64,000 bases of DNA, from positions 64,001-128,000 of IMG/VR virus record IMGVR_UViG_3300014208_000026; one strand, written 5' to 3'. This document shows, piece after piece, positions 1 to 64,000 of the stretch. Within the stretch, counting starts at the first letter, position 1, and every line of letters begins with the position of its first letter. The notes beneath the pieces are model-generated. The model searched no databases. It saw nothing but the letters and a program-made list of their open reading frames with translations, and had not been told where the DNA came from. A program made the position numbers and the translations under genes. The stretch is from a virus. Lineage: Duplodnaviria > Caudoviricetes.

Positions 1-121
1 AGGTAGGAAAGGTCCGTTGATGGATGGCGGGGCGGACCGTGAATATGCGTTCGGGAACACCACTCCTGCAATGCTGGACGGCATGATCGAGTACGTGAAA
101 AAACACTCGAAGGGGCGGTAA
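1..121 (+). CDS. 3' end of a gene truncated by the window edge
   Basis: Frame 2 is open from the window start (GRKGPLMDGG...KHSKGR) to TAA 119-121; the next gene starts at 124. Confidence 0.5.
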   Translation, partial: GRKGPLMDGGADREYAFGNTTPAMLDGMIEYVKKHSKGR

Positions 122-123
122 CA

Positions 124-552
124 GTGGCTGCAACCCGAACTCTAGTATCTGCAACGTACCAGTCCGTCGTAGACGAAGGCACCTTTACCTTTGTCGTGAC
201 GGTGGACTCGAACTCCATTTCTGGAGTGCAGAGCATTCGGGGTCCGAACGGGACGTACTTGGATTCCATGACCTCGTTGCCTCAAACGGTCGTGCAGGAT
301 ATCCAGGACGCAATCACGCAGGTGGAGGACCAATTGGCCCAGACAAGTGATATCAATGGTCAGTTGGTGTTTGCAGGGGAAACAACGAAGGCTGTGGTTT
401 TCGTGACTCCCATGGGGAACACCAACTATCGGGTGGTTACTTCCGTAGTGGACTACGTCCCTGTTCGAGTGATTAGTAAGACGACGACCGGTTTCACGGT
501 GGAGACTGGCGTCACCTATACGGGTCGCGTTGGGTACGACGTTTTCGTATAA
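124..552 (+). CDS. Putative virion structural protein with a small C-terminal beta domain
   Basis: Thr/Val-rich. The C-terminus (GQLVFAGETTKAVVF..NYRV..SKTTTGFTV..VGYDV) parallels that of 1111..2322 (GSASFTADDTGAVAF..DYSV..TKTVSGFDI..VGYTV). Confidence 0.5.
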   Translation: MAATRTLVSATYQSVVDEGTFTFVVTVDSNSISGVQSIRGPNGTYLDSMTSLPQTVVQDIQDAITQVEDQLAQTSDINGQLVFAGETTKAVVFVTPMGNTNYRVVTSVVDYVPVRVISKTTTGFTVETGVTYTGRVGYDVFV

Positions 553-570
553 GAAAGGGAGGAAAAGACC

Positions 571-1095
571 ATGGATAACACGCTGCTTCGTAAAAATCTG
601 GTTCGGTTGGCGCATGAGAAGCCCGAGCTTCGTGAGAAGCTGGTCCCCCTGCTGAAGAAGACGGCGGGCGCAAATCGGAAGGCTTTTGCTTCCAAGGTGA
701 AGACCGAGTTCAAGATCATTGTTGATCATATTGAGAAGACTACTACAGAAGATTTCCCTGATTCGGGAGCCTCTGGAAAGTCCAGCATCGAGATTTCTAA
801 GAGCAATCTCGGGTCTTTTGGCTCTTTCAGTGAGGTCGTAGGCTTTCTTCAGAGACAGTATGATTTTCCAGGCTCTAAAGAAAATTGGAATGCTTTCGAG
901 CCAGGGCGTGTTACGACGAACCGTTCTGAGACGGACTCCGGGAGTGTCCCTGATACCACAGAGACACTGGGTTGGCAGAAAGGGGAACAACGGCTGTTCC
1001 TTGCAGACTACAATGTCTGGTTCCATTTCGCCCGGGTCTATACGCCGAGCGAGAAGGAAATTTCCAAGGTCTTCAAGATTCCGATGTATGACTAA
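571..1095 (+). CDS. Hypothetical protein with N-terminal PELR-type leader (candidate internal head protein)
   Basis: RBS GGAGG upstream; begins LRKNLVRLAHEKPELREKLVPLLKKTAG. Confidence 0.7.
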   Translation: MDNTLLRKNLVRLAHEKPELREKLVPLLKKTAGANRKAFASKVKTEFKIIVDHIEKTTTEDFPDSGASGKSSIEISKSNLGSFGSFSEVVGFLQRQYDFPGSKENWNAFEPGRVTTNRSETDSGSVPDTTETLGWQKGEQRLFLADYNVWFHFARVYTPSEKEISKVFKIPMYD

Positions 1096-1110
1096 GAGAG
1101 GTAAAAGACC

Positions 1111-2322
1111 ATGGCTCAGGGACCTTTCCAGGTAGACCAGCTTAAGATCGAGCCCTCAGCGGCCGGTACACGAACAATCGGACGCCATACGGATGGATCT
1201 ATTCTGTTCACGGACCCTGTGGCCGGAACTCTGACTCTTGCGCAGTTGGCTGGTTTGCAAACCATGACCAACGTGCTCATGGTCGGTAAGGGAGGCCCCG
1301 CTTCTCGCTACACAACCCTTACGGACGCCCTGGCCACTATCCCCCCTTCCGCGTCGAGCACGAACCCTTACGTGGTTCTGGTCGGTCCTGGGGTCTATGA
1401 AGAGAACGTGATTCTCAACAGCGACGGTGTGACTCTGTTCGCCTTGGGTTCCGTTCGAGTCACGGCTCCCTCGGGGAGTACAACGGCGGCTCTCACTATC
1501 CAGGCGGACGGTTCTGTTGTGCCGAAGGGCTGCAAGGTCATCGGGTTTTCTTTCGTCAACCCAAACAGCAATCGAGACTGTGTTCGCATTTATGGTCTGG
1601 CGGGTTCCGAAGTTGGGTCCGAGTGGCTCTCTTTCCTTGACTGTGACTTCGAAGCTTCAGGGGATGGGGCTTATCAAATTCGAGCGGACACGGCTGACTT
1701 CATCCGTGTCCAAGGGGGTTCCTGGTCGAACAGCCACGTCAACTCCCGCACCAAGTTCACGAACTGCGCTCGGGTTGTGGTTGAAGGGGTGCAGGACGCG
1801 AAAGACTTCACCCTCCTGTACGACACGACTGGTTCCGTTCCGAGTGAGGTTTCCAGTGAGTACCGCTTGGCCTATCTGAGCGGAGTTGACACCATCGCCT
1901 GCACCCTGTCTGGAGCGGGTAGCCTCTTCCTCGACAACGTGTCTCAAACTGGCAACCTCACGGTTGACGGGGACCGGCCTCTAGACGCTAGCTTCTGTAG
2001 GTTCGGAAACCTTACCGTGAACGGAACGGTAGAGGCAACACTGTCTGCCTGTTCCAGAGGAACCGCGACGGGTTCTGGTACAAGCACTCTGGCGGAATCC
2101 TATCTGAGCGGGTCCGCTTCTTTCACGGCGGATGATACAGGGGCCGTGGCTTTCGACGTGGGCCAGCCAGATACCGACTATTCCGTGTCCTTGGAACTCG
2201 GGGCAAATGCCGGAGGGTTAGTTCCTGCTTCGGTAGAGACAAAGACGGTTTCTGGTTTCGATATCGTTTTCGACGCTGCTCAGACCACGACGGTAGGCTA
2301 TACCGTGACTCGCAAGCTGTAA
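1111..2322 (+). CDS. Pectate-lyase-like right-handed beta-helix protein (tailspike/fibre-like)
   Basis: YTTLTDALATI...NPYVVLVGPGVYEENV is the typical beta-helix N-cap, followed by Gly/Ser/Thr-rich beta coils. Confidence 0.55.
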   Translation: MAQGPFQVDQLKIEPSAAGTRTIGRHTDGSILFTDPVAGTLTLAQLAGLQTMTNVLMVGKGGPASRYTTLTDALATIPPSASSTNPYVVLVGPGVYEENVILNSDGVTLFALGSVRVTAPSGSTTAALTIQADGSVVPKGCKVIGFSFVNPNSNRDCVRIYGLAGSEVGSEWLSFLDCDFEASGDGAYQIRADTADFIRVQGGSWSNSHVNSRTKFTNCARVVVEGVQDAKDFTLLYDTTGSVPSEVSSEYRLAYLSGVDTIACTLSGAGSLFLDNVSQTGNLTVDGDRPLDASFCRFGNLTVNGTVEATLSACSRGTATGSGTSTLAESYLSGSASFTADDTGAVAFDVGQPDTDYSVSLELGANAGGLVPASVETKTVSGFDIVFDAAQTTTVGYTVTRKL

Positions 2323-2339
2323 CAGGGAGACGTTGGATT

Positions 2340-3413
2340 ATGAACAAGCAAGCTGCGGCTACCGCCCTCCAGATCGTCGGGGAGTTTCTTTCTCGCGAAT
2401 GGCCCGAAGCCAAGAAGGCTATCGACGTCCAGGATTGGACCAAGGCTCTGAGCTGGGTCGACATGATGCTGTCTGCCTATTTCCACGCGGCGGGGATGAA
2501 CGAGGCTGTTCTCGACCTCTCGGACACGGACGCAGCTTCTCGCCTCTCTTCCCTGAAGCGGGCTTTGGAGCAGGGCGATCCGGACAAGATTGCTATCTGG
2601 GTGCGGTATGTTGAGCAAGAGGCGATCCCCGAGTGGAAGAAGATTCTCGTCAAGTACCGCTGGCAGTCGAAGTGGATGGGCAAAGCGGAGACCCTCATGC
2701 GGATGGCGAATCCGATTCTGAATGAGGCTGCGGGGATGAGCACTGCGATTTGGAAGAAGGTTTCGGAGAAGTATTTCACTGCGGGCCCCGAGGCGGCTCA
2801 GGAAATGCTCGACAAGATTAATGCCCGCAGGAACAAGGTAGCCCAGAAGTTCTCGTATGAGGATATGGTTGCCAACTTCTCACAGGCGAGTCTTGACGCC
2901 AAGGACTACTTCACGGACGGCGGTCAGGCTTGGAACGGCCCGAACTTCTCTCGCGTGCAGGACTACGTTCGTAAGGAGCGGGACGAAGCAACCCTGGACC
3001 TTCCGGTTATGTCGGGAACCAGAGTGGCTTTCAACCCCACCCTGGAAGCACTGTTGACCTATCCGACTCCTCCGAATGCCAAATACGCTGGAACGGTGGT
3101 TCGGGTGCGGACGGCACACGGGGATATGACAGCGGTCAAGGATCTCGTGTTCGTGAAGTGGGATACCGGTTCGTTCATGCCGGTCATGCGTCAGCACCTG
3201 CGTAGGGCGTCGACCAAGAACCAGAAGACGGCTTCCTCCTATCGTGTGGTGACGGCCTCCCTGGGGGACTTGACCGAATTCATGAAGGTTGGCGGGGCCA
3301 GCGACTCTCTCATCCACAAGGCCACTCGGGATCTGTGGAGCCTGGAGAAGTCCGGCGGGAAGTTCGTGCTGGAACGGTTGTTCACGGAATCTGGCGAGCC
3401 GCTTAAGGTGTAG
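2340..3413 (+). CDS. Hypothetical multi-domain protein (helical, SH3-like and small C-terminal domain)
   Basis: Long ORF in operon with RBS GGAG; domains separated by KTAS and KVGG linkers. Confidence 0.65.
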   Translation: MNKQAAATALQIVGEFLSREWPEAKKAIDVQDWTKALSWVDMMLSAYFHAAGMNEAVLDLSDTDAASRLSSLKRALEQGDPDKIAIWVRYVEQEAIPEWKKILVKYRWQSKWMGKAETLMRMANPILNEAAGMSTAIWKKVSEKYFTAGPEAAQEMLDKINARRNKVAQKFSYEDMVANFSQASLDAKDYFTDGGQAWNGPNFSRVQDYVRKERDEATLDLPVMSGTRVAFNPTLEALLTYPTPPNAKYAGTVVRVRTAHGDMTAVKDLVFVKWDTGSFMPVMRQHLRRASTKNQKTASSYRVVTASLGDLTEFMKVGGASDSLIHKATRDLWSLEKSGGKFVLERLFTESGEPLKV

Positions 3414-3415
3414 GG

Positions 3416-4114
3416 ATGCAGAAGAAAGCGGATGCTGGTCAGGATATTCTCTGGAGTCTGGTCGACCGGAGGGCTTATGCAAAAGTGCGTAGTCGTTTGA
3501 TTCGGGAGGACACCCAGGCTGGAGAATTTCTGTCACAGATCGCAGGCAAGCTTATCGAGCTTCTGGATCTCCCCCAGAACGAAGAGTACGCCCTCAATAG
3601 ACTCCGGAACGTGGTCACGAACCATTGGGATATGGGGAACATTCGGAATCAGGTGTTCAAGGCTGCGGATCTGTTGGGGCTGAATCTGCCCTCGGGCATG
3701 TTCGCTTCGAAGAGGGCCGGTCAGAAGAAAGGGCGCCATGCGGGCTACGATATTCTGTTCAAGCTGATCGACGAACAGAAGTACAACGCCAAGCACGATG
3801 AGATCGAGAAGGCGGGGGATGCTCAAACGGCTTCCCTATTCTTGGACATCGGGGCTACTCTGGCGGGTCTTTTCTATCGGATGGTGCCAGGGCGAGAGGC
3901 TTTGGACCATTTCCAAGATGTCGTTGAAAACGGGCTGCGTTGGGACGTGGCTCTGATTCGTGAAAAGGTGGTTTCGGCAGCAAACTCGCTTGGACTGAAG
4001 GTTTCAGGCCTTCGTCTCGCCTCTGGGGACAAACAGCTTCGTAGAGACTTGATTCGTTTGGCTTCTGCTAATCCAGGTCTGAGAAGTGCCCTTCTCCCCT
4101 TGCTTTCAAGGTAG
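3416..4114 (+). CDS. Hypothetical protein with an internally duplicated domain and C-terminal PELR-type tag
   Basis: AGQDILWSLVD and AGYDILFKLID repeats; ends LRRDLIRLASANPGLRSALLPLLSR. Confidence 0.7.
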   Translation: MQKKADAGQDILWSLVDRRAYAKVRSRLIREDTQAGEFLSQIAGKLIELLDLPQNEEYALNRLRNVVTNHWDMGNIRNQVFKAADLLGLNLPSGMFASKRAGQKKGRHAGYDILFKLIDEQKYNAKHDEIEKAGDAQTASLFLDIGATLAGLFYRMVPGREALDHFQDVVENGLRWDVALIREKVVSAANSLGLKVSGLRLASGDKQLRRDLIRLASANPGLRSALLPLLSR

Positions 4115-4120
4115 TGATCT

Positions 4121-4990
4121 ATGGACTCAAAGCAGCAGACTCACCGCATCGTAGCCCGATGGGCCCTGAGACGGGCAGTTCAAGAGGTCTGTGCCTCTCC
4201 AGATTTCCACGTCCGTACCGCTTCTCTTGTTGGATTCACCCCCGAAGTGGTAACTGCTTTTGCGGACAGTTTCATCCTGCCGGTCATTGATTTCCACGAC
4301 CGGACAGCTTTGTTTGGAGGGCTCACCCGTAGGCTATCTCAGTTTGTGGAGATGCTTCGGAAGGCTCCCGCTCTTTGGGAGAAGATCAAAGAATTCCTAG
4401 GGATCAAGAATCTGTTGGATATTCCGAGAGCCATCAAGAAGTGGGCTCAAGAAGGATTCCAGGCGATCCGGAACGTGTTCAAGAAGCTGACGCACGAGTT
4501 TCCCTTGGCTCTGTTCTTCACGGTCCCGAAGGCTATGCCTACAATCACCGATGCTGTGAATCGTATCATGGCGAAGAGCCCCTTCATCCAGCGTGCGGTC
4601 AAGAGCATTCAAGGGGCGGCGGTGAAAATCGATCAGCTACTGGATAGGGCTCTGCCGACTTTCCGGCGTCCCATCCTGGCGGCAATTTTCATTTGGTTCT
4701 GGATGAACATTGCAGAACTGTCTTTCGACCTCCCGGGGACCATCGAGGGTTTCCTGGGTGGGGTTACTCTAGGACAACTTTTCAATGAGTTGCCCGAGAA
4801 CGGTTTGAGTTTCCTGGCGGGCATGTTCGGTTTGGGTTACGAGTTCCTGCCTCTGGTCATTATTGCCCGTGTTGCATGGTTGGTGTCTAAGCGATACATG
4901 AAATGGGTGCCGGGTAAGGGGTTGATAGTTGACTGGGGTGCCGTTACGGCAGGGGCGGAACGGTCTCAAGAATTCGTGTCCGTTTTTTAG
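4121..4990 (+). CDS. Hypothetical protein with hydrophobic C-terminal helices (possibly membrane-associated)
   Basis: PILAAIFIWFWMNI, LSFLAGMFGLGYEFLPLVIIARVAWLV. Confidence 0.6.
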   Translation: MDSKQQTHRIVARWALRRAVQEVCASPDFHVRTASLVGFTPEVVTAFADSFILPVIDFHDRTALFGGLTRRLSQFVEMLRKAPALWEKIKEFLGIKNLLDIPRAIKKWAQEGFQAIRNVFKKLTHEFPLALFFTVPKAMPTITDAVNRIMAKSPFIQRAVKSIQGAAVKIDQLLDRALPTFRRPILAAIFIWFWMNIAELSFDLPGTIEGFLGGVTLGQLFNELPENGLSFLAGMFGLGYEFLPLVIIARVAWLVSKRYMKWVPGKGLIVDWGAVTAGAERSQEFVSVF

Positions 4991-5011
4991 CCTTTAGGCT
5001 TTCCTCTATAG
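4991..5011 (+). promoter_or_regulatory. Putative phage late promoter (bipartite motif)
   Basis: CCTTTAG-N10-ATAG upstream of 5026. Confidence 0.4.
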
Positions 5012-5025
5012 GAGGAGAAGCCCTC

Positions 5026-5652
5026 ATGAGCAGTACAAAACGAGTTGCTAGTCGATATCTACAGCGTCAGTGGCCTCAGAATTTCAGAACCAAGACGGCC
5101 GGTGAGGTCATCCACGTCAAGGACAAGGCGGGAGACGCTCTGGAATGGGCTTATGCCCGTGGCCCGTCCGGTCGTGAGATTTCCCCGAACTTCAAGTTCA
5201 ACGAGAAGAACGTCAAGGTGCTGGCAAAAGTGATGCGCTCCCTGTTGGCCGCCCTTGGCCACACCATGACGGGGTACCACACTTTCACCAAGATCAAGTC
5301 GGTTGGCCTCTCCCCCGACGGCAAGTTGGGTGGCAAGGGTTACGTGATAGAGATCGCCACCATCCGTAAGCACCTGACGAACTGTATCGAGGCCCTCTCT
5401 TCGATCACTGACACCCTCTATGACGAAGTGAAAGCCCCGCATTGGGCCGCCGCTTCTCGTCAGGAGACTCCAGAAGCCAAGCAGGAACTCCATGAGGTCG
5501 TGGAGCAGGCCAAAGAAATCAAAGAGGACCCTGAGGGTTGGGCCGAAGAGCAGGAAGAGGATATGGGGGACGACGTTCCAGAGATCAACGACGAACCCGA
5601 TGAGCCTGTGAACCTTAAGACCGCCAGTACACGCTATCGCAGGAGCCGCTAA
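5026..5652 (+). CDS. Hypothetical protein with N-terminal RVASRYL tag
   Basis: RBS AGGAGG; MSSTKRVASRYL..TKTAG; acidic C-terminus ending LKTAS. Confidence 0.75.
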   Translation: MSSTKRVASRYLQRQWPQNFRTKTAGEVIHVKDKAGDALEWAYARGPSGREISPNFKFNEKNVKVLAKVMRSLLAALGHTMTGYHTFTKIKSVGLSPDGKLGGKGYVIEIATIRKHLTNCIEALSSITDTLYDEVKAPHWAAASRQETPEAKQELHEVVEQAKEIKEDPEGWAEEQEEDMGDDVPEINDEPDEPVNLKTASTRYRRSR

Positions 5653-7811
5653 TGAAACCTAAGAGTGCAAAGTCCAATCTGCCGTTTGACACGACTCCGT
5701 CCCTCGGCTCCAACTACGGCCTGGATGGTTTCGATTTCGACCTGGAGTATGGCGAGGGTGTGAAGGATAAGGCTTCTCTCCCCTCTGCCAGGGGCCTGTC
5801 TGGTTTGCCTGACGGGGTTGTCATGGGCAAGCCAAATATCGAGAAGTTTCCCGTAGGAGTTGTTCGGGCCTCGGAAGGCAACTTCGATTTGACAGCGTTC
5901 ATGTCTGAGCCTCAGTTGAATGACCTGGACTGGTTGGAGTTTGCTGAGCAAGACCTGGAGCGCCTTCCGGAGAATCCCATTCATATTATCCCCGAGTTGG
6001 TCGACGCTTGGGGGGTTGAACGGCGTACTGACGGTGTGAACAAGCGTCTCCCTTACCAGACCAAGGAAGCCATTGATCAGGCCCGTCCCAAGGTTGCCAA
6101 GCCTGGAAAGACGGCCAGCGAGATCAAGGACGTTGTCCGGCAGGCTATGCGCCGGTCCGCTTACGGTGAGCCTCTGGACAAGATTCTGAGAGAAGCGGCT
6201 CTGGCCCTCGGCCCCGATGCTGAGAAGGCCAAGACGGCTATGGCGGCTCTCAGGGCGGAACACGGCTTGGTTGGCAAGGTTCATATTCGAGCCTCGGTGT
6301 TCCCTGGGTGTTGGAACGGTCGTTTTGCGGAAGAGATTCGGAAGTACGCCTCGCAGGCTAAGTACGTGGTTGCGTCTCCTCATTGTGCGGGTTGCGTTCA
6401 CGCCCAGAACAACCACTGCGCGATTTTCAAGAAGGAGATCGTGGTCGACGTTCCGTGGGAACAGGCTCGTACTGCCTATGCCCCTCGTTTGGCGGCGGCT
6501 GGTCAAAAGGTCGCTTCGGACGGCAATGCAAAAGAGGCTTTGAAGGCCGCTCTCACTTCTACCCCCCGTAAGATGCAGTCCTCGCTTGGCCAGATTTTCC
6601 CGACCATCAAGACGGCAACTGGTGTGACCCCCGAAGAGGCTTTTGCTAAGCTGGCTTCCCTTTCCGCTCCGGTCCAGGAGAAGATCGGTATTGCAGACAA
6701 GCAGGCGGCTGAAGAACGAAAGCAAGTGCAGGTCCAGATTGCCAAGTGGCATAGGGCCGGTTTGCTCCCGAGTAAGGAAGAAGCTACTCGGCTGGTGAGA
6801 TCCTCGGCGGACCCCAGGAGTATTCTGAAGGCCGGAGCTGCTTTGATTTTAGCTTCCAAGGCCACTTCGTACAGCGGGTCGGGGATTGTAGTCGACACGG
6901 GAAAGACCGCTTCGCGTGGTCTGGCTTGGAGGGAGTTGGAGCGGGCGGAGAAGGCCAAGAAGGCAATCAAGGCCCGTGTAGAGAGCGATGCTTCCGAAGC
7001 CCTCGGGAAGATGGTCAAGGCCGGACTCCTGAAGGATGAAGAAGTTCGTCGAATCGTCGCCAAGCAGTTGCCCCCCGACGAACAAATGCGGTTGGCTACG
7101 GCTGTTGTGGCTCGCAGGGCTTCCACGGTAGCCCTCCCGCAGAAGACCAAGGCTGCGGCTGACTACACCGGAGCCGGAGAAAGGGCTCTGCCCGCTCGTG
7201 TGGCAGTCCCGAAACCGGCGGCATTCTCCTCACAGCATATTGCCAAGGTCGTGTCTGAGGCAAAGCGGTTGATGAACGCCGGACACGCTGGAAAGATGCT
7301 CGATGGGCTGCTGAAGGTTCATTTCTCCGGTGGTTTGCTGAAGGCGGCTTCGGTAGCGCTCAAGGAAGCCCGGGACGCCCACGAAGGTCTGGCCGGTCAC
7401 GTTTACGTGGATGCTTCCGTTTATGCTTCCCAGCGGGGGACTACAGGCTGCGACGCGGGGGCACTCCTGCATCGTACCAAGGGCACCAAGTTCCTGTTGG
7501 CTATGGATCGGTGCAACGGTTGCACGGCCCACAACGTAGAGGGCGTGTGCCAGAGGTACGGGAAGCAAGTAACCGCTTCAGTTCCCGTGGAGAACCCGAA
7601 GGGGTTTCAGCGGGAAATGATTCGGTTGGCTAACATTTCGGATTCGGAACGAACGGCTGAGTTGTTTGTGACGGACGGCGGGCAGGTTCTCGCTGAGTTC
7701 GGCGGGCTGTCGAACGCCCCCCTGGACGATATCGACCTGGATACCGCCCCGTCGTCCAAGGACCTCGGAGAGATTTTGTTCGGCGGACTCGATGCAGGGA
7801 GTGACGAATGA
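5652..7811 (+). CDS. Large hypothetical protein with a duplicated Cys-containing domain
   Basis: EHGLVGKVHIRASVF..CAGC..NNHC and AHEGLAGHVYVDASVY..CNGC..EGVC; translationally coupled to both neighbours. Confidence 0.75.
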   Translation: MKPKSAKSNLPFDTTPSLGSNYGLDGFDFDLEYGEGVKDKASLPSARGLSGLPDGVVMGKPNIEKFPVGVVRASEGNFDLTAFMSEPQLNDLDWLEFAEQDLERLPENPIHIIPELVDAWGVERRTDGVNKRLPYQTKEAIDQARPKVAKPGKTASEIKDVVRQAMRRSAYGEPLDKILREAALALGPDAEKAKTAMAALRAEHGLVGKVHIRASVFPGCWNGRFAEEIRKYASQAKYVVASPHCAGCVHAQNNHCAIFKKEIVVDVPWEQARTAYAPRLAAAGQKVASDGNAKEALKAALTSTPRKMQSSLGQIFPTIKTATGVTPEEAFAKLASLSAPVQEKIGIADKQAAEERKQVQVQIAKWHRAGLLPSKEEATRLVRSSADPRSILKAGAALILASKATSYSGSGIVVDTGKTASRGLAWRELERAEKAKKAIKARVESDASEALGKMVKAGLLKDEEVRRIVAKQLPPDEQMRLATAVVARRASTVALPQKTKAAADYTGAGERALPARVAVPKPAAFSSQHIAKVVSEAKRLMNAGHAGKMLDGLLKVHFSGGLLKAASVALKEARDAHEGLAGHVYVDASVYASQRGTTGCDAGALLHRTKGTKFLLAMDRCNGCTAHNVEGVCQRYGKQVTASVPVENPKGFQREMIRLANISDSERTAELFVTDGGQVLAEFGGLSNAPLDDIDLDTAPSSKDLGEILFGGLDAGSDE

Positions 7812-9184
7812 TGCAGAACCGAAAAGCCTATATCACCGACCGACCTGAGATGGCAGAAGACCTAGCCGCTCTGCTTGGATTGCTTCATGCCCTGTACTGG
7901 AATGGCTGGACTTCCCACTGGCAGTCGAAGGGGCCTACTTTCCTGGCAGACCATGACCTTTTTTCTCGGGTCTATACGGCCTATCCTGACGAGATCGATG
8001 CTCTGGCAGAGAAGACGGTAGGGTACTTCGGGATTGAGGCCGTGAACGTGTTCCCCCACGTTGAGCGATTCAAGGAGTGGTTGGATTCCGCCATGGAAAC
8101 GGCCGACCCCTTTGAGCGGGCTCTTGAGGGCGAGAATTCTCTGATCCTCTTTGCGGGGACTTTGCGGGAGAAGCTTGGGGACGACTTGGGTCTGTTCCCT
8201 GGTCTTGACGATTTCCTGACGGGACTGTGTGACGCCCATGAAACGAGTGTCTACCTTCTCCAGCAGAGGATCGGGGGAGATCAGGAGCCTGTCGTTACCA
8301 TCCCCGACGTGCCTGTAGAGATGGATCTTGACTCAGAGTGGCAGTCTATCCCTGAGCCTGGGGATGGCGTCCCTCCCGTTCTCGACGACAGTGCCTTGAC
8401 CGATGAGTTGGATTCCGAATGGCAGAAGGTCGGGGCCGCAGTGGCTCCCTCGGCTGAAGGTTTGTTTTTCAACAACCCCGAGCAGCGTGAGGTTCGGGAG
8501 TTTGCTCAGACAGGGGCTCCGTCGAACAACACGGGGATCGCAAAAGCCTCTCCCTTGGAAACCGGAGACGTGCAGGCTACTCCTCCGACTCCTTCCGAGA
8601 TTTTGGAGCAGCCTGGGGCGGACCAGTTCTCGACGCTCAATCGTTACTTGATTCGGACAGAGCAGCCTACGGATGAAAAGGTTACGCAGAGTCACGATGA
8701 ATTGCCGAAGCATCCCGATATGATGCAGCTTCAGGCTTCTTTGGAGCGGGATTGGGTCAAGCTGGCTGCAGCTTACCCCTCTATCATCACCGAGGCTAAC
8801 TGGGAAGAGTTTGAGGCGGGTGAAGGCATTTGGGAACGGGACGGGTTGAAGAGGGCTTGGAAGGGCTACAACGTTTCCATGACCTACGAGATTTACCAGT
8901 CTCCGGAAGAGGATGACGATGAGCCCGCAGATCCCGAGAGGGGCTTTGAGTTCAAGGACCGAAACTACGAGTACCTCGAAGATGCTTTGGACTCCAATTC
9001 TAACCGCAATTGGTTGGAGTGGTCCTCCTCACACCCTTCGAGCGGGGATTGGATTACAAGCGAGGACAGTGAGAACTACCGCACTGGGGAGAGGACTCAG
9101 TACTCCCTTTTCATCAAGCGGGGGGACAAAAACCCCCTGACCAAGTTGGAAATCGACTATATCACCGAGCAGTTCAGGTTGTAA
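7808..9184 (+). CDS. Dps/ferritin-like domain fused via an acidic linker to an unknown C-terminal domain
   Basis: HWQSKGPTFLADHDLFSRVY..DEIDALAEK matches the Dps signature HW...G..F...H..F..Y......D.LAE; HE in the last helix. Confidence 0.65.
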   Translation: MMQNRKAYITDRPEMAEDLAALLGLLHALYWNGWTSHWQSKGPTFLADHDLFSRVYTAYPDEIDALAEKTVGYFGIEAVNVFPHVERFKEWLDSAMETADPFERALEGENSLILFAGTLREKLGDDLGLFPGLDDFLTGLCDAHETSVYLLQQRIGGDQEPVVTIPDVPVEMDLDSEWQSIPEPGDGVPPVLDDSALTDELDSEWQKVGAAVAPSAEGLFFNNPEQREVREFAQTGAPSNNTGIAKASPLETGDVQATPPTPSEILEQPGADQFSTLNRYLIRTEQPTDEKVTQSHDELPKHPDMMQLQASLERDWVKLAAAYPSIITEANWEEFEAGEGIWERDGLKRAWKGYNVSMTYEIYQSPEEDDDEPADPERGFEFKDRNYEYLEDALDSNSNRNWLEWSSSHPSSGDWITSEDSENYRTGERTQYSLFIKRGDKNPLTKLEIDYITEQFRL

Positions 9185-9186
9185 CC

Positions 9187-9687
9187 ATGAGGCATACCGG
9201 AGCCCAACCTCGATTCAGTTTGCTTGTGGCACATTTCTCAGGGGCGCATGACGCCCAAGGAAATCCTGTGAAGCTGCGTAGCGTGATCACGCAGCAGCGC
9301 CTGAGCCTCAGTAATACCACTTGGGGCACAGGGCTGATCACCAGTGCTGTCGACGCCCCGTGTACAGCGACCATTACGGTTGCGGACAACGATTTCTCTA
9401 CGGGAGCCGTAGAACTGCACCTCGACGACCACCTGTTGGTTTCCGGTGTGCATTACGCTATTGGAGCCTCAGCTACTGACACGGCACACAATCTTGCAGC
9501 CGCGATTACGAACCTGCATGGATTCAATGCAACTCATTTGCTTGGGGTTGTATCAATTACGGGTCCTGTGGGTCCCGACGGCGGTACAATTGAATTGAAA
9601 GTGTTGCACCGTGGGACGATTCTCAATGTTACATACACGCCCTTCGTTGTGGGGCAACCCCGTCTCGGGCCGCTCAGCATCGCCTAG
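9187..9687 (+). CDS. Hypothetical, probably structural (beta-rich) protein
   Basis: Compact ORF between operon genes; Thr/Gly/Ala-rich; TAHNLAAAIT motif. Confidence 0.55.
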   Translation: MRHTGAQPRFSLLVAHFSGAHDAQGNPVKLRSVITQQRLSLSNTTWGTGLITSAVDAPCTATITVADNDFSTGAVELHLDDHLLVSGVHYAIGASATDTAHNLAAAITNLHGFNATHLLGVVSITGPVGPDGGTIELKVLHRGTILNVTYTPFVVGQPRLGPLSIA

Positions 9688-9699
9688 TCCGTTTTTCAT

Positions 9700-9721
9700 C
9701 CTTTACATTCCGTCACTGTAG
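9700..9721 (+). promoter_or_regulatory. Putative late promoter
   Basis: T-tract then CCTTTAC-N11-GTAG, directly before the RBS of 9732. Confidence 0.35.
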
Positions 9722-9731
9722 GAGGAAGGCC

Positions 9732-10409
9732 ATGGCTGCGTCACCGCAGGCTATTGCAAGCAAACGTCTTTTGGTCGGTTTGGGCCCAGACGTGAAGCGT
9801 ATTCGTGTCATCAATAGCTACGGTCAAGAGACTTGGAGAACTCCGACTACCGTTGCCGATGCAGACGTGGTCATGACCAACGCCGAGGGCAAGCCCATCG
9901 TCATGCTCCAAGAGCCTGGGCGACCTAGGAAGGTTGAGGTCGAGCCGAATACCGAAGCTATTGCTGAGATGCTGCGGCTGAAGAAAGAGGAGGGGGGACG
10001 GTCCAAGATCATCAAGGCTCTGAAAGAGGACCCCGACTCCCTCAAGGGGTTGGATGCGCTCATCCTCGGTATGGCCGAAGAACAGGAATCTATCCGATTC
10101 GAACGCACGGTAGCCGAAAAGCACGGCAAGGATACGAGTACGCTGTCTATCCGCAGATCCCAGGCCCTACGTGCAATCGCTGAAACTTTGCTGAAGAAGC
10201 GGGAACTGGCTACGGCTAAGGAGATCGATCTGTCCAGTCCTACTTTCAAGGTTCTGTTGCGTTTCATCCTTGAGACTGTCCAGGAGGCCATGCGGGCGTC
10301 GGGTCTTCCAGAGGATGCAATCAACGACGTGTTCACCAAGTTCGGCAAGAAGATGAACGCTACGGAGTGGGAAGCAGATGCTAGACGGTCCATGAAGACC
10401 GCGAACTAG
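9732..10409 (+). CDS. Putative terminase small subunit
   Basis: Charged helical 225-aa protein directly upstream of the TerL cluster. Positional inference only. Confidence 0.4.
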   Translation: MAASPQAIASKRLLVGLGPDVKRIRVINSYGQETWRTPTTVADADVVMTNAEGKPIVMLQEPGRPRKVEVEPNTEAIAEMLRLKKEEGGRSKIIKALKEDPDSLKGLDALILGMAEEQESIRFERTVAEKHGKDTSTLSIRRSQALRAIAETLLKKRELATAKEIDLSSPTFKVLLRFILETVQEAMRASGLPEDAINDVFTKFGKKMNATEWEADARRSMKTAN

Positions 10410-10521
10410 GGAGGGGGAGATAGAAAGTGCTTTTCAGAGTTAGTGCCGATTCGTCCAACTGGGAGTTGGACGTTAGCTGGGCCATGGTGGCCCGGGAATG
10501 GCCTCAAGGAGGGGCCTTATA

Positions 10522-11676
10522 ATGTTGAGAGTTACAGAGTTCGTCGAGCGAGACCTGGGGTTCAAGTTGTTTCCGGTGCAGAAGTTTTTCCTCAGAATGG
10601 CTTATGGGGAGGCTCTGGACACCAAAGAGAAGTTCAAAGTCCCGCGAAGCTGGCACCTGGATAGCTTTTATGACATGACAGAGGCCGAGTATTTGCAGTT
10701 TCTGTACAACGAAGGGCGTTGCAATGCTTCGGAGCCAGACCCGTCCTTGAGAGACGTGTTTCTGGCAGGAGGCAGGCTCGGCTCCAAGTCAACCCTGAGC
10801 GCAATCCTATCGGCCTACGAGACATATAAGCTGATTCAAAAAGATAACCCACAGAAATACTACGGAATGTTGGAAGGGACGACAATTGACGTATTGTCTG
10901 TGTCTACAGACAAAGATCAAGCCGGAATGGTTTACCAAGAGGCGTCATTACTGCTGAGCCGCAGCGGGTACACCCGTCCCTATAGGGCACTTTCGACCCT
11001 GTCGTATACGAGGTTTCAGTCCCCCGCGGACGTCAGGCGTTATGGTTTTTTCCAGGGCCAGGAGGCGGGGTCTAAAGCCACTCTCCGTATGACTTTCAGG
11101 TCATGTATCGCAAAGGGTCTTAGGGGTCCTAACTGTGCCGCCGTGATTCTTGACGAGATGGCCCATTTTTGCGACGAAGGTCAGGGCTCAGCGGAAGCTG
11201 TCTACGACGCTGTGACCCCTAGTATCGCAAATTTCACTCCCAAAGACCCGACTGATCCGAGGATTGTGATCGGTCCTCGGGAGTCTAGTCTTTTTGTTCT
11301 TTCCACCCCCCTGATTGCCGTTCAAGGGGATGAGCCTGATTTCTTCTGTAGTTCGTACTCCAGTTCTTTCAAGTCTGGCGGGTGCCTATGCCTCCAGATC
11401 CCGACTTGGGAGCTTAACCCTGCTATTCCGGTTGGGGTGTATCAGAAAGCCTTTGAACGGAACCTCGCTACTTTCGAGGCAGAGTTCGGGGCGCGGTTCG
11501 TTACGCGGGAAAAAGTCGTGACCCCCTCATCCGGGATTTCTCGAATCAAGGTGCTGGTGCTCAGGTCGGGCGTAGAGACGTGGTTGCAGCTAGAAGGGCT
11601 CCAGGAGACTGACGTCATCCCCTTGAAAATTGATGGTACTCCTTTTATCGCAATGACCCGAACCGGAGATAACTAA
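10522..11676 (+). CDS. TerL ATPase-domain-only paralogue 1
   Basis: Collinear with TerL (KATLRMTFRSCIAKGLRG, VILDEMAH, QIPTWELNP, EFGARF). P-loop is GRLGSKS; no nuclease domain. Start chosen at ATG 10522 after AAGGAGG. Confidence 0.8.
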   Translation: MLRVTEFVERDLGFKLFPVQKFFLRMAYGEALDTKEKFKVPRSWHLDSFYDMTEAEYLQFLYNEGRCNASEPDPSLRDVFLAGGRLGSKSTLSAILSAYETYKLIQKDNPQKYYGMLEGTTIDVLSVSTDKDQAGMVYQEASLLLSRSGYTRPYRALSTLSYTRFQSPADVRRYGFFQGQEAGSKATLRMTFRSCIAKGLRGPNCAAVILDEMAHFCDEGQGSAEAVYDAVTPSIANFTPKDPTDPRIVIGPRESSLFVLSTPLIAVQGDEPDFFCSSYSSSFKSGGCLCLQIPTWELNPAIPVGVYQKAFERNLATFEAEFGARFVTREKVVTPSSGISRIKVLVLRSGVETWLQLEGLQETDVIPLKIDGTPFIAMTRTGDN

Positions 11677-11677
11677 A

Positions 11678-12628
11678 ATGCATGGAATCATCGAGTTCGC
11701 CGAGAAGAGCCTGAATATCCGTCTCTATCCTGTCCAGAAAGTCGTCCTCAAGACTATCTATGGAGAGCCTTTGGACGACAGGGAAGCCTTTAAGATCCCG
11801 ACCGATTGGAGACAAGAAAAGTATCTCTCCATGACAGAGGCAGGATACCTTCAGTATCTATATGAAGAGGGACGAAGCAACGTGAGGGAGCCTAATCCCG
11901 CACTCAAAAAATCCGTTCTCGTAGCCGGACGTCGGGTAGGTAAGAGTTTTCTGGAAACTATCATCATGAGGCACGAGATCCAGAAGTTGGTTTCTCCGGA
12001 TTTTGGAGATCCTCATGCTAGATATGGTTTGTCGCTGAATGACAAGATCAATGTTATATCGGTTACTCCAGGGAGTGATCTAGCCCGCTACATCAAGACA
12101 GAGTTCTGTGCTCTTGTTCCGGGAGTGCCTACTTACGGGGAGTCTGGGACAAGATTCCGGACTTCTGCTCTGAACAGTTCTCTGCGCTCCCCTGCGGAGT
12201 ATAACGTGCGGGCTATGTTCCTGTCTTCTTACTCTCCAGAAGTTTTGAGAGGTTTGAATGCCTATGTTTTGATTTTGGATGAGGCAGGGCATATGACGGA
12301 CAGGCAGTTGTGCGATATCACAAACGCTTGTGGTGCCTATGTGTTTTTTCCGAAAAAAGAGGGCAAGCCTAGCGGGCCTCTGGAGTCCAGAGTTGTCACT
12401 ATCTCCTCTCCTGGAAGGCCCTTTTACGATAAACGCAAAACACTATTCCAGCAGATATATGAGATAGATTTCAGAATGGGGACCAGTACGTGTTTCCAGA
12501 TTCCGACGTGGGAAATGAACCCCACTATCCCTGCCAAAGAGTATTCTAAGCACTATGACAAAGATCCTCTTATTTTTGAAATAGAGTTCGGGGCTAGGTT
12601 CTTGGAGTACAAGGAGACTCTTGTATAA
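11678..12628 (+). CDS. TerL ATPase-domain-only paralogue 2
   Basis: LYPVQK, Walker A GRRVGKS, LRG..VLILDEAGH, QIPTWEMNP; stops just after EFGARF. Confidence 0.8.
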   Translation: MHGIIEFAEKSLNIRLYPVQKVVLKTIYGEPLDDREAFKIPTDWRQEKYLSMTEAGYLQYLYEEGRSNVREPNPALKKSVLVAGRRVGKSFLETIIMRHEIQKLVSPDFGDPHARYGLSLNDKINVISVTPGSDLARYIKTEFCALVPGVPTYGESGTRFRTSALNSSLRSPAEYNVRAMFLSSYSPEVLRGLNAYVLILDEAGHMTDRQLCDITNACGAYVFFPKKEGKPSGPLESRVVTISSPGRPFYDKRKTLFQQIYEIDFRMGTSTCFQIPTWEMNPTIPAKEYSKHYDKDPLIFEIEFGARFLEYKETLV

Positions 12629-15600
12629 TGGCTGGTTTAGGTGACATAGCCCTCGACATTGGGCGCAAGGCTTCCACGGGGAAGGGTAGCGGCAAGATTG
12701 CCAACATCATCGACTTCGTCGAGTCTCCCTGGGGGTTGAAGGCCAGACTGTATCCTGTCCAACGGGTGATCCTCAAAGCCCACTACGGGATCCCCCTGGA
12801 TGACCGGAACAAGATTGTCAATCTCACGGATTGGCGCCGCGAAGATTCGCGCATGATGACTGAGGCTGACTATCTTAAATTTCTATTTGATGCGGGTAGA
12901 TGTAATATTAGAGAAGTAGATCATGAACGTAGAGAGATGATACTCTCGGTCGGACGTCGCTCGGGCAAGTGCAATTTGGGTGATAGTTTAATATTAACTA
13001 ATAAAGGTGTAACAAGAATAGATGCTCTAGGCGATCCTAACGGACCGGAGTTTCAGCCTCTCGAAATCGAGGTTGCCCAGGAAGCAGATAGAAAGGCGAT
13101 TTCGAAGTTTTTCTACAACGGGGGTGTGAAGCCCACCCGTACTTTGACCACTCGCTGCGGTTACAGACTTGGGGGGACGGACAACCATCGTATCAAGGTT
13201 CTGACCCAAGACGGCATAGTGGATTGGAAGTACCTTGCGGATATCCAGGTCGGGGATACCGTTTGCATTCACCGTAAGACGGACCTGTGGGCTTCCGAAT
13301 ACGTTGACTGCACCCCCTACTGGACAAGCGGGGGGTTGAAAAAACTCACTTTTCCGACTTTGTTGGACGAGGATTGGGGTTTCTTGTTGGGTCTTCTCGC
13401 GGGGGACGGAACCTGGGTTCACAAGACCGGCATAGAATTGACCGTGGCTGATATTGAAACCAAAATTCACGCTCGTGCCCTGTGGGATCAGCTTTTTGGC
13501 AGTCACAAAGAGCAGCAGGTTAAGGAATCTCCGATAACCAGTAGAGTGCAGTTTTTCAGTGTCGCTATGAGGCAGTTCCTTCACAACCTAGGCTGGGAGC
13601 TTGGCATTGCTCGGGACGCCAAGATGGTGCCCTGGTCCATCATGAGGTCCCCTAAGTCTGTTGTCCAAGCTTTCCTGCGGGGTCTGTTTGAGACGGACGG
13701 CGGGGTTGAATCTGGCGGTAAGGTCGTTTCATTCAGCACTGCGAGCGGCCGACTGGCCCGAGAAGTGCAAACTCTCCTTCTCAATCTGGGTATTGTCAGC
13801 CGTATCAAGCCGAAACCTATCAAGGGCAAGATTTACTGGATCTTGTGCGTCAGAGGGCTTCGGAGTCGGATTGCTTTTGCTGAACTCGTAGGATTCGACT
13901 CGCACAAGAAAATGGATCCCCTGCTGGCGTCGATTGAGGCGGCAGGGAAAGAAGGGAGCAATGCAGAAGGGATCCCGTACCAAAGACCCTGGTTGCGGAA
14001 ACTGTTGGAGTCTGTTCCTGCCCTTCAGGGCATTCCGGGGCACAAGCAGGAGTGGAGCCGGTCCAAGCTTCGGGCGGTATTAGGCAACACTCTCAAGCCC
14101 AGCACCGCTGAAGAAGTAACATATCCTATGTTGTTGAATGCCCTTCCCGTTGCTCGCTCCCTGGGAGCAGACCTTAGAATCATTGCCCATTTCGAGGAAC
14201 TTCAGCGCCTCGACTATTTCTTCGACCCCATCGAGACCATCGAGGAGGGGGAACATCCTGTCTACGACCTGAACGTGCCCGACGGGGAGTCTTTCGTAGC
14301 CAACGGGATGACAAACCACAACACGATGATCTCGGCTCTCATTTCCGTCTACGAGATGTACAAGCTGATCCAGAAGGGCAATCCGCAACACTACTATGCT
14401 CTTCCGCAGACCAACAACATTCAGATCATCTCGGTCGCTACGGACAAAGACCAAGCAGGAATTCTCTACAACGAGGCTTCCGGCTATTTCCGTTCGTGTG
14501 ATTTCTTCCAACCGTATACCGCCAACAACACCCTGTCCTATGCTCGTTTCCAGTCGCCCGAGGATATCCAGTTGTACGGTCCCTACGCTGAGGACCCTAC
14601 GGCCAAGGCTACTCTCCGCATGACCTTCCGGTCCTGCGTTGCGAAGGGGCTCCGTGGTGCTGGTAACCTTGTGGTCATCCTCGACGAGGTAGCCCACTTT
14701 ACGGATTCGGGGCAGTCCTCTGCTTCCGCCGTGTATGACGCTGTGCAGCCGTCTACCGCTACGTTCTTCCCGAAGGACCCGAAGGACCCTACGACCCCTC
14801 TCGGTCCTGGTGAGGGCCGTACCATTCTGATTTCTTCCCCGCTCGGTCGAGAAGGCATGTTCTACAAGCTCTTCGAGATCGGGTTCAAGGGCGGAGAGGC
14901 CGCCGAGAACATGCTTTGTGTTCAAGCCCCCACCTGGGAGGTAAACCCGACCGTTCCGGCCAGTGAGTTCAAGAAGCATTTTGCCAAGGACGCCAAGGTC
15001 TTCTTCACGGAGTTTGGGGCGGACTTCTCGGATCGTACTCGTGGTTGGATTGAACGCGAGAAAGACCTGACGGACTGTATTAAGCCGGATGCGAAACCGA
15101 CGTACAAGGCCGCTCCCAGACAGCCTCACTTCTTGGGTCTGGACGTCGGGTTGGTGAACGACGGTACCGCTATTGCCATCGGACACAATGAAGGCGACCT
15201 GATCGTCCTGGATATCATGGACTACATTCGAGCTGGAGAGGGCAAGTACGTTCACCACGAACGGTTGGAGTTTGAGGACGTGGCCCAGTGGGTTTACGAG
15301 TGGACTCGCCGTTTCCATATCAAAGAGGGCATTTTTGATAAGCACCTTGCAGACGTGATGGAGCAGTACCTGACTAAGAAGGGTATCGGGACGCTGGTTT
15401 CGCAAAGGTTCACTCCGCAGGAACGATCAGATGTGTACCAGTCGTTCAAGGATATGATGTACGACCGGAGGCTGGTCCTCTATGACGCTCCGATTGTTTC
15501 CGGAGAAATCCACTGTGCGTACATCAAGGAACTGTTGGAGTTGCAGGCAGAGACGCGCACCAAGTATATCACCGAGGTCAGAGCCCCGAATATCGAAGGC

Positions 15601-15834
15601 AAGCACGACGATATGTCGGACGCCTTGACCCGTATGGTCTGGTTGGCTTCTCAGGCGGCCTGTAAGACCCATCACATTGCTGTGACCAGCGGGGCTACCA
15701 GCAGGGACTACGTTCGTGACCCTATGTTGTCCTCATCGAGCAAAGCCGTTATGCGCCGTCACCGGATGACCCGTTCAGGGAGTTCTCCTGAGCGAATGAT
15801 TCCGAGGGGCGGGCGGCTTGGAAGGCGGTTCTAA
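12628..15834 (+). CDS. terL: Terminase large subunit with intein (617 aa after splicing)
   Basis: Walker A GRRSGK|T interrupted by an intein; Walker B VVILDE; RNase H-like nuclease HFLGLDVG..D...HDDMSDA. Confidence 0.92.
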   Translation: MAGLGDIALDIGRKASTGKGSGKIANIIDFVESPWGLKARLYPVQRVILKAHYGIPLDDRNKIVNLTDWRREDSRMMTEADYLKFLFDAGRCNIREVDHERREMILSVGRRSGKCNLGDSLILTNKGVTRIDALGDPNGPEFQPLEIEVAQEADRKAISKFFYNGGVKPTRTLTTRCGYRLGGTDNHRIKVLTQDGIVDWKYLADIQVGDTVCIHRKTDLWASEYVDCTPYWTSGGLKKLTFPTLLDEDWGFLLGLLAGDGTWVHKTGIELTVADIETKIHARALWDQLFGSHKEQQVKESPITSRVQFFSVAMRQFLHNLGWELGIARDAKMVPWSIMRSPKSVVQAFLRGLFETDGGVESGGKVVSFSTASGRLAREVQTLLLNLGIVSRIKPKPIKGKIYWILCVRGLRSRIAFAELVGFDSHKKMDPLLASIEAAGKEGSNAEGIPYQRPWLRKLLESVPALQGIPGHKQEWSRSKLRAVLGNTLKPSTAEEVTYPMLLNALPVARSLGADLRIIAHFEELQRLDYFFDPIETIEEGEHPVYDLNVPDGESFVANGMTNHNTMISALISVYEMYKLIQKGNPQHYYALPQTNNIQIISVATDKDQAGILYNEASGYFRSCDFFQPYTANNTLSYARFQSPEDIQLYGPYAEDPTAKATLRMTFRSCVAKGLRGAGNLVVILDEVAHFTDSGQSSASAVYDAVQPSTATFFPKDPKDPTTPLGPGEGRTILISSPLGREGMFYKLFEIGFKGGEAAENMLCVQAPTWEVNPTVPASEFKKHFAKDAKVFFTEFGADFSDRTRGWIEREKDLTDCIKPDAKPTYKAAPRQPHFLGLDVGLVNDGTAIAIGHNEGDLIVLDIMDYIRAGEGKYVHHERLEFEDVAQWVYEWTRRFHIKEGIFDKHLADVMEQYLTKKGIGTLVSQRFTPQERSDVYQSFKDMMYDRRLVLYDAPIVSGEIHCAYIKELLELQAETRTKYITEVRAPNIEGKHDDMSDALTRMVWLASQAACKTHHIAVTSGATSRDYVRDPMLSSSSKAVMRRHRMTRSGSSPERMIPRGGRLGRRF
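12970..14322 (+). mobile_element. Intein with LAGLIDADG endonuclease in the TerL P-loop (451 aa)
   Basis: Starts CNLGDSLI, block B GTDNH, LLGLLAGDG and FLRGLFETDG, ends YDLNV..FVANGMTNHN; +1 residue is Thr. Confidence 0.92.
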
Positions 15835-15836
15835 CC

Positions 15837-16085
15837 ATGAGCGCACTTTCCCCAAAGAGTCCTATCAGGGCGGATCACCGAGTGATCTGGAAAGTTGTGA
15901 AGCTGACAGGCGGGAACGGGGCTCTGCGAATTGACAGTGAGATGACTCGCATCTCGAACGTCTTTCGAAGGCTGGGTGGGTCCTGGACGGGTTTCTTCAA
16001 AGGGAGCATCGACGATGTGACTCTGTTGAAGAAGGTGGTGCGGTTCGCTATGAAAAAGGGATACGTGACGAAGAGTTCTGAGTAA
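15837..16085 (+). CDS. Small hypothetical protein
   Basis: ORF fills the gap between terL and 16104. Confidence 0.55.
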   Translation: MSALSPKSPIRADHRVIWKVVKLTGGNGALRIDSEMTRISNVFRRLGGSWTGFFKGSIDDVTLLKKVVRFAMKKGYVTKSSE

Positions 16086-16103
16086 GAAGGTAGAGTAGAG
16101 ACT

Positions 16104-16430
16104 ATGAGTAAGATGCGGGCCCGTCTATCTTCCATGGAAAACGATAGAGAGGTGCAAAGCCATGTAGCCGAGGCCGAAAGTGCCTTGGCGAAGGCAATGC
16201 AAGTTGCCAGGGCTGCATCGGGAGAGGCTGGTTCTGCTCAAAGGACACGTTCGGTTGCCGTGATTCGGGATATCGAGAGGGCGTTACATGCCCTGTCTGG
16301 AATCCGGAGAATCGGGGGGATTGATCTTACCGATGAGGATTTGATGGGTTCGGAGGAGAGAAAGAAGGTACGGGAGGCACGAGCGGTTGCCCGTGACGAA
16401 AAGACTCAACGTGCTCGAAGGAGTGCTTAA
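16104..16430 (+). CDS. Small helical hypothetical protein
   Basis: ORF directly upstream of the portal gene. Confidence 0.55.
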   Translation: MSKMRARLSSMENDREVQSHVAEAESALAKAMQVARAASGEAGSAQRTRSVAVIRDIERALHALSGIRRIGGIDLTDEDLMGSEERKKVREARAVARDEKTQRARRSA

Positions 16431-16432
16431 CT

Positions 16433-18304
16433 ATGGCTGTCCAAAAACCGCGTACACGTCGAGTGTCTATCGTTGGGAATCGAGGGACCCCCCGGAGGGT
16501 CGTGGCAGGGGCCATGCGGTCGAACGGGTTGGAGGGGGCTGTTGAAGTCTCTAAAGTAAAGCCTCGTCCGGCAACCCTGGGCCGTCCCGCCGTCAGGACG
16601 GGAAAGCCAGGGAAGATTGCCTCTGGCTCGATGCGGTTGGGTACTTCCGCTTTCGGCATGCCCGGGATTGGGAACTCTACGATGGGGCAGGGAGGTAACT
16701 TCTACTCCCCTGAGTTGTCGACTGACTTTTTGGAATTGCCGCAGAGCAGGGACGAAGAACGAAACTACTATCGGTTCTTCTACAAGCACGATCCTTTCGT
16801 CGGTCAGGCTATTGACCTCCAGACAGATATTCCGCTCTCGAAGATTCGATTGGGTAAGCCTGAGATTCCAGAGTTTGATTTGGACTATTTGAACAGCCCC
16901 GAAGGAAAGGAATTCTTGAAGGGGGCGGACAAACTGGCCAAGCAGTCCCAGCGGTTCTGCAAGAAGTGGAACCGTAGGATTCACTTGCTGAAACAACTTC
17001 TGGATATCTCCCATGATTTGAACCTTCTCGGTGAGGTTTTCGTTTTCATAGAGGACGACAATCCAGAGATGCCTGACGACGTGAGATACAACACGGTCCT
17101 GGCGATTGATCCCGAAGGGGGGGAGCCAGTAGAGCAGAAGCATGAGCGCGAAGACGCGGATGAGCGGGCCTACGAGTGGCTCCGGACGCATTACAAGGGA
17201 TGGACCGCCATGCGGGTTCTGCCGCCCGAGCAGATCAGTATGAAGTCTTTCCCCTTCACTGACGAGAGGCTCATCCAGCTCATTATTGATAGTAAGACCA
17301 AGGATCTCGTGAACCAAGCTATGGCGGGGGATCCCGACTCCCAGCGGATCATGGAAAGTCTGCCTGAGGATGTGGTTAATGCTGTGCTAGAAGGGGTCAA
17401 CATTCCTTTGAACACGGACCCTGAAGCAGGATCTTTCGTACATTATATATCTCGTCGTAAGTCTCAATATGAAGAGAGAGGCACTTCTGTATTATCAAGA
17501 TGTATAAGAACACTTGTTTTTATGGACAAATGCCGTCAGGCAAATACTTCGATTGCATCTCGTCATATGACACCTATGCGTATTGTTTGGGTTGAAGATG
17601 GCGATGCGGCTGATGTTGAAGAATTGCGTGAACAAGTTGATATGGCGCTTCAGGACCCCGACTATTCGATCATCACGAACTATCAGGTCAACTGGGAGGA
17701 GATGGGGGCGGAGCAGCGGCTTCTGGATCTAACTAGTGAGTACGAGCGAGCAGACCGTATGTTGTATGCCGGTCTGGGAGTTACGGAGTCGCTGTTGTCC
17801 GGTGAGTCCTCCTACTCAGGGGATAGGATCAACCTGGAGGTGATCAACACCCGTTTCATGCTCTTCCGCGAGTTGATGCAAGAGTTTGTCGAAGAGCACC
17901 TCTACGCTCCGATGTGTCGCCGGATGGGTTACGTGGTCACGGACGAGTGGGGGGACGAGATTCCGCTGGTTCCTGGACTGTCCTTTACTCGACTGGCTCT
18001 GCGGGACAATGCGGACACGTTCGACTCCATGCTGAACCTCTACCAGAAGGGCAGTTTGGATATTGACGTGATCCTGGAACTCTTGAATATCGATCCCGAG
18101 ACGACCCGCGAGAAGCTGAAGCGGGATCTGTTCACTCTCCAGGACGCCACCTTCAACGAACTTCTGCGTAGCATCTACAACGACGCGGCTCAGAAGCTCA
18201 ACGACAATTCCAACATGATCGACCTCATGGCGAAGAAGATGGGGATCGACGGGCTGGTGTACAAGAAGGCACAGGAAGAAGGCGACGGTCGGTTCGGCGG
18301 CTAG
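16433..18304 (+). CDS. Portal protein
   Basis: 623 aa just downstream of TerL; FYKHDPFVGQAIDL..IPLS, RGTSVLSRC, LGVTESLLSG.S.YS are portal-like motifs. Confidence 0.75.
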   Translation: MAVQKPRTRRVSIVGNRGTPRRVVAGAMRSNGLEGAVEVSKVKPRPATLGRPAVRTGKPGKIASGSMRLGTSAFGMPGIGNSTMGQGGNFYSPELSTDFLELPQSRDEERNYYRFFYKHDPFVGQAIDLQTDIPLSKIRLGKPEIPEFDLDYLNSPEGKEFLKGADKLAKQSQRFCKKWNRRIHLLKQLLDISHDLNLLGEVFVFIEDDNPEMPDDVRYNTVLAIDPEGGEPVEQKHEREDADERAYEWLRTHYKGWTAMRVLPPEQISMKSFPFTDERLIQLIIDSKTKDLVNQAMAGDPDSQRIMESLPEDVVNAVLEGVNIPLNTDPEAGSFVHYISRRKSQYEERGTSVLSRCIRTLVFMDKCRQANTSIASRHMTPMRIVWVEDGDAADVEELREQVDMALQDPDYSIITNYQVNWEEMGAEQRLLDLTSEYERADRMLYAGLGVTESLLSGESSYSGDRINLEVINTRFMLFRELMQEFVEEHLYAPMCRRMGYVVTDEWGDEIPLVPGLSFTRLALRDNADTFDSMLNLYQKGSLDIDVILELLNIDPETTREKLKRDLFTLQDATFNELLRSIYNDAAQKLNDNSNMIDLMAKKMGIDGLVYKKAQEEGDGRFGG

Positions 18305-18315
18305 TTTTTTTTTTG

Positions 18316-18337
18316 CCTATAGGGTCTGTCTGGGTAG
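18316..18337 (+). promoter_or_regulatory. Putative late promoter
   Basis: T-tract then CCTATAG-N11-GTAG; nearly identical to 55874..55895. Confidence 0.5.
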
Positions 18338-18361
18338 GTGAGTTTCTTAACTTGAAAGGTT

Positions 18362-18856
18362 ATGACCATGACGACCCTGAAGAGCGCGTGTGTGAAGTTG
18401 GCGTATGAGAATCCGGAACTCCGCCCTCTGCTGATGCCTCTGCTGCGAAGCAAGACGGCAACCGAATTCCCCTCAAAAGAGGCTCTTGAGAAGTACCTCA
18501 AGGATCACCCCGGGGCAAACCGGTCGAACCATAAAGTTGTCGAGAACAAGGGTAAGGGAGAGGCCAAGACTGAGGGCAAAGAGGATTCTAAGGCTGTCTC
18601 CATGTCTCGTGAAGGCTACAAGGCTATTGCAAATTCCCTCCGTGGGTTTGGCAGTTCAGGTTCTTGGGAGCACGTTATTTCCTATGCCATTTCGGATAAG
18701 CCCATGGAAAGGAAGCACGTGGATAAGGTTCTTTCCGACATCAACGGGTATCTGAAGAACTGGAAAGCAACCTCCGAGAGTAACCGTTGGGGGGACAGGG
18801 ACAAGAAGAGCCTGACTCGGGCCAAGGGCATTCTGGAGAATTGGTCCAAGAAGTAG
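18362..18856 (+). CDS. Basic hypothetical protein with N-terminal PELR leader (start may be 18368)
   Basis: TLKSACVKLAYENPELRPLLMPLLRSKTA. Confidence 0.75.
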   Translation: MTMTTLKSACVKLAYENPELRPLLMPLLRSKTATEFPSKEALEKYLKDHPGANRSNHKVVENKGKGEAKTEGKEDSKAVSMSREGYKAIANSLRGFGSSGSWEHVISYAISDKPMERKHVDKVLSDINGYLKNWKATSESNRWGDRDKKSLTRAKGILENWSKK

Positions 18857-18889
18857 TTCCCATTCTCCCCACTCTCGCGCAATAACCAG

Positions 18890-18910
18890 TCTATTCCTTT
18901 CCTCTAATAG
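18890..18910 (+). promoter_or_regulatory. Putative late promoter
   Basis: TCTATTC-CTTTCCTCTA-ATAG upstream of 18920. Confidence 0.3.
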
Positions 18911-18919
18911 AACCTCTGC

Positions 18920-20026
18920 GTGAGTTCTGCCGTGGGTGCTATTCTATACTTGACCAACGTCAAGGTTTTCGAAGAAGCCTTGGCAAACTTGAATCGGTCG
19001 ATTCTCTACCCGACTGACCGTTGGGATCTGGCTATCAACTACGACACGCTCATGAGAAACGGGAAGCGTTGGGCAGACTACATCATCGACAAGCTGTCTG
19101 TTCCTCCCGCCTATGCCAAGTCGGTGGAAATGATTTCCAGGGAGTTTGCCAAGCCTCGGCGTCCCAAGGATATTCCAGCTTGGTTCGAGAAGAACAAGAA
19201 GCGGTTGGAAGTCCTGCTCCTGGCTGACAAGTGGCCCCAGGCTTCTGAGAACGAGGGTACAGAGGGAGAGGTTTTCAAACACGGGGGGTTGACAATCCAC
19301 AACGTCATTCGAGCAAGCGGTAAGGCTCTCGAAGATGCTTTGAAGACCCTCGATATCGCGATGAGGAATGCTGCGGGTACGGGGATCTCGGATTTCCGGT
19401 CGGTGGTGTATGGGGACGTGTACCTCGTCGGGCAGTTGGGCCGAAAGAACTGGGCCGCTTGGTATATGCCCGCCAAGGATATGATTTACCTCCGACCTGG
19501 GGTCAGGGGCTTACCTCCCGAAGAGTGCGCCCAGCACCTGTTGCACGAGTTCGGGCACCGGTACTGGAAATTGAAGTTGTCTCGTGAGGTAATGGGGACT
19601 TGGAACTCACACCACTACCTCATGGAACATGGAATCGGTGCGGGTGGAGACGCTGAAGCCAAAATGCCGGAGGTCGGGGATGCACTCCCTATGAATGTGG
19701 ATAGGAAAAAGGTCAAGGTTGAAAAGATTGAGAAGTCGACTTATTCTCTTGTTGCCGTAGATACGGGGGCTCCTGCGGGCACAATATCTTTTAGTCAGCT
19801 ATTCAATTGGCTGTACAATTATTCAATAGCCGAGAAGTTTCCGACCCTGTATGCCCGCACGGATGCCGAAGAGCACTTCTGCGAAGCATTGTCCCTGAGG
19901 GCTCTGGGCAAGCTGAAGGCTCACAACCTGGAAGCATTCGACAAGATTGTTCTGGGAGAAGGGAAGGGACAGGGGGCTGTGAGGGTTGCGGGTCGGTGGT
20001 TGCGAGGAAAGGGCTGGGCAAGATGA
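18920..20026 (+). CDS. Zincin metallopeptidase (MPTase / lethal-factor-like) with C-terminal RVAGRWL tag
   Basis: LLHEFGHRY plus downstream YARTDAEEHFCEAL. Confidence 0.75.
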   Translation: MSSAVGAILYLTNVKVFEEALANLNRSILYPTDRWDLAINYDTLMRNGKRWADYIIDKLSVPPAYAKSVEMISREFAKPRRPKDIPAWFEKNKKRLEVLLLADKWPQASENEGTEGEVFKHGGLTIHNVIRASGKALEDALKTLDIAMRNAAGTGISDFRSVVYGDVYLVGQLGRKNWAAWYMPAKDMIYLRPGVRGLPPEECAQHLLHEFGHRYWKLKLSREVMGTWNSHHYLMEHGIGAGGDAEAKMPEVGDALPMNVDRKKVKVEKIEKSTYSLVAVDTGAPAGTISFSQLFNWLYNYSIAEKFPTLYARTDAEEHFCEALSLRALGKLKAHNLEAFDKIVLGEGKGQGAVRVAGRWLRGKGWAR

Positions 20027-20787
20027 ATCACGCTACATCAGTTGCTTTGATGAAGTTCCTTTCAGGGGTCGCTAGGAGACTCGGAGTGGGAAATGACACA
20101 TATATTGTGGGAGGAGCTGTGCGTAATTTTACGCTTGATCCAACAGGACTCAAGTATCCGATCAAAGATTTGGATATTGTAATAGATCCGGTATCTGTAG
20201 GCAGAAAAGATGCTTCTGATTGGTTTGCAAAGCAATTGTCTGAGAACATACCAGCAGAAACCAAGATCGTTACGAATAATTATGGAGTTGCGATATTGTC
20301 GGTAGTTGGGGAATGGGTTCTTGATGGGCAATCTATGCGCGGAGAGGTCATTGAGATTGCTAATGCTCGAAAAGAGAGTTATGGGGGTGGGGATAGTGAA
20401 AAGGATTCGGGAAAAGGATATAAACCTCATATGGTTGAACCAGCGACTATATATGAAGATATAAAAAGAAGAGAGTTCACCATGAATTATCTCCTCTGGC
20501 GTTTGTATGATCTTGCAGATGGTCCAGACAAAGCTGAGATATTGGATCTTGGGGGTTGTGGACTAAGGGATCTTAAAGAAGGTGTGTTGCGTTGCCCCTC
20601 CGATCCGGACAAGACTTTTTCCGATGATCCTAGTAGGCTTTTGAGGCTTTGTAGGTTCTCTGTGAAATACGGCTTTAAGATACCTCCTGAAATAGTAGAG
20701 TCTGCTAGAAGAAATGCGCATAAACTCAAGAACATACCTCCTAGTGCTCTTTCCAATTTACTCATTAAAATACTAGAGGGAAAATAG
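20023..20787 (+). CDS. cca: Class II tRNA nucleotidyltransferase (CCA/poly(A) polymerase family), N-terminal catalytic part of a split gene
   Basis: YIVGGAVRN, KDLDI (DxD), EIANARKESY, DIKRREFTMN, GLRDLKEGVLR, FSDDPSRLLRLCRF. ATG 20023 overlaps the upstream TGA. Confidence 0.85.
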   Translation: MNHATSVALMKFLSGVARRLGVGNDTYIVGGAVRNFTLDPTGLKYPIKDLDIVIDPVSVGRKDASDWFAKQLSENIPAETKIVTNNYGVAILSVVGEWVLDGQSMRGEVIEIANARKESYGGGDSEKDSGKGYKPHMVEPATIYEDIKRREFTMNYLLWRLYDLADGPDKAEILDLGGCGLRDLKEGVLRCPSDPDKTFSDDPSRLLRLCRFSVKYGFKIPPEIVESARRNAHKLKNIPPSALSNLLIKILEGK

Positions 20788-21822
20788 ATGCCTGCTTCAC
20801 CTGAAAAAAGATGGACTGAAGAACAAGACAGCACCCTGCGTGAAGGTTGGGCTGGTGGCGTTTCCGCAGAGGATCTCGCGTTGAAGTTGTTAAGAACGGA
20901 AACATCTATTCGCGGACGAGTTGCGATACTGGGAGTGCGGAGGAGTCCGGGATATATTTCTTCTATTCGTTCAAGTCTGAGTGTTGGTAAGCGTTTTAGT
21001 TGGACGGAAGAAGAGGAGAATATGCTACGTGTCTTTTACGAGGAGCAAGGGCTGTCTTACGAGGAGGTGGCTGTTAAATTACCTGTTGCTAAGACCTATA
21101 CTGCAATCCGGATGAAAGTACGGAAACTAGGGCTTCACCACACTAAAGAACAGTTTCTAGCAGTTTGTAGTCGTATGTCTATGGGGGACAGAAATGGCAT
21201 GTACGGAAAACCCGGGATTAATCTAGGGAAATCTCCTTCGGAAGAAACACGGAATAAGATAAGAGAGAACAAGCTGGAGGGTTTTGCTTCTGGGAGGCTA
21301 CATGGCATGGTTGGCCCTCTTAATCCTGCATTTGGTAAACCCAGCTCTATGCGCGGTAAACATCTTCCGGATTCTGCAAAGCAGACTCTTAGCCAGAAAG
21401 CCCGTGTCCGGTGGTTGGATAGGTCTGAGCAATATAAGTCAGACCATTTGTTAAAGATGCGTAAAGGCTGGATAACCTGGGCTATGAGAACGGAGGAAAA
21501 CAGAACTTGGATTGAGAAACTGGTAGCAATATGGCTGCAAGAAGAGGCTCTGGCATTTACGGAGCAGACACAGGTCGGTTTCTATATTGTGGATTTCCTA
21601 GTCGGTAATAAGGTGATCGAAACGCAAGGCGACTACTGGCATGCCAATCCTTCTGTTTACAGTCAGTTGGACTCCACGCAGAAATCAAATGTACGGAGAG
21701 ACAAGGCCAAAGCAACTTACCTGAAAAATCGAGGTTTCGGATTTCTGTCTTTGTGGGAGTTAGACCTGAAAAAGAATCCCGAGGGCTGTCGAAATCTACT
21801 ACGGGAGTTCTTAGCCTCATGA
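20788..21822 (+). mobile_element. Free-standing homing endonuclease (Myb/NUMOD3-like repeats plus Vsr/DUF559-like nuclease) inserted in cca
   Basis: WTEEQD/WTEEEE repeats; NGMYGK/NPAFGK..SEETR NUMOD3-like motifs; YIVDF..IETQGDYWHAN..RRDKAK..GFGFLSLWE. Confidence 0.8.
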
Positions 21823-23939
21823 ATACAACTGCTGCAAAAAAAGCCCTGCTCGAAATGCAAAGGCTTGGTCTGCTCGAAGTCATCAAGGAGATCGTCCAGG
21901 AGAACAAGGCGTTCCGGAACGCCCTTGGGAACTGGTCCGAGAAGACGGACCTGACGTTCTTGTTCGACCTCATGGATCTTGGTATGCCGGTAGGACGCGG
22001 GCTCTCTTTCCTCAGCAAGCCGGAGCAGGAGAGGGTTCGAGAAATCACCGTCGATATGGACGCCGCTGAAGGCCGCAAGTTCGTGACCATTCTGGAGCAG
22101 CCCGGACAGGTTATCAGCACTCCAGCTCTCATGGAAGAGTTCAATCTGAAAGGCCCCCAGGTTCGGCAAATCATGTTGACCGCGAGGGCTCTGTTGCTTG
22201 ACCGTCCAGAGTTGGCTCAGGACGCTGCAAAGTGGGAAGGGTTGGTTCGGGACCAGTTGCGGCAGGTTTTGAAGACCGCAGCGTGGGCCCCCTCAAAGAC
22301 CCCTCTTCGCAGAAGTGGCATATCCCGTTCATGGGATGCTTTCGCCAAATCCCATCGCAAGAACTTCTGGTATCTGCCCTATACCGTGGCCGCGAACGGG
22401 GAGATGATCGAAGATCAGTTGAAGCGTATGTACGTGCGGTACTGGACGGAGGACCCTACCACTGCGGACGTTACGTTGGGGGTGTTCCTACGGGGACACG
22501 AAGAGTTCCTGCGTAAGCGTGGAGAGGCAAACCAGAGGGCTCTGGACAACGCAGGCGATCAAGAGGCCCTGTTGGGCCGCTTGATGGCCGGAACGGCCTC
22601 TGCAGAAGATGTACGCGAGATCGGCAAGCTGTGGTCGAAAGACAACGTGTACACCTCCGATACCCGCAGAGCAAAAGATACGGTCAAGCGTAGAATACTT
22701 GAGCTGGCTCGACGACACCATTGGATGTCCGGTTACGGGGTGGACAAGCGGGTTACGAAGTACCCGTACATTTTGTACGTCGACACGCCCTTTGGTCAGG
22801 TGGCTTTCCACGAACAGTTGCCCTCTGTGCATCGGGAATATCCTGGGGAGTGGGACCGGAAACACGCAACGTGGGAAAGGGCCGCTAAGGTCTTGGAACG
22901 GTACGGGTTGAAAGACGGCGGCGGGGGAGCAACGATGGAGAGTAGAGTCGCATCGAGGTATCTGCAAGGCGGTGTGGGGATGGATAAGCAAAGTTCGGTT
23001 CGGCAGGCTCTTTTACATGTGACCGGTTCCCCCTCAATCACCCCCTGCCCCAAGAAACCCGACCGAGTGTGGACGATCCTGCGGGATAAGCACCCTCGAT
23101 TGCCGTTCACTCCGATCTTTGAAGTGAATGCGTTCCCCGAAGACCAGATTCATGACTGGAAGTGGTCTCAGGGGAACCTCCGGTATTTCAGCAGGATCAC
23201 TACCGAGAATCAGCCCCGGTGGTTGCTTTTGGAGTTCGGGAAGGAAGAACCGAAGATGTGCCCGAAGTGCGACAAGGATTTCCCCGCTGGTTCGAACTTC
23301 TGCCCCGATTGTGGGGTAAAGCTGGTAAGCAAAGTTGCATCGAGATACTTGTGCACAGCAGCGGCAGAAGAGGTCGTCGACTCCAACCTCAAGGGTGTCG
23401 TCGAGGTTCCCAGGAACACGTTCCCTGTGGAGGTTCTCCCTCCCAAGAAGAAGCGGAAAAAATGGCCCTTCGAAGGGTTCATTGATTTCCAGGGGTTGGA
23501 GATCGACGTAGAGAACGACAAGGGATCGGTGCGGAGCGGGGTGTCAGAAGATGGAACCCCGTGGGCTGTCGAAATGTTCTGGCCGTACGGTGAGATCAGA
23601 GGGACAGAAGGGGTCGACGCTCCTGACGCCTTGGATGCATACGTAGGCCCCAACCACGATTCCTCTCTTGTCGTGGTTATTCACCAGCATGACCCAGACA
23701 CGGGAAAGTACGACGAGGACAAGGTCATGCTGGGGTTCGACTCTACTGAGGAAGCGATCGGGGCGTACAAGAAACAGTACAGCAAGCCTGGGTTCTATGT
23801 AGAAGGTGAGTATACCGAAATGCCCATTGGGCAGTTCTGGCGGTGGGTGCATGATGACAAGAACAGGGGCAAGAAAGTGAAGGCTCGGGTTCAAAGAATC
23901 GCCTCTAGGTGGTTGAGGGAGGATTCTTTTGCAGAGTAG
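21819..23939 (+). CDS. Polyprotein: CCA C-terminal helical part, unknown domains, zinc ribbon and inorganic pyrophosphatase-like domain
   Basis: AKKALLEMQRLGLLEVI continues the CCA fold; CPKC..CPDC; FQGLEIDVEN..YGEI..DALDAYVG..DEDKVMLGF; three RVAS-type tags. ATG 21819 overlaps the endonuclease stop. Confidence 0.75.
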   Translation: MNTTAAKKALLEMQRLGLLEVIKEIVQENKAFRNALGNWSEKTDLTFLFDLMDLGMPVGRGLSFLSKPEQERVREITVDMDAAEGRKFVTILEQPGQVISTPALMEEFNLKGPQVRQIMLTARALLLDRPELAQDAAKWEGLVRDQLRQVLKTAAWAPSKTPLRRSGISRSWDAFAKSHRKNFWYLPYTVAANGEMIEDQLKRMYVRYWTEDPTTADVTLGVFLRGHEEFLRKRGEANQRALDNAGDQEALLGRLMAGTASAEDVREIGKLWSKDNVYTSDTRRAKDTVKRRILELARRHHWMSGYGVDKRVTKYPYILYVDTPFGQVAFHEQLPSVHREYPGEWDRKHATWERAAKVLERYGLKDGGGGATMESRVASRYLQGGVGMDKQSSVRQALLHVTGSPSITPCPKKPDRVWTILRDKHPRLPFTPIFEVNAFPEDQIHDWKWSQGNLRYFSRITTENQPRWLLLEFGKEEPKMCPKCDKDFPAGSNFCPDCGVKLVSKVASRYLCTAAAEEVVDSNLKGVVEVPRNTFPVEVLPPKKKRKKWPFEGFIDFQGLEIDVENDKGSVRSGVSEDGTPWAVEMFWPYGEIRGTEGVDAPDALDAYVGPNHDSSLVVVIHQHDPDTGKYDEDKVMLGFDSTEEAIGAYKKQYSKPGFYVEGEYTEMPIGQFWRWVHDDKNRGKKVKARVQRIASRWLREDSFAE

Positions 23940-26904
23940 CGCCCACAAGAGGGTCATAGGAGGGATACGTACAGCAGCTTTCTGCCACCTCGGCCCTCTC
24001 TATCATGGAACCAAGGATCCCGAAGGGCTCCTGGAAGCCCAGACCTTTGATTGGAGCCGGTTGCAGTCTCGGGATTCGGGTTTCTTCGGGAACGGCTTTT
24101 ACCTCGCAGACAGTCCGCAACATGCTCGATCCTATGGGGGGACGGTCTTGGAAGTGGCCCTGAAGCCCTCGGCCAAGATCCTGTGCGCCATGGAGCCTGG
24201 AGTCTTCTCTGGAATGACCCCCACGAAGTCTCCCTCTTACCAGGAGGAATTCGCTGTTTTCATGACCGGACGGATTGTGAAGCATCGGGGGGATATAGAA
24301 AAGGCCAAGAAAATCGTAGAGGGGGAGTACACCCCGGGAGGCACTTCTTTCGACTCCATTGGTTGGAAAAAAGATATCACAATGTGGGTACGGGACGAGA
24401 AGGTGGCCGATGCTATCAATTGGGGGTCTGAGACAATTGTCCTGAACCCCCAAGCTATCGCCAGCATCCGACGAATCCGGTACCGTAAGACTCAAGCAAG
24501 TGCGGCTGACGGCATCAAGACCGGCAAAGGCAAAGGGGTCGGTTTCTTCATCCCGCTCCCGTTAGATGAAGCCGCCAAGTTCCCCTCTCTCGGAGACCAG
24601 GATAAAAGCCCGAGCCACGTTACCTTTTTATACGTTGGTGACGTAACTCCCGAGGAGGAGCCAAAACTGCTGAGTGTCGCTCGCAACGTGTTCCGCTCTT
24701 TCGCCAGGGGTCCTGTGAGAGCCCATTCCCTGCCCGTGGAATACTTTGTCCATCCGGCCATGGGGCGTCGGGTAGCTGTCGTACCTTGGCAGTTCGACAA
24801 GGATCTGGCCGGACTCCGCTGGAAGCTGCGGGATGCTCTACAGGACGCGGGTTTCAAGGTAGAGGACAGTTTTCCTCTTGTATACCGTCCCCACACGACT
24901 CTCCGGTATTGTGAGAGCCTCCAGGAGGAGTACAAAGGCTCAGTGCCAGTTGCGGGCTGGTCTTTCGACGCGGTTGAGATTTGGGGCCTGCCATATTTGT
25001 ACCGGATTCCGTTTGGGGAAGGTTGTTCAGTGAGGGTTGCCGGAGCCCCCCTGTCCTTTGCTCCTGCGGAGGACAAGAGAGGCAAGCCCCTCTCCCCTGG
25101 GGACTATGTGCAGCTTCGAGGTCGGGACGGATGGGTGGCAATTAGCCCCAACGTCCAGGGGTTCTATTACCTCGACGAAGAAAATACGGGGATGGCACCT
25201 CAACTTGTTATCGTGACAACGGATTGGAAGGGGGCTGTTAAAACCTCTGAGGTTGTCAAGACGCAGACCGTCAGGATGTCCGCGTATAAAGATCCTCCCG
25301 AGGACGTGGCTCGGGTTCTGCAGACGCTTAGGGTAAAAGTCTCCCGTACTGCTCAGTGTGGGGGATTGGCTTCGAGAGTAGCCAGCCGATTCCTGGAGGC
25401 TTCCAAGAGTCTCCCCATGAAAGGGCGTCGTTACGGATTCTTCATCTACGGGGACAAGACCGGGGCCTGGGAGTTGGGAGATAGTGCTCGCTGGGGAGGG
25501 TTGGAAGACGGAGCGTGGCAGGCTATCCCGAGCTTCTCTTCGAAGAACGAGTGGCGCAACCTGTCTGTAGAGGGGGCTACTGAGCATCACCCTGGATTCT
25601 TGAAGGCTCTCAGGGAGATGGTTCGAGAGTATCCCGAAATGACAGATTGGTGGGTCCAGTTCGACGGGCCTTGGATTGAAGTACGGGACTTGGTAGGAAG
25701 CGGCTCCGTTTCTCCCAAGTTCAATTGGGAGTCCCTCAAGCTATACCACGGCACCAGCATGGCGGCTTGGGAGAAGATCCAAAAGCAAGGGCTCCTCCCT
25801 CGCAATCTGAGCGGGATGGGGCCTTCGTATGGGACGCTATCGCAGGCAGGGGAAGGGCATAAAGACGCTGTGTACCTCACGACCCAGATTGGCACTGCTA
25901 GAATGGCCGCCAGAGACGCGGCTCGCGTCACAAAGAGTAAGCCTATAGTTTTGCAGATAAGGGGGCTGGATGCGGAGTTCGTGGTTGCCGACGAGGATAG
26001 CCATTCGGCCAACCCTGAAGTGAGCCTCCAGACCTTGGGTTCTGTGGCTTACGTAGCCCCGATTCCTGCAAGTAGGGTGGAAATGTTCGAGTATTTAGTG
26101 GACAGCGGGTGGACTAAAACCGCTCGTTTCGATCCCGAACTGGAGGGGTTGGGCGGGTTGCTTCGGGGAGAACCGACCACTCTGTACCACGGGACCACAC
26201 GGCAGTTCAAGAAGTTCGACTTGTCCAAGTCCCGTACGGAGTTGGTGAATGATTTCTACGGGGCTGGCATTTTCCTGACTCCTTCTCAGAGTGTTGCTTG
26301 GGATTACGCCGAGGCCAATAGAAACATTGGATTACCGTCGTCGATTGTGCAGGAACTCAAGAGGAAGAATCCCGTTGCGGGGGATTTCTTGGAAGCTCTG
26401 GTCAAGCACGGGGATGCTGCTTGGGATATAAAGTTGCCTAGCGGGCGCACTTGGGCACAGTCCTTCGCCAGCGACGAGCTAGAGGCGGGGGTCGATCCGA
26501 ACAGCATCAGTGACATTGCGCAGTACGTCGAGGGCAGCAAGGTTCATCCGTTGGCCGACCAGACCGGTTTTGTTAATATCTTCAGTACCTCTACAGGAGC
26601 CCCTGAGTGGCTGTACGACCTGTTGGCAGAGGTGGGCCTGGACGACAAAAAGTACCGTCCCAAGGTCTACGCAGTATCTGTGAAGGTAGACAAGGTGTTG
26701 GTGACAGCCAAGGAGAGTGAGGCTAAGAAGGCCCACAGTCGGGGTTACGATGCGGTGATATTCCACGGGTCCAGGCTGGTGGGCGGAGTACCCGAGGTTG
26801 CAGTTTTCGACCCGAGCAAGGTTCGTATCCTGAATGTTCGTACGGGGTCCTTGGTTCAACGAGTTGCCTCCCGATACTGTGAAGGGGGTCTGAGTGGGAA
26901 GTAG
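23929..26904 (+). CDS. Polyvalent protein: three ADP-ribosyltransferase-fold domains (one Tpt1/KptA-like), a 2H phosphoesterase and an SH3-like domain
   Basis: LYHGT at ~23998, 25741 and 26182 with GFYLA, AVYLT and GIFLT strands; 2H motifs SHVT (24616) and PHTT (24892). Confidence 0.75.
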   Translation: MQSSAHKRVIGGIRTAAFCHLGPLYHGTKDPEGLLEAQTFDWSRLQSRDSGFFGNGFYLADSPQHARSYGGTVLEVALKPSAKILCAMEPGVFSGMTPTKSPSYQEEFAVFMTGRIVKHRGDIEKAKKIVEGEYTPGGTSFDSIGWKKDITMWVRDEKVADAINWGSETIVLNPQAIASIRRIRYRKTQASAADGIKTGKGKGVGFFIPLPLDEAAKFPSLGDQDKSPSHVTFLYVGDVTPEEEPKLLSVARNVFRSFARGPVRAHSLPVEYFVHPAMGRRVAVVPWQFDKDLAGLRWKLRDALQDAGFKVEDSFPLVYRPHTTLRYCESLQEEYKGSVPVAGWSFDAVEIWGLPYLYRIPFGEGCSVRVAGAPLSFAPAEDKRGKPLSPGDYVQLRGRDGWVAISPNVQGFYYLDEENTGMAPQLVIVTTDWKGAVKTSEVVKTQTVRMSAYKDPPEDVARVLQTLRVKVSRTAQCGGLASRVASRFLEASKSLPMKGRRYGFFIYGDKTGAWELGDSARWGGLEDGAWQAIPSFSSKNEWRNLSVEGATEHHPGFLKALREMVREYPEMTDWWVQFDGPWIEVRDLVGSGSVSPKFNWESLKLYHGTSMAAWEKIQKQGLLPRNLSGMGPSYGTLSQAGEGHKDAVYLTTQIGTARMAARDAARVTKSKPIVLQIRGLDAEFVVADEDSHSANPEVSLQTLGSVAYVAPIPASRVEMFEYLVDSGWTKTARFDPELEGLGGLLRGEPTTLYHGTTRQFKKFDLSKSRTELVNDFYGAGIFLTPSQSVAWDYAEANRNIGLPSSIVQELKRKNPVAGDFLEALVKHGDAAWDIKLPSGRTWAQSFASDELEAGVDPNSISDIAQYVEGSKVHPLADQTGFVNIFSTSTGAPEWLYDLLAEVGLDDKKYRPKVYAVSVKVDKVLVTAKESEAKKAHSRGYDAVIFHGSRLVGGVPEVAVFDPSKVRILNVRTGSLVQRVASRYCEGGLSGK

Positions 26905-28030
26905 AGACCTACAGGCTTCGTTGGTCTTATACCACGGCACCTCTGGAGGTTTTGGGGATCTGGACCCGGACAAGAGCGGTCTAGGGACACATTTCGGTAG
27001 TTACCGTGCGGCCACCCGGCGTTTGCGGGGGCTGAAAAACGTGCAGGGGCCGCATCCGGTTGAGGTCCGAAGGTACAAGATCCTTTCTTCGAACCCCCTG
27101 CTTCTGGATGACGTCGGGGCTTGGGACAGTCTGCCGGATGTCGAGCACGCTCTCATCAAGGTTGGGGTCATGCCCTTGGAAGAGCTTCCCAATAGCCGTC
27201 AGTTGAATGGGTCTGCTGCATGGGAACACCTTCGGGATTTGATTGAATCCGCAGGTTACGATTCCGTGGTCTACGCCAATCGGCTTGAGGACCGTGGTTC
27301 TCTGTCCTACATTGTCTGGGACCGTTCTATGGTGCAGAGACTCCCTGACGCCAAGATTCCCAAGCACCTGAAGACCGCTTCTGGCACGGTCCCCATTCTC
27401 GTCCTCCCAGCCGAAACAGTGAAGTACCGGAAAAAGTTTCCCGGATTCAAAGACACTCTGATCGTGGGCAAGTTCCTAGCGTCGGTCTCCCTATATCGGA
27501 TTTTCGACTTCGATGAGTTCCTCGGTTTGATGTACCGCTTTAACTCCGATATCAAAGGTGGTACCTTTGCGATTCCTGCTGAGAGAACTTTCGGGGCGTC
27601 CTGGAGCGGTAGTTTGCAGGATGCTTTGGACTTCGGGACTGGTTGGAAATCTCGGGGTAGATTAAAGGGGCAACTCTACATTGCAGAGATTGACGGGAAT
27701 GGCAAGACTTTCAGCCATCTGGCTCCCAACATCGATCCTATTTTTGACGGGTTTGCTCTCGATAATGCTTTTCAATCTAACATGCACGTTGATAGCTGTC
27801 GTGGTGAGTTGGGTTGCTCTGTAGTCCACGTTCGTCCCTCCAAGGTGAAGACGTGGTATAGGGTGGACGAGAGCGGGCACCCTGAGAAAGTTTCTGTCCA
27901 GGAGTTGCAGGCGGAATTCAAGGAATGGGAAGAGAACCGGAAGAAGGAGTACATGACGGCCTCTGCGGACAAAACCGCAGCGACGCTCACGAAAGCTTGG
28001 ATCATGTCTGTCCGGCGAGGTTGGAAGTAG
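26894..28030 (+). CDS. Polyvalent protein with two ADP-ribosyltransferase-like domains
   Basis: LYHGT..GTHFG..AGYDSVVY..E; after a KTAS linker, SLYR..ASWSGSLQDALDF. Confidence 0.6.
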   Translation: MGSRDLQASLVLYHGTSGGFGDLDPDKSGLGTHFGSYRAATRRLRGLKNVQGPHPVEVRRYKILSSNPLLLDDVGAWDSLPDVEHALIKVGVMPLEELPNSRQLNGSAAWEHLRDLIESAGYDSVVYANRLEDRGSLSYIVWDRSMVQRLPDAKIPKHLKTASGTVPILVLPAETVKYRKKFPGFKDTLIVGKFLASVSLYRIFDFDEFLGLMYRFNSDIKGGTFAIPAERTFGASWSGSLQDALDFGTGWKSRGRLKGQLYIAEIDGNGKTFSHLAPNIDPIFDGFALDNAFQSNMHVDSCRGELGCSVVHVRPSKVKTWYRVDESGHPEKVSVQELQAEFKEWEENRKKEYMTASADKTAATLTKAWIMSVRRGWK

Positions 28031-29323
28031 TTACGGGTAGCATAGACTTTTATCCAAGCTACACATTTCTTGGGTATCAGGGACTACATGCTCCTGACCG
28101 ATCTCCGCCCAATAAAATCCACGTCTATTGTCCAAAGATCGCCAGCCTTCCCCCAGAGGGGTTAGGTTCAGGCTAATATTCCGGGAGGCGTTCAAGTCAG
28201 CATTTGCGGCGAAGCCGCATTTCTTGCACTTGAACATCTCTCCTTTTCTATTAGCCTTCTGGACCCATCCACAACACGAACATCTCTGGCTCGTAAAAGC
28301 TGGGGGGACTTTAATGATCTGGACACCAGTGTCTTCACAAAGTCTACCCAGCTTACCAAAGATCTCCGTATATGTCCAACTCCTCATGGACTTGGACGTT
28401 CTCACGCCTAATCTAAGATTCTTGATCGCCTCGATCTTAAGTGTTTTTACTCCCCGTAGGTTTAGCTGGTTCAACGACCAGTTGATGTAGTTGGTCCTGT
28501 GGGCTTGAGCCCTCGCGAAAGCTTTAGACCCCTTCTTCTTATGGTTCATCTCAGCGATGATCTTGGGCAGGGTCCAACCATGCACGTCTTCCTGGGACTG
28601 AACCCCGTCGCTCGAAGAGAACACTTTCTTATAACCTATATCCACCCCAACTGTTGTTCCCTGAGATACGGGTTCGGGTTTGGGAATAGAAAATACACAC
28701 GTTACAGAGTTTGAGTTTAGTCTAAGCCCAGGTCTGATCTCACCTCTGGACTTCATCTCGTTAAAGTGCTTAGTTAGTTTGATCGGGAACACGATCTTTA
28801 GGGAGTGGTCCCAACCAGGAGGAGTACCTAAACAGGTTAGATTTACATAAGCATCGAACGAGGTCTCGGACTCCCAGTCGATCTTGACGAATCTTGAGTC
28901 CAGTTGGGGATTCATGTTCTTGAGATCCGGCTTGGACATTTTGGTCTTATCTATGACCTTCTTGAGCTTCTGGGCTTGTTTGGTCTTACCCTCAGCTAAA
29001 AGTTTAGCATAGACGAACTCACGCCTTTTCTGCTTTTCACGAGTTCCTCTCACGATCCCAGAAGCCTGTTTAGCTGCGGCTTGGACAGCACGAGCCGAGA
29101 GCCAAGTCTGGGTCGAGACTTGATCTGTAAAGTTTTTCGAAAACAACCTCTGGATCTCAGCGTCCTCTCCGAGAGTCCAGAGAGGGTCGACGAACAGAGC
29201 GGTTACTCGCCAGTACTCTTCAGTAAAGAGATCGATGAGATCTCGTTTTCCTGGGTTGGTGAATTTGAGGGACAGTTTAGAGGACCGGATCAGGGAGTAT
29301 TTGTCTTTCTTGGATCGAGCCAT
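28031..29323 (-). CDS. tnpB: TnpB-like RNA-guided endonuclease (IS200/IS605/IS607 superfamily), no tnpA
   Basis: RuvC-I VGVDIG, RuvC-II KIE, TSQRCSCCG..FKCKKCG zinc finger, NADLNAS RuvC-III. Confidence 0.88.
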   Translation of the reverse strand: MARSKKDKYSLIRSSKLSLKFTNPGKRDLIDLFTEEYWRVTALFVDPLWTLGEDAEIQRLFSKNFTDQVSTQTWLSARAVQAAAKQASGIVRGTREKQKRREFVYAKLLAEGKTKQAQKLKKVIDKTKMSKPDLKNMNPQLDSRFVKIDWESETSFDAYVNLTCLGTPPGWDHSLKIVFPIKLTKHFNEMKSRGEIRPGLRLNSNSVTCVFSIPKPEPVSQGTTVGVDIGYKKVFSSSDGVQSQEDVHGWTLPKIIAEMNHKKKGSKAFARAQAHRTNYINWSLNQLNLRGVKTLKIEAIKNLRLGVRTSKSMRSWTYTEIFGKLGRLCEDTGVQIIKVPPAFTSQRCSCCGWVQKANRKGEMFKCKKCGFAANADLNASRNISLNLTPLGEGWRSLDNRRGFYWAEIGQEHVVPDTQEMCSLDKSLCYP

Positions 29324-29360
29324 CGGGTCCTGGACTCCTTCAGTTCCTTCGGAAAACCGG

Positions 29361-29389
29361 TTGACAAAAAATCCATCCCTGTCTATAGT
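29361..29389 (+). promoter_or_regulatory. Sigma70-type promoter
   Basis: TTGACA (29361-66), 17-nt spacer, TATAGT (29384-89). Confidence 0.55.
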
Positions 29390-29404
29390 ACCCTATAGAC
29401 AGGG
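29377..29404. repeat. Perfect 12-bp inverted repeat (possible IS end hairpin or operator)
   Basis: CCCTGTCTATAG-TACC-CTATAGACAGGG. Confidence 0.85.
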
Positions 29405-29412
29405 TATTGGAA

Positions 29413-29459
29413 CACGATACTTTAGTAAACTCACGATACTCTGGTAAACCAGAGTAAAC
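29413..29459 (+). repeat. Short direct repeats
   Basis: CACGATACTTTAGTAAAC / CACGATACTCTGGTAAAC / partial AGAGTAAAC. Confidence 0.7.
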
Positions 29460-29490
29460 TGCCTACACTTCTTTCAAACCCGCTAAGTTC

Positions 29491-29511
29491 CCTATAGCCT
29501 CGCTATGGTTA
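29491..29511 (+). promoter_or_regulatory. Putative late promoter
   Basis: CCTATAG-N10-GTTA upstream of 29536. Confidence 0.35.
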
Positions 29512-29535
29512 GGAGCCTATCTAAGGGACTGCCTT

Positions 29536-29925
29536 ATGCCCGACCGGAATCTTACAACCCGAATTGCCCAAAGGCACTTGCAGGCTCGCAAGTTTGTCTT
29601 GACTCCGCAGGTAGTCGCCGAGTTCCGCAAAGAATTCCTGATGTTGATGAAGAACCTGAAGCGAGTTCAGGATTACGAAGGGGCGATGGCCCTGAAGGAG
29701 GCTCTCCGTACCTGGAACCAGGACATGGATTTCTTTTTCGAGCAAATCCGTGATTTCCTCGAAGATCTGGTTCGAACCGAGAAAGACTCCGGTACAGGTA
29801 AATGGGCGGAGCATTACCTCAAGGAGTTAGGTCCGAGTTTCGGGGCTTTTCTGCATTGGGTTCCACATCTTCCGGTGACTAGGGTGGGGACGGTAACTTT
29901 TGATTTTGATTTCGATTTTAGATAG
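29536..29925 (+). CDS. N-terminal fragment of the giant polyvalent gene, cut by the IS607-like insertion
   Basis: Starts with a RIAQRHLQA tag; its last codons (VTFDFDFDFR*) lie in T-rich IS left-end-like sequence; joins in frame to the 31131 ORF at CGG. Confidence 0.6.
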   Translation: MPDRNLTTRIAQRHLQARKFVLTPQVVAEFRKEFLMLMKNLKRVQDYEGAMALKEALRTWNQDMDFFFEQIRDFLEDLVRTEKDSGTGKWAEHYLKELGPSFGAFLHWVPHLPVTRVGTVTFDFDFDFR

Positions 29926-31143
29926 GAAATTTCATATGATCTTGGCACACCGCATACAGCTTGACCCGACTTTCAAACAGGTCCGGTATTTTGTCCAAGC
30001 CAGCGGTACGCACAGATTCGTTTCTAACTGGGCTTTGGCTGAGTGGAATCGGCTTTACGAAGCCGGAGAGAAGCCAGACGGAATGAAGTTGAGGAAATCT
30101 TTCAACTCCCGTTACCCCAAGGAGTTCCCTTGGATCTCGGAACTCCACAGGGACTGTCATTCACAGCCTTTTAACGATCTCCAAGTGGCATTCTCTAGGT
30201 ATTTCAAAGGCGAGGCCAAGCATCCTGTATTCAAGAAAAAGGGAGAGCACGATTCTTTCTATGTAGCAAATGACATTATCTCTTTGGATGAGTCAAGAGT
30301 TCGAATTCCACGTTTGGGTTGGGTTCGGATGACGGAGCCCCTCCGGTTCGCGGGGAAAATTATGAGTGCCCGAGTCACGAGAACCGCTGACAAGTGGTTT
30401 ATTTCTGTCCAGGTGGACATAGGAGATCCCGCTCAAAGTGGTCAGTGGGAGCGAATTTCTGACGGGACAGTCGGGGTAGACCTGGGAATCAAGCATGCAG
30501 TGGTCACCTCCGACAATGAGGTATTCGACGGCCCTAAGCCTCTGAAGAAGAACTTGGAGAAGCTTAAACGTTTGCAGCGACAACACGCCCGTAAGCAGAA
30601 GGGCTCCAAGAACAGGCACAAACTCACGATGCGGCTGGCTCGGCTCCACGCCAAGATCGCGAACATCCGGAAGGACTTTCTACACAAAGTGACGACCAAG
30701 ATCTGTCGTGAGAACCAAACGATAGTTCTTGAGGATCTGAACGTAGCGGGGATGATCAAGAATCATAAGCTAGCTCGGGCGATCATGGATATTGGGTTTG
30801 GAGAGTTCAGGAGGCAGGTTGAGTACAAGTCCGGCCTCTACGGGAACACCCTAATTCTGGCGGACCGGTTCTATCCTTCTTCTAAGTTGTGTTCAAAGTG
30901 TGGACACAAAAAAGAGGATCTGACTCTAAAGGATCGGACGTATTGTTGTGAAGCTTGTGGTGCTGAGATCGACCGGGATCTCAATGCGGCTTTGAATTTG
31001 CGTAATCTAAGTACCCTCGGCTTGAGGGGAGCTTCCGGAGGCGATCTACCTCCGGTAAAAGCCTGTGGACCGAAAGAGCCTCGGAGCGTCGGGAAGAAGC
31101 AGGAACCGAAACGTGTGAAGGGATAAATCCATGCACAAGTCGG
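29894..31143 (+). mobile_element. Non-autonomous IS607-like element (tnpB only); boundaries inferred
   Basis: CGG at both junctions (ACGG 29890-93 or CCGG 29872-75; TCGG 31140-43); T-rich repeats at the left end; omegaRNA-like hairpin at the right end. Confidence 0.6.
29936..31126 (+). CDS. tnpB: TnpB RNA-guided endonuclease
   Basis: MILAHRIQLDP HTH_OrfB-like start, VGVDLG, IVLEDLNV, PSSKLCSKCG..CEACG..DRDLNAA; start at ATG 29936. Confidence 0.92.
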   Translation: MILAHRIQLDPTFKQVRYFVQASGTHRFVSNWALAEWNRLYEAGEKPDGMKLRKSFNSRYPKEFPWISELHRDCHSQPFNDLQVAFSRYFKGEAKHPVFKKKGEHDSFYVANDIISLDESRVRIPRLGWVRMTEPLRFAGKIMSARVTRTADKWFISVQVDIGDPAQSGQWERISDGTVGVDLGIKHAVVTSDNEVFDGPKPLKKNLEKLKRLQRQHARKQKGSKNRHKLTMRLARLHAKIANIRKDFLHKVTTKICRENQTIVLEDLNVAGMIKNHKLARAIMDIGFGEFRRQVEYKSGLYGNTLILADRFYPSSKLCSKCGHKKEDLTLKDRTYCCEACGAEIDRDLNAALNLRNLSTLGLRGASGGDLPPVKACGPKEPRSVGKKQEPKRVKG

Positions 31144-34100
31144 ATGAGCAGTATCAGTACGCCGATTTTCTGAAGGAACTGCCAACCTGGGAGAACCGAA
31201 TCCGCGCCAAGTCCTCGACCGCTTGGAAGTATCTCGCCGAGTTGGCGGAGTGGGCTGTACGGGATGATTTCGGCGGAGGTGGCGGGAAGCCCGTAGTCCT
31301 ACGGAGGAGAGAGAAAGAGAACGTCCGGTTGGAGGGGTTTGCAACCCAACTCGTAGGATACGAGGACGATGAAGAATGGCACAGAGATAATCTTGCACGC
31401 CTGAAGGCGGGTCTTGCCCTGTACCGGAAACGGGCTCAGGCGGTCTATCCTTGGCTGCTGAAGTACCAACTCCCCCTGGTCGTGAACTTCGAAGAGTCTT
31501 CTCGGGAGGACTCCGCCGCTAGTTACGAACGCTCTTTCATTCGGATTGGGGTTTGGGCTGTCTCCGACCTCCCCATGGATTTTGTTCATGCCCTAGCTCA
31601 CGAGATGGGGCACCACATGTTCAAGACCCTGGTGACAGCCCAAGGTCGGGAAGCATGGACTGCTTTCATCAAGGGGTCTTACAAGGCGCTTGACCTCCGG
31701 GACGTGCTAGCAAAGTCACGTCCAGATGAAACTCTGTTCCGGTTGGACGATAGGATTCAGCGGGAGGATCCCATCCTCCACATTCAGCTACAGACCCTTA
31801 TCTATGACCCGCGGTACAAAGAGTACGATTTGATCAGCACTACGAGCATCAAGGAGTACCTGGACGCGGGGAAAGACCCGATCGTCCAGGTTCCGGCCCA
31901 TGCCATTTCGGGCTACGCAGGGAAGAACCAAGAGGAAGCGTTCTGCGAGGCGTTCGGGAACCTTGTGGGCTATGGTTCTCGTTCCGTACTGCTTGAGGTT
32001 CGTGGGTTCCTTCAGTCTCTGTTGCCAGGGCTCAAGACGGCTTCAAAGACGGCCGGATTGGCGGATGATCTCGAAAACAGGGTCCAGGTTCTAATCAAGG
32101 ACTATGAAGCAGCCCTGTCCGATCCCAAGGTCCGTAACAACTATCAGGCCATGGTTTCAATCGGGCAGGCTTTTAAGGATTGGTTCCTGTCGAAGTTCCA
32201 AACAGGGTTGGCGAGGACTCCAGTAGGGGGTAAGACGGTCAAGAAGGCCGTTGATATGTTCCTGTGGATGGCTACGGCTGCTGTACACCAGGACGGGAAG
32301 ACCAAGCGTTTGCGTGAGGGCTGGGACGAGTTCAAGCCTTTCGTTCCGGAACTGCTGAGGCTCTTTTCTCCCGAGGGACACCTTTCGGTCGAGACCGAGA
32401 TCCAAGGAATCCATGCCGCGTACCTGAATCCAAAGGGACTGGCCACGCCCACTTTCAAGAAGTACGTGAAGGCCCTGGACGTCCTGTTTGGTTCCCTGCA
32501 GGGCTGGAGAAAGAGGGCTCTCGTTGGAAACTTGAAAGTCGCCCTGGCTGGGGCGGATAGTTTCCGCGGGACCGCCTCTGGCAAGTACGTTACGGCCGAG
32601 GATACCCTGTACGTGCGAGCTACACCCAACGTTCTGAAAAGAACTCCCGGGAAGTACGCCTCTCCCGACTACATTCTCATCCACGAGTTGGGGCACCGGT
32701 ACGAAAAGAAGGTTGGGGCCAGTGTGGATTTCGACAGGGAAGCATGGCGCACGACTAGGTATAGCCTCACAGAGAGCATGTCCGGCCACTCTGAAGCTTT
32801 TGCAGAACTGTTTGCCCTCGGGCATTTCGGTATCACCGAGTTGTCAGGCAAAGATTTCGGGAGCACTCTGGAGAAGTTCGAGAAGCTCATGACTACGGGA
32901 AAGATGGCGTCCGTTACAGACAAGCTGTTCCGTCTGTACGAACGGCGGGGCGAGCTTCATTCGCAGTGCGGAATGCCGGACGGGGATGAGAGGTTCGTTT
33001 GTCCTGAGTGCGGCAAAGTGATTCAAGCAAAGTGCCCGGGTCCGCCCGAAGGAAAAACGGATAGGGCGGTGGTTTGCCGTGACTGTGAGCAGAACCTCAG
33101 GGGCACGACCGGACAGGTAAAAGTCGGAGGGATCATTGAGGCCCCTCCCAAGTTGGTGGAAGAGATCACGAAGTGGGCGTTCCACGTCACGGCGGAGAGC
33201 CGGATTCAGAATATCGATGAGACCCTAGAGTACCAGTTCAGGAACACCCCTCCGGAGAAACGCTCGAAAGGGCATAACGATCTGATAGCAAAAGAACGAC
33301 AGGAACAAGATTTCCTCAAAAAGTACCTCTCTAGCGAATATGCCGGTTGGGGGACCAAGCACCATTTCCGTGTGGCCGAGTACCTAGCAGGATGGAAATA
33401 CTTAGGACTTGGAAAGAAATCGGGTGGGTCTAGGGAGTACAACGACCAGACAACAATCGAAGTCATCCTAGTCCGTTATAACTACAAAGGCTACAATAAT
33501 GGCAGGGGTGGTTCCTGGGACAAAGATGCAAAAACTCTTCGGGTGTTCCTGCCCTATAGTTTGAAGCTTCAGCAGGACATCAGCGGTCTGGAGAATATGG
33601 TTGAGCATGAGTGCCGACATTTTGCTCAGTCCTACCTCCAAGATGCCATAGGGGTTGCGGAGGCAGGGTTTCCCCCCAGGAAGATTCGGACACCACAGTA
33701 CCAGCAGAACACCTCTCAACCTGGGCATAGGGGAGATCCCTCTCTCGAAGATCACAACCTCGATGATGTTGAGTTTTTCACGGACCTGGGGAGTGCGATC
33801 CGGGAGTTTAAGTTAGGGGTTTCTTTGAACAAGATTCCCAAGAAATCGTGGGATGAGGCTTTGGACGTATTCACGGGCGTAAAGGATAGGGTGTCGGGGG
33901 CTGCTGTTCTTGAGTCTGTCTTTTTCTATCACCTCAAGCACAATGAGAAGGCTCGTGGTAAATACCTCCGTGCGATCAAAGAAATCCGAAAAGCCATGCA
34001 GTACAAAGGTGGTAGGGCTGTCCTGGCTTCTACCGCTTCTCCTTTGCTCCAACTGAACGCCTCTGCCAGCAACCTGGAAACTCTCCTGGCCCAGTTGATT

Positions 34101-37100
34101 GAAGGAGCCCAGGACGCCAAGGCACTCGAAACTTCAATCGGGTTTAACCTTCGTGATCTCCCCAAAATGCTGGCCGAGGCAGTCCACAGCGACGATGATT
34201 ATCACAACGGGGAGTCTGTCCTCCAGCACACCAAGGAGGTTTTATCGGACCTGGAAGAGCATCTCGAAGGGCTCGACGCCATCCAGAAGCAAGTGTTCCG
34301 GCTGGTGGCGGTGCTCCATGACCTGGGTAAGCCCGTGACCCACGAGTTCGTGGAAGGGCACCACAGGTTCCAGGGACACGCTGATGTATCTTTGGAGATT
34401 GCCAAGGCCCTTCTCCAATCGTTCGAGGCGGAAGCCTCCGATCTGGTTAAGCAGATTCTGTTGCTCGTGAAGCACCACGATACCTTCCTCACCCTCATCA
34501 ACAACCGCGGGAACGCCACTTCCCCCGCCTACTTGAAGAAGTTCATGGCTAAGGAGATCGGGACGAAAGAGATCCTGTTGGACCTCGCTCGGTTTGCAAA
34601 GGCGGACTCCGCCCGAAGCAAGACCCTGGACAAAACCCTCAGCGATATCGCGGTTGTGCTGGGGGACGTAGACCGGTGGTTCGTCTTACAAGCGGAGAGG
34701 GAAGCCCAGAGGATTGAGCAAGAAGCACTGGCCTCAAAGAATCTTGTCGAGAGAAAGGACGAGATTCTGACCCTCTTGGAGTCTGCTGTGCCAGGGTCTT
34801 CGCAGCACTACCCCAATATCCAGGCTATCAAACGCGCTCTGGGGATGGCTAAGCAGTTTAAGGCCATTCGAGAGCTGGAGGACGTTTTGGGGCATAGGAA
34901 GACCGCAGCAGAGAGAGTCGCCTCCAGGTTCTTGAAACAGGCTACGAAGACGCCCGCCGAGAAAGAGGATGAGGCTGTTTCCGATCTGGTCAAGCCGGAC
35001 CCTAAATTAAAACCCCCCCGCTATGACCTTCGTAAGAGGCGGTTGGATACGGCGGACCCTGACCTGGATACCAGCAAAGAGGACAAGGACCTCTCTTTGA
35101 ACTATAAGAGGGTGGCTTTCGAGTGGTACACGGGACTCCCTGCGCTAGCCTCCCCTGCGAGGATTGCTTCCGCTTGGGTCTCAGCCGGAGTTGGAAAGAC
35201 CAAGCCCAAACAGACCGGTAAGAGCCAGAAGCGTTTGGAGAAGAAACAACGCAAGAACCCTTTGGCTTTGAAACCCGTCCCAGGATCTCCGCCTCCGCCT
35301 GCTCCTGGTTCGGCTAAGAAGACGGAAGAGCCGGAGCACAAGGCCGGAGACGTGTGGGAGACGGAAAAGGGCTGGACGGCCAAGAATCCAGACGGTAAGG
35401 CCCACGTCTTTACGGAAGAGGACGGTAAGGATCGGGCCCAGGCTTACGCCAAGGGCAAGGAGTACGAGGAAGAGGAAGATAAGAAGCCCGGATCCGAAGA
35501 GATGAAGCCCCCTGGAACGCTCAGCGCTAAAACCTGGGCTAAGCTGAGCCCTCTTCTAAAGAAGGACACCATCACAGAGGAAGATTTCCGGACAGCGTTG
35601 GGTACGGATAATATCTGGGGAACCATCAATCAACTAGATGGTCATATGACGGAGGATGCTGATGGTAACTGGCACCCTAAAACTCCGAAAGAATCTGAGA
35701 AGCCTAAACCTGAAAGCGAAACCAAGGAGCCGGATGAAGTAGCGCCGGAGGACAAGGCCCTCGATGATTTAGACAAGGATCAAGACGACAAGGATCTCGA
35801 TGATCTTGACAAGGAAGAACCCTCTGTCGAGGATTGGGTTCGAGGGATGAAGGATAAGGCCGGGTTCAAAGAGACGGTTAAGAGTTTGAAGAAGGTGTTT
35901 GATTCTGCAAAAGGTGAACTGTCAGGGGCAGAGGACTCCCTGTCTGTAGATAACGATATGGTCAGGGTCGTTCTTGAAGGTTTGGCTGTCCCTAAAGGGG
36001 TGTTTAAGACGGTTGGTGACATTCGTGATTTTGTGCAATCTGAGAAGACGCACGCCAAGCTGGTAGGAAAGCCGAAGGAGCCTGAGAAGAAACAAGAGCC
36101 TGAGAAGAAACAAGAGCCTGAGAAGAAACAAGAGCCTGAGAAACAGCTCCTCCCAGACACTAAGACGGAACAAGATAAGGGGAAGGGCGCTCCCGATACC
36201 GGTAACCCTGACAAGACCGAGCAAGATAAGGGGAAAGGTGCTCCCGCTTCCACTAACCCCAATGAGGATCCGGACCTCGATTCGTTGGACGATGAGCATT
36301 CCAAGAAAAGTAAGATAGGGGATTGGGTTGACTGGATGCCCAATGAGAAAGAGTTTGTCAAAGCAGTGGCTGGTCTCCATAAGGCTTTCGACCCGAAAGA
36401 GGGTCCGTTGGCTGCTTTGTCTACGGACACCTCCACGGAGGATCCTACTGTAGAAAAGGCTCTCGACGAGATCGGTGTTCCCAAGGGGACTTTCAAGACG
36501 GTCGGGGACGTAGCAGAGTTTCTCCAGAGTGAGAAATCCTATGCTGCCCGAGCCGGAAAGGCTCGCGCTAAGGCCGAAAAACACCTTTCGAAACTGGATG
36601 CTTTGGATAAGAAGAATATTGTCCTGAAGGGGCGAATGTTCCTAGAAGAGCAGGCGGAAGCTGGAAAAACAGACGAAGATCCGTTTAACGAAAGTGAGTA
36701 TGCTTTCGAGTTGGGGTTGCCTGACTCTGCATTCAAGACCTTGGGGCAGGTTAAACGTTTCATCGACGAACTCAGCGCCAAGGAAGGCGGCGAGCCTACA
36801 GAGGCTCAGAAAGAGAACCGTAAACGCCAGAAACAAAGAGACAAAGAGGTTAAGCAGAAAGCGTGGGACAGTCAGGTGAAGCAGCAAGAGTCTATCGGGA
36901 AAATCCTGAAGGGGATCGTTCCTGGCCCACGGTCCAGCGAAGACATGCATGCTCTGTCCAACCAGACTTTCGAGGCCGCCCATGCCCTGAACACAGAGGG
37001 CCGAACCGCTATGCTGTCGGAACTCAACAGCGAAGCCGCCCGTTACGACAAAGACTCTCCGGAGCACAAGCAGGTACAGAGGGCGATTGACGGTGTGTGT

Positions 37101-37820
37101 CTAGCACAGATTCTGAAGAACGAGGACGTCTCAGGGAGGCCCGAACCTTCGGAGTCTTTCATCCAACTCGCCAAAGTCCTTCATAGGAACGGTCATGCAG
37201 ACACTCTTCTGAATACAGTCGAGGACTTCACCTCTGCCGACAGTCGGAAGTACATTCACGACGCGATGGCAAATATGAGCGAAGCCGAGTTCGTCAAGTT
37301 CGCCGGAGGACACGACGGTCCGATGAAGGAACTTATCTCGACCATGACCGACCCGATGCTTTCAGAGGAACAGCGGGGCATGGCTCGCGAGTTCATGCAG
37401 GATGCAGCCCTTACCAACATGACTCTAGGGCATGCCCTAGTAGTTACCCACCTCAGGGGCCAGGAAGAAGGGGGCCAAGAAAGCCAAAGCAAAAAGAAGG
37501 CGCCTCAGTCTCAAGAGCAGAGGAGAGAAGCCGTCGCTAAGGTTGTCAACGCGGCCATGCAAGACCCTGCGTACACGCATTCTCGGGATCAGTGGCTTAC
37601 CTGCACCAAGACCGGTAAGTTCTTCGATGAGTGCAACGAACTCGCAGGCGAGACAAAACTTCGTCATGCAGCAGTTCTTCTGAAACATGCAGAAAAAGAG
37701 TTCGGTCCTATGTCTGACACGAATCCTGCCAAAGCCTTGATAGATAAGGCAATTAAGGACCACGATCCCACCGTTTTGGACATGGATACAGAGCCCGGCC
37801 TGATCAAACCCGCCGCCTAG
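31131..37820 (+). CDS. Giant polyvalent protein (2229 aa): three HExxH zincin-like domains, zinc finger, HD phosphohydrolase, low-complexity and repeated C-terminal domains
   Basis: HEMGH (31599), HELGH (32682), HECRH (33606); CPEC..CRDC; H..H..LHDLGK..HADVS..HHD; RVASRFL at 34914. Confidence 0.85.
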   Translation: MHKSDEQYQYADFLKELPTWENRIRAKSSTAWKYLAELAEWAVRDDFGGGGGKPVVLRRREKENVRLEGFATQLVGYEDDEEWHRDNLARLKAGLALYRKRAQAVYPWLLKYQLPLVVNFEESSREDSAASYERSFIRIGVWAVSDLPMDFVHALAHEMGHHMFKTLVTAQGREAWTAFIKGSYKALDLRDVLAKSRPDETLFRLDDRIQREDPILHIQLQTLIYDPRYKEYDLISTTSIKEYLDAGKDPIVQVPAHAISGYAGKNQEEAFCEAFGNLVGYGSRSVLLEVRGFLQSLLPGLKTASKTAGLADDLENRVQVLIKDYEAALSDPKVRNNYQAMVSIGQAFKDWFLSKFQTGLARTPVGGKTVKKAVDMFLWMATAAVHQDGKTKRLREGWDEFKPFVPELLRLFSPEGHLSVETEIQGIHAAYLNPKGLATPTFKKYVKALDVLFGSLQGWRKRALVGNLKVALAGADSFRGTASGKYVTAEDTLYVRATPNVLKRTPGKYASPDYILIHELGHRYEKKVGASVDFDREAWRTTRYSLTESMSGHSEAFAELFALGHFGITELSGKDFGSTLEKFEKLMTTGKMASVTDKLFRLYERRGELHSQCGMPDGDERFVCPECGKVIQAKCPGPPEGKTDRAVVCRDCEQNLRGTTGQVKVGGIIEAPPKLVEEITKWAFHVTAESRIQNIDETLEYQFRNTPPEKRSKGHNDLIAKERQEQDFLKKYLSSEYAGWGTKHHFRVAEYLAGWKYLGLGKKSGGSREYNDQTTIEVILVRYNYKGYNNGRGGSWDKDAKTLRVFLPYSLKLQQDISGLENMVEHECRHFAQSYLQDAIGVAEAGFPPRKIRTPQYQQNTSQPGHRGDPSLEDHNLDDVEFFTDLGSAIREFKLGVSLNKIPKKSWDEALDVFTGVKDRVSGAAVLESVFFYHLKHNEKARGKYLRAIKEIRKAMQYKGGRAVLASTASPLLQLNASASNLETLLAQLIEGAQDAKALETSIGFNLRDLPKMLAEAVHSDDDYHNGESVLQHTKEVLSDLEEHLEGLDAIQKQVFRLVAVLHDLGKPVTHEFVEGHHRFQGHADVSLEIAKALLQSFEAEASDLVKQILLLVKHHDTFLTLINNRGNATSPAYLKKFMAKEIGTKEILLDLARFAKADSARSKTLDKTLSDIAVVLGDVDRWFVLQAEREAQRIEQEALASKNLVERKDEILTLLESAVPGSSQHYPNIQAIKRALGMAKQFKAIRELEDVLGHRKTAAERVASRFLKQATKTPAEKEDEAVSDLVKPDPKLKPPRYDLRKRRLDTADPDLDTSKEDKDLSLNYKRVAFEWYTGLPALASPARIASAWVSAGVGKTKPKQTGKSQKRLEKKQRKNPLALKPVPGSPPPPAPGSAKKTEEPEHKAGDVWETEKGWTAKNPDGKAHVFTEEDGKDRAQAYAKGKEYEEEEDKKPGSEEMKPPGTLSAKTWAKLSPLLKKDTITEEDFRTALGTDNIWGTINQLDGHMTEDADGNWHPKTPKESEKPKPESETKEPDEVAPEDKALDDLDKDQDDKDLDDLDKEEPSVEDWVRGMKDKAGFKETVKSLKKVFDSAKGELSGAEDSLSVDNDMVRVVLEGLAVPKGVFKTVGDIRDFVQSEKTHAKLVGKPKEPEKKQEPEKKQEPEKKQEPEKQLLPDTKTEQDKGKGAPDTGNPDKTEQDKGKGAPASTNPNEDPDLDSLDDEHSKKSKIGDWVDWMPNEKEFVKAVAGLHKAFDPKEGPLAALSTDTSTEDPTVEKALDEIGVPKGTFKTVGDVAEFLQSEKSYAARAGKARAKAEKHLSKLDALDKKNIVLKGRMFLEEQAEAGKTDEDPFNESEYAFELGLPDSAFKTLGQVKRFIDELSAKEGGEPTEAQKENRKRQKQRDKEVKQKAWDSQVKQQESIGKILKGIVPGPRSSEDMHALSNQTFEAAHALNTEGRTAMLSELNSEAARYDKDSPEHKQVQRAIDGVCLAQILKNEDVSGRPEPSESFIQLAKVLHRNGHADTLLNTVEDFTSADSRKYIHDAMANMSEAEFVKFAGGHDGPMKELISTMTDPMLSEEQRGMAREFMQDAALTNMTLGHALVVTHLRGQEEGGQESQSKKKAPQSQEQRREAVAKVVNAAMQDPAYTHSRDQWLTCTKTGKFFDECNELAGETKLRHAAVLLKHAEKEFGPMSDTNPAKALIDKAIKDHDPTVLDMDTEPGLIKPAA
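36078..36142 (+). repeat. 18-bp coding tandem repeat (EPEKKQ x3 plus a partial copy)
   Basis: GAGCCTGAGAAGAAACAA occurs three times, then a partial copy. Confidence 0.9.
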
Positions 37821-37843
37821 AACAAAATTCTTTCAATATCTTC

Positions 37844-37864
37844 TCTATAAAGTCTCCGTAGTAG
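37844..37864 (+). promoter_or_regulatory. Putative late promoter of the head operon
   Basis: TCTATAA-N10-GTAG. Confidence 0.4.
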
Positions 37865-37929
37865 TGAAGGGCTTTGTGGTTTTGAGCCACGAGCACGTTC
37901 TAACCATGACTTCAAGAAGGAGATTTCGA

Positions 37930-38517
37930 ATGGGAAAGCTGACGCAGAAGGGGGCGCTCCTCGTGACTCGTGACATCAACAAGCTTGCGGCTCTCTTGGA
38001 GGCGGACCACGCGACCCTCGGGATTTCCCAGAAGGTTGCCGCCAATATGGTCGAGCGGCTGGATCGTGTCGCGGACCATATCGAGCGTGTTGCCGGTCTC
38101 GACCCGCAGGACGAAGAGAAGAAGGACGCTATCCTGGCGTCGTTCGACCCCAGCAATATCGGCGAAGAGCAGTCCGGTCCGATCGAGACGGTCGAAGCGG
38201 ATGAGCCGTTCATGCAGGGTGAGTTTACCCAGCAGGAGAATCGTGAGCTGGCCGACCGTCAGGAAGCGGGCGCTTTGGGCACCACTCCGATTCTCACTCC
38301 GCGGGCTCCGACTCCTGGCAAGCAGGCCGAGCTGAAGACCGCCGCTGAGGCGTTCCTTCGCCTCGCCAATGCCGAGAACGTCAAGGTCGGTGCCTATCTG
38401 AAGCAGCACATGGCTGCTGAGAAGGCCGCTGCTGAGGCTAAGGCCAAGACGGCCGCCGAACTCAAGTCGAAGCAGGCTGCTCAGGGTAGCGGTCACGGTT
38501 ATCGGCTGGACGCCTAG
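37930..38517 (+). CDS. Hypothetical head-associated protein
   Basis: Highly biased C/G-ending codons like the capsid genes; KTAA motifs. Confidence 0.65.
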   Translation: MGKLTQKGALLVTRDINKLAALLEADHATLGISQKVAANMVERLDRVADHIERVAGLDPQDEEKKDAILASFDPSNIGEEQSGPIETVEADEPFMQGEFTQQENRELADRQEAGALGTTPILTPRAPTPGKQAELKTAAEAFLRLANAENVKVGAYLKQHMAAEKAAAEAKAKTAAELKSKQAAQGSGHGYRLDA

Positions 38518-38542
38518 TCTCTTTCTTTTGGGAGGTTCCCTT

Positions 38543-39160
38543 ATGAGGGAAACTAAGAACAAGAAGAGAGCACAACTGATCACCGACTACCAAGCTCGGG
38601 CCTCCGAGTTTGCGGTTGGTACCAGGGTGGCGCCGATCGGCGTGGACGTCTATTCCCATACGGGAGAGGTGAAAGCCGTTTTCCCCGCTATCGGTATGGT
38701 GGACGTGGAGTTCGCTTGGGGCTCGCAGCGTTTCCCTGTTGAGGACCTCAATATCATCGAAGACGCTCCGCTGGCCGCCCCTCAGCACGATTCTATTCCT
38801 GGCGGTCCGGCAAAGGTTTCCGTTCCTGGCGGTCCGACTCCCAAGACTGCGGCCCAGCGGCAGAAGACCGCCAAGCGGGTTGCCGAGGCTTTCGTAATGG
38901 CTTCCATCACGAAGAACGCTCTCTACTGGGGTGACAGGGATCGGAAGTACCGTGCGACCAAGAGGGAACTGGGTGAGGGCAATTACTTCTGCCCGAAGCA
39001 TCGTGACGTCCCGCTGCGTCCCGCCGTGTTCATGCGGGAGAACGGTAAGAGCCTGCGTCTCATGGGTTGCCCCGAGTGCATGTTCCTTATCCGTCGAGAC
39101 GATATCTGTCACGAGAAGCCCGTGGTGAACGTGACTGTGGAAATCGAGGGGGCTGAATAG
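38543..39160 (+). CDS. Hypothetical protein (SH3-like plus C-terminal zinc ribbon)
   Basis: FAVGTRV..VDVEF SH3-like segment; CPKH..GCPEC; RBS GGAGG. Confidence 0.65.
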   Translation: MRETKNKKRAQLITDYQARASEFAVGTRVAPIGVDVYSHTGEVKAVFPAIGMVDVEFAWGSQRFPVEDLNIIEDAPLAAPQHDSIPGGPAKVSVPGGPTPKTAAQRQKTAKRVAEAFVMASITKNALYWGDRDRKYRATKRELGEGNYFCPKHRDVPLRPAVFMRENGKSLRLMGCPECMFLIRRDDICHEKPVVNVTVEIEGAE

Positions 39161-42100
39161 ATGGCTTTCCTGAAGTTCGCAAATGCACGAATCATCACGC
39201 CGGACCTTGGTGGTCAGGCGGGGTGGAAAAAAGTGCGTACCGCGGCTAAGAAAGCTGACGTGTCCCCCGACCTTTTGGAGCAGGCCAGCGGTATTCTCGG
39301 GAAGCCTTTCAATCCCGATGACTACCTGCTGACTCACTGCACCATCGTTTCGAGCGTCGACGTGGAGCCTGTTCCTGGGGCCAAGATCGGTAAGATCAAG
39401 GAGAACGGCTTTACTGTCAATCGTATCTACGGTGACTACAGGATCACTGAAGACACTTTGGAGCAGATCAACGCGAACAAGGATGCATGGGCCCGTGGTG
39501 TCATTCTGAAGTCCTACCAGACGTTCAGGGGTGGCCAGAATTTCTGTTTTGCTCCTGGCACTGAAGTTCTGATGGCTGACGGAACTTACCGTCCTATCGA
39601 GAAGGTAGTGGCAGGGGACGAAGTGATCACGCATACGGGTGAGGCTCATAAGGTCACTCAGACTTTTGTTAGGGATTTCGAAGGCCCGATTCAGGCTCTC
39701 TACGTAGACCGATTCAAGGATCCTCTTCTCGTTACGGGAAATCATCCGTTCAGAGCCATTTCTGTCACAGCTTCTCAGTTGACCTCTTACTCTGGAGCTA
39801 AGCTTTCTAGTCAGGTTCGCTATCGAAGAGATCAGATAGTAGACTCCCTTCGGGATGGAGAGGGTCATTTTGGTAAGGCGTTTCCGGCAGTCCGCGAGAT
39901 CAAAACTCTCCTGGCTAAAAGCGCTATGCTAGCCGGGGACATTGCAGAAGCGATGGGCCATAAGAGAACTTATTCTTCTGTCATCATTCAGAGAGTTCTA
40001 AAGCGGCACACAGACCAGTTTTTTTCCCGTCCTTTGCTTGTTTCAGAGTATCCGTCTTTACAGAAGGGGCGGTGGTGCAGTCGAGTGTGGGCTGTTAGAG
40101 AAGACGCCCCTGATTTGCCGGATACTGACGTGAAGGCAGACAAAGATTGGGTAGCTGCTGAGCATTTCAAAGCCGGGGATTTCATTCTCGGCCCAGAGCA
40201 AAAGTTAGGGCAGATATCCGAACCTGAGAAGGCCACTCTTCTTGGTTATTACCTTGCAGAAGGGTGCCGTCTTGATCCTCATAAGGATTATGGGGTGTGT
40301 TTGGTTTTCGGGGCACATGAGCGAAATCTCGTAGAGCATGCTGCGAAGCTGGCTGAAGGGTGTTTCCCGGGAACTACGGCTCATATTCAGAATCCTAAAA
40401 ATGGGGCTTTGAGAGTAGATTTGCGCGGTTCTGAGATTTGTAAGTGGATGGTTCGAAACGGCGGCATTTATTCTGAATCAAAGCGTCTCCATCCGGACGT
40501 TTTCTCTTGGGACAGAGAATCTCTTTTGAGAATGTTTGCCGCGTGGATGGCTGGAGACGGGGATCATCACAAAGGAACCTTACGTCTTCGTGGAGTTTCC
40601 GTGTCTCATGAGCTTGCACAGCAAATGCACAGAGTTGCTGAGTTGTGTGGGATAAAATCTTCTGTTGTTTTTACGCGCCAAAAAATTGGCGAGGTTTGTA
40701 GTCAAGTGACAATGGTTATTGGGGGTGAGCCTCGCGTTTTCAACGTGATTCCTCGGCACCACGTGTGGACTGTTTTGGTATCTAAAGACTCCACTCCTGA
40801 AGTTACTTGCCGGAATATTCGGTGGGGGGTTCCTCTACACGTTGTTGAAGATGTGCACAAACGTCAGGAGTTTGCTTGGTGGGGTGGTTGCAGGGTTCAT
40901 AGGGTAGATTCTAATGAGTCTATCCCCTATAAAGGTAAAGTGCATAATATAGAGGTTGAGGAAGATCATTCCTATGTAGTCGATTATGGTATTGCGGTAC
41001 ATAATTGTGAGCACATACAAATCACGGAACTTTCCAAGGGCCGCATCATCGATGCCGTAGCCCGTGACGTTGGGAATTCGATTTACGTGGATATCCTGAT
41101 TGCTACGGACAGGAAGCACACGGACCTCATTCGGGATATCAAGTCGGGTAAGATGGGCACCCTCTCAATGGGTTGTTTCCTCCCCGGGACTCAGGTGTCT
41201 CTGGCTGACGGTAGTCGTGTAGCAATCGAAAACGTGCAGGCTGGAGACAAGGTTCTGACGCATAAGGGCCGTGCTCGCGAAGTGCTGAACAAGCAGGTTC
41301 GTGAGGGCGTGTGGAACATCCGGCGTATTCAGGTAGCCGGGGTTTCGGCTGTGATCACTGCAACGGACAATCACCCCTTCTACGTGCTTCGTGACGAGTG
41401 GGAGTGGATTCGGGCCGACGAACTTCAGGCAGGAGATCTCCTGTGTGTTCCTGTGGGGGATCAGACCGCTTCTGTTGTTCTTTCTATTGAGTCTGGTACC
41501 TACGAAGGTCCTGTCCATAACATGGAAGTGGCGGAGGACAACTCCTATGTTGTGGAGGGAGTCGCTGTTCACAACTGCACGACCGATTTTACTATCTGCA
41601 CCAAGTGCGGGCACGTCGCTGTCGACGATACTGACCTCTGCAGCCACATTAAATACGAGAAGGGCAACACCTTCTATTACCCCGATGGGAAGAAAGGTAT
41701 TGTTGCAGAGTTATGTGGGCATTCTTCAATCGATCCGACCGGAGGCGTCTATTTCATCGAAGCCTCTTGGGTTGGTAAGCCCGCATTCCTTGGCGCTGTG
41801 CTCCGTAACATCATCGAGGCCAGGGAAGTGTCGCCCTCTACCCGTAAGAAGGCTATGGAGGTTCTCTCCTCCCTGCCCCCGCAGTGGACTACGAATGGCC
41901 GTAAGAAGGCCGCCAGCATGTACCTCAGTGCTTTCGACGACGGGATGGATGAAGGGACCGAAGAGGCTCCGGCTGAATCCGAAGGAGCCCCTGCAGAGTC
42001 CGAAGGAGCCGCGTCTCCCTGGTCCGATCTCGAAGACAAGATGGTCCAGAAGATTCTCCAGAACGTCGAGAAGAAGCTGTCCGACCAGCTAGGTCCGGAC

Positions 42101-42475
42101 GGTAAGTCTGTGCCTTCTGCTCAGTCTGAGACGGCCCCGAACAACAACATCATCAAGCAGGCTGTCAAGAAGACGGCGGCTCAGTTCTACAACAACACTC
42201 TCTCCGCCATGCTCCGTACCGCTTCTTCGGATGCGGATCTCATGGATCGTGTGGCTGCATTGAATACTGCGTTCGGGATTTCCATCCCCGTGCCTCTGTA
42301 TCGTGCGGCTTTGAAATTCAGCGGTAGGAATACCACGCTGAAGGGTTATGTCGCCTCGTGCGAACGTGCTTTAGGCAGAAAGGTCGAAGCCGGGGAGGCC
42401 AAGACTTTAGTGCGTTTGGGGAAACTGCTGGAGCAGTTCTCCAATAAAACGGCAGCGAAACAGCAATCACGGTAG
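39161..42475 (+). CDS. Prohead (capsid maturation) protease, HK97/assemblin-like, with two inteins (483 aa after splicing)
   Basis: Spliced exteins read QNF-CEH..SKGRIIDA..LSMG-CTTD..FIEASWVGKPAFLGA (His, Ser and E.S.V..PA motifs); directly upstream of scaffold and capsid genes. Confidence 0.75.
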   Translation: MAFLKFANARIITPDLGGQAGWKKVRTAAKKADVSPDLLEQASGILGKPFNPDDYLLTHCTIVSSVDVEPVPGAKIGKIKENGFTVNRIYGDYRITEDTLEQINANKDAWARGVILKSYQTFRGGQNFCFAPGTEVLMADGTYRPIEKVVAGDEVITHTGEAHKVTQTFVRDFEGPIQALYVDRFKDPLLVTGNHPFRAISVTASQLTSYSGAKLSSQVRYRRDQIVDSLRDGEGHFGKAFPAVREIKTLLAKSAMLAGDIAEAMGHKRTYSSVIIQRVLKRHTDQFFSRPLLVSEYPSLQKGRWCSRVWAVREDAPDLPDTDVKADKDWVAAEHFKAGDFILGPEQKLGQISEPEKATLLGYYLAEGCRLDPHKDYGVCLVFGAHERNLVEHAAKLAEGCFPGTTAHIQNPKNGALRVDLRGSEICKWMVRNGGIYSESKRLHPDVFSWDRESLLRMFAAWMAGDGDHHKGTLRLRGVSVSHELAQQMHRVAELCGIKSSVVFTRQKIGEVCSQVTMVIGGEPRVFNVIPRHHVWTVLVSKDSTPEVTCRNIRWGVPLHVVEDVHKRQEFAWWGGCRVHRVDSNESIPYKGKVHNIEVEEDHSYVVDYGIAVHNCEHIQITELSKGRIIDAVARDVGNSIYVDILIATDRKHTDLIRDIKSGKMGTLSMGCFLPGTQVSLADGSRVAIENVQAGDKVLTHKGRAREVLNKQVREGVWNIRRIQVAGVSAVITATDNHPFYVLRDEWEWIRADELQAGDLLCVPVGDQTASVVLSIESGTYEGPVHNMEVAEDNSYVVEGVAVHNCTTDFTICTKCGHVAVDDTDLCSHIKYEKGNTFYYPDGKKGIVAELCGHSSIDPTGGVYFIEASWVGKPAFLGAVLRNIIEAREVSPSTRKKAMEVLSSLPPQWTTNGRKKAASMYLSAFDDGMDEGTEEAPAESEGAPAESEGAASPWSDLEDKMVQKILQNVEKKLSDQLGPDGKSVPSAQSETAPNNNIIKQAVKKTAAQFYNNTLSAMLRTASSDADLMDRVAALNTAFGISIPVPLYRAALKFSGRNTTLKGYVASCERALGRKVEAGEAKTLVRLGKLLEQFSNKTAAKQQSR
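39545..41005 (+). mobile_element. Intein 1 with LAGLIDADG endonuclease (487 aa)
   Basis: CFAPGTEV..VTGNHPF..LLGYYLAEG..FAAWMAGDG..HNIEV..GIAVHN; +1 residue is Cys. Confidence 0.92.
41174..41575 (+). mobile_element. Mini-intein 2 (134 aa)
   Basis: CFLPGTQV..ATDNHPF..HNMEV..GVAVHN; +1 residue is Cys. Confidence 0.92.
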
Positions 42476-42490
42476 AAGGAGGAACGAGCA

Positions 42491-43870
42491 ATGAAACGAC
42501 AGCGTAGTACCTGGGTCAAGAAGGCTTCGGCCGCCCCGGCGGTCCCGTTTGAGTCCGGCGGTCACCCTGCTGAGCAGCCCGATCCGAACGAGCACGATTA
42601 CGAGAACGGGGACACCTCGTCTTGGAACGAAGATCCCAAGCCCGGCCCCTACACGCAGAGCGGTCACCCTGCGACCCCCGATGAGGGCATTACTCATCCG
42701 GCCGCCAAGAAGGCTCGCCTTACTCCGAAGCAGGCTGCTGTCATGCAGAAGCGTGCTGAGGTGAAGGCCGCCAAGTGCGTGAAGATGGCGACTGCTTTCC
42801 TCGGCGAAGACGCCGACGAAGGCGACGTTGAGGATCAGGCTCTCGCGTTCATGGATCTCGACGACGCCAAGGTTGAGGCTTCCCTGAATCGCCTGAGCGA
42901 GGATGTCCCTGAGGACGAGGAAGCGGACGACGACGAAGAGGCCATGCTCGCCGCCATGCTCGCCGAGGAAGAGGAGAAGGACGACGAGGCCGACGACGTC
43001 GAGGAAGAGCCTGAGCCCGAGACGGACAAGACCGCTTCGCTGAAGCGGCGTCTCGCCAAGGCGGAAGCTCAGCTTCGCAAGCTGGCCGAAGAGGATGAGC
43101 CTGAGGAAGAGGACGACCCCGAGGTTGCCTCCCTGAAGAAGCGTCTCGCCAAGGTTGAGGCTCTTTTGAAGAAGGCTACCCGTAAGGCCGCCGACGACGA
43201 GCCCGAAACCGAGGAAGAGACCGAGGACAAGACTGCCGGTCAGAACGAGCCCGACGCTTTCTATACCGACAAGGGTAAGGAAGCCGATGATGGCAACGAG
43301 GATCTCGACGACGAAGAGAAGGCCATGCTGGCCGAGATGACCGCTGAGGAAGACGACGGCGACGAGGATCTCGACGACGAAGAGAAGGCCATGCTCGCTG
43401 AGATGCTGGCTGAGGAAGAGACCGAAGAGAAGCCCGAGGAGACTGAGGCTGAGGAGCCCGAGGAAGCCGAAGGCAAAGAAGCCTGCGACGCTTGTGACGG
43501 TACCGGCGAAGACCTCGACGGGATCGATGACATCTTCATCGACGACGCCGATATGGTCCCCGAACTGGAAGAGCCGATTGTCCTTGACGGCGACCCCATG
43601 GGCATGCTGGCCGATGACGTCGAGTTCACCCCGGAAGACGAAGCCGATCTGGCTTCCCTGTACGCTTCTGACGAGACCGAGGAAGTTCCTGTCGAGAAGA
43701 CGGCCCGTGCCAAGACGGCTTCCCGTAAGGTTGCCCCGAAGCCCGTTCCGAAGAAGGTCAGCACTGGTGCCAAGAAGCTCGGTAGCGTCCGTACGGCGTC
43801 GACCGAAGCCAGCTCGCTTGAGAACATCTGGGAAAGCGCTCCGGACGTTTCGGACGTGTTCAACCAGTAG
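42491..43870 (+). CDS. Acidic capsid scaffold-like protein
   Basis: Very Asp/Glu-rich coiled coil between protease and capsid genes; internal repeats (EDLDDEEKAMLAEM x2, SLKxRLAKxE x2); many KTAS/KTAG sites. Confidence 0.65.
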   Translation: MKRQRSTWVKKASAAPAVPFESGGHPAEQPDPNEHDYENGDTSSWNEDPKPGPYTQSGHPATPDEGITHPAAKKARLTPKQAAVMQKRAEVKAAKCVKMATAFLGEDADEGDVEDQALAFMDLDDAKVEASLNRLSEDVPEDEEADDDEEAMLAAMLAEEEEKDDEADDVEEEPEPETDKTASLKRRLAKAEAQLRKLAEEDEPEEEDDPEVASLKKRLAKVEALLKKATRKAADDEPETEEETEDKTAGQNEPDAFYTDKGKEADDGNEDLDDEEKAMLAEMTAEEDDGDEDLDDEEKAMLAEMLAEEETEEKPEETEAEEPEEAEGKEACDACDGTGEDLDGIDDIFIDDADMVPELEEPIVLDGDPMGMLADDVEFTPEDEADLASLYASDETEEVPVEKTARAKTASRKVAPKPVPKKVSTGAKKLGSVRTASTEASSLENIWESAPDVSDVFNQ

Positions 43871-44087
43871 TCCTACGACTTTTCGAAATCGGGGCTGAAG
43901 CCTAGTAAGCCCCGAAGTTCGAAGAATCGACAGATGCAAATCAGATTTCGATAAATACCTTCAATTAGATGCCTATAAGACAGACGTATTAGTGGAGAGG
44001 ATGACCTGCTTGGGGTGGGTCACTGGGGAGGGTTGAAAGACCCAAACCACCTCGTACTTCGCTGGTGAACAATGTTCGGAGGAAATC

Positions 44088-44756
44088 ATGCCCCTGAATG
44101 GACAGCCAAGCGGAGGGTGGACTGAGTCGAGTTCGTCTCTTAGGCTTCTGCACGTCGGAGTCCGTAACTCCGTCGGCGAGCTGTGCGACGACGCTTTCAC
44201 GCAGACTAACCCCCCCAACGTGGCAACTGCTGCTGGTGTGAGTGCTCAAGCGGACACTTCGGTGTTTGGTGTCCTGTCCGGCTCGGTCGCGTTCGCGCGT
44301 CCCGACGTCGGATCCAACTTCATTGGTGGACCTGCTCCGATGACCGTCGATGGAACGATCAATCAGACCTTCGTCCGCCCCCTCGGCTGCTTCCTGAATC
44401 ACGCTGTCGGTTATGCGTGGGAAAACCAGCCGGGTCTTGCTTCGGGTAAGGGTCCCTACGTTTCGGCGTGCGGCACTTACGCGAACGCCCTGTTCGAGGA
44501 CAAGTGCATCGCGACGGCGGGTGCCGTCACGGTCGGCGACCCGCTGTACTACATCACGGGTGCCCAGCTTGTCGCTTCGCTGAACGGCTACCTGATGCCC
44601 GCCAACGGGCACACGGGTGGCGTCCTGATCGCCTATGACATTGATGGTCTGGCGTTCCAGGCGACGTTCGGTGCGGCTGCCACCACTGTAATCGGCGTTC
44701 TCAAGATGCCCGCGGATAGCGAGCAGAATGAGATCGTCTATGATCAGCGCATCTAG
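44088..44756 (+). CDS. Putative head decoration / minor capsid protein
   Basis: Gly/Ala/Thr-rich, highly biased codons, immediately upstream of the MCP. Confidence 0.55.
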   Translation: MPLNGQPSGGWTESSSSLRLLHVGVRNSVGELCDDAFTQTNPPNVATAAGVSAQADTSVFGVLSGSVAFARPDVGSNFIGGPAPMTVDGTINQTFVRPLGCFLNHAVGYAWENQPGLASGKGPYVSACGTYANALFEDKCIATAGAVTVGDPLYYITGAQLVASLNGYLMPANGHTGGVLIAYDIDGLAFQATFGAAATTVIGVLKMPADSEQNEIVYDQRI

Positions 44757-44767
44757 GGAGGTATAAG

Positions 44768-45643
44768 ATGACTAACGTAAGTACCGCCCAGAAGCAAGAG
44801 ATCATCAGTCGCTACATCACCAGCCCCCAGGGCCGCGTCAAGCTGGCTGCCAGCATGACCCAGCCGCTTCGTACTCGGCGTGATTACACGTCGGTCGGCC
44901 GCAAGACTTTCCTGGTCGAGCAGCTTCCCGATGGCGCCTTGCCGCTGTACGATAAGGACCCCGACGTCACGGCGTTCGTGGTCGGCGAAGAAGGCGAGAA
45001 CATCCTGGCGGTCACGAAGCCTCGGCGCGTGATCTTCCCGCTGTTCGAGATCGCTTCGCTCCCCGAGATTCCTCTGACGCAGATCAAAGAACGTCGCTTC
45101 GATCTCATCGAGCGTGCTCAGGATCTGGCCCGTGCTCAGATCCAGGCCGCTGAGGATGAGCGCGTGTTCGCAATTCTGGACGCCATTGCCGTGGCGGGCT
45201 TTGATAGCCTTCCTGGCCAGATGAACCCTGACATCCCCGTCATTGCCCCCATCAGCCCGGCCGTCCTCGCGGATGCGTTCGCTCTGATCGAGGCTCATGA
45301 CCTTCGGGTTGCTCGTGTGTTCATGAATGCCCGCGATTACTCGGACCTGCGTAAGTGGGGCCGTGACATCCTGGACATCGAGTCCCAGGCTGCGCTGCTG
45401 AAGACTGGCCTGATGGCGACCCTCTGGGGCGCTCAGATCATCGTCAGCCGCCTTGTCCCCGTGGGCACCGTGTATGTCACTTGTGAAAGTGACATGTTTG
45501 GACGCATCCCCGTGCGTACGGAACTTACGGTTTTGAGTGCGGACGATCCCCGTGCGCGCACGATTGGGTTCTCCTGCTTCGAAAACCTGGGCATCGGGGC
45601 GTACAACCCCCGTGGCCTCACCCGTCTCACCGTAACCCGCTAG
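44768..45643 (+). CDS. Major capsid protein (HK97 fold)
   Basis: GRVKLAASMTQPLR..DY..VGRK..VEQLPDGALPLYDKD; strong RBS; strongest codon bias in the window; terminator follows. Confidence 0.8.
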   Translation: MTNVSTAQKQEIISRYITSPQGRVKLAASMTQPLRTRRDYTSVGRKTFLVEQLPDGALPLYDKDPDVTAFVVGEEGENILAVTKPRRVIFPLFEIASLPEIPLTQIKERRFDLIERAQDLARAQIQAAEDERVFAILDAIAVAGFDSLPGQMNPDIPVIAPISPAVLADAFALIEAHDLRVARVFMNARDYSDLRKWGRDILDIESQAALLKTGLMATLWGAQIIVSRLVPVGTVYVTCESDMFGRIPVRTELTVLSADDPRARTIGFSCFENLGIGAYNPRGLTRLTVTR

Positions 45644-45686
45644 TCGGCGTTATTGTTGGGGTTTTTGACCCCGACTGGTGAAACCA

Positions 45687-45722
45687 AGAAAGCCCGGTGG
45701 CTTCGGTCACCGGGCTTTTTTG
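45687..45722 (+). terminator. Rho-independent terminator
   Basis: AGCCCGGTGGC-TTCG-GTCACCGGGCT followed by a T-tract. Confidence 0.9.
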
Positions 45723-45974
45723 TGTCTGAAATAGGGACTCGCTATCCGGGCCTGTTCTTCAAAATCCCCTCATAGCATTTTCCGGTAGATGTTTGTTTAG
45801 ATCCCGATCCGTGCGGGCAGGTTTTAAGCCAGAGCCTCTCAAGGGTCCGGTCTTATTTGTTATCGGATGTTGAACTTTTTTCTGTTGCCCTGCCCCGCTA
45901 TAGAGTATAGTTATAACGGAACAGGAAACCGTCGGTGCCAGTTCAGCCGAGCCCGACCAGGAAAAGGAGTTCAC

Positions 45975-48900
45975 ATGAAGTTGACCCCCGAAATTCTCAA
46001 GGACCTGTATCTGGTGCAGTTGAAAACGGAGACTGAAATTGCCGGTATGTTCGGAACTTCCCAAGTCCAAGTTGGGCGCCTTCGTAAGAAGTGGGGCATA
46101 CCGACTTTGGGTAAGACAGGACGCCTGGAAAAATTGCTGCCTCCAGTTCTAACTTCCGAACAGGAAGAGGTTCTAATAGGGTCTCTGTTAGGGGATGGTT
46201 GTCTTAAAGGTATTTCGGAAAAGACGGCTCTGTACACGGAGACTCACGGACCTTCCCAATACGCCTATCTCGATTGGAAAGCCGAAATATTAGGTCCTTT
46301 TGCTCTAAGTGTTTATCCGACGATGAAAAGAGTAGGGGATAAAGAGTTTCCAGGTAGAGGCTTTACTACGCATGCTAGCACTGTTCTCAGGCCCTATTAC
46401 GATATGTTCTATCCTGCTCCGTCCCGTAAAAAGGTTTTTCCGGTTGATCTCTCCAAGAGGTTGACCCCTCTGGCTCTGGCAGTTTGGTATATGGACGACG
46501 GAAGTCTGGCAGGCACACACACTGCACGAATAGCTTTCGGACTGGACCCTTTAAGTCTGGAAAGGGCTTTACAGGCGCTACGTGATTTAGGGTTCAATCC
46601 TGTAGCCTACGGTAAAAAGGGCAATCAGGCTATTTGGCTCACGGGGGATACTCATCTGTTTTTGGACTTGACCGGCAAATACGTCTCAGAGCACATGCCT
46701 CAAAAGCTACCCTGTTGGACGGAAAGGCAGAAAGGAGATTTGAATGCCGAGAAATTAACACCGGAGCTGGCGGCTGAATTGTATTCTGGAAACTCTACAG
46801 TTGAGGATATTGCTGAAAAGTTCGGTGTCGGTACAAGCACCGTGAAACGCCGTTTGCGGGATGCTGAAACTCCGATGAGACGGTCTGGCCCACGTGATGC
46901 AGAGCCGGGGGATACTGCCATGCAGCCCCTTAGAGTTAAACCGAGTTTTCAGGAATGCGGGGTGGTTTTACCATGCCCTGACTACAACGGCCCTATAGAC
47001 AAGAGCAATTATCAGTGGGCAAAGAAAGCCGGATTGACTCCAGATACTCTACGGGTGATATATGCTAAGTACGGTGATGAAGAGATAGCTGAGCTATTCG
47101 GGGTTTCAGGTGTAGCCGTTGGAGTTCAGCGTAAGAAATGGGGCATTGAAAGTATCAGTGCCAGACAAAGAAGAGACAAGGTGGAACGCAAGGGTTTGCC
47201 CTCGCTCGACAACCTCACGCCTGAAGGGTTGAAGGTTCTTTCCAAAACTATGGGGGACCAGAAGATCGCTGCTATGCACGGAGTACAAAAGCCTGCGGTT
47301 TCTCGACTGAGGGAGCAGTGGGATATAGCGGCAACGTCTAAGTCTGAACGGGCCACTTCTGAAACGATACTGACGGATGAACAGAAAGAAGCCTGTATTG
47401 GAACACTTCTAGGGGACGCTCATCTTACAGAAAGCGGTAGCTTGAGAGTTTCGCACAGCCACGATCAGATCGGGTATCTGAAAGCTTTACGCGCTATTCT
47501 GGTTCCTTACGCTAGACCGATTCATTATTCTGAGTCTAGTATGCCTAGTGGCCAAGTGTGTTTCACTTTCGGTTTCAAGACGGTTCAGCATATGTGGTTG
47601 AAAGAACTCCGTAACATCTTCTATCCAGAGCCGGAAAAGGTGAAAGTATTCCCAGAGAGTATTATCCGCACTTTAACACCCCTATCACTGGCATACTGGT
47701 ATTTCGATGACGGTCACTGGGGTGATGTTCTATATATAGCCTTGGGTCCCATCTCAGATTATGAAAAAGAGTACATTCCAGTTTGGCTGAAAGACCGTTT
47801 TGGCTTTGACTCCTACATAAAGGGGAAACCCAACTGTCGACTGCTGTTCATTCGTGGGGCTTCTCATGAGATTTTCTTCAATCTGATCCGAAACTACGCC
47901 ATTCCAGATATGCTGTACAAGTTCCCGCCGAAGTACCGTCCTGCGGGTATTCTTCCCATCCACCCCGTTAGGACAACGCCGCAAATCAAGATCCCTCCCG
48001 ATCTGCTGGAGGGTTGTGAGGACTGGCTCTCTAAGACCTCTGTACAGCAAGAACAGACAGTCGATGATCTGTGCGGTTTCTGGCGGAGCCAGGGTTTCCC
48101 CCACTGTGAAATCCGCCCCGAGGAGCTGATTACTCTTTTGGAAGTTACTCCGGATCAGATAATCCATGAAGGTGTGATTCGACCCCGACAAGTCGGGCAA
48201 TCCCTTTGTCATGCTTTCATGCCTCATATCTGGAAGGCCCGTTCCAGGAGCAGTGAGCAAAGTCCTTTCGACCTATTCTCTGATGACACTACGCTCAAGG
48301 GAGCTTTGCGGTATCTGTTGGAGAAAGGCAGTAAGCCAACGGCTGCGGGATTGCGCGGGGCTCTTCGTTACTGGAGGTACTCAGGAGTTTACAATTTCCG
48401 GCCCTCCGCAGCTAAGGCTTTGGTGGACACCTATTGCGTTCCTGGAGGCACAGTGTGGGATCCCTGCGCTGGTTACGGCGGGCGTCTCTTGGGTACTTTG
48501 CTGTCCAGGAACTCCCCGAAGTACATTGCTTGCGAACCACAGTCTGAGACCTTCTGCCGACTGCAAGAGTTGGCAGGCTGGTTAGAGAAGTATCTCCCTG
48601 ACATTTCTTCCCGAGTGCAGTTGAACCACGTTCCCGCTGAGGAGTTCAAGTTGCCCGAGTACGTCGACATGGTTTTCACTTCTCCGCCGTACTGGCAGCA
48701 GGAGGTTTACGGAGAGGAAGAGACCCAATCTGGGATTCGGTACAAGACCTATGAGGCGTGGTTAGAGGGCTTCTGGAAGCCCGTGCTTCGACAGGCGGTA
48801 GCAAAGCTGAAAGCTGGTGGCTGGTTGGTTTTGAACGTCGACACTTTCGTTGCCAACCACAAGACCTATGACCTGCCTGGGGACACGATCGCTATCTGCA

Positions 48901-49667
48901 AATCGTTCGGGTTCGACAGGGAGCCGGAGACGTTGCGTTATGCTATGAACGGGGACAATTACGAATCAGTATTGTGTTGGAAGAAAGCGGTGGCTGTGGT
49001 TGAGGATTCTGTTCCCGTTCCCATTCCGTCGGTTCCGAATCAAGTGATTGTTTCCCGTTGTGAAAACTGCGGGATTACGGTTCCTATTGGTGGGATCAAG
49101 GACGGTAAGTGCCCTGAGTGCCGTGTTCCAGGAGGGCACCGGACGTGCTGTAAGGGCTGTGGCGAAGTGTTCCAAGCCGTTCGAAAGGACCGAGAGTTCT
49201 GCGATGAAGCTTGTAGGGCTCGTTGGCGTCGCAGAGAATTCCGCAAAGTCCATCCAGCCAAGACCACCCGCACCTTCACATGCCAGTTCTGTGGCAAGAA
49301 GTGGGAGTCCTCGGAACTTGGATCGCCAAACAAGTGTACCGAGTGTAAGGCCGCCAAGGAACTCGCGAGCCGAACCAAGGTCTGCCAGTACCGTCATTGC
49401 GGCCAGACTTTCGTCGACACGTCGGAAAAGAACAGCATGAGTTACTGTCACGTGGAACACCGCCGCAGAGAGAAGCTTCTTCGTTCCGGAATGGCCCCTG
49501 ATCTGAGCTATTTCACGAAGCCGGATCCCGTGCTCGACACGGCTACTCCTGCAATGCCCGCAAGCACTGACAGCCCGACAAGTCAGCCCAGCGTGTCTGA
49601 CTTGTTTGGCATGCCTCCCCGCTCGGACCCTAAGATCCACAGTTCTGATTCCGACTACTCCATTTAG
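45975..49667 (+). CDS. Fusion protein: two LAGLIDADG endonuclease-like domains with HTHs, an amino-DNA methyltransferase and C-terminal zinc fingers
   Basis: LIGSLLGDG..LAVWYMDDG and CIGTLLGDA..LAYWYFDDG; VWDPCAGYGGR (motif I); FTSPPY (motif IV); many CxxC. Start at ATG 45975 after AAGGAG. Confidence 0.8.
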   Translation: MKLTPEILKDLYLVQLKTETEIAGMFGTSQVQVGRLRKKWGIPTLGKTGRLEKLLPPVLTSEQEEVLIGSLLGDGCLKGISEKTALYTETHGPSQYAYLDWKAEILGPFALSVYPTMKRVGDKEFPGRGFTTHASTVLRPYYDMFYPAPSRKKVFPVDLSKRLTPLALAVWYMDDGSLAGTHTARIAFGLDPLSLERALQALRDLGFNPVAYGKKGNQAIWLTGDTHLFLDLTGKYVSEHMPQKLPCWTERQKGDLNAEKLTPELAAELYSGNSTVEDIAEKFGVGTSTVKRRLRDAETPMRRSGPRDAEPGDTAMQPLRVKPSFQECGVVLPCPDYNGPIDKSNYQWAKKAGLTPDTLRVIYAKYGDEEIAELFGVSGVAVGVQRKKWGIESISARQRRDKVERKGLPSLDNLTPEGLKVLSKTMGDQKIAAMHGVQKPAVSRLREQWDIAATSKSERATSETILTDEQKEACIGTLLGDAHLTESGSLRVSHSHDQIGYLKALRAILVPYARPIHYSESSMPSGQVCFTFGFKTVQHMWLKELRNIFYPEPEKVKVFPESIIRTLTPLSLAYWYFDDGHWGDVLYIALGPISDYEKEYIPVWLKDRFGFDSYIKGKPNCRLLFIRGASHEIFFNLIRNYAIPDMLYKFPPKYRPAGILPIHPVRTTPQIKIPPDLLEGCEDWLSKTSVQQEQTVDDLCGFWRSQGFPHCEIRPEELITLLEVTPDQIIHEGVIRPRQVGQSLCHAFMPHIWKARSRSSEQSPFDLFSDDTTLKGALRYLLEKGSKPTAAGLRGALRYWRYSGVYNFRPSAAKALVDTYCVPGGTVWDPCAGYGGRLLGTLLSRNSPKYIACEPQSETFCRLQELAGWLEKYLPDISSRVQLNHVPAEEFKLPEYVDMVFTSPPYWQQEVYGEEETQSGIRYKTYEAWLEGFWKPVLRQAVAKLKAGGWLVLNVDTFVANHKTYDLPGDTIAICKSFGFDREPETLRYAMNGDNYESVLCWKKAVAVVEDSVPVPIPSVPNQVIVSRCENCGITVPIGGIKDGKCPECRVPGGHRTCCKGCGEVFQAVRKDREFCDEACRARWRRREFRKVHPAKTTRTFTCQFCGKKWESSELGSPNKCTECKAAKELASRTKVCQYRHCGQTFVDTSEKNSMSYCHVEHRRREKLLRSGMAPDLSYFTKPDPVLDTATPAMPASTDSPTSQPSVSDLFGMPPRSDPKIHSSDSDYSI

Positions 49668-49705
49668 GTTCCCTGGCCTCCTGGCACCTAACCTCCGGTT
49701 ATCCG

Positions 49706-49726
49706 CCTATCCTTTCCTCTCTGTAG
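49706..49726 (+). promoter_or_regulatory. Putative late promoter
   Basis: CCTATCC-TTTCCTCTCT-GTAG upstream of 49751. Confidence 0.35.
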
Positions 49727-49750
49727 GGCCACCTCCCGGGTACTTCGTAA

Positions 49751-50905
49751 ATGCTCCTGTCCGACCGAGTTGCTTCTCGCTGGTTATCGGAGATATCGAA
49801 GAGATCTAAAGTGTCTCTCCATGCCCTCTTCTCCCAGGCAGTGGAAACTTACGAAAAAGCCGGTAATCCCGAACCCCTGTTGGCTTTTCTGCCGGTGTTC
49901 AAGACCACTCTTGGCGTAACTGAGACCGCTCAGGAGATCGGGTATTCTCGTTCTATCGGGGCAGATTGGTACTACGCTCTCGGCCCGCAGAAGCGGAACA
50001 AGATTAAAGACGTTGTGCGGACTCTGTTTGACCTCGAACGGAACCTAGGGAGCACGTTCTATACGCATCCGATTCCTTCTACGCTCAAGGCTCTGCAAGG
50101 GCTGGTGCCTACGATGTTGTGGCTGGAAACTCAGGTTCAGGAACAGGACTCTGAAGTTCCTCACGGTCCTTTCGTGCTTGTCCAGATGCCTGGAGTTTCT
50201 CAGAAGGCTTGGGGCGGGGCCCTTGAAGCCCTGGACAAAGCCACCGAACTCATCCGTAAGAAGTTCCCGCAGCTTCTGTACGGTAAGGTGTTCGTCACTC
50301 CTAGCGTCAAGGGCGGTAAGGCGGGGACCGTGGCCATGTACATGCCCTCTACCGATATCATTTACCTGTCTTTGCGGGCTCAGAAGACTGTCGGGGACGT
50401 CCTAGCTTTGGTTCATGAGTTCGGGCACAGGTACGACTATCGGTTCTGGCGGGATAAGGATGCGAAGCAGGAGTTTTTCAGTCTGTCGTCTGACACCGTG
50501 TACGAGAAGATTCCGATAGACCCCGCTCTTAAGAAGAAGCTGGTTGAAGAGTTCCTGGTAGCTATGCGATCGTACCGCTCGGGTAAGAAGCCTGTCCATT
50601 GGTCTGATCTGCTTACGCAGTTCACTCAGGAGTCCAACAAGGATTCTAGGAGGCGGTATATTCTGCGGGACTTGTCACAGAAGGCTATCAAGGGAGGGAC
50701 CGCCGAAGAGAAGGCCCTACGGGACAAGTTCTTGGAGATCGGGCCTAACGAGATCGTGACGGACAAGATTCTTCGGGGACCGCTGGCCGTGACCCCCTAT
50801 GGTGCGACGGATTGGAAAGAGAACTTCTGTGAGGCGTTTGCCCATTTCTTGGTGGGTAAGCCTCTCCCTCCTGAGATTCAGTCTTTCATGGAACATCTGA
50901 AGTAA
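49751..50905 (+). CDS. Zincin metallopeptidase with N-terminal RVASRWL tag
   Basis: LVHEFGHRY..YGATDWKENFCEAFA; paralogous to 18920..20026. Confidence 0.75.
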   Translation: MLLSDRVASRWLSEISKRSKVSLHALFSQAVETYEKAGNPEPLLAFLPVFKTTLGVTETAQEIGYSRSIGADWYYALGPQKRNKIKDVVRTLFDLERNLGSTFYTHPIPSTLKALQGLVPTMLWLETQVQEQDSEVPHGPFVLVQMPGVSQKAWGGALEALDKATELIRKKFPQLLYGKVFVTPSVKGGKAGTVAMYMPSTDIIYLSLRAQKTVGDVLALVHEFGHRYDYRFWRDKDAKQEFFSLSSDTVYEKIPIDPALKKKLVEEFLVAMRSYRSGKKPVHWSDLLTQFTQESNKDSRRRYILRDLSQKAIKGGTAEEKALRDKFLEIGPNEIVTDKILRGPLAVTPYGATDWKENFCEAFAHFLVGKPLPPEIQSFMEHLK

Positions 50906-50986
50906 CCCGTCATTTCTTTTTTATCTCCCAAAAAGCACTCTCTCACCGGTACAGTAAGGCTACTCGCCGATTTTGGGTATACTTAT

Positions 50987-51328
50987 ATGAGCAGGTCGAA
51001 TAAAGTCCAGAACAGCCAAATTGATTGTGAAGTAGCGGTCCCTGACCCTCTGGTTATGGGGGTCTATGCCAATGCATTCCGCGTGGTCGGTGAAGTAGGG
51101 CACGATTGCCTGTTGGATTTTGCTGTCTACTCAGCCGACAAGCAACGAGCGGAGGTTGTGTCGAGGGTACGGGTTCACCGCAGTTTCCTGGCCGACTTGC
51201 ATCGTAGGCTGGGAACGGTGCTTTCGCCGGACGCTTCCGTTTTGCCTGGAGATAGCGATAGCGACTATCCAGACCAAGAAACGGCGGAGGGGATTTTGAT
51301 CATGCCCGGGAGCAGCAAGAAAAACTGA
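50987..51328 (+). CDS. DUF3467-like protein
   Basis: GVYANAFRV...CLLDF..VVSRV pattern. Confidence 0.5.
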   Translation: MSRSNKVQNSQIDCEVAVPDPLVMGVYANAFRVVGEVGHDCLLDFAVYSADKQRAEVVSRVRVHRSFLADLHRRLGTVLSPDASVLPGDSDSDYPDQETAEGILIMPGSSKKN

Positions 51329-51389
51329 GGCTCGGTCGGGCGGTTTGGTGGGTACAGTAGAAAACGAGAACTTGGGAGGAAAGAAGATC

Positions 51390-53024
51390 ATGCCAGTAGC
51401 TATTCAGTTCGTGACCGGACAGTTCCAGGAGTTTCGGGTTGCCAAGGGGTTCCATTTTGGGCCTCTCGCTCGGGACATGGCCCTGGACGAGGTGTTTGAG
51501 TTCGACGGGCGGACTCTCAAGGTTGGCGGTGAGACGTGGCCTGCGGAGAAGCTGAAAGGCGCTATCCTGGCGGGTTGGATTGTGTTGTCCAGCGACGTGG
51601 ATTATGTGCCCCCCCGTCCGCAGCCTGCGGGTGTATCAGTCCGTCCGGCGGACAACAGTGTGAAGGGTAAGGCTCCCTCGGATATGACGACGGTGGGTCA
51701 TGAGGAGCGTGAGGTCGGGCTTCTGAAGGACTTTACGGAGAGAAGCAAAGCGGCACTGACGGGGGCTCAGCAGAAGGCCACGCGGATGGTTGCGGCCCAT
51801 GCCCGTGCGGGGGACACTGCTGAAGAGATCCTGGGCGGTGAGGTTGCTGTCTCGCCTAGGGGTACTTCTAAGTACGCGATGAGTTCGCAGGATGATGAGC
51901 GGCAGGTTCGGCGTTTGACTCCTTGCACCCCGCAGGGGGTTGCGAGGGCGGCGGCAGAAGCGGCCCAGGGGGGTGGCAGGGCTAGGACGGCTTCTCGGAG
52001 CAGCACTATGATTGAACCCCAGGAAGGGGTTCCGGTGCGTTCGGTGACTTCTTTGCGTTCCAAGCAGGACAGCACCCTGATTACCGGCACCTCTGACATT
52101 CAGCGGGGGATTCGGGAAGCCCACGATACGGCTGTGGCCTCTACGACGCAGACGGTTCGTCGAGAGCTTACTCCGCAGGAGTACGCCAAGGTGCTGGCGG
52201 CTCAGAAGGGGAGGGAGGCTGCTTTCAATGCTGCCAAGGCCTCGGGTATGACGGCGGAGCAGGCCAAGGAACTGTTGGCTCAGCACGCTCGGGTTGGGGA
52301 TGATCTGGCTGAGATCATCGATGAGCGCCCTGTTGCTACCGAGGCAAAGCCCGTGCTCGACGCTGCTTACTGGCAGGCCTTGATGAACATGGCCTTCACG
52401 AAGTGTGGCGGGGATCCCGACACTCTCCAGAAGGTCATGGGAATCATCATGCAGTGGCGGGAAGCCGAAAGTGCGGATCCCGACCTGGAGAAGGCGTGGG
52501 CGGCTATCGAGGATATCCTGAATCCTCCGGCGTTCGTGCCCGACGCGGTTTACTGGCAGGGTTTGATGAGCAAGGCGTTCCAGGAGTGTAGCGGGGATCC
52601 TGCCAAGCTTCAGAAAGCCATGGGGCTGATTATGCAGTGGCAGAAGGAAGGTTCGGCGGCTGATCCTGACGTCGGTATGGCGTGGGAGATTGTCGAAGTT
52701 GCCATTGCGGAACCGGATATCGAAGTGGCTCCGGCTTCCTCCCTGCCTCAGGGCGGGGACATTTCTGAAGAGCTTTACGAAGAGGGTGAGCCGGTCGACG
52801 AAGAAAACCATAGCGAGTGGGATACGAACCTCCAGTATGCTAAGCGCATCAAGCTGGCCTTGGAGAAGTTCGGCAATGACCAGAAGGCCCTCACGCACAT
52901 CATCTCCGTAGAGACTCGGGACGGCAACGGTTCCAAGAGTTCGGCGGCTGTGGTTGAAGCCCTCCGCAAGCGTCTTCAGGAGCTTCTGACTTCCGACGTG
53001 GTCATGACCCCCGCCGTTTCCTAG
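51390..53024 (+). CDS. Hypothetical protein with a tandem ~55-aa helical repeat
   Basis: DAAYWQALM..KCGGDP..LQKVMGIIMQW and DAVYWQGLM..ECSGDP..LQKAMGLIMQW; RBS GGAGG. Confidence 0.7.
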   Translation: MPVAIQFVTGQFQEFRVAKGFHFGPLARDMALDEVFEFDGRTLKVGGETWPAEKLKGAILAGWIVLSSDVDYVPPRPQPAGVSVRPADNSVKGKAPSDMTTVGHEEREVGLLKDFTERSKAALTGAQQKATRMVAAHARAGDTAEEILGGEVAVSPRGTSKYAMSSQDDERQVRRLTPCTPQGVARAAAEAAQGGGRARTASRSSTMIEPQEGVPVRSVTSLRSKQDSTLITGTSDIQRGIREAHDTAVASTTQTVRRELTPQEYAKVLAAQKGREAAFNAAKASGMTAEQAKELLAQHARVGDDLAEIIDERPVATEAKPVLDAAYWQALMNMAFTKCGGDPDTLQKVMGIIMQWREAESADPDLEKAWAAIEDILNPPAFVPDAVYWQGLMSKAFQECSGDPAKLQKAMGLIMQWQKEGSAADPDVGMAWEIVEVAIAEPDIEVAPASSLPQGGDISEELYEEGEPVDEENHSEWDTNLQYAKRIKLALEKFGNDQKALTHIISVETRDGNGSKSSAAVVEALRKRLQELLTSDVVMTPAVS

Positions 53025-53045
53025 TCTATAGCTTTCCTCTTGTAG
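53025..53045 (+). promoter_or_regulatory. Putative late promoter
   Basis: TCTATAG-CTTTCCTCTT-GTAG. Confidence 0.45.
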
Positions 53046-53067
53046 GACCTACGAGAGGAAATTTCCA

Positions 53068-53463
53068 GTGAAGCCTGCCAATGCAAGTAGTCAAAGTGCC
53101 TGGGCTCTCCTGACAAACGGAGTGACTTCGGCCAGAGTTAGGACTCACCGTCTCCAGCAGCTTGTCAGTCGAGTGTTGAAGATGATCGAAGATTCGGAGG
53201 AGAAAGAGCATCTCTACGAAGTGGCGGGGGATATTATCATCGCCCTGCCCGAAGGTCTTACGGCGGTAGCTTCCGAGCTGGATCAGACTTCGTACGCTCT
53301 CTCCCTGTTGGGGCAGGAGTTCCTGAAGGATCGGCTCCCCCTGGCAGACAAGAAAGAGATTGAGGACGCGGTGGAGTCTGTTACCATGACTCCCCCAAAG
53401 CAGGATAGCCCTGCTAGCTCCGCTAAGCGGGTTGCCAGTCGATTCCTCAAAGGCCAGGAGTGA
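53068..53463 (+). CDS. Helical hypothetical protein with C-terminal RVASRFL tag
   Basis: Ends SSAKRVASRFLKGQE. Confidence 0.7.
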   Translation: MKPANASSQSAWALLTNGVTSARVRTHRLQQLVSRVLKMIEDSEEKEHLYEVAGDIIIALPEGLTAVASELDQTSYALSLLGQEFLKDRLPLADKKEIEDAVESVTMTPPKQDSPASSAKRVASRFLKGQE

Positions 53464-53469
53464 CTAGCG

Positions 53470-53784
53470 ATGACTGACCCCCACGGGCTCCAATTGGAAC
53501 AAGAGGGCAGGGCCCTTCTTCTGGAGGGAGATGAGGACCTTGTTCTCAGGTTGCGGATCCTCGAAGGGCACTTTGACGACGACGGCAAAGAAATGCGGGT
53601 GATCAAGGTTCTCCTGGTAGGCCCCTTGGAGGGTCCTCTGCACCACAAGCAGATTGCGGAAGAGTTAGTGAATGCGGCTCAAGATGTTTATCAGCGGCAC
53701 ATGGACGATTTCCATCCTACCGAGGGGTTTTCCCAGAAGCTTCTAACGGTGGCCGTTAAACAAGGGGCTGGTAAAAAGAAGTGA
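53470..53784 (+). CDS. Hypothetical protein
   Basis: ORF in operon, overlapping the next start codon. Confidence 0.55.
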   Translation: MTDPHGLQLEQEGRALLLEGDEDLVLRLRILEGHFDDDGKEMRVIKVLLVGPLEGPLHHKQIAEELVNAAQDVYQRHMDDFHPTEGFSQKLLTVAVKQGAGKKK

Positions 53785-55430
53785 GTCGACGTAGAGCCTA
53801 TTCGCCTCCTACCTCTGAGTTGCCTGGGTACAAGACTCTGGTAACGGAGGATTCCGAGAAGGGGTTGCCAGGGACTACCTCTCTGCCTTCTTCCGAAGAT
53901 TCGGGGGGGAAACAGGACCCGGAGCATATCGAGCGGGCTCTTCCTATGCCCCCGAAGCGCCGAAACTTGGAGGTCAAGAAACAGGAGTTCAACACCCCTT
54001 ACCGTCCTGACGACAAACCTGTTCAGCCTCGTACCCGTTCTACTCCCGGGGAAGAGTATGATCATCCTTACATGGAACAGGGGACGGGGATTATTCAGCG
54101 TCGTCCTGGTATCACTGCCGGACTGACTACTCCGTACCCTTCGGCTACGGACAGACAACGTGACCAGAAGGGGGATGCAAAGAGATTTTATCGGCGGAAC
54201 TACCGAAAGAACCGTGGCAAGATTCTCCAGAGGGCCCGAAAGCGGTATCTGAAAATGAAGCACCGTCCTGCATACAAGAGGGACGTCGTAAGGCGTAGGG
54301 ATCATCCTGAGAAGTTCGAGCGGAGACCTTCGGGAGGATTCAGTTCGCCTGCTGAACGGGCTCGGGAACAAAGAGAAGAAGCCAAGAAGGTTGCCTCCCT
54401 ACAGCAGTTGCAGGGACTTTGGTTCAATGACCTTCCCCTTCTTAGCTTGGACGTGGATTCCGACACGGGGGCTGTTCGTTTCACGACTTCAGAAGGCTCT
54501 TACGACCTCCCCCTCGACAGCTTCGTCAATCAGGTGGATTTCGAGTCTCGTGGGATCATGAAAGGGTTCTTTGAGTACGTCGACACTCTCTTCGAATATA
54601 CTGAGAACGGGGACGACGCTTGGTGGCTAGAAGAGGATACTCCTTCTATGGTCGAACGGGTCGCCAGAAAGTACGCGGGAGACGTTATGTTGTTCGACCG
54701 GAAGCCTCCCGAGGATCGGGACGGGGCTGAGATGGACATTCCGAACGGAGGGACTACCTGGGTGGTTCCTACCCACACCCAACCGAACGTGAATGAGAAG
54801 CCGGACAAGCAGATTCCGGCTTACGACTTGAACATAGACCACGAGGTCATGGACAACCCTGGCTCCGCTCGGGTAATCCCTGACAATCACGACTTCGTGA
54901 ACAACAAGGGGGCCTCTGCTGTCCAGAGGTTATCCAAGATTGCTGTTCGAATGGCAGAGATTGTGGAAGCTACGAGTCCGAAGGTTAGAGCAAAGTCCGT
55001 TGGATTGAGGGTCGTGCTTTCCCGAGTGAACCGGAAGAGCTTGTCGTGGCGGTTCACGGTGCAAGGGTCTGACGAGCCTTACACGGTGTTGATGAAGGCT
55101 CTCCCGAAGGGTCCTGGAATACGGAACCTGAAGAACACGGACGTGTTGGTTTCCTGTTCCTGTCCTTTCTGGCGTTGGCAGGGGCCTGAGTATCATGCCA
55201 AGCAGAAGGGTTATCTGTACGGGACGCCTGTTGGAACTGCTTCGACGCCGGATATCAAGGACCCGAACAGGGAACACCTTGCATGTAAACACACAATTGC
55301 CGTCCTGGCTTTCGCTGAGAACTACCGACTGCCTGGACGCGATTGGAAACTAGGGTCGGTGCTAATCGACCTGGAACGGGTTTGGAGAATCGCGGCTCGC
55401 GTTGCCGGCCGGTATAATAGAGGGGAGTGA
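53781..55430 (+). CDS. Multi-domain protein with a C-terminal SWIM zinc finger and RVAGRY tag
   Basis: VSCSCPFWRWQ...ACKH is the SWIM CxC..CxH pattern. Confidence 0.7.
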   Translation: MSRRRAYSPPTSELPGYKTLVTEDSEKGLPGTTSLPSSEDSGGKQDPEHIERALPMPPKRRNLEVKKQEFNTPYRPDDKPVQPRTRSTPGEEYDHPYMEQGTGIIQRRPGITAGLTTPYPSATDRQRDQKGDAKRFYRRNYRKNRGKILQRARKRYLKMKHRPAYKRDVVRRRDHPEKFERRPSGGFSSPAERAREQREEAKKVASLQQLQGLWFNDLPLLSLDVDSDTGAVRFTTSEGSYDLPLDSFVNQVDFESRGIMKGFFEYVDTLFEYTENGDDAWWLEEDTPSMVERVARKYAGDVMLFDRKPPEDRDGAEMDIPNGGTTWVVPTHTQPNVNEKPDKQIPAYDLNIDHEVMDNPGSARVIPDNHDFVNNKGASAVQRLSKIAVRMAEIVEATSPKVRAKSVGLRVVLSRVNRKSLSWRFTVQGSDEPYTVLMKALPKGPGIRNLKNTDVLVSCSCPFWRWQGPEYHAKQKGYLYGTPVGTASTPDIKDPNREHLACKHTIAVLAFAENYRLPGRDWKLGSVLIDLERVWRIAARVAGRYNRGE

Positions 55431-55454
55431 TCAACTCCCAAGGACCTTTCAAAA

Positions 55455-55853
55455 ATGCCAGTCTACGAATTCAAGTGCCAGAACGAAGAGTGTGCTTCTG
55501 ATTTCGAGGTTGTTCTCAAACTTTCCGCTTACGACACACCTCAGGTCTGTCCGGAGTGTGGTTGCGAAAAGACGCAGCGGAAGATTTCCAATGTGGGATT
55601 CATCTTGCAAGGTCCTGGCTGGCCCAGCAAAGCGGACCGCGTGAACAAGCAAATGCTCGCTCGACGGGAGAAGGTCGGACGAAGAGAGAACCAGTTGAGG
55701 AACGAGGCTCCTGGTGTGGCTCTGGTACCTAATGTCGACGGGGAGCGGACGGATTCCTGGTCTGAGGCTCAGAAGTTGGCCAAGGATAAGGGTAAGGATA
55801 CTAAGAGCTACACTCCGATGATCGAGAAAGAGAAGGCCAAGAAGCTCATCTAG
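55455..55853 (+). CDS. FmdB-family zinc ribbon protein
   Basis: MPVYEFKC..C..FE...CPECG..TQRKIS..GFIL.G.GW. Confidence 0.85.
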   Translation: MPVYEFKCQNEECASDFEVVLKLSAYDTPQVCPECGCEKTQRKISNVGFILQGPGWPSKADRVNKQMLARREKVGRRENQLRNEAPGVALVPNVDGERTDSWSEAQKLAKDKGKDTKSYTPMIEKEKAKKLI

Positions 55854-55873
55854 TCGGACAGCCCCCTTTTTTC

Positions 55874-55895
55874 CCTATAGAGCCTGTCTGGGTAG
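55874..55895 (+). promoter_or_regulatory. Putative late promoter
   Basis: T-tract then CCTATAG-N11-GTAG. Confidence 0.5.
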
Positions 55896-55923
55896 TGGAT
55901 CTAACTACCTGGAGACGATTCAA

Positions 55924-56373
55924 ATGGCTACTCTGAGAAGTGCGTGTGTGAAGTTGGCTTACGAGAATCCGGAACTTCGTCCTCTGTTGATGCCTTTGAT
56001 CAAGTTGGCAGGGAATCCGCCTAAGTACCAGGACTATGCGAAGGATAAGCAGAAGGCCGGAGAGAAGCCGTTGGACAAGGATGTCTGGGAGAGGAAGGTT
56101 CTCCACAAGAAGGGCCCTGTTAGTCCCTCCGGTCAGACGAAGGTAAAGATCCCCTGGGAGTTAGAGGATGTTCTGCACGAGTGGGGTGGCACAGGAGGCC
56201 CTCTGGATGATTTGGTTTCCAATAGGGCCATCACGTCTGACTCGCTGGACAGGGCAGTCAAGCACATCAAAAAGACATTGGCAGATCCGGATACCTCAAA
56301 AGGGGAGATTCGAGCTTTGAATAAGGCCATGCAGCTACTGAAGCCCGTTTTGGACAAGCACGAAAAGAAGTAA
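55924..56373 (+). CDS. Hypothetical protein with N-terminal PELR leader
   Basis: MATLRSACVKLAYENPELRPLLMPLIKLAG. Confidence 0.75.
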   Translation: MATLRSACVKLAYENPELRPLLMPLIKLAGNPPKYQDYAKDKQKAGEKPLDKDVWERKVLHKKGPVSPSGQTKVKIPWELEDVLHEWGGTGGPLDDLVSNRAITSDSLDRAVKHIKKTLADPDTSKGEIRALNKAMQLLKPVLDKHEKK

Positions 56374-56385
56374 CTCGTTTTTCAG

Positions 56386-56406
56386 CCTATGGGCGCTCTT
56401 AGGTAG
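56386..56406 (+). promoter_or_regulatory. Putative late promoter
   Basis: CCTATGG-N10-GTAG. Confidence 0.45.
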
Positions 56407-56427
56407 AGACTGTGTGAGGGCTTCGAA

Positions 56428-57117
56428 GTGTTGAACGTCGTTCAAAGACTTCCGAACTTTGTGGATCTGGCGATCCCGCGTAAAGCGGGGGTTACAGAGT
56501 ACCGTATCTCAGGGCACTATGACTTGGACACGGCTTTTTCGGCGCCGGTCCCTTTCATCACGATTGCTGCAGGCGGAAGTTTCCGGTCCCCTGCTCTGTG
56601 CAAAACGAAGAGGGGTCAGATCGCTGAATCGAATCGCGGGCTCACTCGTGTCAAGTTTGACCCCGACGATTATGCAAATCCCGTGACGGGACTTCCGGCT
56701 GACCCTGAGACAATTTATCTGGTGTTGGAAGAGTGGTCTACTGCCGCAGGTGCCTGGGTTCGCGATGGGGGTGTAAAGATCGTGCCCTGGGTGGGGTTCT
56801 TCAACACCCCCAGGCCTCTGTTGACGTACCAAGGGACTGCTCCTGTTGTGGCTGGGGTGACTATCGGGGATCTACCTCCCGTGGGTTCTTTGTGGGTTAC
56901 CATGCCCCGTATGACACGGTGGGGCAAGCTCCGGAACCAGGACGAGGATGTTACGCTGCTTTTCTCTCAGAGCCCCACGGAACAGCTTATTGAGCTGGAT
57001 CCCGAGGAACATTTTGAGTTCTTCGAATCGGGGCCGAAAGAGATTTTGCTGGTGTCCGGTGGGCCGACTGCGGTGAGCTTCACTGCAAGGTTTGCCATCG
57101 AGAATGGTGGTCAATAG
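56428..57117 (+). CDS. Hypothetical, probably structural protein
   Basis: Beta-rich ORF in a run of structural-type genes. Confidence 0.6.
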   Translation: MLNVVQRLPNFVDLAIPRKAGVTEYRISGHYDLDTAFSAPVPFITIAAGGSFRSPALCKTKRGQIAESNRGLTRVKFDPDDYANPVTGLPADPETIYLVLEEWSTAAGAWVRDGGVKIVPWVGFFNTPRPLLTYQGTAPVVAGVTIGDLPPVGSLWVTMPRMTRWGKLRNQDEDVTLLFSQSPTEQLIELDPEEHFEFFESGPKEILLVSGGPTAVSFTARFAIENGGQ

Positions 57118-57121
57118 TTGG

Positions 57122-57142
57122 CCTATAGTTGCCATGTAGTAG
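57122..57142 (+). promoter_or_regulatory. Putative late promoter
   Basis: CCTATAG-N10-GTAG. Confidence 0.5.
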
Positions 57143-57161
57143 AGAACTGACCGAGAGGTGA

Positions 57162-57902
57162 ATGATGCTCTACAGTGTATACGTGAATTTGGCTCGGGCG
57201 GATGTACCGCCCGGGATTCTCCAGCTTCTGGACCTTGATCCCAACACCTCTCAGCCGCATGGTGTTATCGATCCTCCGGGGCAGACACGGTACGTGTCGT
57301 TCCCGATGGAAAACGACGTAATCCATGTGGTCTCCAGCGGTGGCGGTGGTGCAACCAAGACGACATACCAGACCACTTGGGGTCTGGCTACTTATCTGAT
57401 GGACAAGGTGAACGGCGGTGGTTTGGGTGCGGGGCCAAACTTCCCTGCTCTGACGCCTACTCAGGCACGTACTGCGGCCCTGGCGCTTCAGACTCGGGCT
57501 GCCAGCGGACTGGCTTTGACCCTTACGGATATCAATGCCGTGCTTGCGGCAGTGCTTGCAGCTACGGCGTTGACGACGGGTGGTTCGGTCGGTACGGTTG
57601 AAGAGGTTTTGCGTATTCTGGCGGGCGAGCGTTTCTATCTCCCCGCCGGAACGGTTGTGCAGCTCGTTGGCCCCCCGATTGCATGGCAGGGTTCACATGG
57701 TGCTTTCGTCGGTATCGACGGCACTTCTGCTATCACTCTGCACAATCCTCCGAGGATTCGGAATCTCGTGATTAGCGGGGCTCTTTACGCTTCCATCGCC
57801 AATGGACACATCTATGAACTCACTCAGGCCACGTACACTTACCTGGGTGTTACGGGGCGTGCAATCACGGTTTATGACGTCAGCGGCAACGTGCTGGCGT
57901 AA
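57162..57902 (+). CDS. Putative structural protein, paralogue of 57920..58687
   Basis: Shared DL.PN.SQ..V....GQT.Y, GTVEE.L.ILAG.RYYLP.G and YLG.TGRAI.VYD..GNV motifs. Confidence 0.7.
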   Translation: MMLYSVYVNLARADVPPGILQLLDLDPNTSQPHGVIDPPGQTRYVSFPMENDVIHVVSSGGGGATKTTYQTTWGLATYLMDKVNGGGLGAGPNFPALTPTQARTAALALQTRAASGLALTLTDINAVLAAVLAATALTTGGSVGTVEEVLRILAGERFYLPAGTVVQLVGPPIAWQGSHGAFVGIDGTSAITLHNPPRIRNLVISGALYASIANGHIYELTQATYTYLGVTGRAITVYDVSGNVLA

Positions 57903-57919
57903 GAAGGGAGTAGAAAATC

Positions 57920-58687
57920 ATGGCAGTACCCCAGTTCTACATTTGCAAGGTTCGCAGTGACGTCCCCGCGGCCCTCCTTCAGACGAAGGATCTCAAGCCG
58001 AATTCTTCTCAGCGCCATCCGGTGTATGAGAGTGCAGGGCAGACGGGCTACCAGAGTTACATGCCGGACAATACCGCCCTGGGCACGCTGGTTGTAGGTC
58101 CGCCCAAGGCGACTTCCTCGGCGGCTTACGGCCTGTCCGCGTACCTGCTCAACAACGTCGAGAATGTTCACGTTGTGATGGGTGTTCCTGAAGCTTTGAA
58201 CCTGACGATCGTTCAGGCGGCTGCGATTGCGACGGCTCTCATTGCCCGTAAGAATGCTGGAACGGCTCTGGCTCTGGCAAACATCAACACGGTGATCAAT
58301 GCCGCAGCGGGCGTGACGGACTCCGACCTCAATGGTGTTGTTGCGGATTCGCACTCGACGGGCACTGTCGAAGAGATCCTCAAGATCCTCGCGGGCCATC
58401 GTTACTATCTCCCGTCCGGTGTTGAGATTTCGGACGGCGGTGGCAACTTCGATCCTGACGCGACCCGCGGTTGGTTCGTGGGTGTGGATAACCTGACGGC
58501 AGTTACGAATGTTGAGCCGGGGCATGCATCGAACCCCAGCCGCATCCGCCCGATTTACATCAGCGGTTCGGCTTGTTCCTCGCTGGTCTCCGGTGATCTC
58601 GCGAAGATGCAGTCCGCGTCGTTCTCTTACCTGGGCACCACGGGTCGGGCCATCTCGGTGTACGACTACCTGGGCAACGTTGTGTAG
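57920..58687 (+). CDS. Putative structural protein, paralogue of 57162..57902
   Basis: Same shared motifs as 57162..57902; strong codon bias. Confidence 0.7.
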   Translation: MAVPQFYICKVRSDVPAALLQTKDLKPNSSQRHPVYESAGQTGYQSYMPDNTALGTLVVGPPKATSSAAYGLSAYLLNNVENVHVVMGVPEALNLTIVQAAAIATALIARKNAGTALALANINTVINAAAGVTDSDLNGVVADSHSTGTVEEILKILAGHRYYLPSGVEISDGGGNFDPDATRGWFVGVDNLTAVTNVEPGHASNPSRIRPIYISGSACSSLVSGDLAKMQSASFSYLGTTGRAISVYDYLGNVV

Positions 58688-58769
58688 TTGCGGTTAGAGG
58701 GGGTGTCTGACAAGGTGTTATTCACCCCCCCTGGATTTAGAACAGACAGATGAAAGGGCCTGAAAAATC

Positions 58770-59012
58770 ATGAGCACTACCATTCCATTCAAGACCTCGG
58801 ACCTGCACTTCGCCGCTTTCCTCAAGGTGGCCGAAGTCCCCTTCCTCGAAGCCAAGGCGGACCCGGGCGAGCGTCGGGTGTACTTCTACTTTGAGGCCAT
58901 CGCCGATATCCTGGACTTCAAGCGGGACTACTTCAACCGCACCGCGAAGGTGAGTGCTTTGACGTTCGGCGAAGAGATCAAGGCCCTCAAGAGCCTTATC
59001 CACAACCTCTAA
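58770..59012 (+). CDS. DUF5659-like small protein
   Basis: FKTSDLHFAAFLK...RVYFYF..EIKALKSLIH pattern. Confidence 0.55.
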   Translation: MSTTIPFKTSDLHFAAFLKVAEVPFLEAKADPGERRVYFYFEAIADILDFKRDYFNRTAKVSALTFGEEIKALKSLIHNL

Positions 59013-59030
59013 GAGGCAGGTACTACGTAA

Positions 59031-59375
59031 TTGTCGACTACAGCCGTCATAGGTAGGGCGTTCACCTTCCAAGTCCGGTTTGTAGACGGCACAGGCACCC
59101 CTATTGACCCTCCCGATCCGACCATTACTGTTTTCCGGTTTTCTGGGGATAGTAAGGTCCTGTTGATTGATGCGGCTGCTATGTTCCCTGCGGACCCCGT
59201 AGAGGTGGGCCGGTACGTTTACCCCTACACGATTCCTGACACTCTGGAAGACGGGGATACTATCTATGGGGATATGGCGGGAACGGGTGCGGAGTTCGTT
59301 GAGGTAGAGGTATCCCTGCTGGCTCCCGACGCGGAAAGGGGCAGGGTGATTTCTAGATTCGTGCGGGGCGGCTAG
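59031..59375 (+). CDS. Ig-like virion protein
   Basis: F.D..G.PIDP..P.ITV...GRYVYPYTIP pattern; resembles the N-terminal part of 60366. Confidence 0.5.
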   Translation: MSTTAVIGRAFTFQVRFVDGTGTPIDPPDPTITVFRFSGDSKVLLIDAAAMFPADPVEVGRYVYPYTIPDTLEDGDTIYGDMAGTGAEFVEVEVSLLAPDAERGRVISRFVRGG

Positions 59376-59433
59376 TTTCTGAGCGGTACAGTAGACAGGC
59401 AAGAAATCCGACCTCTCTACTGGAGACGTTTCT

Positions 59434-60264
59434 ATGACCATTCAGCAGCTCTTTGGTTCTAATCCCGATTCCATCGGAGTCCGTTTACAGGAATCCTCCG
59501 AGCTTCTCGATTCCCTTCCGGATGCTTCTGTCCAGTTGATCGTGACGGATCCTCCGTACGGAATTTCCTACCAGTCGAACTACTGCAAAGCCGGAAAAAG
59601 AAAGCCGATATCGGCGGACTGGAATTTTCAGATCGGCCCGTTCCTCCGTTCTGCCGAGAGGGTTCTGAAACCAGGAGGGGCGATTTACCTGTTTAGTAGA
59701 TGGGACGTGTATCCTCTCTGGACCCTGAATATGCCCGCAGAACTGAAGCTGAAGAACGTGATCGCCTGGGTGAAGGATAACCACTCGGCGGGGGACTTGA
59801 CGGGGAACTTCGGGTTCAAGTGGGAGGCTATCCTGTTCATGGTGAAGGGCAGGCACCAACTCAGAGGTACCCGTTGGCCTAACGCTTGGGAGTTCCCGAG
59901 AGTTCCTTTTGCACGACAGATTCATCCAGCAGAGAAACCCGTGGCTCTACTGGAGAGGGCCATTACAGCTTCATCAGACGTAGGGGATATGGTGGTCGAC
60001 CCATTCTGCGGGTCGGGCTCTACAGGAGCGGCGGCTTGCAACCTAGGCCGTAAAGCAATCCTGGGGGACGTAGACGCCGATTACGTGCGGAGGGCTAGGG
60101 AGAGGTTGGGGTTGCCTGTTGAGCAGGTGGAGACGGAGAAAGAGATCCCTAAGGATCCGAATTGGGGCAAGGGCTCTATCGGGGTCTGTACGGATGCCCT
60201 TGAAGGTGTTCATCCTGAAGACGTGGCGGCTCTGGTCGAGTGGTTCCGGTCGACGAGGGCCTAA
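59434..60264 (+). CDS. DNA amino-methyltransferase (N4-C/N6-A, beta order)
   Basis: VTDPPYG (motif IV) precedes HPAEKP and VDPFCGSG (motif I). Confidence 0.9.
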   Translation: MTIQQLFGSNPDSIGVRLQESSELLDSLPDASVQLIVTDPPYGISYQSNYCKAGKRKPISADWNFQIGPFLRSAERVLKPGGAIYLFSRWDVYPLWTLNMPAELKLKNVIAWVKDNHSAGDLTGNFGFKWEAILFMVKGRHQLRGTRWPNAWEFPRVPFARQIHPAEKPVALLERAITASSDVGDMVVDPFCGSGSTGAAACNLGRKAILGDVDADYVRRARERLGLPVEQVETEKEIPKDPNWGKGSIGVCTDALEGVHPEDVAALVEWFRSTRA

Positions 60265-60293
60265 GTCTGTCTGACTCCTTTCACGTTTTTCAT

Positions 60294-60315
60294 CCTCTAG
60301 AATCGGTACAGTAGA
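60294..60315 (+). promoter_or_regulatory. Putative late promoter also containing GGTACAGTAG
   Basis: CCTCTAG-AATCGGTACA-GTAG. Confidence 0.45.
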
Positions 60316-60365
60316 GAACACGGATTCTTAGCGGAGTCCTGTTTAGACTAAGGGAGTGAGGCACC

Positions 60366-61145
60366 ATGGGCGTAATTTTTTCGCAGGGAGACATTTTGGG
60401 CCGTGGGGACCTGGATGCGTTTTTCCAAAATTCTCTCGGGAATCCCCAGAATTTATTCGAGATCACCTATGCCATCTACTACGTGACCCCCGTCACCGAG
60501 GTAGAGGTTCTCATTGGTTCTGCCGCCCGTGTCCCCGTGAATCCCGCCGTGGGGGAATACTACGCGGCTCTCCAGGTTCCCGCCAGTGCCGCCGCTGGGG
60601 ATTACCGTATCCGGTGGACGTTCAGGGAGTTCGCAGGAGCACCCCAGCAGTTGATCGTCCAGGAGTGGGGGGTTGTGCTGGCAGGTACCACTACGGGGAC
60701 GAGTACGTTTTCTACGGGTGAAACAGAGATGATCTGGAAGTTGAGAGTATTTTTAAGAGATTCCAACCCAGATCGCAACTACCATTTCAGACCACCTGAA
60801 GCAGAAGGCTCGGTCGGCCAGTACAATCAAGTGTTCGGGCAGATATGGGAAGATGATGAGTTGCTTATGTATCTCGAAGCAGCTCTCGACTGGTTCAACA
60901 TGTTCCCGCCCGAGACAGAAGCATACAGCACGCTTGACCTGCTGTTACAAAGAAAGCCTGTCTGGCGAACTGCTATCATAACAGGTGCAATTGCACATGC
61001 TTGTACAGCATTAGCATTAAATTGGATCTCGGACGAATTTTCCGTGGAAGAGAATACTAATATAAAAGTACATTTAGATAGTGATTATTCGTTAGCTATT
61101 CCGATTGGGGAGCTATGGGATATTATTTATGGAGATACTAAATGA
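60366..61145 (+). CDS. N-terminal half of a fractured putative neck/head-tail adaptor: N-extein plus 34-aa N-intein
   Basis: Ig-like start, then KLRVFLRD..WEDDELLMYL..NWISDEF followed by SVEENTNIKV (intein block A). Confidence 0.7.
   Translation: MGVIFSQGDILGRGDLDAFFQNSLGNPQNLFEITYAIYYVTPVTEVEVLIGSAARVPVNPAVGEYYAALQVPASAAAGDYRIRWTFREFAGAPQQLIVQEWGVVLAGTTTGTSTFSTGETEMIWKLRVFLRDSNPDRNYHFRPPEAEGSVGQYNQVFGQIWEDDELLMYLEAALDWFNMFPPETEAYSTLDLLLQRKPVWRTAIITGAIAHACTALALNWISDEFSVEENTNIKVHLDSDYSLAIPIGELWDIIYGDTK
61041..61142 (+). mobile_element. Split intein N-fragment (34 aa, Ser1)
   Basis: SVEENTNIKVHLDSDYSLAIPIGELWD resembles intein block A plus the 'I.EL' motif; stop codon follows. Confidence 0.65.
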
Positions 61146-62149
61146 ATAAAAAGCAAGCTCTTTCAGTATTGAAAATGAATTTCAAATTACTTGAGACTCT
61201 TATAGAGGAGGGCATTCTTGCCTGTGATTCTTCTGGAGACATAGATCCGGAGTCTTTTGTTTGTCTTGAAGAAAACTTCCATTTTGTGTTCTGTTTAGAG
61301 TGCGGGGCTAGGGTGGCTCTTCTGAACGGTAAGCATCTTAAAAGCTGTTCAGGCATGACACAGGCTGCTTATTTAGAGAAACATCCAGGGGCCGCTGTGC
61401 TGTCGGGCATGTCCGCCGCATTCAAAACCAAGACCGAAGACCAGAAACGGGCTCAGTCCGAAAAGCTCAAGGCCAGATTCCAAACTCCCGAGGGGGAGGT
61501 TACTCGACAGCAGATTTCAGAAGCCTCAAAGAAAATGCAGGCGTCAGAATACGGGGAGATAGCTGCTGAGCACCTTCGAACAATGACCCGCAGTCCTGAA
61601 GGGCGTGCTCGTATTAGTAAGCAAATGTTTGCACGGTACGCTTCTGGGTGGAATCCTGTAAAAGACTGGCATGCTGCAAACAAAGAGGAGTCTAAGCAGA
61701 GGGCTTTTCATGCCAGGAGCTTTATCCAGAAAAAGAAATCAAAGCCTCATCTCGCTTTCAAAGCTGCGATGGAAGAAGCAGGGTTATTGGGTTTCGAGAC
61801 TGAGTGTCCTGTGGGGTATTACCACATAGATGAAGCTCGGCCCGATCTTAAGTTGTCCGTGGAAATTGATGGATGTTTCTGGCATGGTTGTGTAGATTGT
61901 GGTTTTCCAGGAACTCCTGGAATAAAGAAAACAGATAAGCGGAAAACGACTTTTCTGCTTAATAGAGGATGGACGATACTCCGCTTCAACGTGTGCGTCA
62001 TTAAAAAAGACTTGGCCGGTTGTCTAGATAAAGTAAGGCAGAGCGTGGAATCCTTGTCACAGCAGAAAACCACTCTCAAAGTACGTGCTACAATCTGCGA
62101 CATTTTCGGAGCCCATAAAGAGGAGGTGTCCAATGGCACTAAGCCCTGA
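61142..62149 (+). mobile_element. Free-standing Vsr/DUF559-like homing endonuclease between the split-intein halves
   Basis: CLECG..GKHLK.C zinc finger; YHIDEA..SVEIDGCFWHGC..DKRK..NRGWTILRF. Confidence 0.8.
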
Positions 62150-62546
62150 AGTCAGAAAGGCCATTCGAGAAGCCTATGAGGCAGGTACCCTGCAAGTTGA
62201 TTCCGTCGACGCCGCTACCGGTAAGGTGTTCCGTGCTGTAGTTGCGGACGTTCTGCGGCACCGGACTCCCCATAAGCCTCTTGTCAGAGTAGAGGTTGAT
62301 ACGGGGCAGTGGGTCGAGTGTACTAAGGACCATAGCCTGTTTGGCAGGGATGCTGAGGGGCAGATTGTTCCGGTAGAAGCTGGAACCTTGCAGCCTGGGG
62401 CTTCGATTGTGGTGGTGAAGGACGGGCAGGCGGTAGACGTCCAGGTGATTTCCTATGAGGAAGGCGCACCCGCGGAATTTACCTTTGACTTGGCCGTTCC
62501 GGGGCCGGAGAACTTTGTACTCTCCAACGGTATTTTGGCTCACAAC
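62133..62546 (+). mobile_element. Split intein C-fragment (blocks B, F, G; ends HN, +1 Ser)
   Basis: Carries TxxH and terminal HN but lacks block A, which is encoded at 61041. Confidence 0.85.
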
Positions 62547-62774
62547 TCCTATTCGTGTGGTGGAATATCATTAGACCTAGAGAAGTCATCTAAGTATGAA
62601 TCAATCAAACAGAACGCTGAGAGTCAATTTGATAAGGCTACGGAAGCTAAAGCTAGAACAACAAAGTATGTTAGAGGATTAAAACAACAACGTTTCGGAA
62701 TGGGTGTGCGCAGTTCCTTTGGTCCGGCAACAGGTCATGGTATATTATCACCCCGCTCGTTTACGGGCGGTTAG
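62133..62774 (+). CDS. C-terminal half of the fractured gene: 138-aa C-intein plus 75-aa C-extein
   Basis: RBS AGGAGG then ATG 62133; block B ECTKDHSLF; FTFDLAVPGPENFVLSNGILAHN then SYSCGGISLDLEKSSKY. Confidence 0.85.
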   Translation: MALSPEVRKAIREAYEAGTLQVDSVDAATGKVFRAVVADVLRHRTPHKPLVRVEVDTGQWVECTKDHSLFGRDAEGQIVPVEAGTLQPGASIVVVKDGQAVDVQVISYEEGAPAEFTFDLAVPGPENFVLSNGILAHNSYSCGGISLDLEKSSKYESIKQNAESQFDKATEAKARTTKYVRGLKQQRFGMGVRSSFGPATGHGILSPRSFTGG

Positions 62775-62861
62775 TAGTAAAAATCAATAGTATAGAGTAG
62801 ACTCCGGTAGGGGTGTGTTAGATGTGTGCAATCAAAGCTGGTACTATATTTTCAATTTTTC

Positions 62862-62882
62862 CCCATAGCCCTTTCTAAGTAG
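62862..62882 (+). promoter_or_regulatory. Putative late promoter
   Basis: T-tract then CCCATAG-N10-GTAG. Confidence 0.35.
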
Positions 62883-63072
62883 AAACCACGGCGTCTGCGC
62901 GAACAGACCCGGGGCGTGACCGACAACCCTGAGAAGGGGGCTACTGATGTTCCCTTCTACCGGAAAAAATCTGCCCCCATGCCGAATCTACTTTGTTCTA
63001 TCGGGTATACTTAAGAGGCACCCTCTCGAACGAGGGTCTCTGACGCCACAAACAAGTTCGGCGAGGTGAGTC

Positions 63073-63849
63073 ATGCCTGTTACGTGCCCTTACTGTTCCA
63101 GAGAATTTTCAGGGGACAAGCTTAGTGCAAGGCATCTTTCTATATGCGATCCTTCGTGCCGTATTCCGATATTCCCCTGTCTCTGCGGACACGAAGCTAC
63201 AAGCAATACCCAAATGAAACGGCACCACAAAGTCTGTCCTGTTTGGCAGGCTCGTGATGTCGAGGCTGTCAAAAGAGCCCGTATGCGTGAAACGAGTTTG
63301 GCCCGTTACGGGGTAGAGAACGCGAATCAGACAGAGGAGGCTCTGGCCAAGAGGGCGCGTACCAATCTGGAGAGATATGGCGCAGAGAACCCTTTTTGTC
63401 GGGAGTCTTCTCTTTTTGAAGAGGTTCAGATTGGTTCTAAGGAAAACAGAGTTTATGCCACAGGGGAAGATTGCGTGTTCTCCCGTCCGGAAGTGAAAGA
63501 GAAGATTCGGAACTACTGGCAAGAGAACCATGGTGTTGTTGGGCCCCAGCAGGTTCCTGAGATTCGAGAGGCTACGCGACAGACGAACCTGGAACGTTAT
63601 GGTACGGAAGAGGTTCTGGCCGCTCCCGAAATCCGTCAGAGGATTCGAGATACTTGTGAGGCTGTTTATGGCGGCCCTGCTCCTTCGTGCAGTCCGGAGG
63701 TGATAGCGAAGCAGCTAGAAACTAAGCTGTCTCGTTGTGAAGTGCCTTGGGCGGAGGACTTGCTTGTGTCTGATACTCCGCCCGTTGAATCGGTATCTGC
63801 CCCAACCATCCTCGATCTCTTCTCCTCTTCTAAGAACCCTGCCAAGTAG
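63073..63849 (+). CDS. Zinc finger plus (L/W)xxYGxEN repeat protein (homing-endonuclease-associated DNA-binding repeats); no nuclease domain seen
   Basis: CPYC..HL..C; LARYGVEN, LERYGAEN, WQENHGVV, LERYGTEE, EAVYGGP. Confidence 0.6.
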   Translation: MPVTCPYCSREFSGDKLSARHLSICDPSCRIPIFPCLCGHEATSNTQMKRHHKVCPVWQARDVEAVKRARMRETSLARYGVENANQTEEALAKRARTNLERYGAENPFCRESSLFEEVQIGSKENRVYATGEDCVFSRPEVKEKIRNYWQENHGVVGPQQVPEIREATRQTNLERYGTEEVLAAPEIRQRIRDTCEAVYGGPAPSCSPEVIAKQLETKLSRCEVPWAEDLLVSDTPPVESVSAPTILDLFSSSKNPAK

Positions 63850-64000
63850 ATAGGGCCCCGTCGACCCTTTCCATCTTTGCCGCACAGCCCGTTTGCTAAT
63901 TGCTTTTTGCAGAAAGGGCAGACAGCCACAGCCTCCGGCTCTGCATCTTCGTGCTTAGCACCTGACCTCAACCGGCTCTGCATCGTCGTGCTCAGCGCCC

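What the first reader, a model, noticed from the sequence alone, without database searches (positions are those of the whole stretch)
29536..31160. IS607-like tnpB element inserted in frame in a giant gene, supplying its own stop and restart codons
Seen: removing 29894-31143 (ACGG|TAAC ... AGTCGG|ATGAG) fuses ORF 29536 to ORF 31131 in frame, giving ...VTRVGT-D-EQYQYADFL, about 2340 aa. The alternative left junction CCGG at 29875 is also in frame. The element's left end provides TAG (29923), and its right-end hairpin (31113-31136) contains ATG 31131 with AAGGGA 7 nt upstream, just after the TnpB stop. Known: IS607 elements recombine at a GG core, and IStrons hide insertions by group I splicing. 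No ribozyme-sized sequence is present here. Inference: harm is avoided by translational restart rather than splicing.
Basis: partly seen in the sequence, partly recalled or inferred. Interest (0 to 1): 0.72.

Follow-up and report, generated by a model that had tools for sequence, protein, structure and literature searches.

The report
TnpB transposon remnant splits phage gene
A 1.25-kb transposon remnant carrying only an RNA-guided nuclease gene (tnpB) sits inside a giant gene of a huge phage; its very short ends happen to carry a stop, a ribosome-binding site and a start, so the gene may still be made as two pieces, as is known for phage genes split by homing endonucleases.

Summary
Bases 29894-31143 are a 1250-bp IS607-family element with an intact tnpB, no tnpA and no intron. 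It lies inside a gene that was once continuous. Joining 29536-29893 to 31144 onward gives a 2344-aa protein. Its first 423 residues align as one block with 12 relatives that have no insertion.

The break falls in a variable loop of a conserved ~420-aa HExxH (zincin-like) module. Family comparison supports the right end at ...GTCGG|. The left end is uncertain by up to 18 nt.

"Inserted in frame" is a misnomer. The element is 3n+2 long, and removing any insertion restores the frame.

The restart idea is plausible but untested:
- One strong promoter (29361-29389) precedes three tightly packed ORFs, with gaps of 10 and 4 nt.
- ATG 31131 has the phage's usual AAGGGA ribosome-binding site.
- A complex model places the 129-aa piece on the 2229-aa piece (score 0.88, best control 0.00).
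- A second gene in this phage is split by an endonuclease gene.

The scan had already noted this stretch in an overlapping window, and other tnpB genes in this genome. I read it as a new variant of the phage "genes-in-pieces" arrangement. Interest is moderate.

The parts
29361..29389 (+). Sigma-70-type promoter (TTGACA, 17-nt spacer, TATAGT) ahead of the N piece. It overlaps a 12-bp-arm palindrome at 29377-29404.
   Evidence: 11 of 12 consensus matches. It is the only + strand promoter-like site in 27800-32000.
29536..29925 (+). N piece of the split gene (129 aa). Residues 1-119 are native. Residues 120-129 (VTFDFDFDFR) and the TAG stop are encoded by the element's left end. The ribosome-binding site AAGGGA lies 9 nt before the ATG.
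   Evidence: A profile of the N piece finds 229 proteins, nearly all with the rest of the module attached.
29894..31143 (+). IS607-family element carrying tnpB only (1250 bp). CGG is shared between the left flank (29891-93) and the right end (31141-43). The left boundary is uncertain within 29876-29894.
29894..29935 (+). Left end, 42 nt. It starts TAAC after GG, carries GATTT repeats and the in-frame TAG at 29923-25, and has a weak ribosome-binding site (AGGA) for tnpB.
   Evidence: Relatives L040 and L047 start GG|TAAGC and L017 starts GG|GTAAG, the latter only about 10 nt before its tnpB ATG.
29936..31126 (+). tnpB, 396 aa, intact. The RuvC motifs GVDLG, LEDLN and DRDLNAA and the CxxC...CxxC zinc finger are all present.
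31016..31143 (+). Predicted omegaRNA scaffold overlapping the 3' end of tnpB. It has the stem CCGGAGG/CCTCCGG, the long-range helix CCTGT/GCAGG, a terminal hairpin, and ends in CGG.
   Evidence: all conserved blocks are shared with 9 relatives, and 10 of 14 consensus pairs show compensatory changes.
31113..31136 (+). Terminal hairpin of the right end. It holds the ribosome-binding site AAGGGA (31118-23), the tnpB stop TAA (31124-26) and the restart ATG (31131-33).
31144..31159 (+). Predicted omegaRNA guide, equal to the target in an element-free allele. It corresponds to codons 5-10 of the C piece. This is inferred from position only.
   Evidence: Inferred from the established TnpB mechanism (10.1101/2023.11.20.567912). 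The sequence is unique in the window.
31131..37820 (+). C piece of the split gene (2229 aa). Its first four codons (MHKS) and the first base of codon 5 come from the element. It contains the HExxH core of the split module, further HExxH motifs and an HD domain.

Best explanation
A non-autonomous IS607-family element inserted at a GG in the DNA that codes a variable surface loop of a ~420-aa HExxH (zincin-like) module. That module forms the N-terminus of a giant phage protein. The element consists of tnpB, its omegaRNA, and ends of only 42 and 17 nt outside the ORF.

The gene now exists as a gene in pieces. One promoter (29361-29389) drives three tightly packed cistrons:
- The N piece stops at a TAG inside the left end.
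- tnpB starts 10 nt later.
- tnpB stops at a TAA in the loop of the right-end hairpin.
- The C piece restarts 4 nt later at an ATG that has the phage's usual AAGGGA ribosome-binding site.

The two polypeptides are proposed to reassemble without a covalent link, because the N piece (three helices) packs on the first helix and strand of the C piece. TnpB with its omegaRNA is expected to cut element-free alleles in co-infecting relatives. The element would then behave like a free-standing homing endonuclease gene.

Shown: the insertion, the family, the conserved RNA, and the position of the signals. Inferred: coupled translation, reassembly of the pieces, and homing.
For: Insertion into one gene:
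- The joined protein aligns as a single segment across the junction with 12 homologues.
- The junction lies in a variable-length linker.
- It corresponds to P0004 residues 116/117, in loop 105-117 between two helices of an AlphaFold model with pLDDT 83.
- A profile of the N piece finds 229 proteins, nearly all at least 400 aa long.
- The five short hits that could be looked up are explained by an in-frame stop (L098), frameshifts (L099, L100, L101) or a contig end (L102), not by a two-gene layout.

Family:
- Pfam domains of TnpB are present.
- TnpA of the MerR-HTH plus resolvase type lies upstream in 8 relatives, and a resolvase-only protein in a ninth.

Right end:
- The family pattern is GAAGCAGGAA, then a hairpin, then ...AGAACGG|flank. 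The window has the same pattern and ends in ...AAGTCGG|.
- The conserved RNA helices show compensatory changes.

Expression signals:
- AAGGGA or AGGGAG at 6-10 nt is the usual ribosome-binding site of this phage's genes, including the N piece itself.
- There is a single strong promoter and no + strand promoter inside the element.

Assembly of the pieces: the complex model gives a score of 0.88 in all three runs against a best control of 0.00. The partner's pLDDT is at least 74 and the runs agree in at least 72% of contacts. In the tool's calibration this mark was reached by 58 of 80 solved complexes and 2 of 110 mismatched pairs; these counts hold only roughly here, because my own alignments were used. 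The interface covers C-piece residues 5-61 and N-piece residues 17-118. As these are two halves of one domain, a pass is expected from intradomain contacts. No close solved structure was found.

Precedent in the same phage: a CCA-type nucleotidyltransferase gene is split exactly at the point that is continuous in P0017 (residue 440). The splitting ORF is an endonuclease-like gene that abuts the stop of the N piece.
Against: - There are no expression, proteomic or population data.
- The insertion could be recent and harmful, with both ORFs still intact only because no time has passed.
- The outward ATG and ribosome-binding site are absent from related right ends, so they may be fortuitous.
- The ribosome-binding site and ATG lie inside a hairpin and inside the omegaRNA scaffold. 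TnpB binding or omegaRNA processing would compete with translation of the C piece.
- The fold energies are not better than those of shuffled sequence (z -0.4 and -0.6).
- The left boundary is not fixed.
Confidence: 0.55

Rival explanations
1. This is plain insertional inactivation. The element landed recently in a dispensable accessory gene. The N piece is a useless remnant, and the C piece is either not made or is made without its N-terminal subdomain. The stop and the start are coincidences.
For: - Any AT-rich left end meets a stop quickly; here it comes after 10 codons.
- An ATG near the right end has a one-in-three chance of being in frame.
- The outward signals are not conserved in relatives.
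- Relatives shuffle this module freely among proteins of 420 to 2600 aa, which suggests an accessory role.
- There is only one copy and no population data.
Against: - Both pieces are intact ORFs, including 2229 codons without a stop.
- The restart ATG has the phage's own type of ribosome-binding site at normal spacing, only 4 nt after the tnpB stop.
- The split lies in a variable loop, where a cut is least harmful.
- The pieces are modelled to bind (score 0.88, best control 0.00; mark reached by 58 of 80 solved complexes and 2 of 110 mismatched pairs).
- The same phage keeps another split gene.
Confidence: 0.3
2. The gene is restored at the DNA level. A TnpA supplied in trans by a host or co-resident IS607 excises the element without a scar in part of the population, and those genomes supply the intact protein. 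TnpB-guided cutting then re-installs the element.
For: IS607 TnpA excises without a scar at a GG core, and TnpB restores the element by cutting the empty site (10.1101/2023.11.20.567912). CGG is present at both junctions. Many relatives carrying tnpB only coexist with full copies in the same genome.
Against: No tnpA was seen next to this element, and only one other relative of this TnpB was detected in the 257-kb record. The ends are far shorter than those of full relatives (42 nt on the left; 7 nt after the hairpin against 13-24 nt in relatives), so TnpA-binding sites may be lost. No empty allele was found.
Confidence: 0.08
3. The element is removed at the RNA level, either by IStron-like self-splicing or by another splicing or bypass route that restores one continuous protein.
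For: IS607-family IStrons do exactly this.
Against: Only 42 nt precede tnpB and 17 nt follow it. No group I or group II intron, nor any other Rfam family, matches the region. The conserved RNA at the 3' end is the omegaRNA type shared with relatives that lack introns.
Confidence: 0.03
4. This is an assembly artefact: a transposon from host DNA was wrongly joined into the phage contig.
For: The record is a metagenome assembly estimated at 49% complete.
Against: Both junctions are base-precise. Removing the element restores a reading frame and a conserved alignment, which a chimeric join would not do. GC3 of tnpB (0.59) is close to that of the phage genes (0.63).
Confidence: 0.02

Closest known systems
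Genes-in-pieces made by free-standing homing endonuclease genes in phages (Aeh1 nrdA split by mobE; T4 topoisomerase genes 39/60 with mobA). The examples are recalled from knowledge; the review is PMC2988022, listed.
   Same: A selfish nuclease gene sits inside a conserved phage gene. Both halves survive as separate ORFs with their own stop and start. The function is thought to be kept by assembly of the two polypeptides, and no splicing is involved. A second case of this kind lies in this same window.
   Different: Here the nuclease is an RNA-guided TnpB with an omegaRNA, derived from a serine-recombinase transposon, and not a protein-guided GIY-YIG or HNH enzyme. The restart signals lie inside the guide-RNA scaffold. 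Activity of the split protein has not been shown.
IS607-family transposons and their derivatives that carry tnpB only
   Same: The TnpB domains match. The closest relatives pair with a MerR-HTH serine recombinase TnpA. There is a GG core at both junctions, no terminal inverted repeats and no target duplication. A conserved omegaRNA overlaps the 3' end of tnpB.
   Different: There is no tnpA. The ends are unusually short: 42 nt on the left, and only 7 nt after the last hairpin where relatives have 13-24 nt. The element sits in a huge-phage gene as a translationally packed cistron.
IStrons (IS607 or IS605 elements with a group I intron; 10.1101/2023.11.20.567912)
   Same: The problem is the same: a TnpB transposon inside a coding gene whose cost must be reduced. 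A similar conflict is predicted, because the guide-RNA scaffold overlaps the signals needed to restore host gene expression.
   Different: There is no intron. The proposed rescue is at the level of translation and protein assembly, and gives two polypeptides rather than one.
Inteins and split inteins ('fractured genes', PMC2677866)
   Same: A mobile element interrupts a conserved protein at a tolerated site.
   Different: The element is not translated in frame with the host protein, and Pfam finds no intein domain in the pieces or in TnpB.

Membership tests
IS607 family (tnpB-only derivative) | TnpB with HTH, OrfB_IS605 (RuvC) and zinc-finger TNB domains and an intact D-E-D triad | tested here: met
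   One search gives Pfam E-values of 1e-9, 1e-28 and 1e-21. The motifs GVDLG, LEDLN and DRDLNAA and two CxxC pairs were read. The DRD motif is shared with 72 relatives.
IS607 family (tnpB-only derivative) | Serine-recombinase TnpA (MerR-type HTH plus resolvase domain) upstream of tnpB | tested here: not met
   There is no ORF between the left end and tnpB (42 nt). The feature is met in 8 of the 9 relatives tested; the ninth has a resolvase domain only. The window copy is therefore a non-autonomous derivative of that family.
IS607 family (tnpB-only derivative) | Same core dinucleotide (GG) at the left flank and at the right end; no inverted terminal repeats; no target duplication | tested here: met
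   CGG occurs at 29891-93 and at 31141-43. No terminal inverted or direct repeats were found apart from this. The GG requirement is from 10.1101/2023.11.20.567912.
IS607 family (tnpB-only derivative) | OmegaRNA scaffold overlapping the 3' end of tnpB and ending at the right end | tested here: met
   The conserved blocks and helices are shared with 9 relatives, and 10 of 14 pairs show compensatory changes. No RNA data were available, so expression and the RNA ends are not tested.
IS607 family (tnpB-only derivative) | Mobility: several copies, or an empty site | tested here: not met
   There is a single copy in the 257-kb record. No empty site was found in viral or metagenome contigs.
IStron | Group I intron at the 5' end of the element | tested here: not met
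   The left end is 42 nt long, and there is no Rfam match at E <= 1 apart from a chance antisense hit.
Phage gene in pieces (split by a free-standing nuclease gene) | The two flanking ORFs are collinear halves of a protein that is continuous in relatives | tested here: met
   The split lies in loop 105-117 of the P0004 model.
Phage gene in pieces (split by a free-standing nuclease gene) | Each half has its own translation signals | tested here: met
   The stop TAG is at 29923. The ribosome-binding site AAGGGA lies 7 nt before ATG 31131, which matches the phage's usual ribosome-binding site. This is sequence-level evidence only.
Phage gene in pieces (split by a free-standing nuclease gene) | The halves assemble into an active protein | not testable with these tools
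   Only a model is available: score 0.88 against a best control of 0.00, partner pLDDT at least 74, and runs agreeing in at least 72% of contacts. The mark was reached by 58 of 80 solved complexes and 2 of 110 mismatched pairs. This is expected for two halves of one domain.
Phage gene in pieces (split by a free-standing nuclease gene) | The nuclease cuts the uninterrupted allele and homes into it | not tested
   The guide (31144-31159) and the TAM (left flank ...GGGGACGG) are inferred from position only.
Intein | In-frame insertion with Hint/splicing motifs | tested here: not met
   The element length is 3n+2 and stops separate the ORFs. Pfam finds only TnpB domains.

The most novel reading that the evidence does not exclude
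In huge phages, tnpB-only remnants of IS607 may have become RNA-guided counterparts of free-standing homing endonuclease genes. Their ends would be trimmed to a few dozen bases that double as a stop, a ribosome-binding site and a start. The interrupted gene would then be expressed by coupled translation as two self-assembling pieces. This would be a third way of hiding a TnpB insertion, beside intron splicing (IStrons) and scarless DNA excision. It carries a built-in conflict, because the restart signals lie inside the omegaRNA scaffold.
Probability: 0.2. Interest if true: 0.7.

Novelty: new variant of a known kind. Interest (0 to 1): 0.5.

Why it matters
TnpB elements are the ancestors of Cas12, and how they limit the cost they impose on their hosts is an open question. 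Splicing by IStrons is the only mitigation documented in the papers I read. A TnpB element that leaves a phage gene working as two coupled pieces would link two fields: RNA-guided transposon nucleases and phage homing endonucleases. It would also give a compact natural case where a guide-RNA scaffold and a translation start site overlap. For annotators there is a practical point: the 129-aa and 2229-aa ORFs should be treated as one split gene. If the insertion is only a recent knockout, the finding is ordinary.

Tried and rejected
- An exact empty-junction pattern in viral contigs gave no match.
- Relatives of the N piece were not found in viral contigs or metagenome contigs, nor by word-indexed search among longer proteins. 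They appeared only when the C piece or a profile was used.
- The phage database has no near relative of the region; it gave only short TnpB matches at about 71% identity.
- An alternative right end at ...GAGCAG| (31151), suggested by the Ktedonobacter and Massilia type of end, was rejected. No AG-flanked left end gives an open frame, and the window's RNA is of the 'GCCTGTGGA...AAGCAGGAA...CGG' type, whose ends stop at CGG.
- I looked for independent two-gene forms of the module among short profile hits. L098 has one in-frame TAG, L099, L100 and L101 have frameshifts, and L102 is a 952-bp contig. Three other short hits were not on record. None carries a mobile element.
- I tested whether other tnpB-only copies in phage contigs (L007, L008, L009, L011) also split genes. 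PHROGs gave no usable hits for their flanks, so this remains undecided.
- The Foldseek PDB search of the module model found only weak zincin peptidase matches (E at least 0.025). Pfam was likewise below threshold.
- Single-sequence fold energies of the right end are no better than those of shuffled sequence.
- Composition gives no clear sign of foreign origin.


Full report
**What is there.** The window is bases 64001-128000 of a 257-kb IMG/VR virus record estimated at 49% complete, so it comes from a huge phage. Three ORFs lie head to tail on the + strand:
- 29536-29925, 129 aa (P0001)
- 29936-31126, 396 aa (P0003)
- 31131-37820, 2229 aa (P0002)

P0003 is a complete TnpB. It has the HTH_OrfB_IS605, OrfB_IS605 and Cas12f1-like TNB domains. 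The RuvC motifs GVDLG, LEDLN and DRDLNAA and two CxxC pairs are all present. P0002 has one Pfam hit, an HD domain.

**Are the flanks one gene?** Yes.
- Two related huge-phage contigs hold a P0001-like stretch and a P0002-start-like stretch in one ORF, with no insertion (L002, 423 aa; L003, 666 aa).
- Larger relatives of 1300-2650 aa were found with the C piece.
- I joined 29536-29893 to 31144 onward, which gives 2344 aa. Its N-terminus gives one uninterrupted BLASTP segment across the junction with 12 homologues, for example residues 16-423 against P0006 1333-1749 (E 7e-103) and against P0007 477-899 (E 9e-99).
- The unit is a conserved module of about 420 aa with an invariant AHEMGHH motif. 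Pfam and Foldseek matches are weak and all to zincin-type metallopeptidases.
- The junction falls in a linker whose length varies by up to about 90 residues among relatives. The joined sequence has the short form, like P0004, with no gap.
- In an AlphaFold model of P0004 (pLDDT 83), the site is residue 116/117, in loop 105-117 between helix 84-104 and helix 118-158.
- A profile of the N piece searched against 1.84 billion representative proteins finds 229 proteins, nearly all at least 400 aa long.
- Of the eight short hits I tried to trace, five were on record. They were explained by an in-frame TAG, by frameshifts, or by a contig end, and none held a mobile element. Three were not on record.

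**What the element is.** The closest TnpB relatives are 48-56% identical and come from bacteria and viral contigs. Eight of the nine tested have a protein of about 210 aa with a MerR-type HTH and a resolvase domain directly upstream; the ninth has a resolvase domain only. This is the IS607 arrangement. The window copy has no tnpA. Derivatives carrying tnpB only are common among the relatives too.

**The right end.**
- In multi-copy relatives, the sequence shared between copies ends at a fixed point.
- In the sub-type to which the window belongs, the order is: a stem, then GCCTGTGGA, a variable hairpin, GAAGCAGGAA, a second hairpin, and ...AGAACGG followed by flank.
- The window has every block and ends ...CACAAGTCGG|ATGAGC at 31143. 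Its closest relative L016 is nearly superimposable.
- RNAalifold pairs CCTGT with GCAGG and finds compensatory changes in 10 of 14 pairs. For example, CCTAT pairs with GTAGG in L016 and L050.
- This is a conserved structured RNA at the expected place for an omegaRNA.
- An alternative end at 31151, modelled on another sub-type, was rejected. It allows no open reading frame after removal.

**The left end.** It is less certain. ACGG|TAAC at 29893/29894 shares CGG with the right end. It also resembles GG|TAAGC in L040 and L047 and GG|GTAAG in L017, the last only about 10 nt before that tnpB ATG. Element starts at 29876, 29885 or 29888 are also GG-flanked and in frame. These alternatives change at most six linker residues.

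**On 'in frame'.** The element is 1250 nt long (3n+2), and the two pieces are in different frames. Removal restores the frame simply because this is an insertion. It is not a special property, and one GG in three would give an open frame. No intron is present: 42 nt precede tnpB, 17 nt follow it, and nothing in Rfam matches.

**Expression layout.**
- A near-consensus promoter (TTGACA, 17-nt spacer, TATAGT; 11 of 12 matches) lies at 29361-29389. It is the only + strand promoter-like site in 27800-32000.
- The N piece stops at TAG 29923-25, which is 10 codons into the left end. The tnpB ATG follows after 10 nt.
- tnpB stops at TAA 31124-26, and the C piece starts at ATG 31131, 4 nt later.
- Seven nt before that ATG is AAGGGA. 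Genes of this phage typically carry AAGGGA, AGGGAG or AAGGAG at 6-10 nt, and the N piece itself has CTAAGGGAC.
- The ribosome-binding site, the tnpB stop and the ATG all lie in the last hairpin of the right end. Ribosomes finishing tnpB would open the hairpin, which fits coupled re-initiation. This step is inferred.
- Related right ends do not carry an outward ribosome-binding site and ATG. These signals therefore belong to this copy. The tail after the hairpin is also shorter here: 7 nt against 13-24 nt in relatives.

**Can two pieces work?** The complex model places the 129-aa piece on the first 330 residues of the C piece. The details are as follows:
- The score was 0.88 in all three runs, and the best of three controls scored 0.00.
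- The partner's pLDDT is at least 74, and the runs agree in at least 72% of contacts.
- In the tool's calibration the mark was reached by 58 of 80 solved complexes and 2 of 110 mismatched pairs. These counts hold only roughly here, because my own alignments were used.
- The interface joins N-piece residues 17-118 to C-piece residues 5-61. These are the helix and strand that follow the split loop.

As these are halves of one folded unit, a pass is expected. It shows a large complementary surface, not that the pieces bind in a cell.

The same phage holds a second split gene. ORF 19807-20787 (PolyA_pol head domain) aligns to P0017 residues 192-440, and ORF 21753-23939 aligns to P0017 residues 440-596. 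Between them lies an endonuclease-like ORF (20788-21822; GcrA-like plus REase_MTES_1575/DUF559 matches) whose ATG abuts the preceding TAG.

**Mechanism proposed.** From published work on IS605 and IS607, TnpB with its omegaRNA cuts the element-free site, and repair copies the element back (10.1101/2023.11.20.567912; review PMC13565253). Here the guide would be 31144-31159, and the TAM would lie in ...GGGGACGG. The occupied site has ...AAGTCGG before the same 16 nt, so the TAM must reach at least the fourth base upstream (A against T). None of this was tested.

A consequence follows. The C piece's ribosome-binding site and ATG are part of the omegaRNA scaffold, and its codons 5-10 are the guide. 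Making omegaRNA and translating the C piece from one transcript should therefore compete, much as splicing and omegaRNA compete in IStrons.

**Weighing.**
- The insertion and its family are close to certain.
- My best reading is that the gene still functions as two pieces through coupled translation (0.55).
- A recent knockout of a dispensable accessory gene is the main rival (0.3).
- DNA-level excision (0.08), RNA splicing (0.03) and misassembly (0.02) are minor rivals.

**Limits.** Nothing close was found in viral or metagenome contigs or in the phage database.

**Novelty.** Phage genes split by homing endonuclease genes are known, and so are IS607 derivatives that carry tnpB only. I found no report of a TnpB element doing this with restart signals inside its guide-RNA scaffold. 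I class the finding as a new variant of a known kind.

Noticed in passing
window 28031-29323 (- strand): A second, very divergent TnpB-like gene (430 aa) lies only 212 nt upstream of the N piece. It has a Cas12f1-like TNB domain, and the D, E and D motifs GVDIG, KIEAIK and ADLNAS are visible. Its stop abuts the stop of ORF 26894-28030. A search of the genome with P0003 did not detect it.
   Followed up: partly
window 19807-23939: A CCA-type nucleotidyltransferase gene is in pieces. ORF 19807-20787 aligns to P0017 residues 192-440 and ORF 21753-23939 aligns to P0017 residues 440-596. They are separated by an endonuclease-like ORF (20788-21822) whose ATG directly follows the TAG of the N piece.
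   Followed up: partly
window 29377-29404: A perfect 12-bp-arm palindrome (CCCTGTCTATAG/CTATAGACAGGG, 4-nt loop) overlaps the -10 box of the promoter at 29361-29389. It could be an operator, or a terminator for the minus-strand tnpB-like gene.
   Followed up: no
window 29913-29928 and 31163-31178: A 16-nt imperfect direct repeat (12 of 16 bases; CGATTTT..A.AGGAA) has a spacing of exactly 1250 nt, which is the element's length. As a result, the peptide encoded by the left end (VTFDFDFDF) and the native linker (DEQYQYADF) are both 9 residues long and both end in DF. This may be chance, or a trace of how the element entered. It is unexplained.
   Followed up: no
L098 4-1905; L099 and L100 792-2184; L101 2155-6146: Several metagenomic relatives of the module are broken near the helix after the split site: L098 by a single in-frame TAG, and L099, L100 and L101 by frameshifts. 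These could be sequencing errors, real pseudogenes, or in L098 a recoded TAG.
   Followed up: partly
window 18920-20026 versus P0007 and P0008: ORF 18920-20026 is homologous to the segment that directly precedes the HExxH module in P0007 (residues 167-476; the module starts at 477), and to P0008 residues 189-548. The same domains are therefore arranged differently among these giant phage proteins.
   Followed up: no
L097 (own genome, 192791-193957, - strand): A third TnpB (41% identical to P0003; the ORF is 474 aa) lies elsewhere in the same phage record. It appears to sit between genes, not inside one.
   Followed up: partly

Follow-up and report, generated by a model that had tools for sequence, protein, structure and literature searches.

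How can a gene whose coding sequence is interrupted by an endonuclease gene still give rise to one protein? This question is raised by a locus on the phage DNA analysed here (Caudoviricetes; positions 64,001 to 128,000 of IMG/VR record IMGVR_UViG_3300014208_000026), a stretch of 64,000 nucleotides that is referred to as the window in the following. An initial annotation had described three ORFs, and all three are present. The first ORF (60366-61145) encodes 259 aa, of which residues 1-225 represent the N-extein of an adaptor-like protein, followed by a 34-aa IntN (SVEENTNIKV...GDTK). The second ORF encodes an endonuclease of 335 aa, and the third (62133-62774), which starts with the ATG at 62133, encodes a 213-aa protein composed of IntC and C-extein. 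We consider it highly probable that the locus represents a "fractured gene", i.e. an adaptor gene carrying a split class 1 mini-intein and a homing endonuclease gene, from which a 300-aa adaptor would be produced by trans-splicing. The coordinates of the individual features are compiled in the table.

Table. Features of the interrupted adaptor locus and of the gene downstream (positions refer to the window).
Feature	Position	Strand	Description
N-extein, adaptor-like protein	60366..61040	+	225 aa, C-terminal end WISDEF
IntN and TGA stop	61041..61145	+	34 aa, Ser1 first, block A only
Free-standing endonuclease gene	61142..62149	+	335 aa, zinc finger and Vsr/DUF559-type core
Ribosome-binding site GAGGAGG	62120..62126	+	read from sequence, within 3' end of the endonuclease gene
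IntC	62133..62546	+	138 aa, Pfam Intein_splicing E 2.2e-12
C-extein and stop	62547..62774	+	75 aa from Ser+1 (SYSCGGISLDLEKSSKY...)
Truncated DUF7487 protein	63073..63849	+	258 aa, Pfam DUF7487 E 9e-20, phrog_3339 "homing endonuclease"

The anatomy of the locus can be read directly from the DNA. The three ORFs are tightly packed: the stop codon of the N-extein-IntN ORF and the start codon of the endonuclease gene overlap in the tetranucleotide ATGA (61142-61145), while the end of the endonuclease gene and the start of IntC share 17 nt. The ribosome-binding site precedes the ATG of IntC by 6 nt. No promoter-like site was seen ahead of the endonuclease gene. Base composition changes along the locus, with GC contents of 0.32 in IntN (GC3 0.24), 0.47 in the endonuclease gene, 0.56 in IntC and 0.39 in the AT-rich stretch formed by the first ~110 nt of the C-extein. 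A single transfer from a low-GC donor fails to explain this mosaic, because IntC has the composition of the genome itself. An assembly artefact could also be rejected, since the architecture recurs in independent samples: the order N-ORF, DUF559 nuclease, IntC ORF was found on four further, independent metagenomic contigs (L008, L010, L011, L013). Finally, a group I intron or another RNA element in place of an intein was discarded; searching positions 59500-64000 against Rfam returned no family at meaningful score, and the flanking coding sequence contains HINT motifs.

If the two outer ORFs are pieces of one gene, uninterrupted relatives should join at the predicted junction, and joining at EF|SYS had indeed been set beforehand as a test by the initial annotation. 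The N-extein has 729 homologues, showing 56-65% identity among the matches listed. In 118 homologues the junction was readable, and 105 of these are uninterrupted, joining exactly at EF|xYS without a gap (consensus DEF-[D/S/N/T]-YS-x-GG). Uninterrupted homologues number in the hundreds and are ~298 aa long. The predicted spliced adaptor encoded in the window comprises 225 + 75 = 300 aa and would read ...WISDEF-SYSCGG..., and its C-extein could be aligned gaplessly with the C-termini of the uninterrupted homologues. Scanning IMG/VR with the IntC ORF detected only uninterrupted adaptor genes, which matched via the C-extein. Intein-less homologues being collinear across the junction, a conserved host protein has been interrupted by an insertion, and judged by sequence the DEF/SYS junction is no chance match.

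What is the interrupted protein? Pfam detected nothing meaningful in the N-extein, PHROGs contained no family for either the N-extein ORF or the IntC ORF, and the matches in BFVD were mostly unnamed phage proteins, including gp165 of Bacillus phage G. A homologue in Tunturiibacter phage Tunturi_5, which is 28% identical, is annotated as "head-tail connector" protein. According to the model of homologue P0004, the N-extein comprises an Ig/macroglobulin-like domain at its N-terminus and, after it, the beginning of a helical adaptor domain. Model residues 116-285 matched 9nwi_A (Z 11.2, rmsd 4.4, 115 aligned residues) and further adaptor or neck proteins, namely 9k09_d (Z 10.6), 7z47_A (Z 10.3), 7wmp_m (Z 9.9) and T4 gp13/gp14 (9lu4_D; Z 9.5), bearing in mind that for a mostly helical domain a Z below about 13 may reflect just a common arrangement and that the adaptor matches lie at about 10-11. 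This fold surfaced only in the wide search using VIA-align. Foldseek against the PDB yielded no match below E 1e-3, and only the Ig-like N-domain was matched, to unrelated proteins. The host had been proposed to be a structural connector, which agrees with a neck/adaptor-like virion protein by fold. Based on the model, it is probably a head-to-tail adaptor (neck) protein of a huge phage, and its role in the virion is what we infer from sequence and models. Our literature search retrieved no intein described in a head-to-tail adaptor.

We then considered the type of the intein. The IntC part of the third ORF matches Pfam family PF14890 and exhibits an N-terminal helix, an NX-type Arg42-His43 pair, block B (T64-K-D66-H67), block F (FDLAVPGPENF, containing D119) and block G with H137-N138, the latter ending in ILAHN directly before SYSCGGISLD. 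Residues H43, D66, H67, D119, H137 and N138 are invariant in 26 IntC sequences that are 41-58% identical to that of the window. The Arg or Lys preceding the NX histidine is present in most members but not all, whereas the histidine itself is invariant. On the N-terminal side, Ser1 opens all 13 IntN fragments of the family, i.e. that of the window and 12 others, which measure 31-37 aa and have the serine immediately after [DE]EF. Position +1 is occupied by Ser or Thr in each of the 61 intein-bearing junctions matched, although the search pattern also accepted Cys. When compared with solved inteins, the IntC profile matched best the Ser1 intein PI-PkoII (2cw7; E 6e-17), the "rH" of the family being aligned to the "RH" of PI-PkoII; Cys1 inteins lack His at this position. 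IntC residue 19 was aligned to about residue 50 of solved mini-inteins. The window IntC contains one non-catalytic Cys (in VECTKDH), at a position where Thr or Val is found in other members, and is in this respect not wholly cysteine-free. Within the window's own genome, this IntC occurs only once. By these sequence features the intein is classified as class 1, of the Ser1/Ser+1, cysteine-independent type with NX motif, and as naturally and atypically split, with block A in IntN and blocks B, F and G in IntC. This supports the initial proposal of a natural atypical split with serine at both positions, the 34-aa IntN providing block A only and the 138-aa IntC the rest.

Pairing of the halves was addressed by modelling IntC together with a peptide composed of 15 aa of the N-extein and IntN. 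The complex reached an ipSAE of 0.73 as compared to 0.02 for the best of three controls, passing a mark that 51 out of 78 solved complexes attain, as do 2 out of 108 mismatched pairs. Three runs shared at least 83% of contacts with a partner pLDDT of at least 68, and the modelled interface comprises the splice junction and residues 40-43, 61-67, 114-120 and 136-137. The model supports pairing of IntN and IntC, but its pass may reflect likeness to known structures, because many split-intein structures have been solved.

Halves that pair might nevertheless fail to splice. The adaptor would then function as two chains that associate non-covalently through the intein halves, or the gene might be dying. 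Fragmented phage genes whose products assemble without splicing are known, at least in the case described for nrdA, which is split by a mobile endonuclease (PMC3045599), and nuclease genes do decay here, as seen from the truncated DUF7487 gene in the window and the frameshifted endonuclease gene of L008. However, all catalytic residues are present in the window and invariant over at least 26 IntC sequences as divergent as stated above, and 59 of 61 intein-bearing alleles retain Ser/Thr at +1 together with its compensating Asp at +10. Such catalytic conservation is not expected after loss of splicing. Moreover, none of the ORFs is disrupted, and IntC is preceded by a ribosome-binding site of its own. 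We regard absence of splicing as most improbable.

Trans-splicing, which we infer from sequence and models, could proceed as follows. A class 1 mini-intein interrupts the adaptor gene after codon 225, and a Vsr/DUF559-like homing endonuclease gene sits in the loop of the mini-intein ~34 residues past Ser1, dividing it in two. From one message, the three overlapping ORFs would be translated to proteins of 259 aa, 335 aa and 213 aa. The 34-aa IntN would dock on the 138-aa IntC and complete the HINT fold, allowing an N-O acyl shift at Ser1 with assistance from His43 of the NX motif and His67 of block B. Attack by Ser+1 would generate a branched ester, and cyclisation of Asn138 followed by an O-N shift would leave an ordinary peptide bond, with no cysteine chemistry involved. 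The endonuclease, and possibly also the downstream DUF7487 nuclease family, would spread the element among related phages. PolB16 OarG splices with a half-life of 20-150 min (PMC10189870), and Ser1/Ser+1 inteins are often slow; slow splicing of this type seems awkward for a protein that would be needed in quantity late in infection.

The middle gene had been called Vsr-like, and Pfam and PHROG matches as well as motifs bear this out by identifying its product as a Vsr/DUF559-like nuclease. The 335-aa protein matches DUF559 (E 7.7e-5; 23.0 bits, cut-off 20.6) and a Ros/MucR zinc finger (E 1e-4, about aa 48-81), while the match to Vsr is weak. The nuclease core (about aa 217-302) has the Asp, Phe-Trp-His and later Asp/Lys motifs of a PD-(D/E)xK-derived Vsr core in the form of IDEA.PD, VEIDGCFWHGC and TDKRK, which are conserved in seven homologues, and all columns that are invariant over the seven aligned homologues are retained by the window copy. 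A WEHE-like motif present in six homologues reads FNVCV in the window copy, and activity of this copy is uncertain for that reason. A profile of the seven sequences found the nuclease domain of I-Bth0305I (3r3p) as top solved match, albeit a weak one (E 0.006, 56 residues). The profile was needed for this, as phmmer with the single sequence returned nothing relevant among solved structures. Only distant relatives of the endonuclease were found in the window's own genome.

Comparison of alleles provided information on the origin of the split. At least 30 diverged split alleles exist, among them the window intein. The same site is occupied by contiguous mini-inteins in the full-length adaptors P0165, P0170, P0173, P0175, P0179, P0212 and P0278, and in P0181, P0192, P0198 and L028 an in-frame fusion joins the endonuclease to IntC. 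Another adaptor, L015, carries an intein and is split at a different site. Presence and absence of the endonuclease gene can be observed directly among near-identical alleles: L026 is the contiguous version of the split L011 intein and has no endonuclease gene, the two sharing 92% DNA identity overall. Their near-identity begins just past the IntC start (about codon 4), while the IntN side is divergent. This pair suggests that the endonuclease gene invaded a resident mini-intein and thereby split it. Split alleles are scattered on the N-extein tree, of which the well-supported branches require at least six changes.

Alternatively, the middle ORF could encode a domesticated DNA-binding or nuclease protein that serves the phage, the split being kept to regulate production of the adaptor. 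Its Ros/MucR-type zinc finger is a motif of regulators, in the in-frame fusions with IntC both products are therefore made together, and the nuclease matches known homing enzymes weakly. However, near-identical alleles differ in the presence of the endonuclease gene, with recombination sharply delimited precisely where this gene is inserted; over the host tree the gene is distributed patchily, and copies decay, as does that of L008. Variation in presence, scattered distribution and decay are marks of a selfish gene, and domestication appears very unlikely.

Which nuclease drives mobility is a separate matter, since a second family of Vsr-like nucleases is encoded next to the intein. The window copy of DUF7487 comprises the zinc-finger and repeat part of this family and lacks the C-terminal nuclease domain, for which no match was found downstream of the truncated copy. 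Full-length copies end in a nuclease domain (PD...E.xGDYWH...WE.E), and phmmer links this domain to the internal endonuclease (E 1e-6 to 1e-10). A DUF7487 gene is located directly downstream in 7/7 intein-bearing loci (truncated in the window, full-length in L008, L010, L011, L013, L015 and L026) and is absent at 11/11 intein-less loci (L001-L007, L021-L024), these counts deriving from few, phylogenetically non-independent loci, with L001-L007 being near copies of one another. In addition, the C-extein side carries a recoded tract. The N-extein DNA of the intein-less allele L027 is 93% identical to that of split L011, and the 17 differing positions, many of them synonymous, cluster from ~10 nt before to ~45 nt after the junction; the following 90 nt contain only 1 mismatch.

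Linkage, relatedness of the nuclease domains and the recoded tract would all fit "collaborative homing", in which the DUF7487/Vsr-like nuclease moves the intein by cutting intein-less alleles near the insertion site, whereas the internal endonuclease targets endonuclease-free mini-inteins only. To our knowledge, collaborative homing has so far been described for introns. Besides the small number and non-independence of the loci, it is opposed by L028, in which DUF7487 is fused to a Mom domain and encoded on the opposite strand, and by the window copy, which is devoid of the nuclease domain. We consider this division of labour unlikely. It would leave splicing as described for the fractured gene and differs from it in the driver of mobility only.

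A broader scenario, which we put forward tentatively as a possibility, is that a selfish system with two tiers resides in the adaptor gene of this group of huge phages. In the first tier, mini-inteins at three sites would be carried between phages by the downstream Vsr-like nuclease gene. In the second tier, another Vsr-like endonuclease gene would invade a non-canonical loop of the resident mini-intein, resulting either in an atypically split intein or in an endonuclease-IntC fusion. The contigs would then display the successive stages, that is empty site, contiguous, split and fused intein and a three-piece gene, and the three-piece adaptor gene would require two orthogonal serine-type trans-splicing reactions. 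If true, the emergence of atypically split inteins would be documented in nature, and several presumably orthogonal split inteins that are independent of cysteine would become available.

For the fractured gene itself, near-identical alleles with and without endonuclease gene, together with contiguous, split and fused forms at one site, allow an origin by endonuclease insertion to be tested directly. If the adaptor is spliced, a virion assembly protein depends on protein trans-splicing in addition to replication enzymes. Cysteine-independent split inteins permit protein ligation under oxidising conditions and are compatible with thiol labelling. Only a handful of them have been counted, all in PolB, and more are wanted (PMC12707363, PMC10189870). 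Dozens of natural variants are available from the adaptor family, which has an unrelated host context and IntN fragments of 31-37 aa, a length at which peptides can be synthesized.

How does the adaptor intein compare with known systems? Like AceL-TerL and GOS-TerL, it combines a long C-fragment with a short N-fragment limited to block A and derives from phage metagenomes, the host being terminase in those cases. Fragment lengths in these atypically split TerL inteins are 25 and 37 aa. In the GOS TerL intein, Ser1 is combined with Cys at +1, and the NX histidine is missing (PMC10189870). The closest precedent in chemistry is PolB16 OarG (Pasch et al. 2023; PMC10189870), which shares the natural atypical split, Ser1/Ser+1, the class 1 motifs, the NX histidine and the metagenomic source. 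It differs by an IntN of 15 aa and an IntC of 168 aa (here 34 aa, family range 31-37, and 138 aa), by its PolB polymerase host in place of an adaptor, and by a block B His that is dispensable (PMC10189870). Replacement of non-catalytic Cys residues was likewise needed there (PMC10189870). Among solved chains, no sequence match of the adaptor intein to PolB16 OarG was detectable. Serine or threonine at +1 in combination with Ser1 and oxyester chemistry is also found in the cysteine-less inteins Aes123 PolB1 (CL), CP21 PolB1, LCGC14 PolB2 and GOM-OPS-1 PolB2 from phages or metagenomes, but these reside in PolB and are split at the typical site, with an IntN of 115-120 aa (PMC12707363, PMC11923092).

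With regard to the endonuclease, the weakly matching I-Bth0305I (PMC3239194; PDB 3r3p) has two motif regions in common with the nuclease core, E-x-(D/N)-G...W and DKRK...G(W/Y)xV(L/I). I-Bth0305I is encoded by a group I intron. The present protein possesses three conserved Cys residues around FWH in addition to its Ros/MucR-like zinc finger.

In its overall layout, the locus resembles the fractured genes (Dassa, London, Stoddard, Schueler-Furman, Pietrokovski 2009; PMC2677866), in which split intein halves likewise flank a free-standing endonuclease gene on the same strand and a Vsr-like gene at exactly such a position is the defining feature. The endonuclease is Vsr-like in about half of those loci, as it is here, and the source is phage in both cases. 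Overlaps between the endonuclease 3' end and the IntC start range from 6 to 69 nt as compared to 17 nt here, and the C-part of the fractured terminase locus also contains all motifs but N1 (PMC2677866). Differences concern the hosts, which are DNA synthesis and repair enzymes and terminase rather than a virion adaptor, and the non-coding spacer of 27-51 nt with hairpin or late promoter, which is replaced here by the ATGA overlap (PMC2677866). Moreover, fractured genes are mostly split at the canonical site (PMC2677866). For the adaptor intein, relatives that are contiguous or fused to the endonuclease are also available at one and the same site. With respect to the novelty initially suggested, what stands as new is the gene that hosts the intein and the family of intein alleles, while chemistry and split type have precedent, because PolB16 OarG was characterised in 2023 (PMC10189870). 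Taken together, the arrangement is known from fractured genes and atypically split inteins, and the host protein and the intein family are new.

The adaptor-like gene of the window, interrupted by an endonuclease gene, spans three ORFs, which are present with the coordinates, the lengths, the 34-residue Ser-initial tail and the HN-ending C-terminal intein fragment (IntC) that the initial annotation had claimed. The TGA of the first ORF, which encodes the N-extein and the N-terminal intein fragment (IntN), and the ATG of the endonuclease ORF share the sequence ATGA; the endonuclease ORF overlaps the IntC ORF by 17 nt, and a GAGGAGG ribosome-binding site is found 6 nt 5' of the start of the latter. 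In the third ORF, Pfam detected Intein_splicing (E 2.2e-12). Taken together, it is very probable that this adaptor-like virion gene carries a split intein which is functional in trans-splicing.

Features of the split adaptor gene and other ORFs and tracts in the window
Feature	Position	Strand	Remarks
N-extein and IntN ORF	60366-61145	+	259 aa; ...NWISDEF, then 34 residues starting with Ser
Endonuclease ORF	61142-62149	+	335 aa; DUF559, zinc finger, weak Vsr (Pfam)
IntC and C-extein ORF	from ATG 62133	+	138-aa intein ending ILAHN, then SYSCGGISLD... (75 aa)
+1 and +10 codons	62547-62549 and 62574-62576	+	near-perfect covarying pair in adaptor family
DUF7487 ORF	63073-63849	+	258 aa, truncated, Vsr-like nuclease domain lost
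AT-rich patch	60960-61200		GC 0.27-0.43; N-extein end, IntN, endonuclease start
AT-rich patch	62547-62700		GC 0.37-0.43; first ~150 nt of C-extein
1266-aa ORF	45867-49667		LAGLIDADG homing endonuclease family match (phrog_11023, E 1e-43), methyltransferase families
1104-aa ORF	39161-42475		short matches of the type given by inteins

Using the 225-aa N-extein as query, 729 homologues were retrieved; among the best 120, 118 had a readable junction. Of these, 105 are uninterrupted, measure about 298 aa and run without gap through ...NW[VI]xDEF-[D/S/N/T]-YS-x-GG-[IV]-SL..., so that the predicted 300-aa splice product is collinear with the family and homologues indeed join at EF|xYS, as had been anticipated. 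The remaining 13, window included, terminate 31-37 residues past DEF, and the first added residue is Ser in every case.

Pfam and PHROGs yielded no family for the host protein. Its fold was predicted for the closest uninterrupted homologue, P0004, from an 83-sequence alignment (pLDDT 77). In the model, an Ig/macroglobulin-like sandwich (residues 1-107) is followed by a helical domain (residues 116-285) that includes a beta hairpin (225-236); the first strand of this hairpin is the predicted intein position. In an exhaustive structural search, the helical domain resembled head-to-tail adaptor/neck proteins of many phages, including Pa223 (9nwi_A, Z 11.2), cyanophage A4 (9k09_d, Z 10.6), SU10 (7z47_A, Z 10.3) and T4 gp13/gp14 (Z 9.5), with further matches to KHP30, GP4, VP1, the phage 812 neck and the P1 connector. 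The Z-scores are moderate for a domain made of helices, yet all matches to it belong to a single functional kind. The jumbo Tunturiibacter phage Tunturi_5 has a protein of 28% identity that bears the annotation 'head-tail connector'. The modelled fold agrees with the earlier proposal that the host is a structural connector.

At the splice site, C-extein residues +1 and +10 covary. Where intein-less alleles carry Asp at +1, residue +10 is Ser, Asn or Thr (94/94); where they carry Ser, Asn or Thr at +1, residue +10 is Asp (11/11); and 59 of the 61 intein-bearing alleles combine Ser/Thr at +1 with Asp/Glu at +10. By the strand ranges of the structure model, residues 226 and 235 should lie opposite each other across the predicted hairpin. 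From covariation and model, the Asp/Ser pair appears to have been exchanged so that the nucleophile can be seated at +1. The 11 intein-less alleles with the 'intein-type' pair ([S/N/T]..D) may represent sites that once held an intein or are ready to receive one.

The alignment of IntC with solved class 1 mini-inteins begins at about residue 50 of the latter, so that IntN comprises only the first strands and helix, i.e. block A. By this alignment the split is atypical, with blocks B, F and G in IntC, and the natural, atypically split Ser1/Ser+1 intein proposed at the outset is upheld. A region-restricted search yielded 28 IntC clusters, all joined to an adaptor C-extein. Although the 26 aligned IntC sequences are only 41-58% identical to that of the window, H43, D66 and H67 (block B), D119 (block F), H137 and N138 are invariant; position +1 is occupied by Ser, in a few sequences by Thr. 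The top solved match of the family profile is the Ser1 intein PI-PkoII (E 6e-17). Arg or Lys usually precedes H43, and this 'rH' aligns with 'RH' of PI-PkoII, while Cys1 inteins have Lys or Arg there. The arrangement matches the NX motif, which is the signature of Ser1/Ser+1(Thr+1) inteins according to Pasch et al. (PMC10189870). The window IntC contains one non-catalytic Cys, adjoining block B.

When IntC was modelled in complex with IntN preceded by 15 aa of N-extein, the score was 0.73 (best of 3 controls, 0.02), passing the mark of the tool, which is attained by 51/78 solved complexes and 2/108 mismatched pairs. The runs share at least 83% of contacts with a partner pLDDT of at least 68, and the modelled interface takes in the catalytic blocks as well as the splice junction. 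The model suggests that the two fragments pair; since many split inteins have solved structures, the pass reflects likeness to these and is no proof of binding.

In the endonuclease ORF, the DUF559 match exceeds the Pfam cut-off and the zinc finger is of the Ros/MucR type. Seven endonuclease homologues share the motifs IDEA.PD, VE[IV]DGC[YFW][WY]H.C..CG and DK.K..YL..RGW, which correspond to the Vsr Asp and Phe-Trp-His signature reported for the Vsr-like family of fractured genes by Dassa et al. (PMC2677866), in line with the Vsr-like assignment made initially. The best solved match of the profile is weak, namely the I-Bth0305I nuclease domain (3r3p, E 0.006); a DUF559 protein ranks next. The putative window enzyme retains every invariant column of its homologues and has FNVCV in place of the WEHE-like motif found in others. 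In contig L008 (5780-6754), the family matches of the endonuclease gene that separates the intein halves fall in two different frames, and this gene is therefore frameshifted, through decay or sequencing error; both intein halves are intact there.

Other intein states were sought by a profile search over 1.84 billion representative proteins. A contiguous mini-intein is present at DEF|S in full-length adaptors of 456-495 aa (P0165, P0170, P0173, P0175, P0179, P0212, P0278). In P0181, P0192 and P0198 a Vsr-like endonuclease is joined in frame to IntC, which puts the endonuclease domain at a non-canonical intein position. Related inteins occupy two further adaptor sites, RDQ|[CS]PDRNY and NPDRNY|[ST]FRPP, and P0156 carries two contiguous inteins. 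The RDQ| site is used in L015 (LR745208.1, a 485-kb uncultured phage whose record lacks annotation; 4118-6531), where the gene is fractured at LLRDQ|C ... HN|CPDRDY. The intein there is a related Cys1/Cys+1 one, also split atypically; its IntN measures 33 aa, and a different nuclease-like ORF of 351 aa stands between its halves. In L028 (3277-6204), the adaptor gene is in three pieces: N-extein with IntN(a'), followed by a 44-nt spacer without endonuclease gene; IntC(a') with middle extein and IntN(b); and an in-frame endonuclease-IntC(b) fusion with the C-extein. Both inteins are Ser1/Ser+1, and two trans-splicing reactions would be needed.

The split intein of L011 has a contiguous counterpart in contig L026. 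The two versions share 92% DNA identity overall and are near-identical just 3' of the IntC start (about codon 4), but unrelated where L011 carries the endonuclease gene, and IntN is divergent. This end of similarity at the insertion point suggests that the endonuclease gene was inserted into a resident mini-intein. At about 430-450, L026 shows a one-base frame change ahead of block F, so that this copy is either dead or misassembled. Base composition in the window also points to such an insertion: IntN (GC 0.32) and endonuclease (0.47) look foreign, and IntC (0.56) resembles the genome (0.54). The AT-rich start of the C-extein requires a separate event.

The 13 split alleles are scattered on a maximum-likelihood N-extein tree, whose well-supported branches force at least 6 gains or losses. 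P0079 (split, L011) and P0071 (intein-less, L027) are near-identical alleles, with N-extein DNA of 93% identity. Between about -10 nt and about +45 nt around the junction they show a cluster of 17 mismatches, many synonymous, and only 1 in the 90 nt beyond. A short co-conversion tract, or a target site recoded for immunity to cleavage, would look like this. We infer a homing mechanism for the element. A DUF7487 gene lies downstream of the adaptor gene in 7/7 intein-bearing loci, including endonuclease-free L026, and in 0/11 intein-less loci, the loci examined being a small and non-independent sample. Full-length DUF7487 proteins (353-492 aa) have at their C-terminus a Vsr-like nuclease domain that is a relative of the internal endonuclease; in L028 a fusion on the opposite strand joins the DUF7487 domain to Mom. 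The linkage hints that this gene helps to move the intein, a reading of rather low probability.

The locus has the 'fractured gene' arrangement of Dassa et al. 2009, with a Vsr-like endonuclease overlapping the IntC start as described there; one terminase intein of that study has a C-part with every motif except N1 (PMC2677866). Atypically split inteins have already been characterised, among them the natural Ser1/Ser+1 intein PolB16 OarG, which removes the claim of unprecedented chemistry and split type; its IntN measures 15 aa as compared to 34 aa in the window (PMC10189870). The other cysteine-less split inteins compared all reside in PolB polymerases (PMC12707363, PMC11923092), and our literature search found no published description of an intein in a head-to-tail adaptor. 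As arrangement, split type and chemistry are known, the locus joins known kinds, and its principle would not surprise a specialist. New are the host, the allele family and the intermediate IntN length, and the value lies in the family size, the natural series of contiguous, split and fused forms and the fact that split inteins independent of cysteine are in demand.
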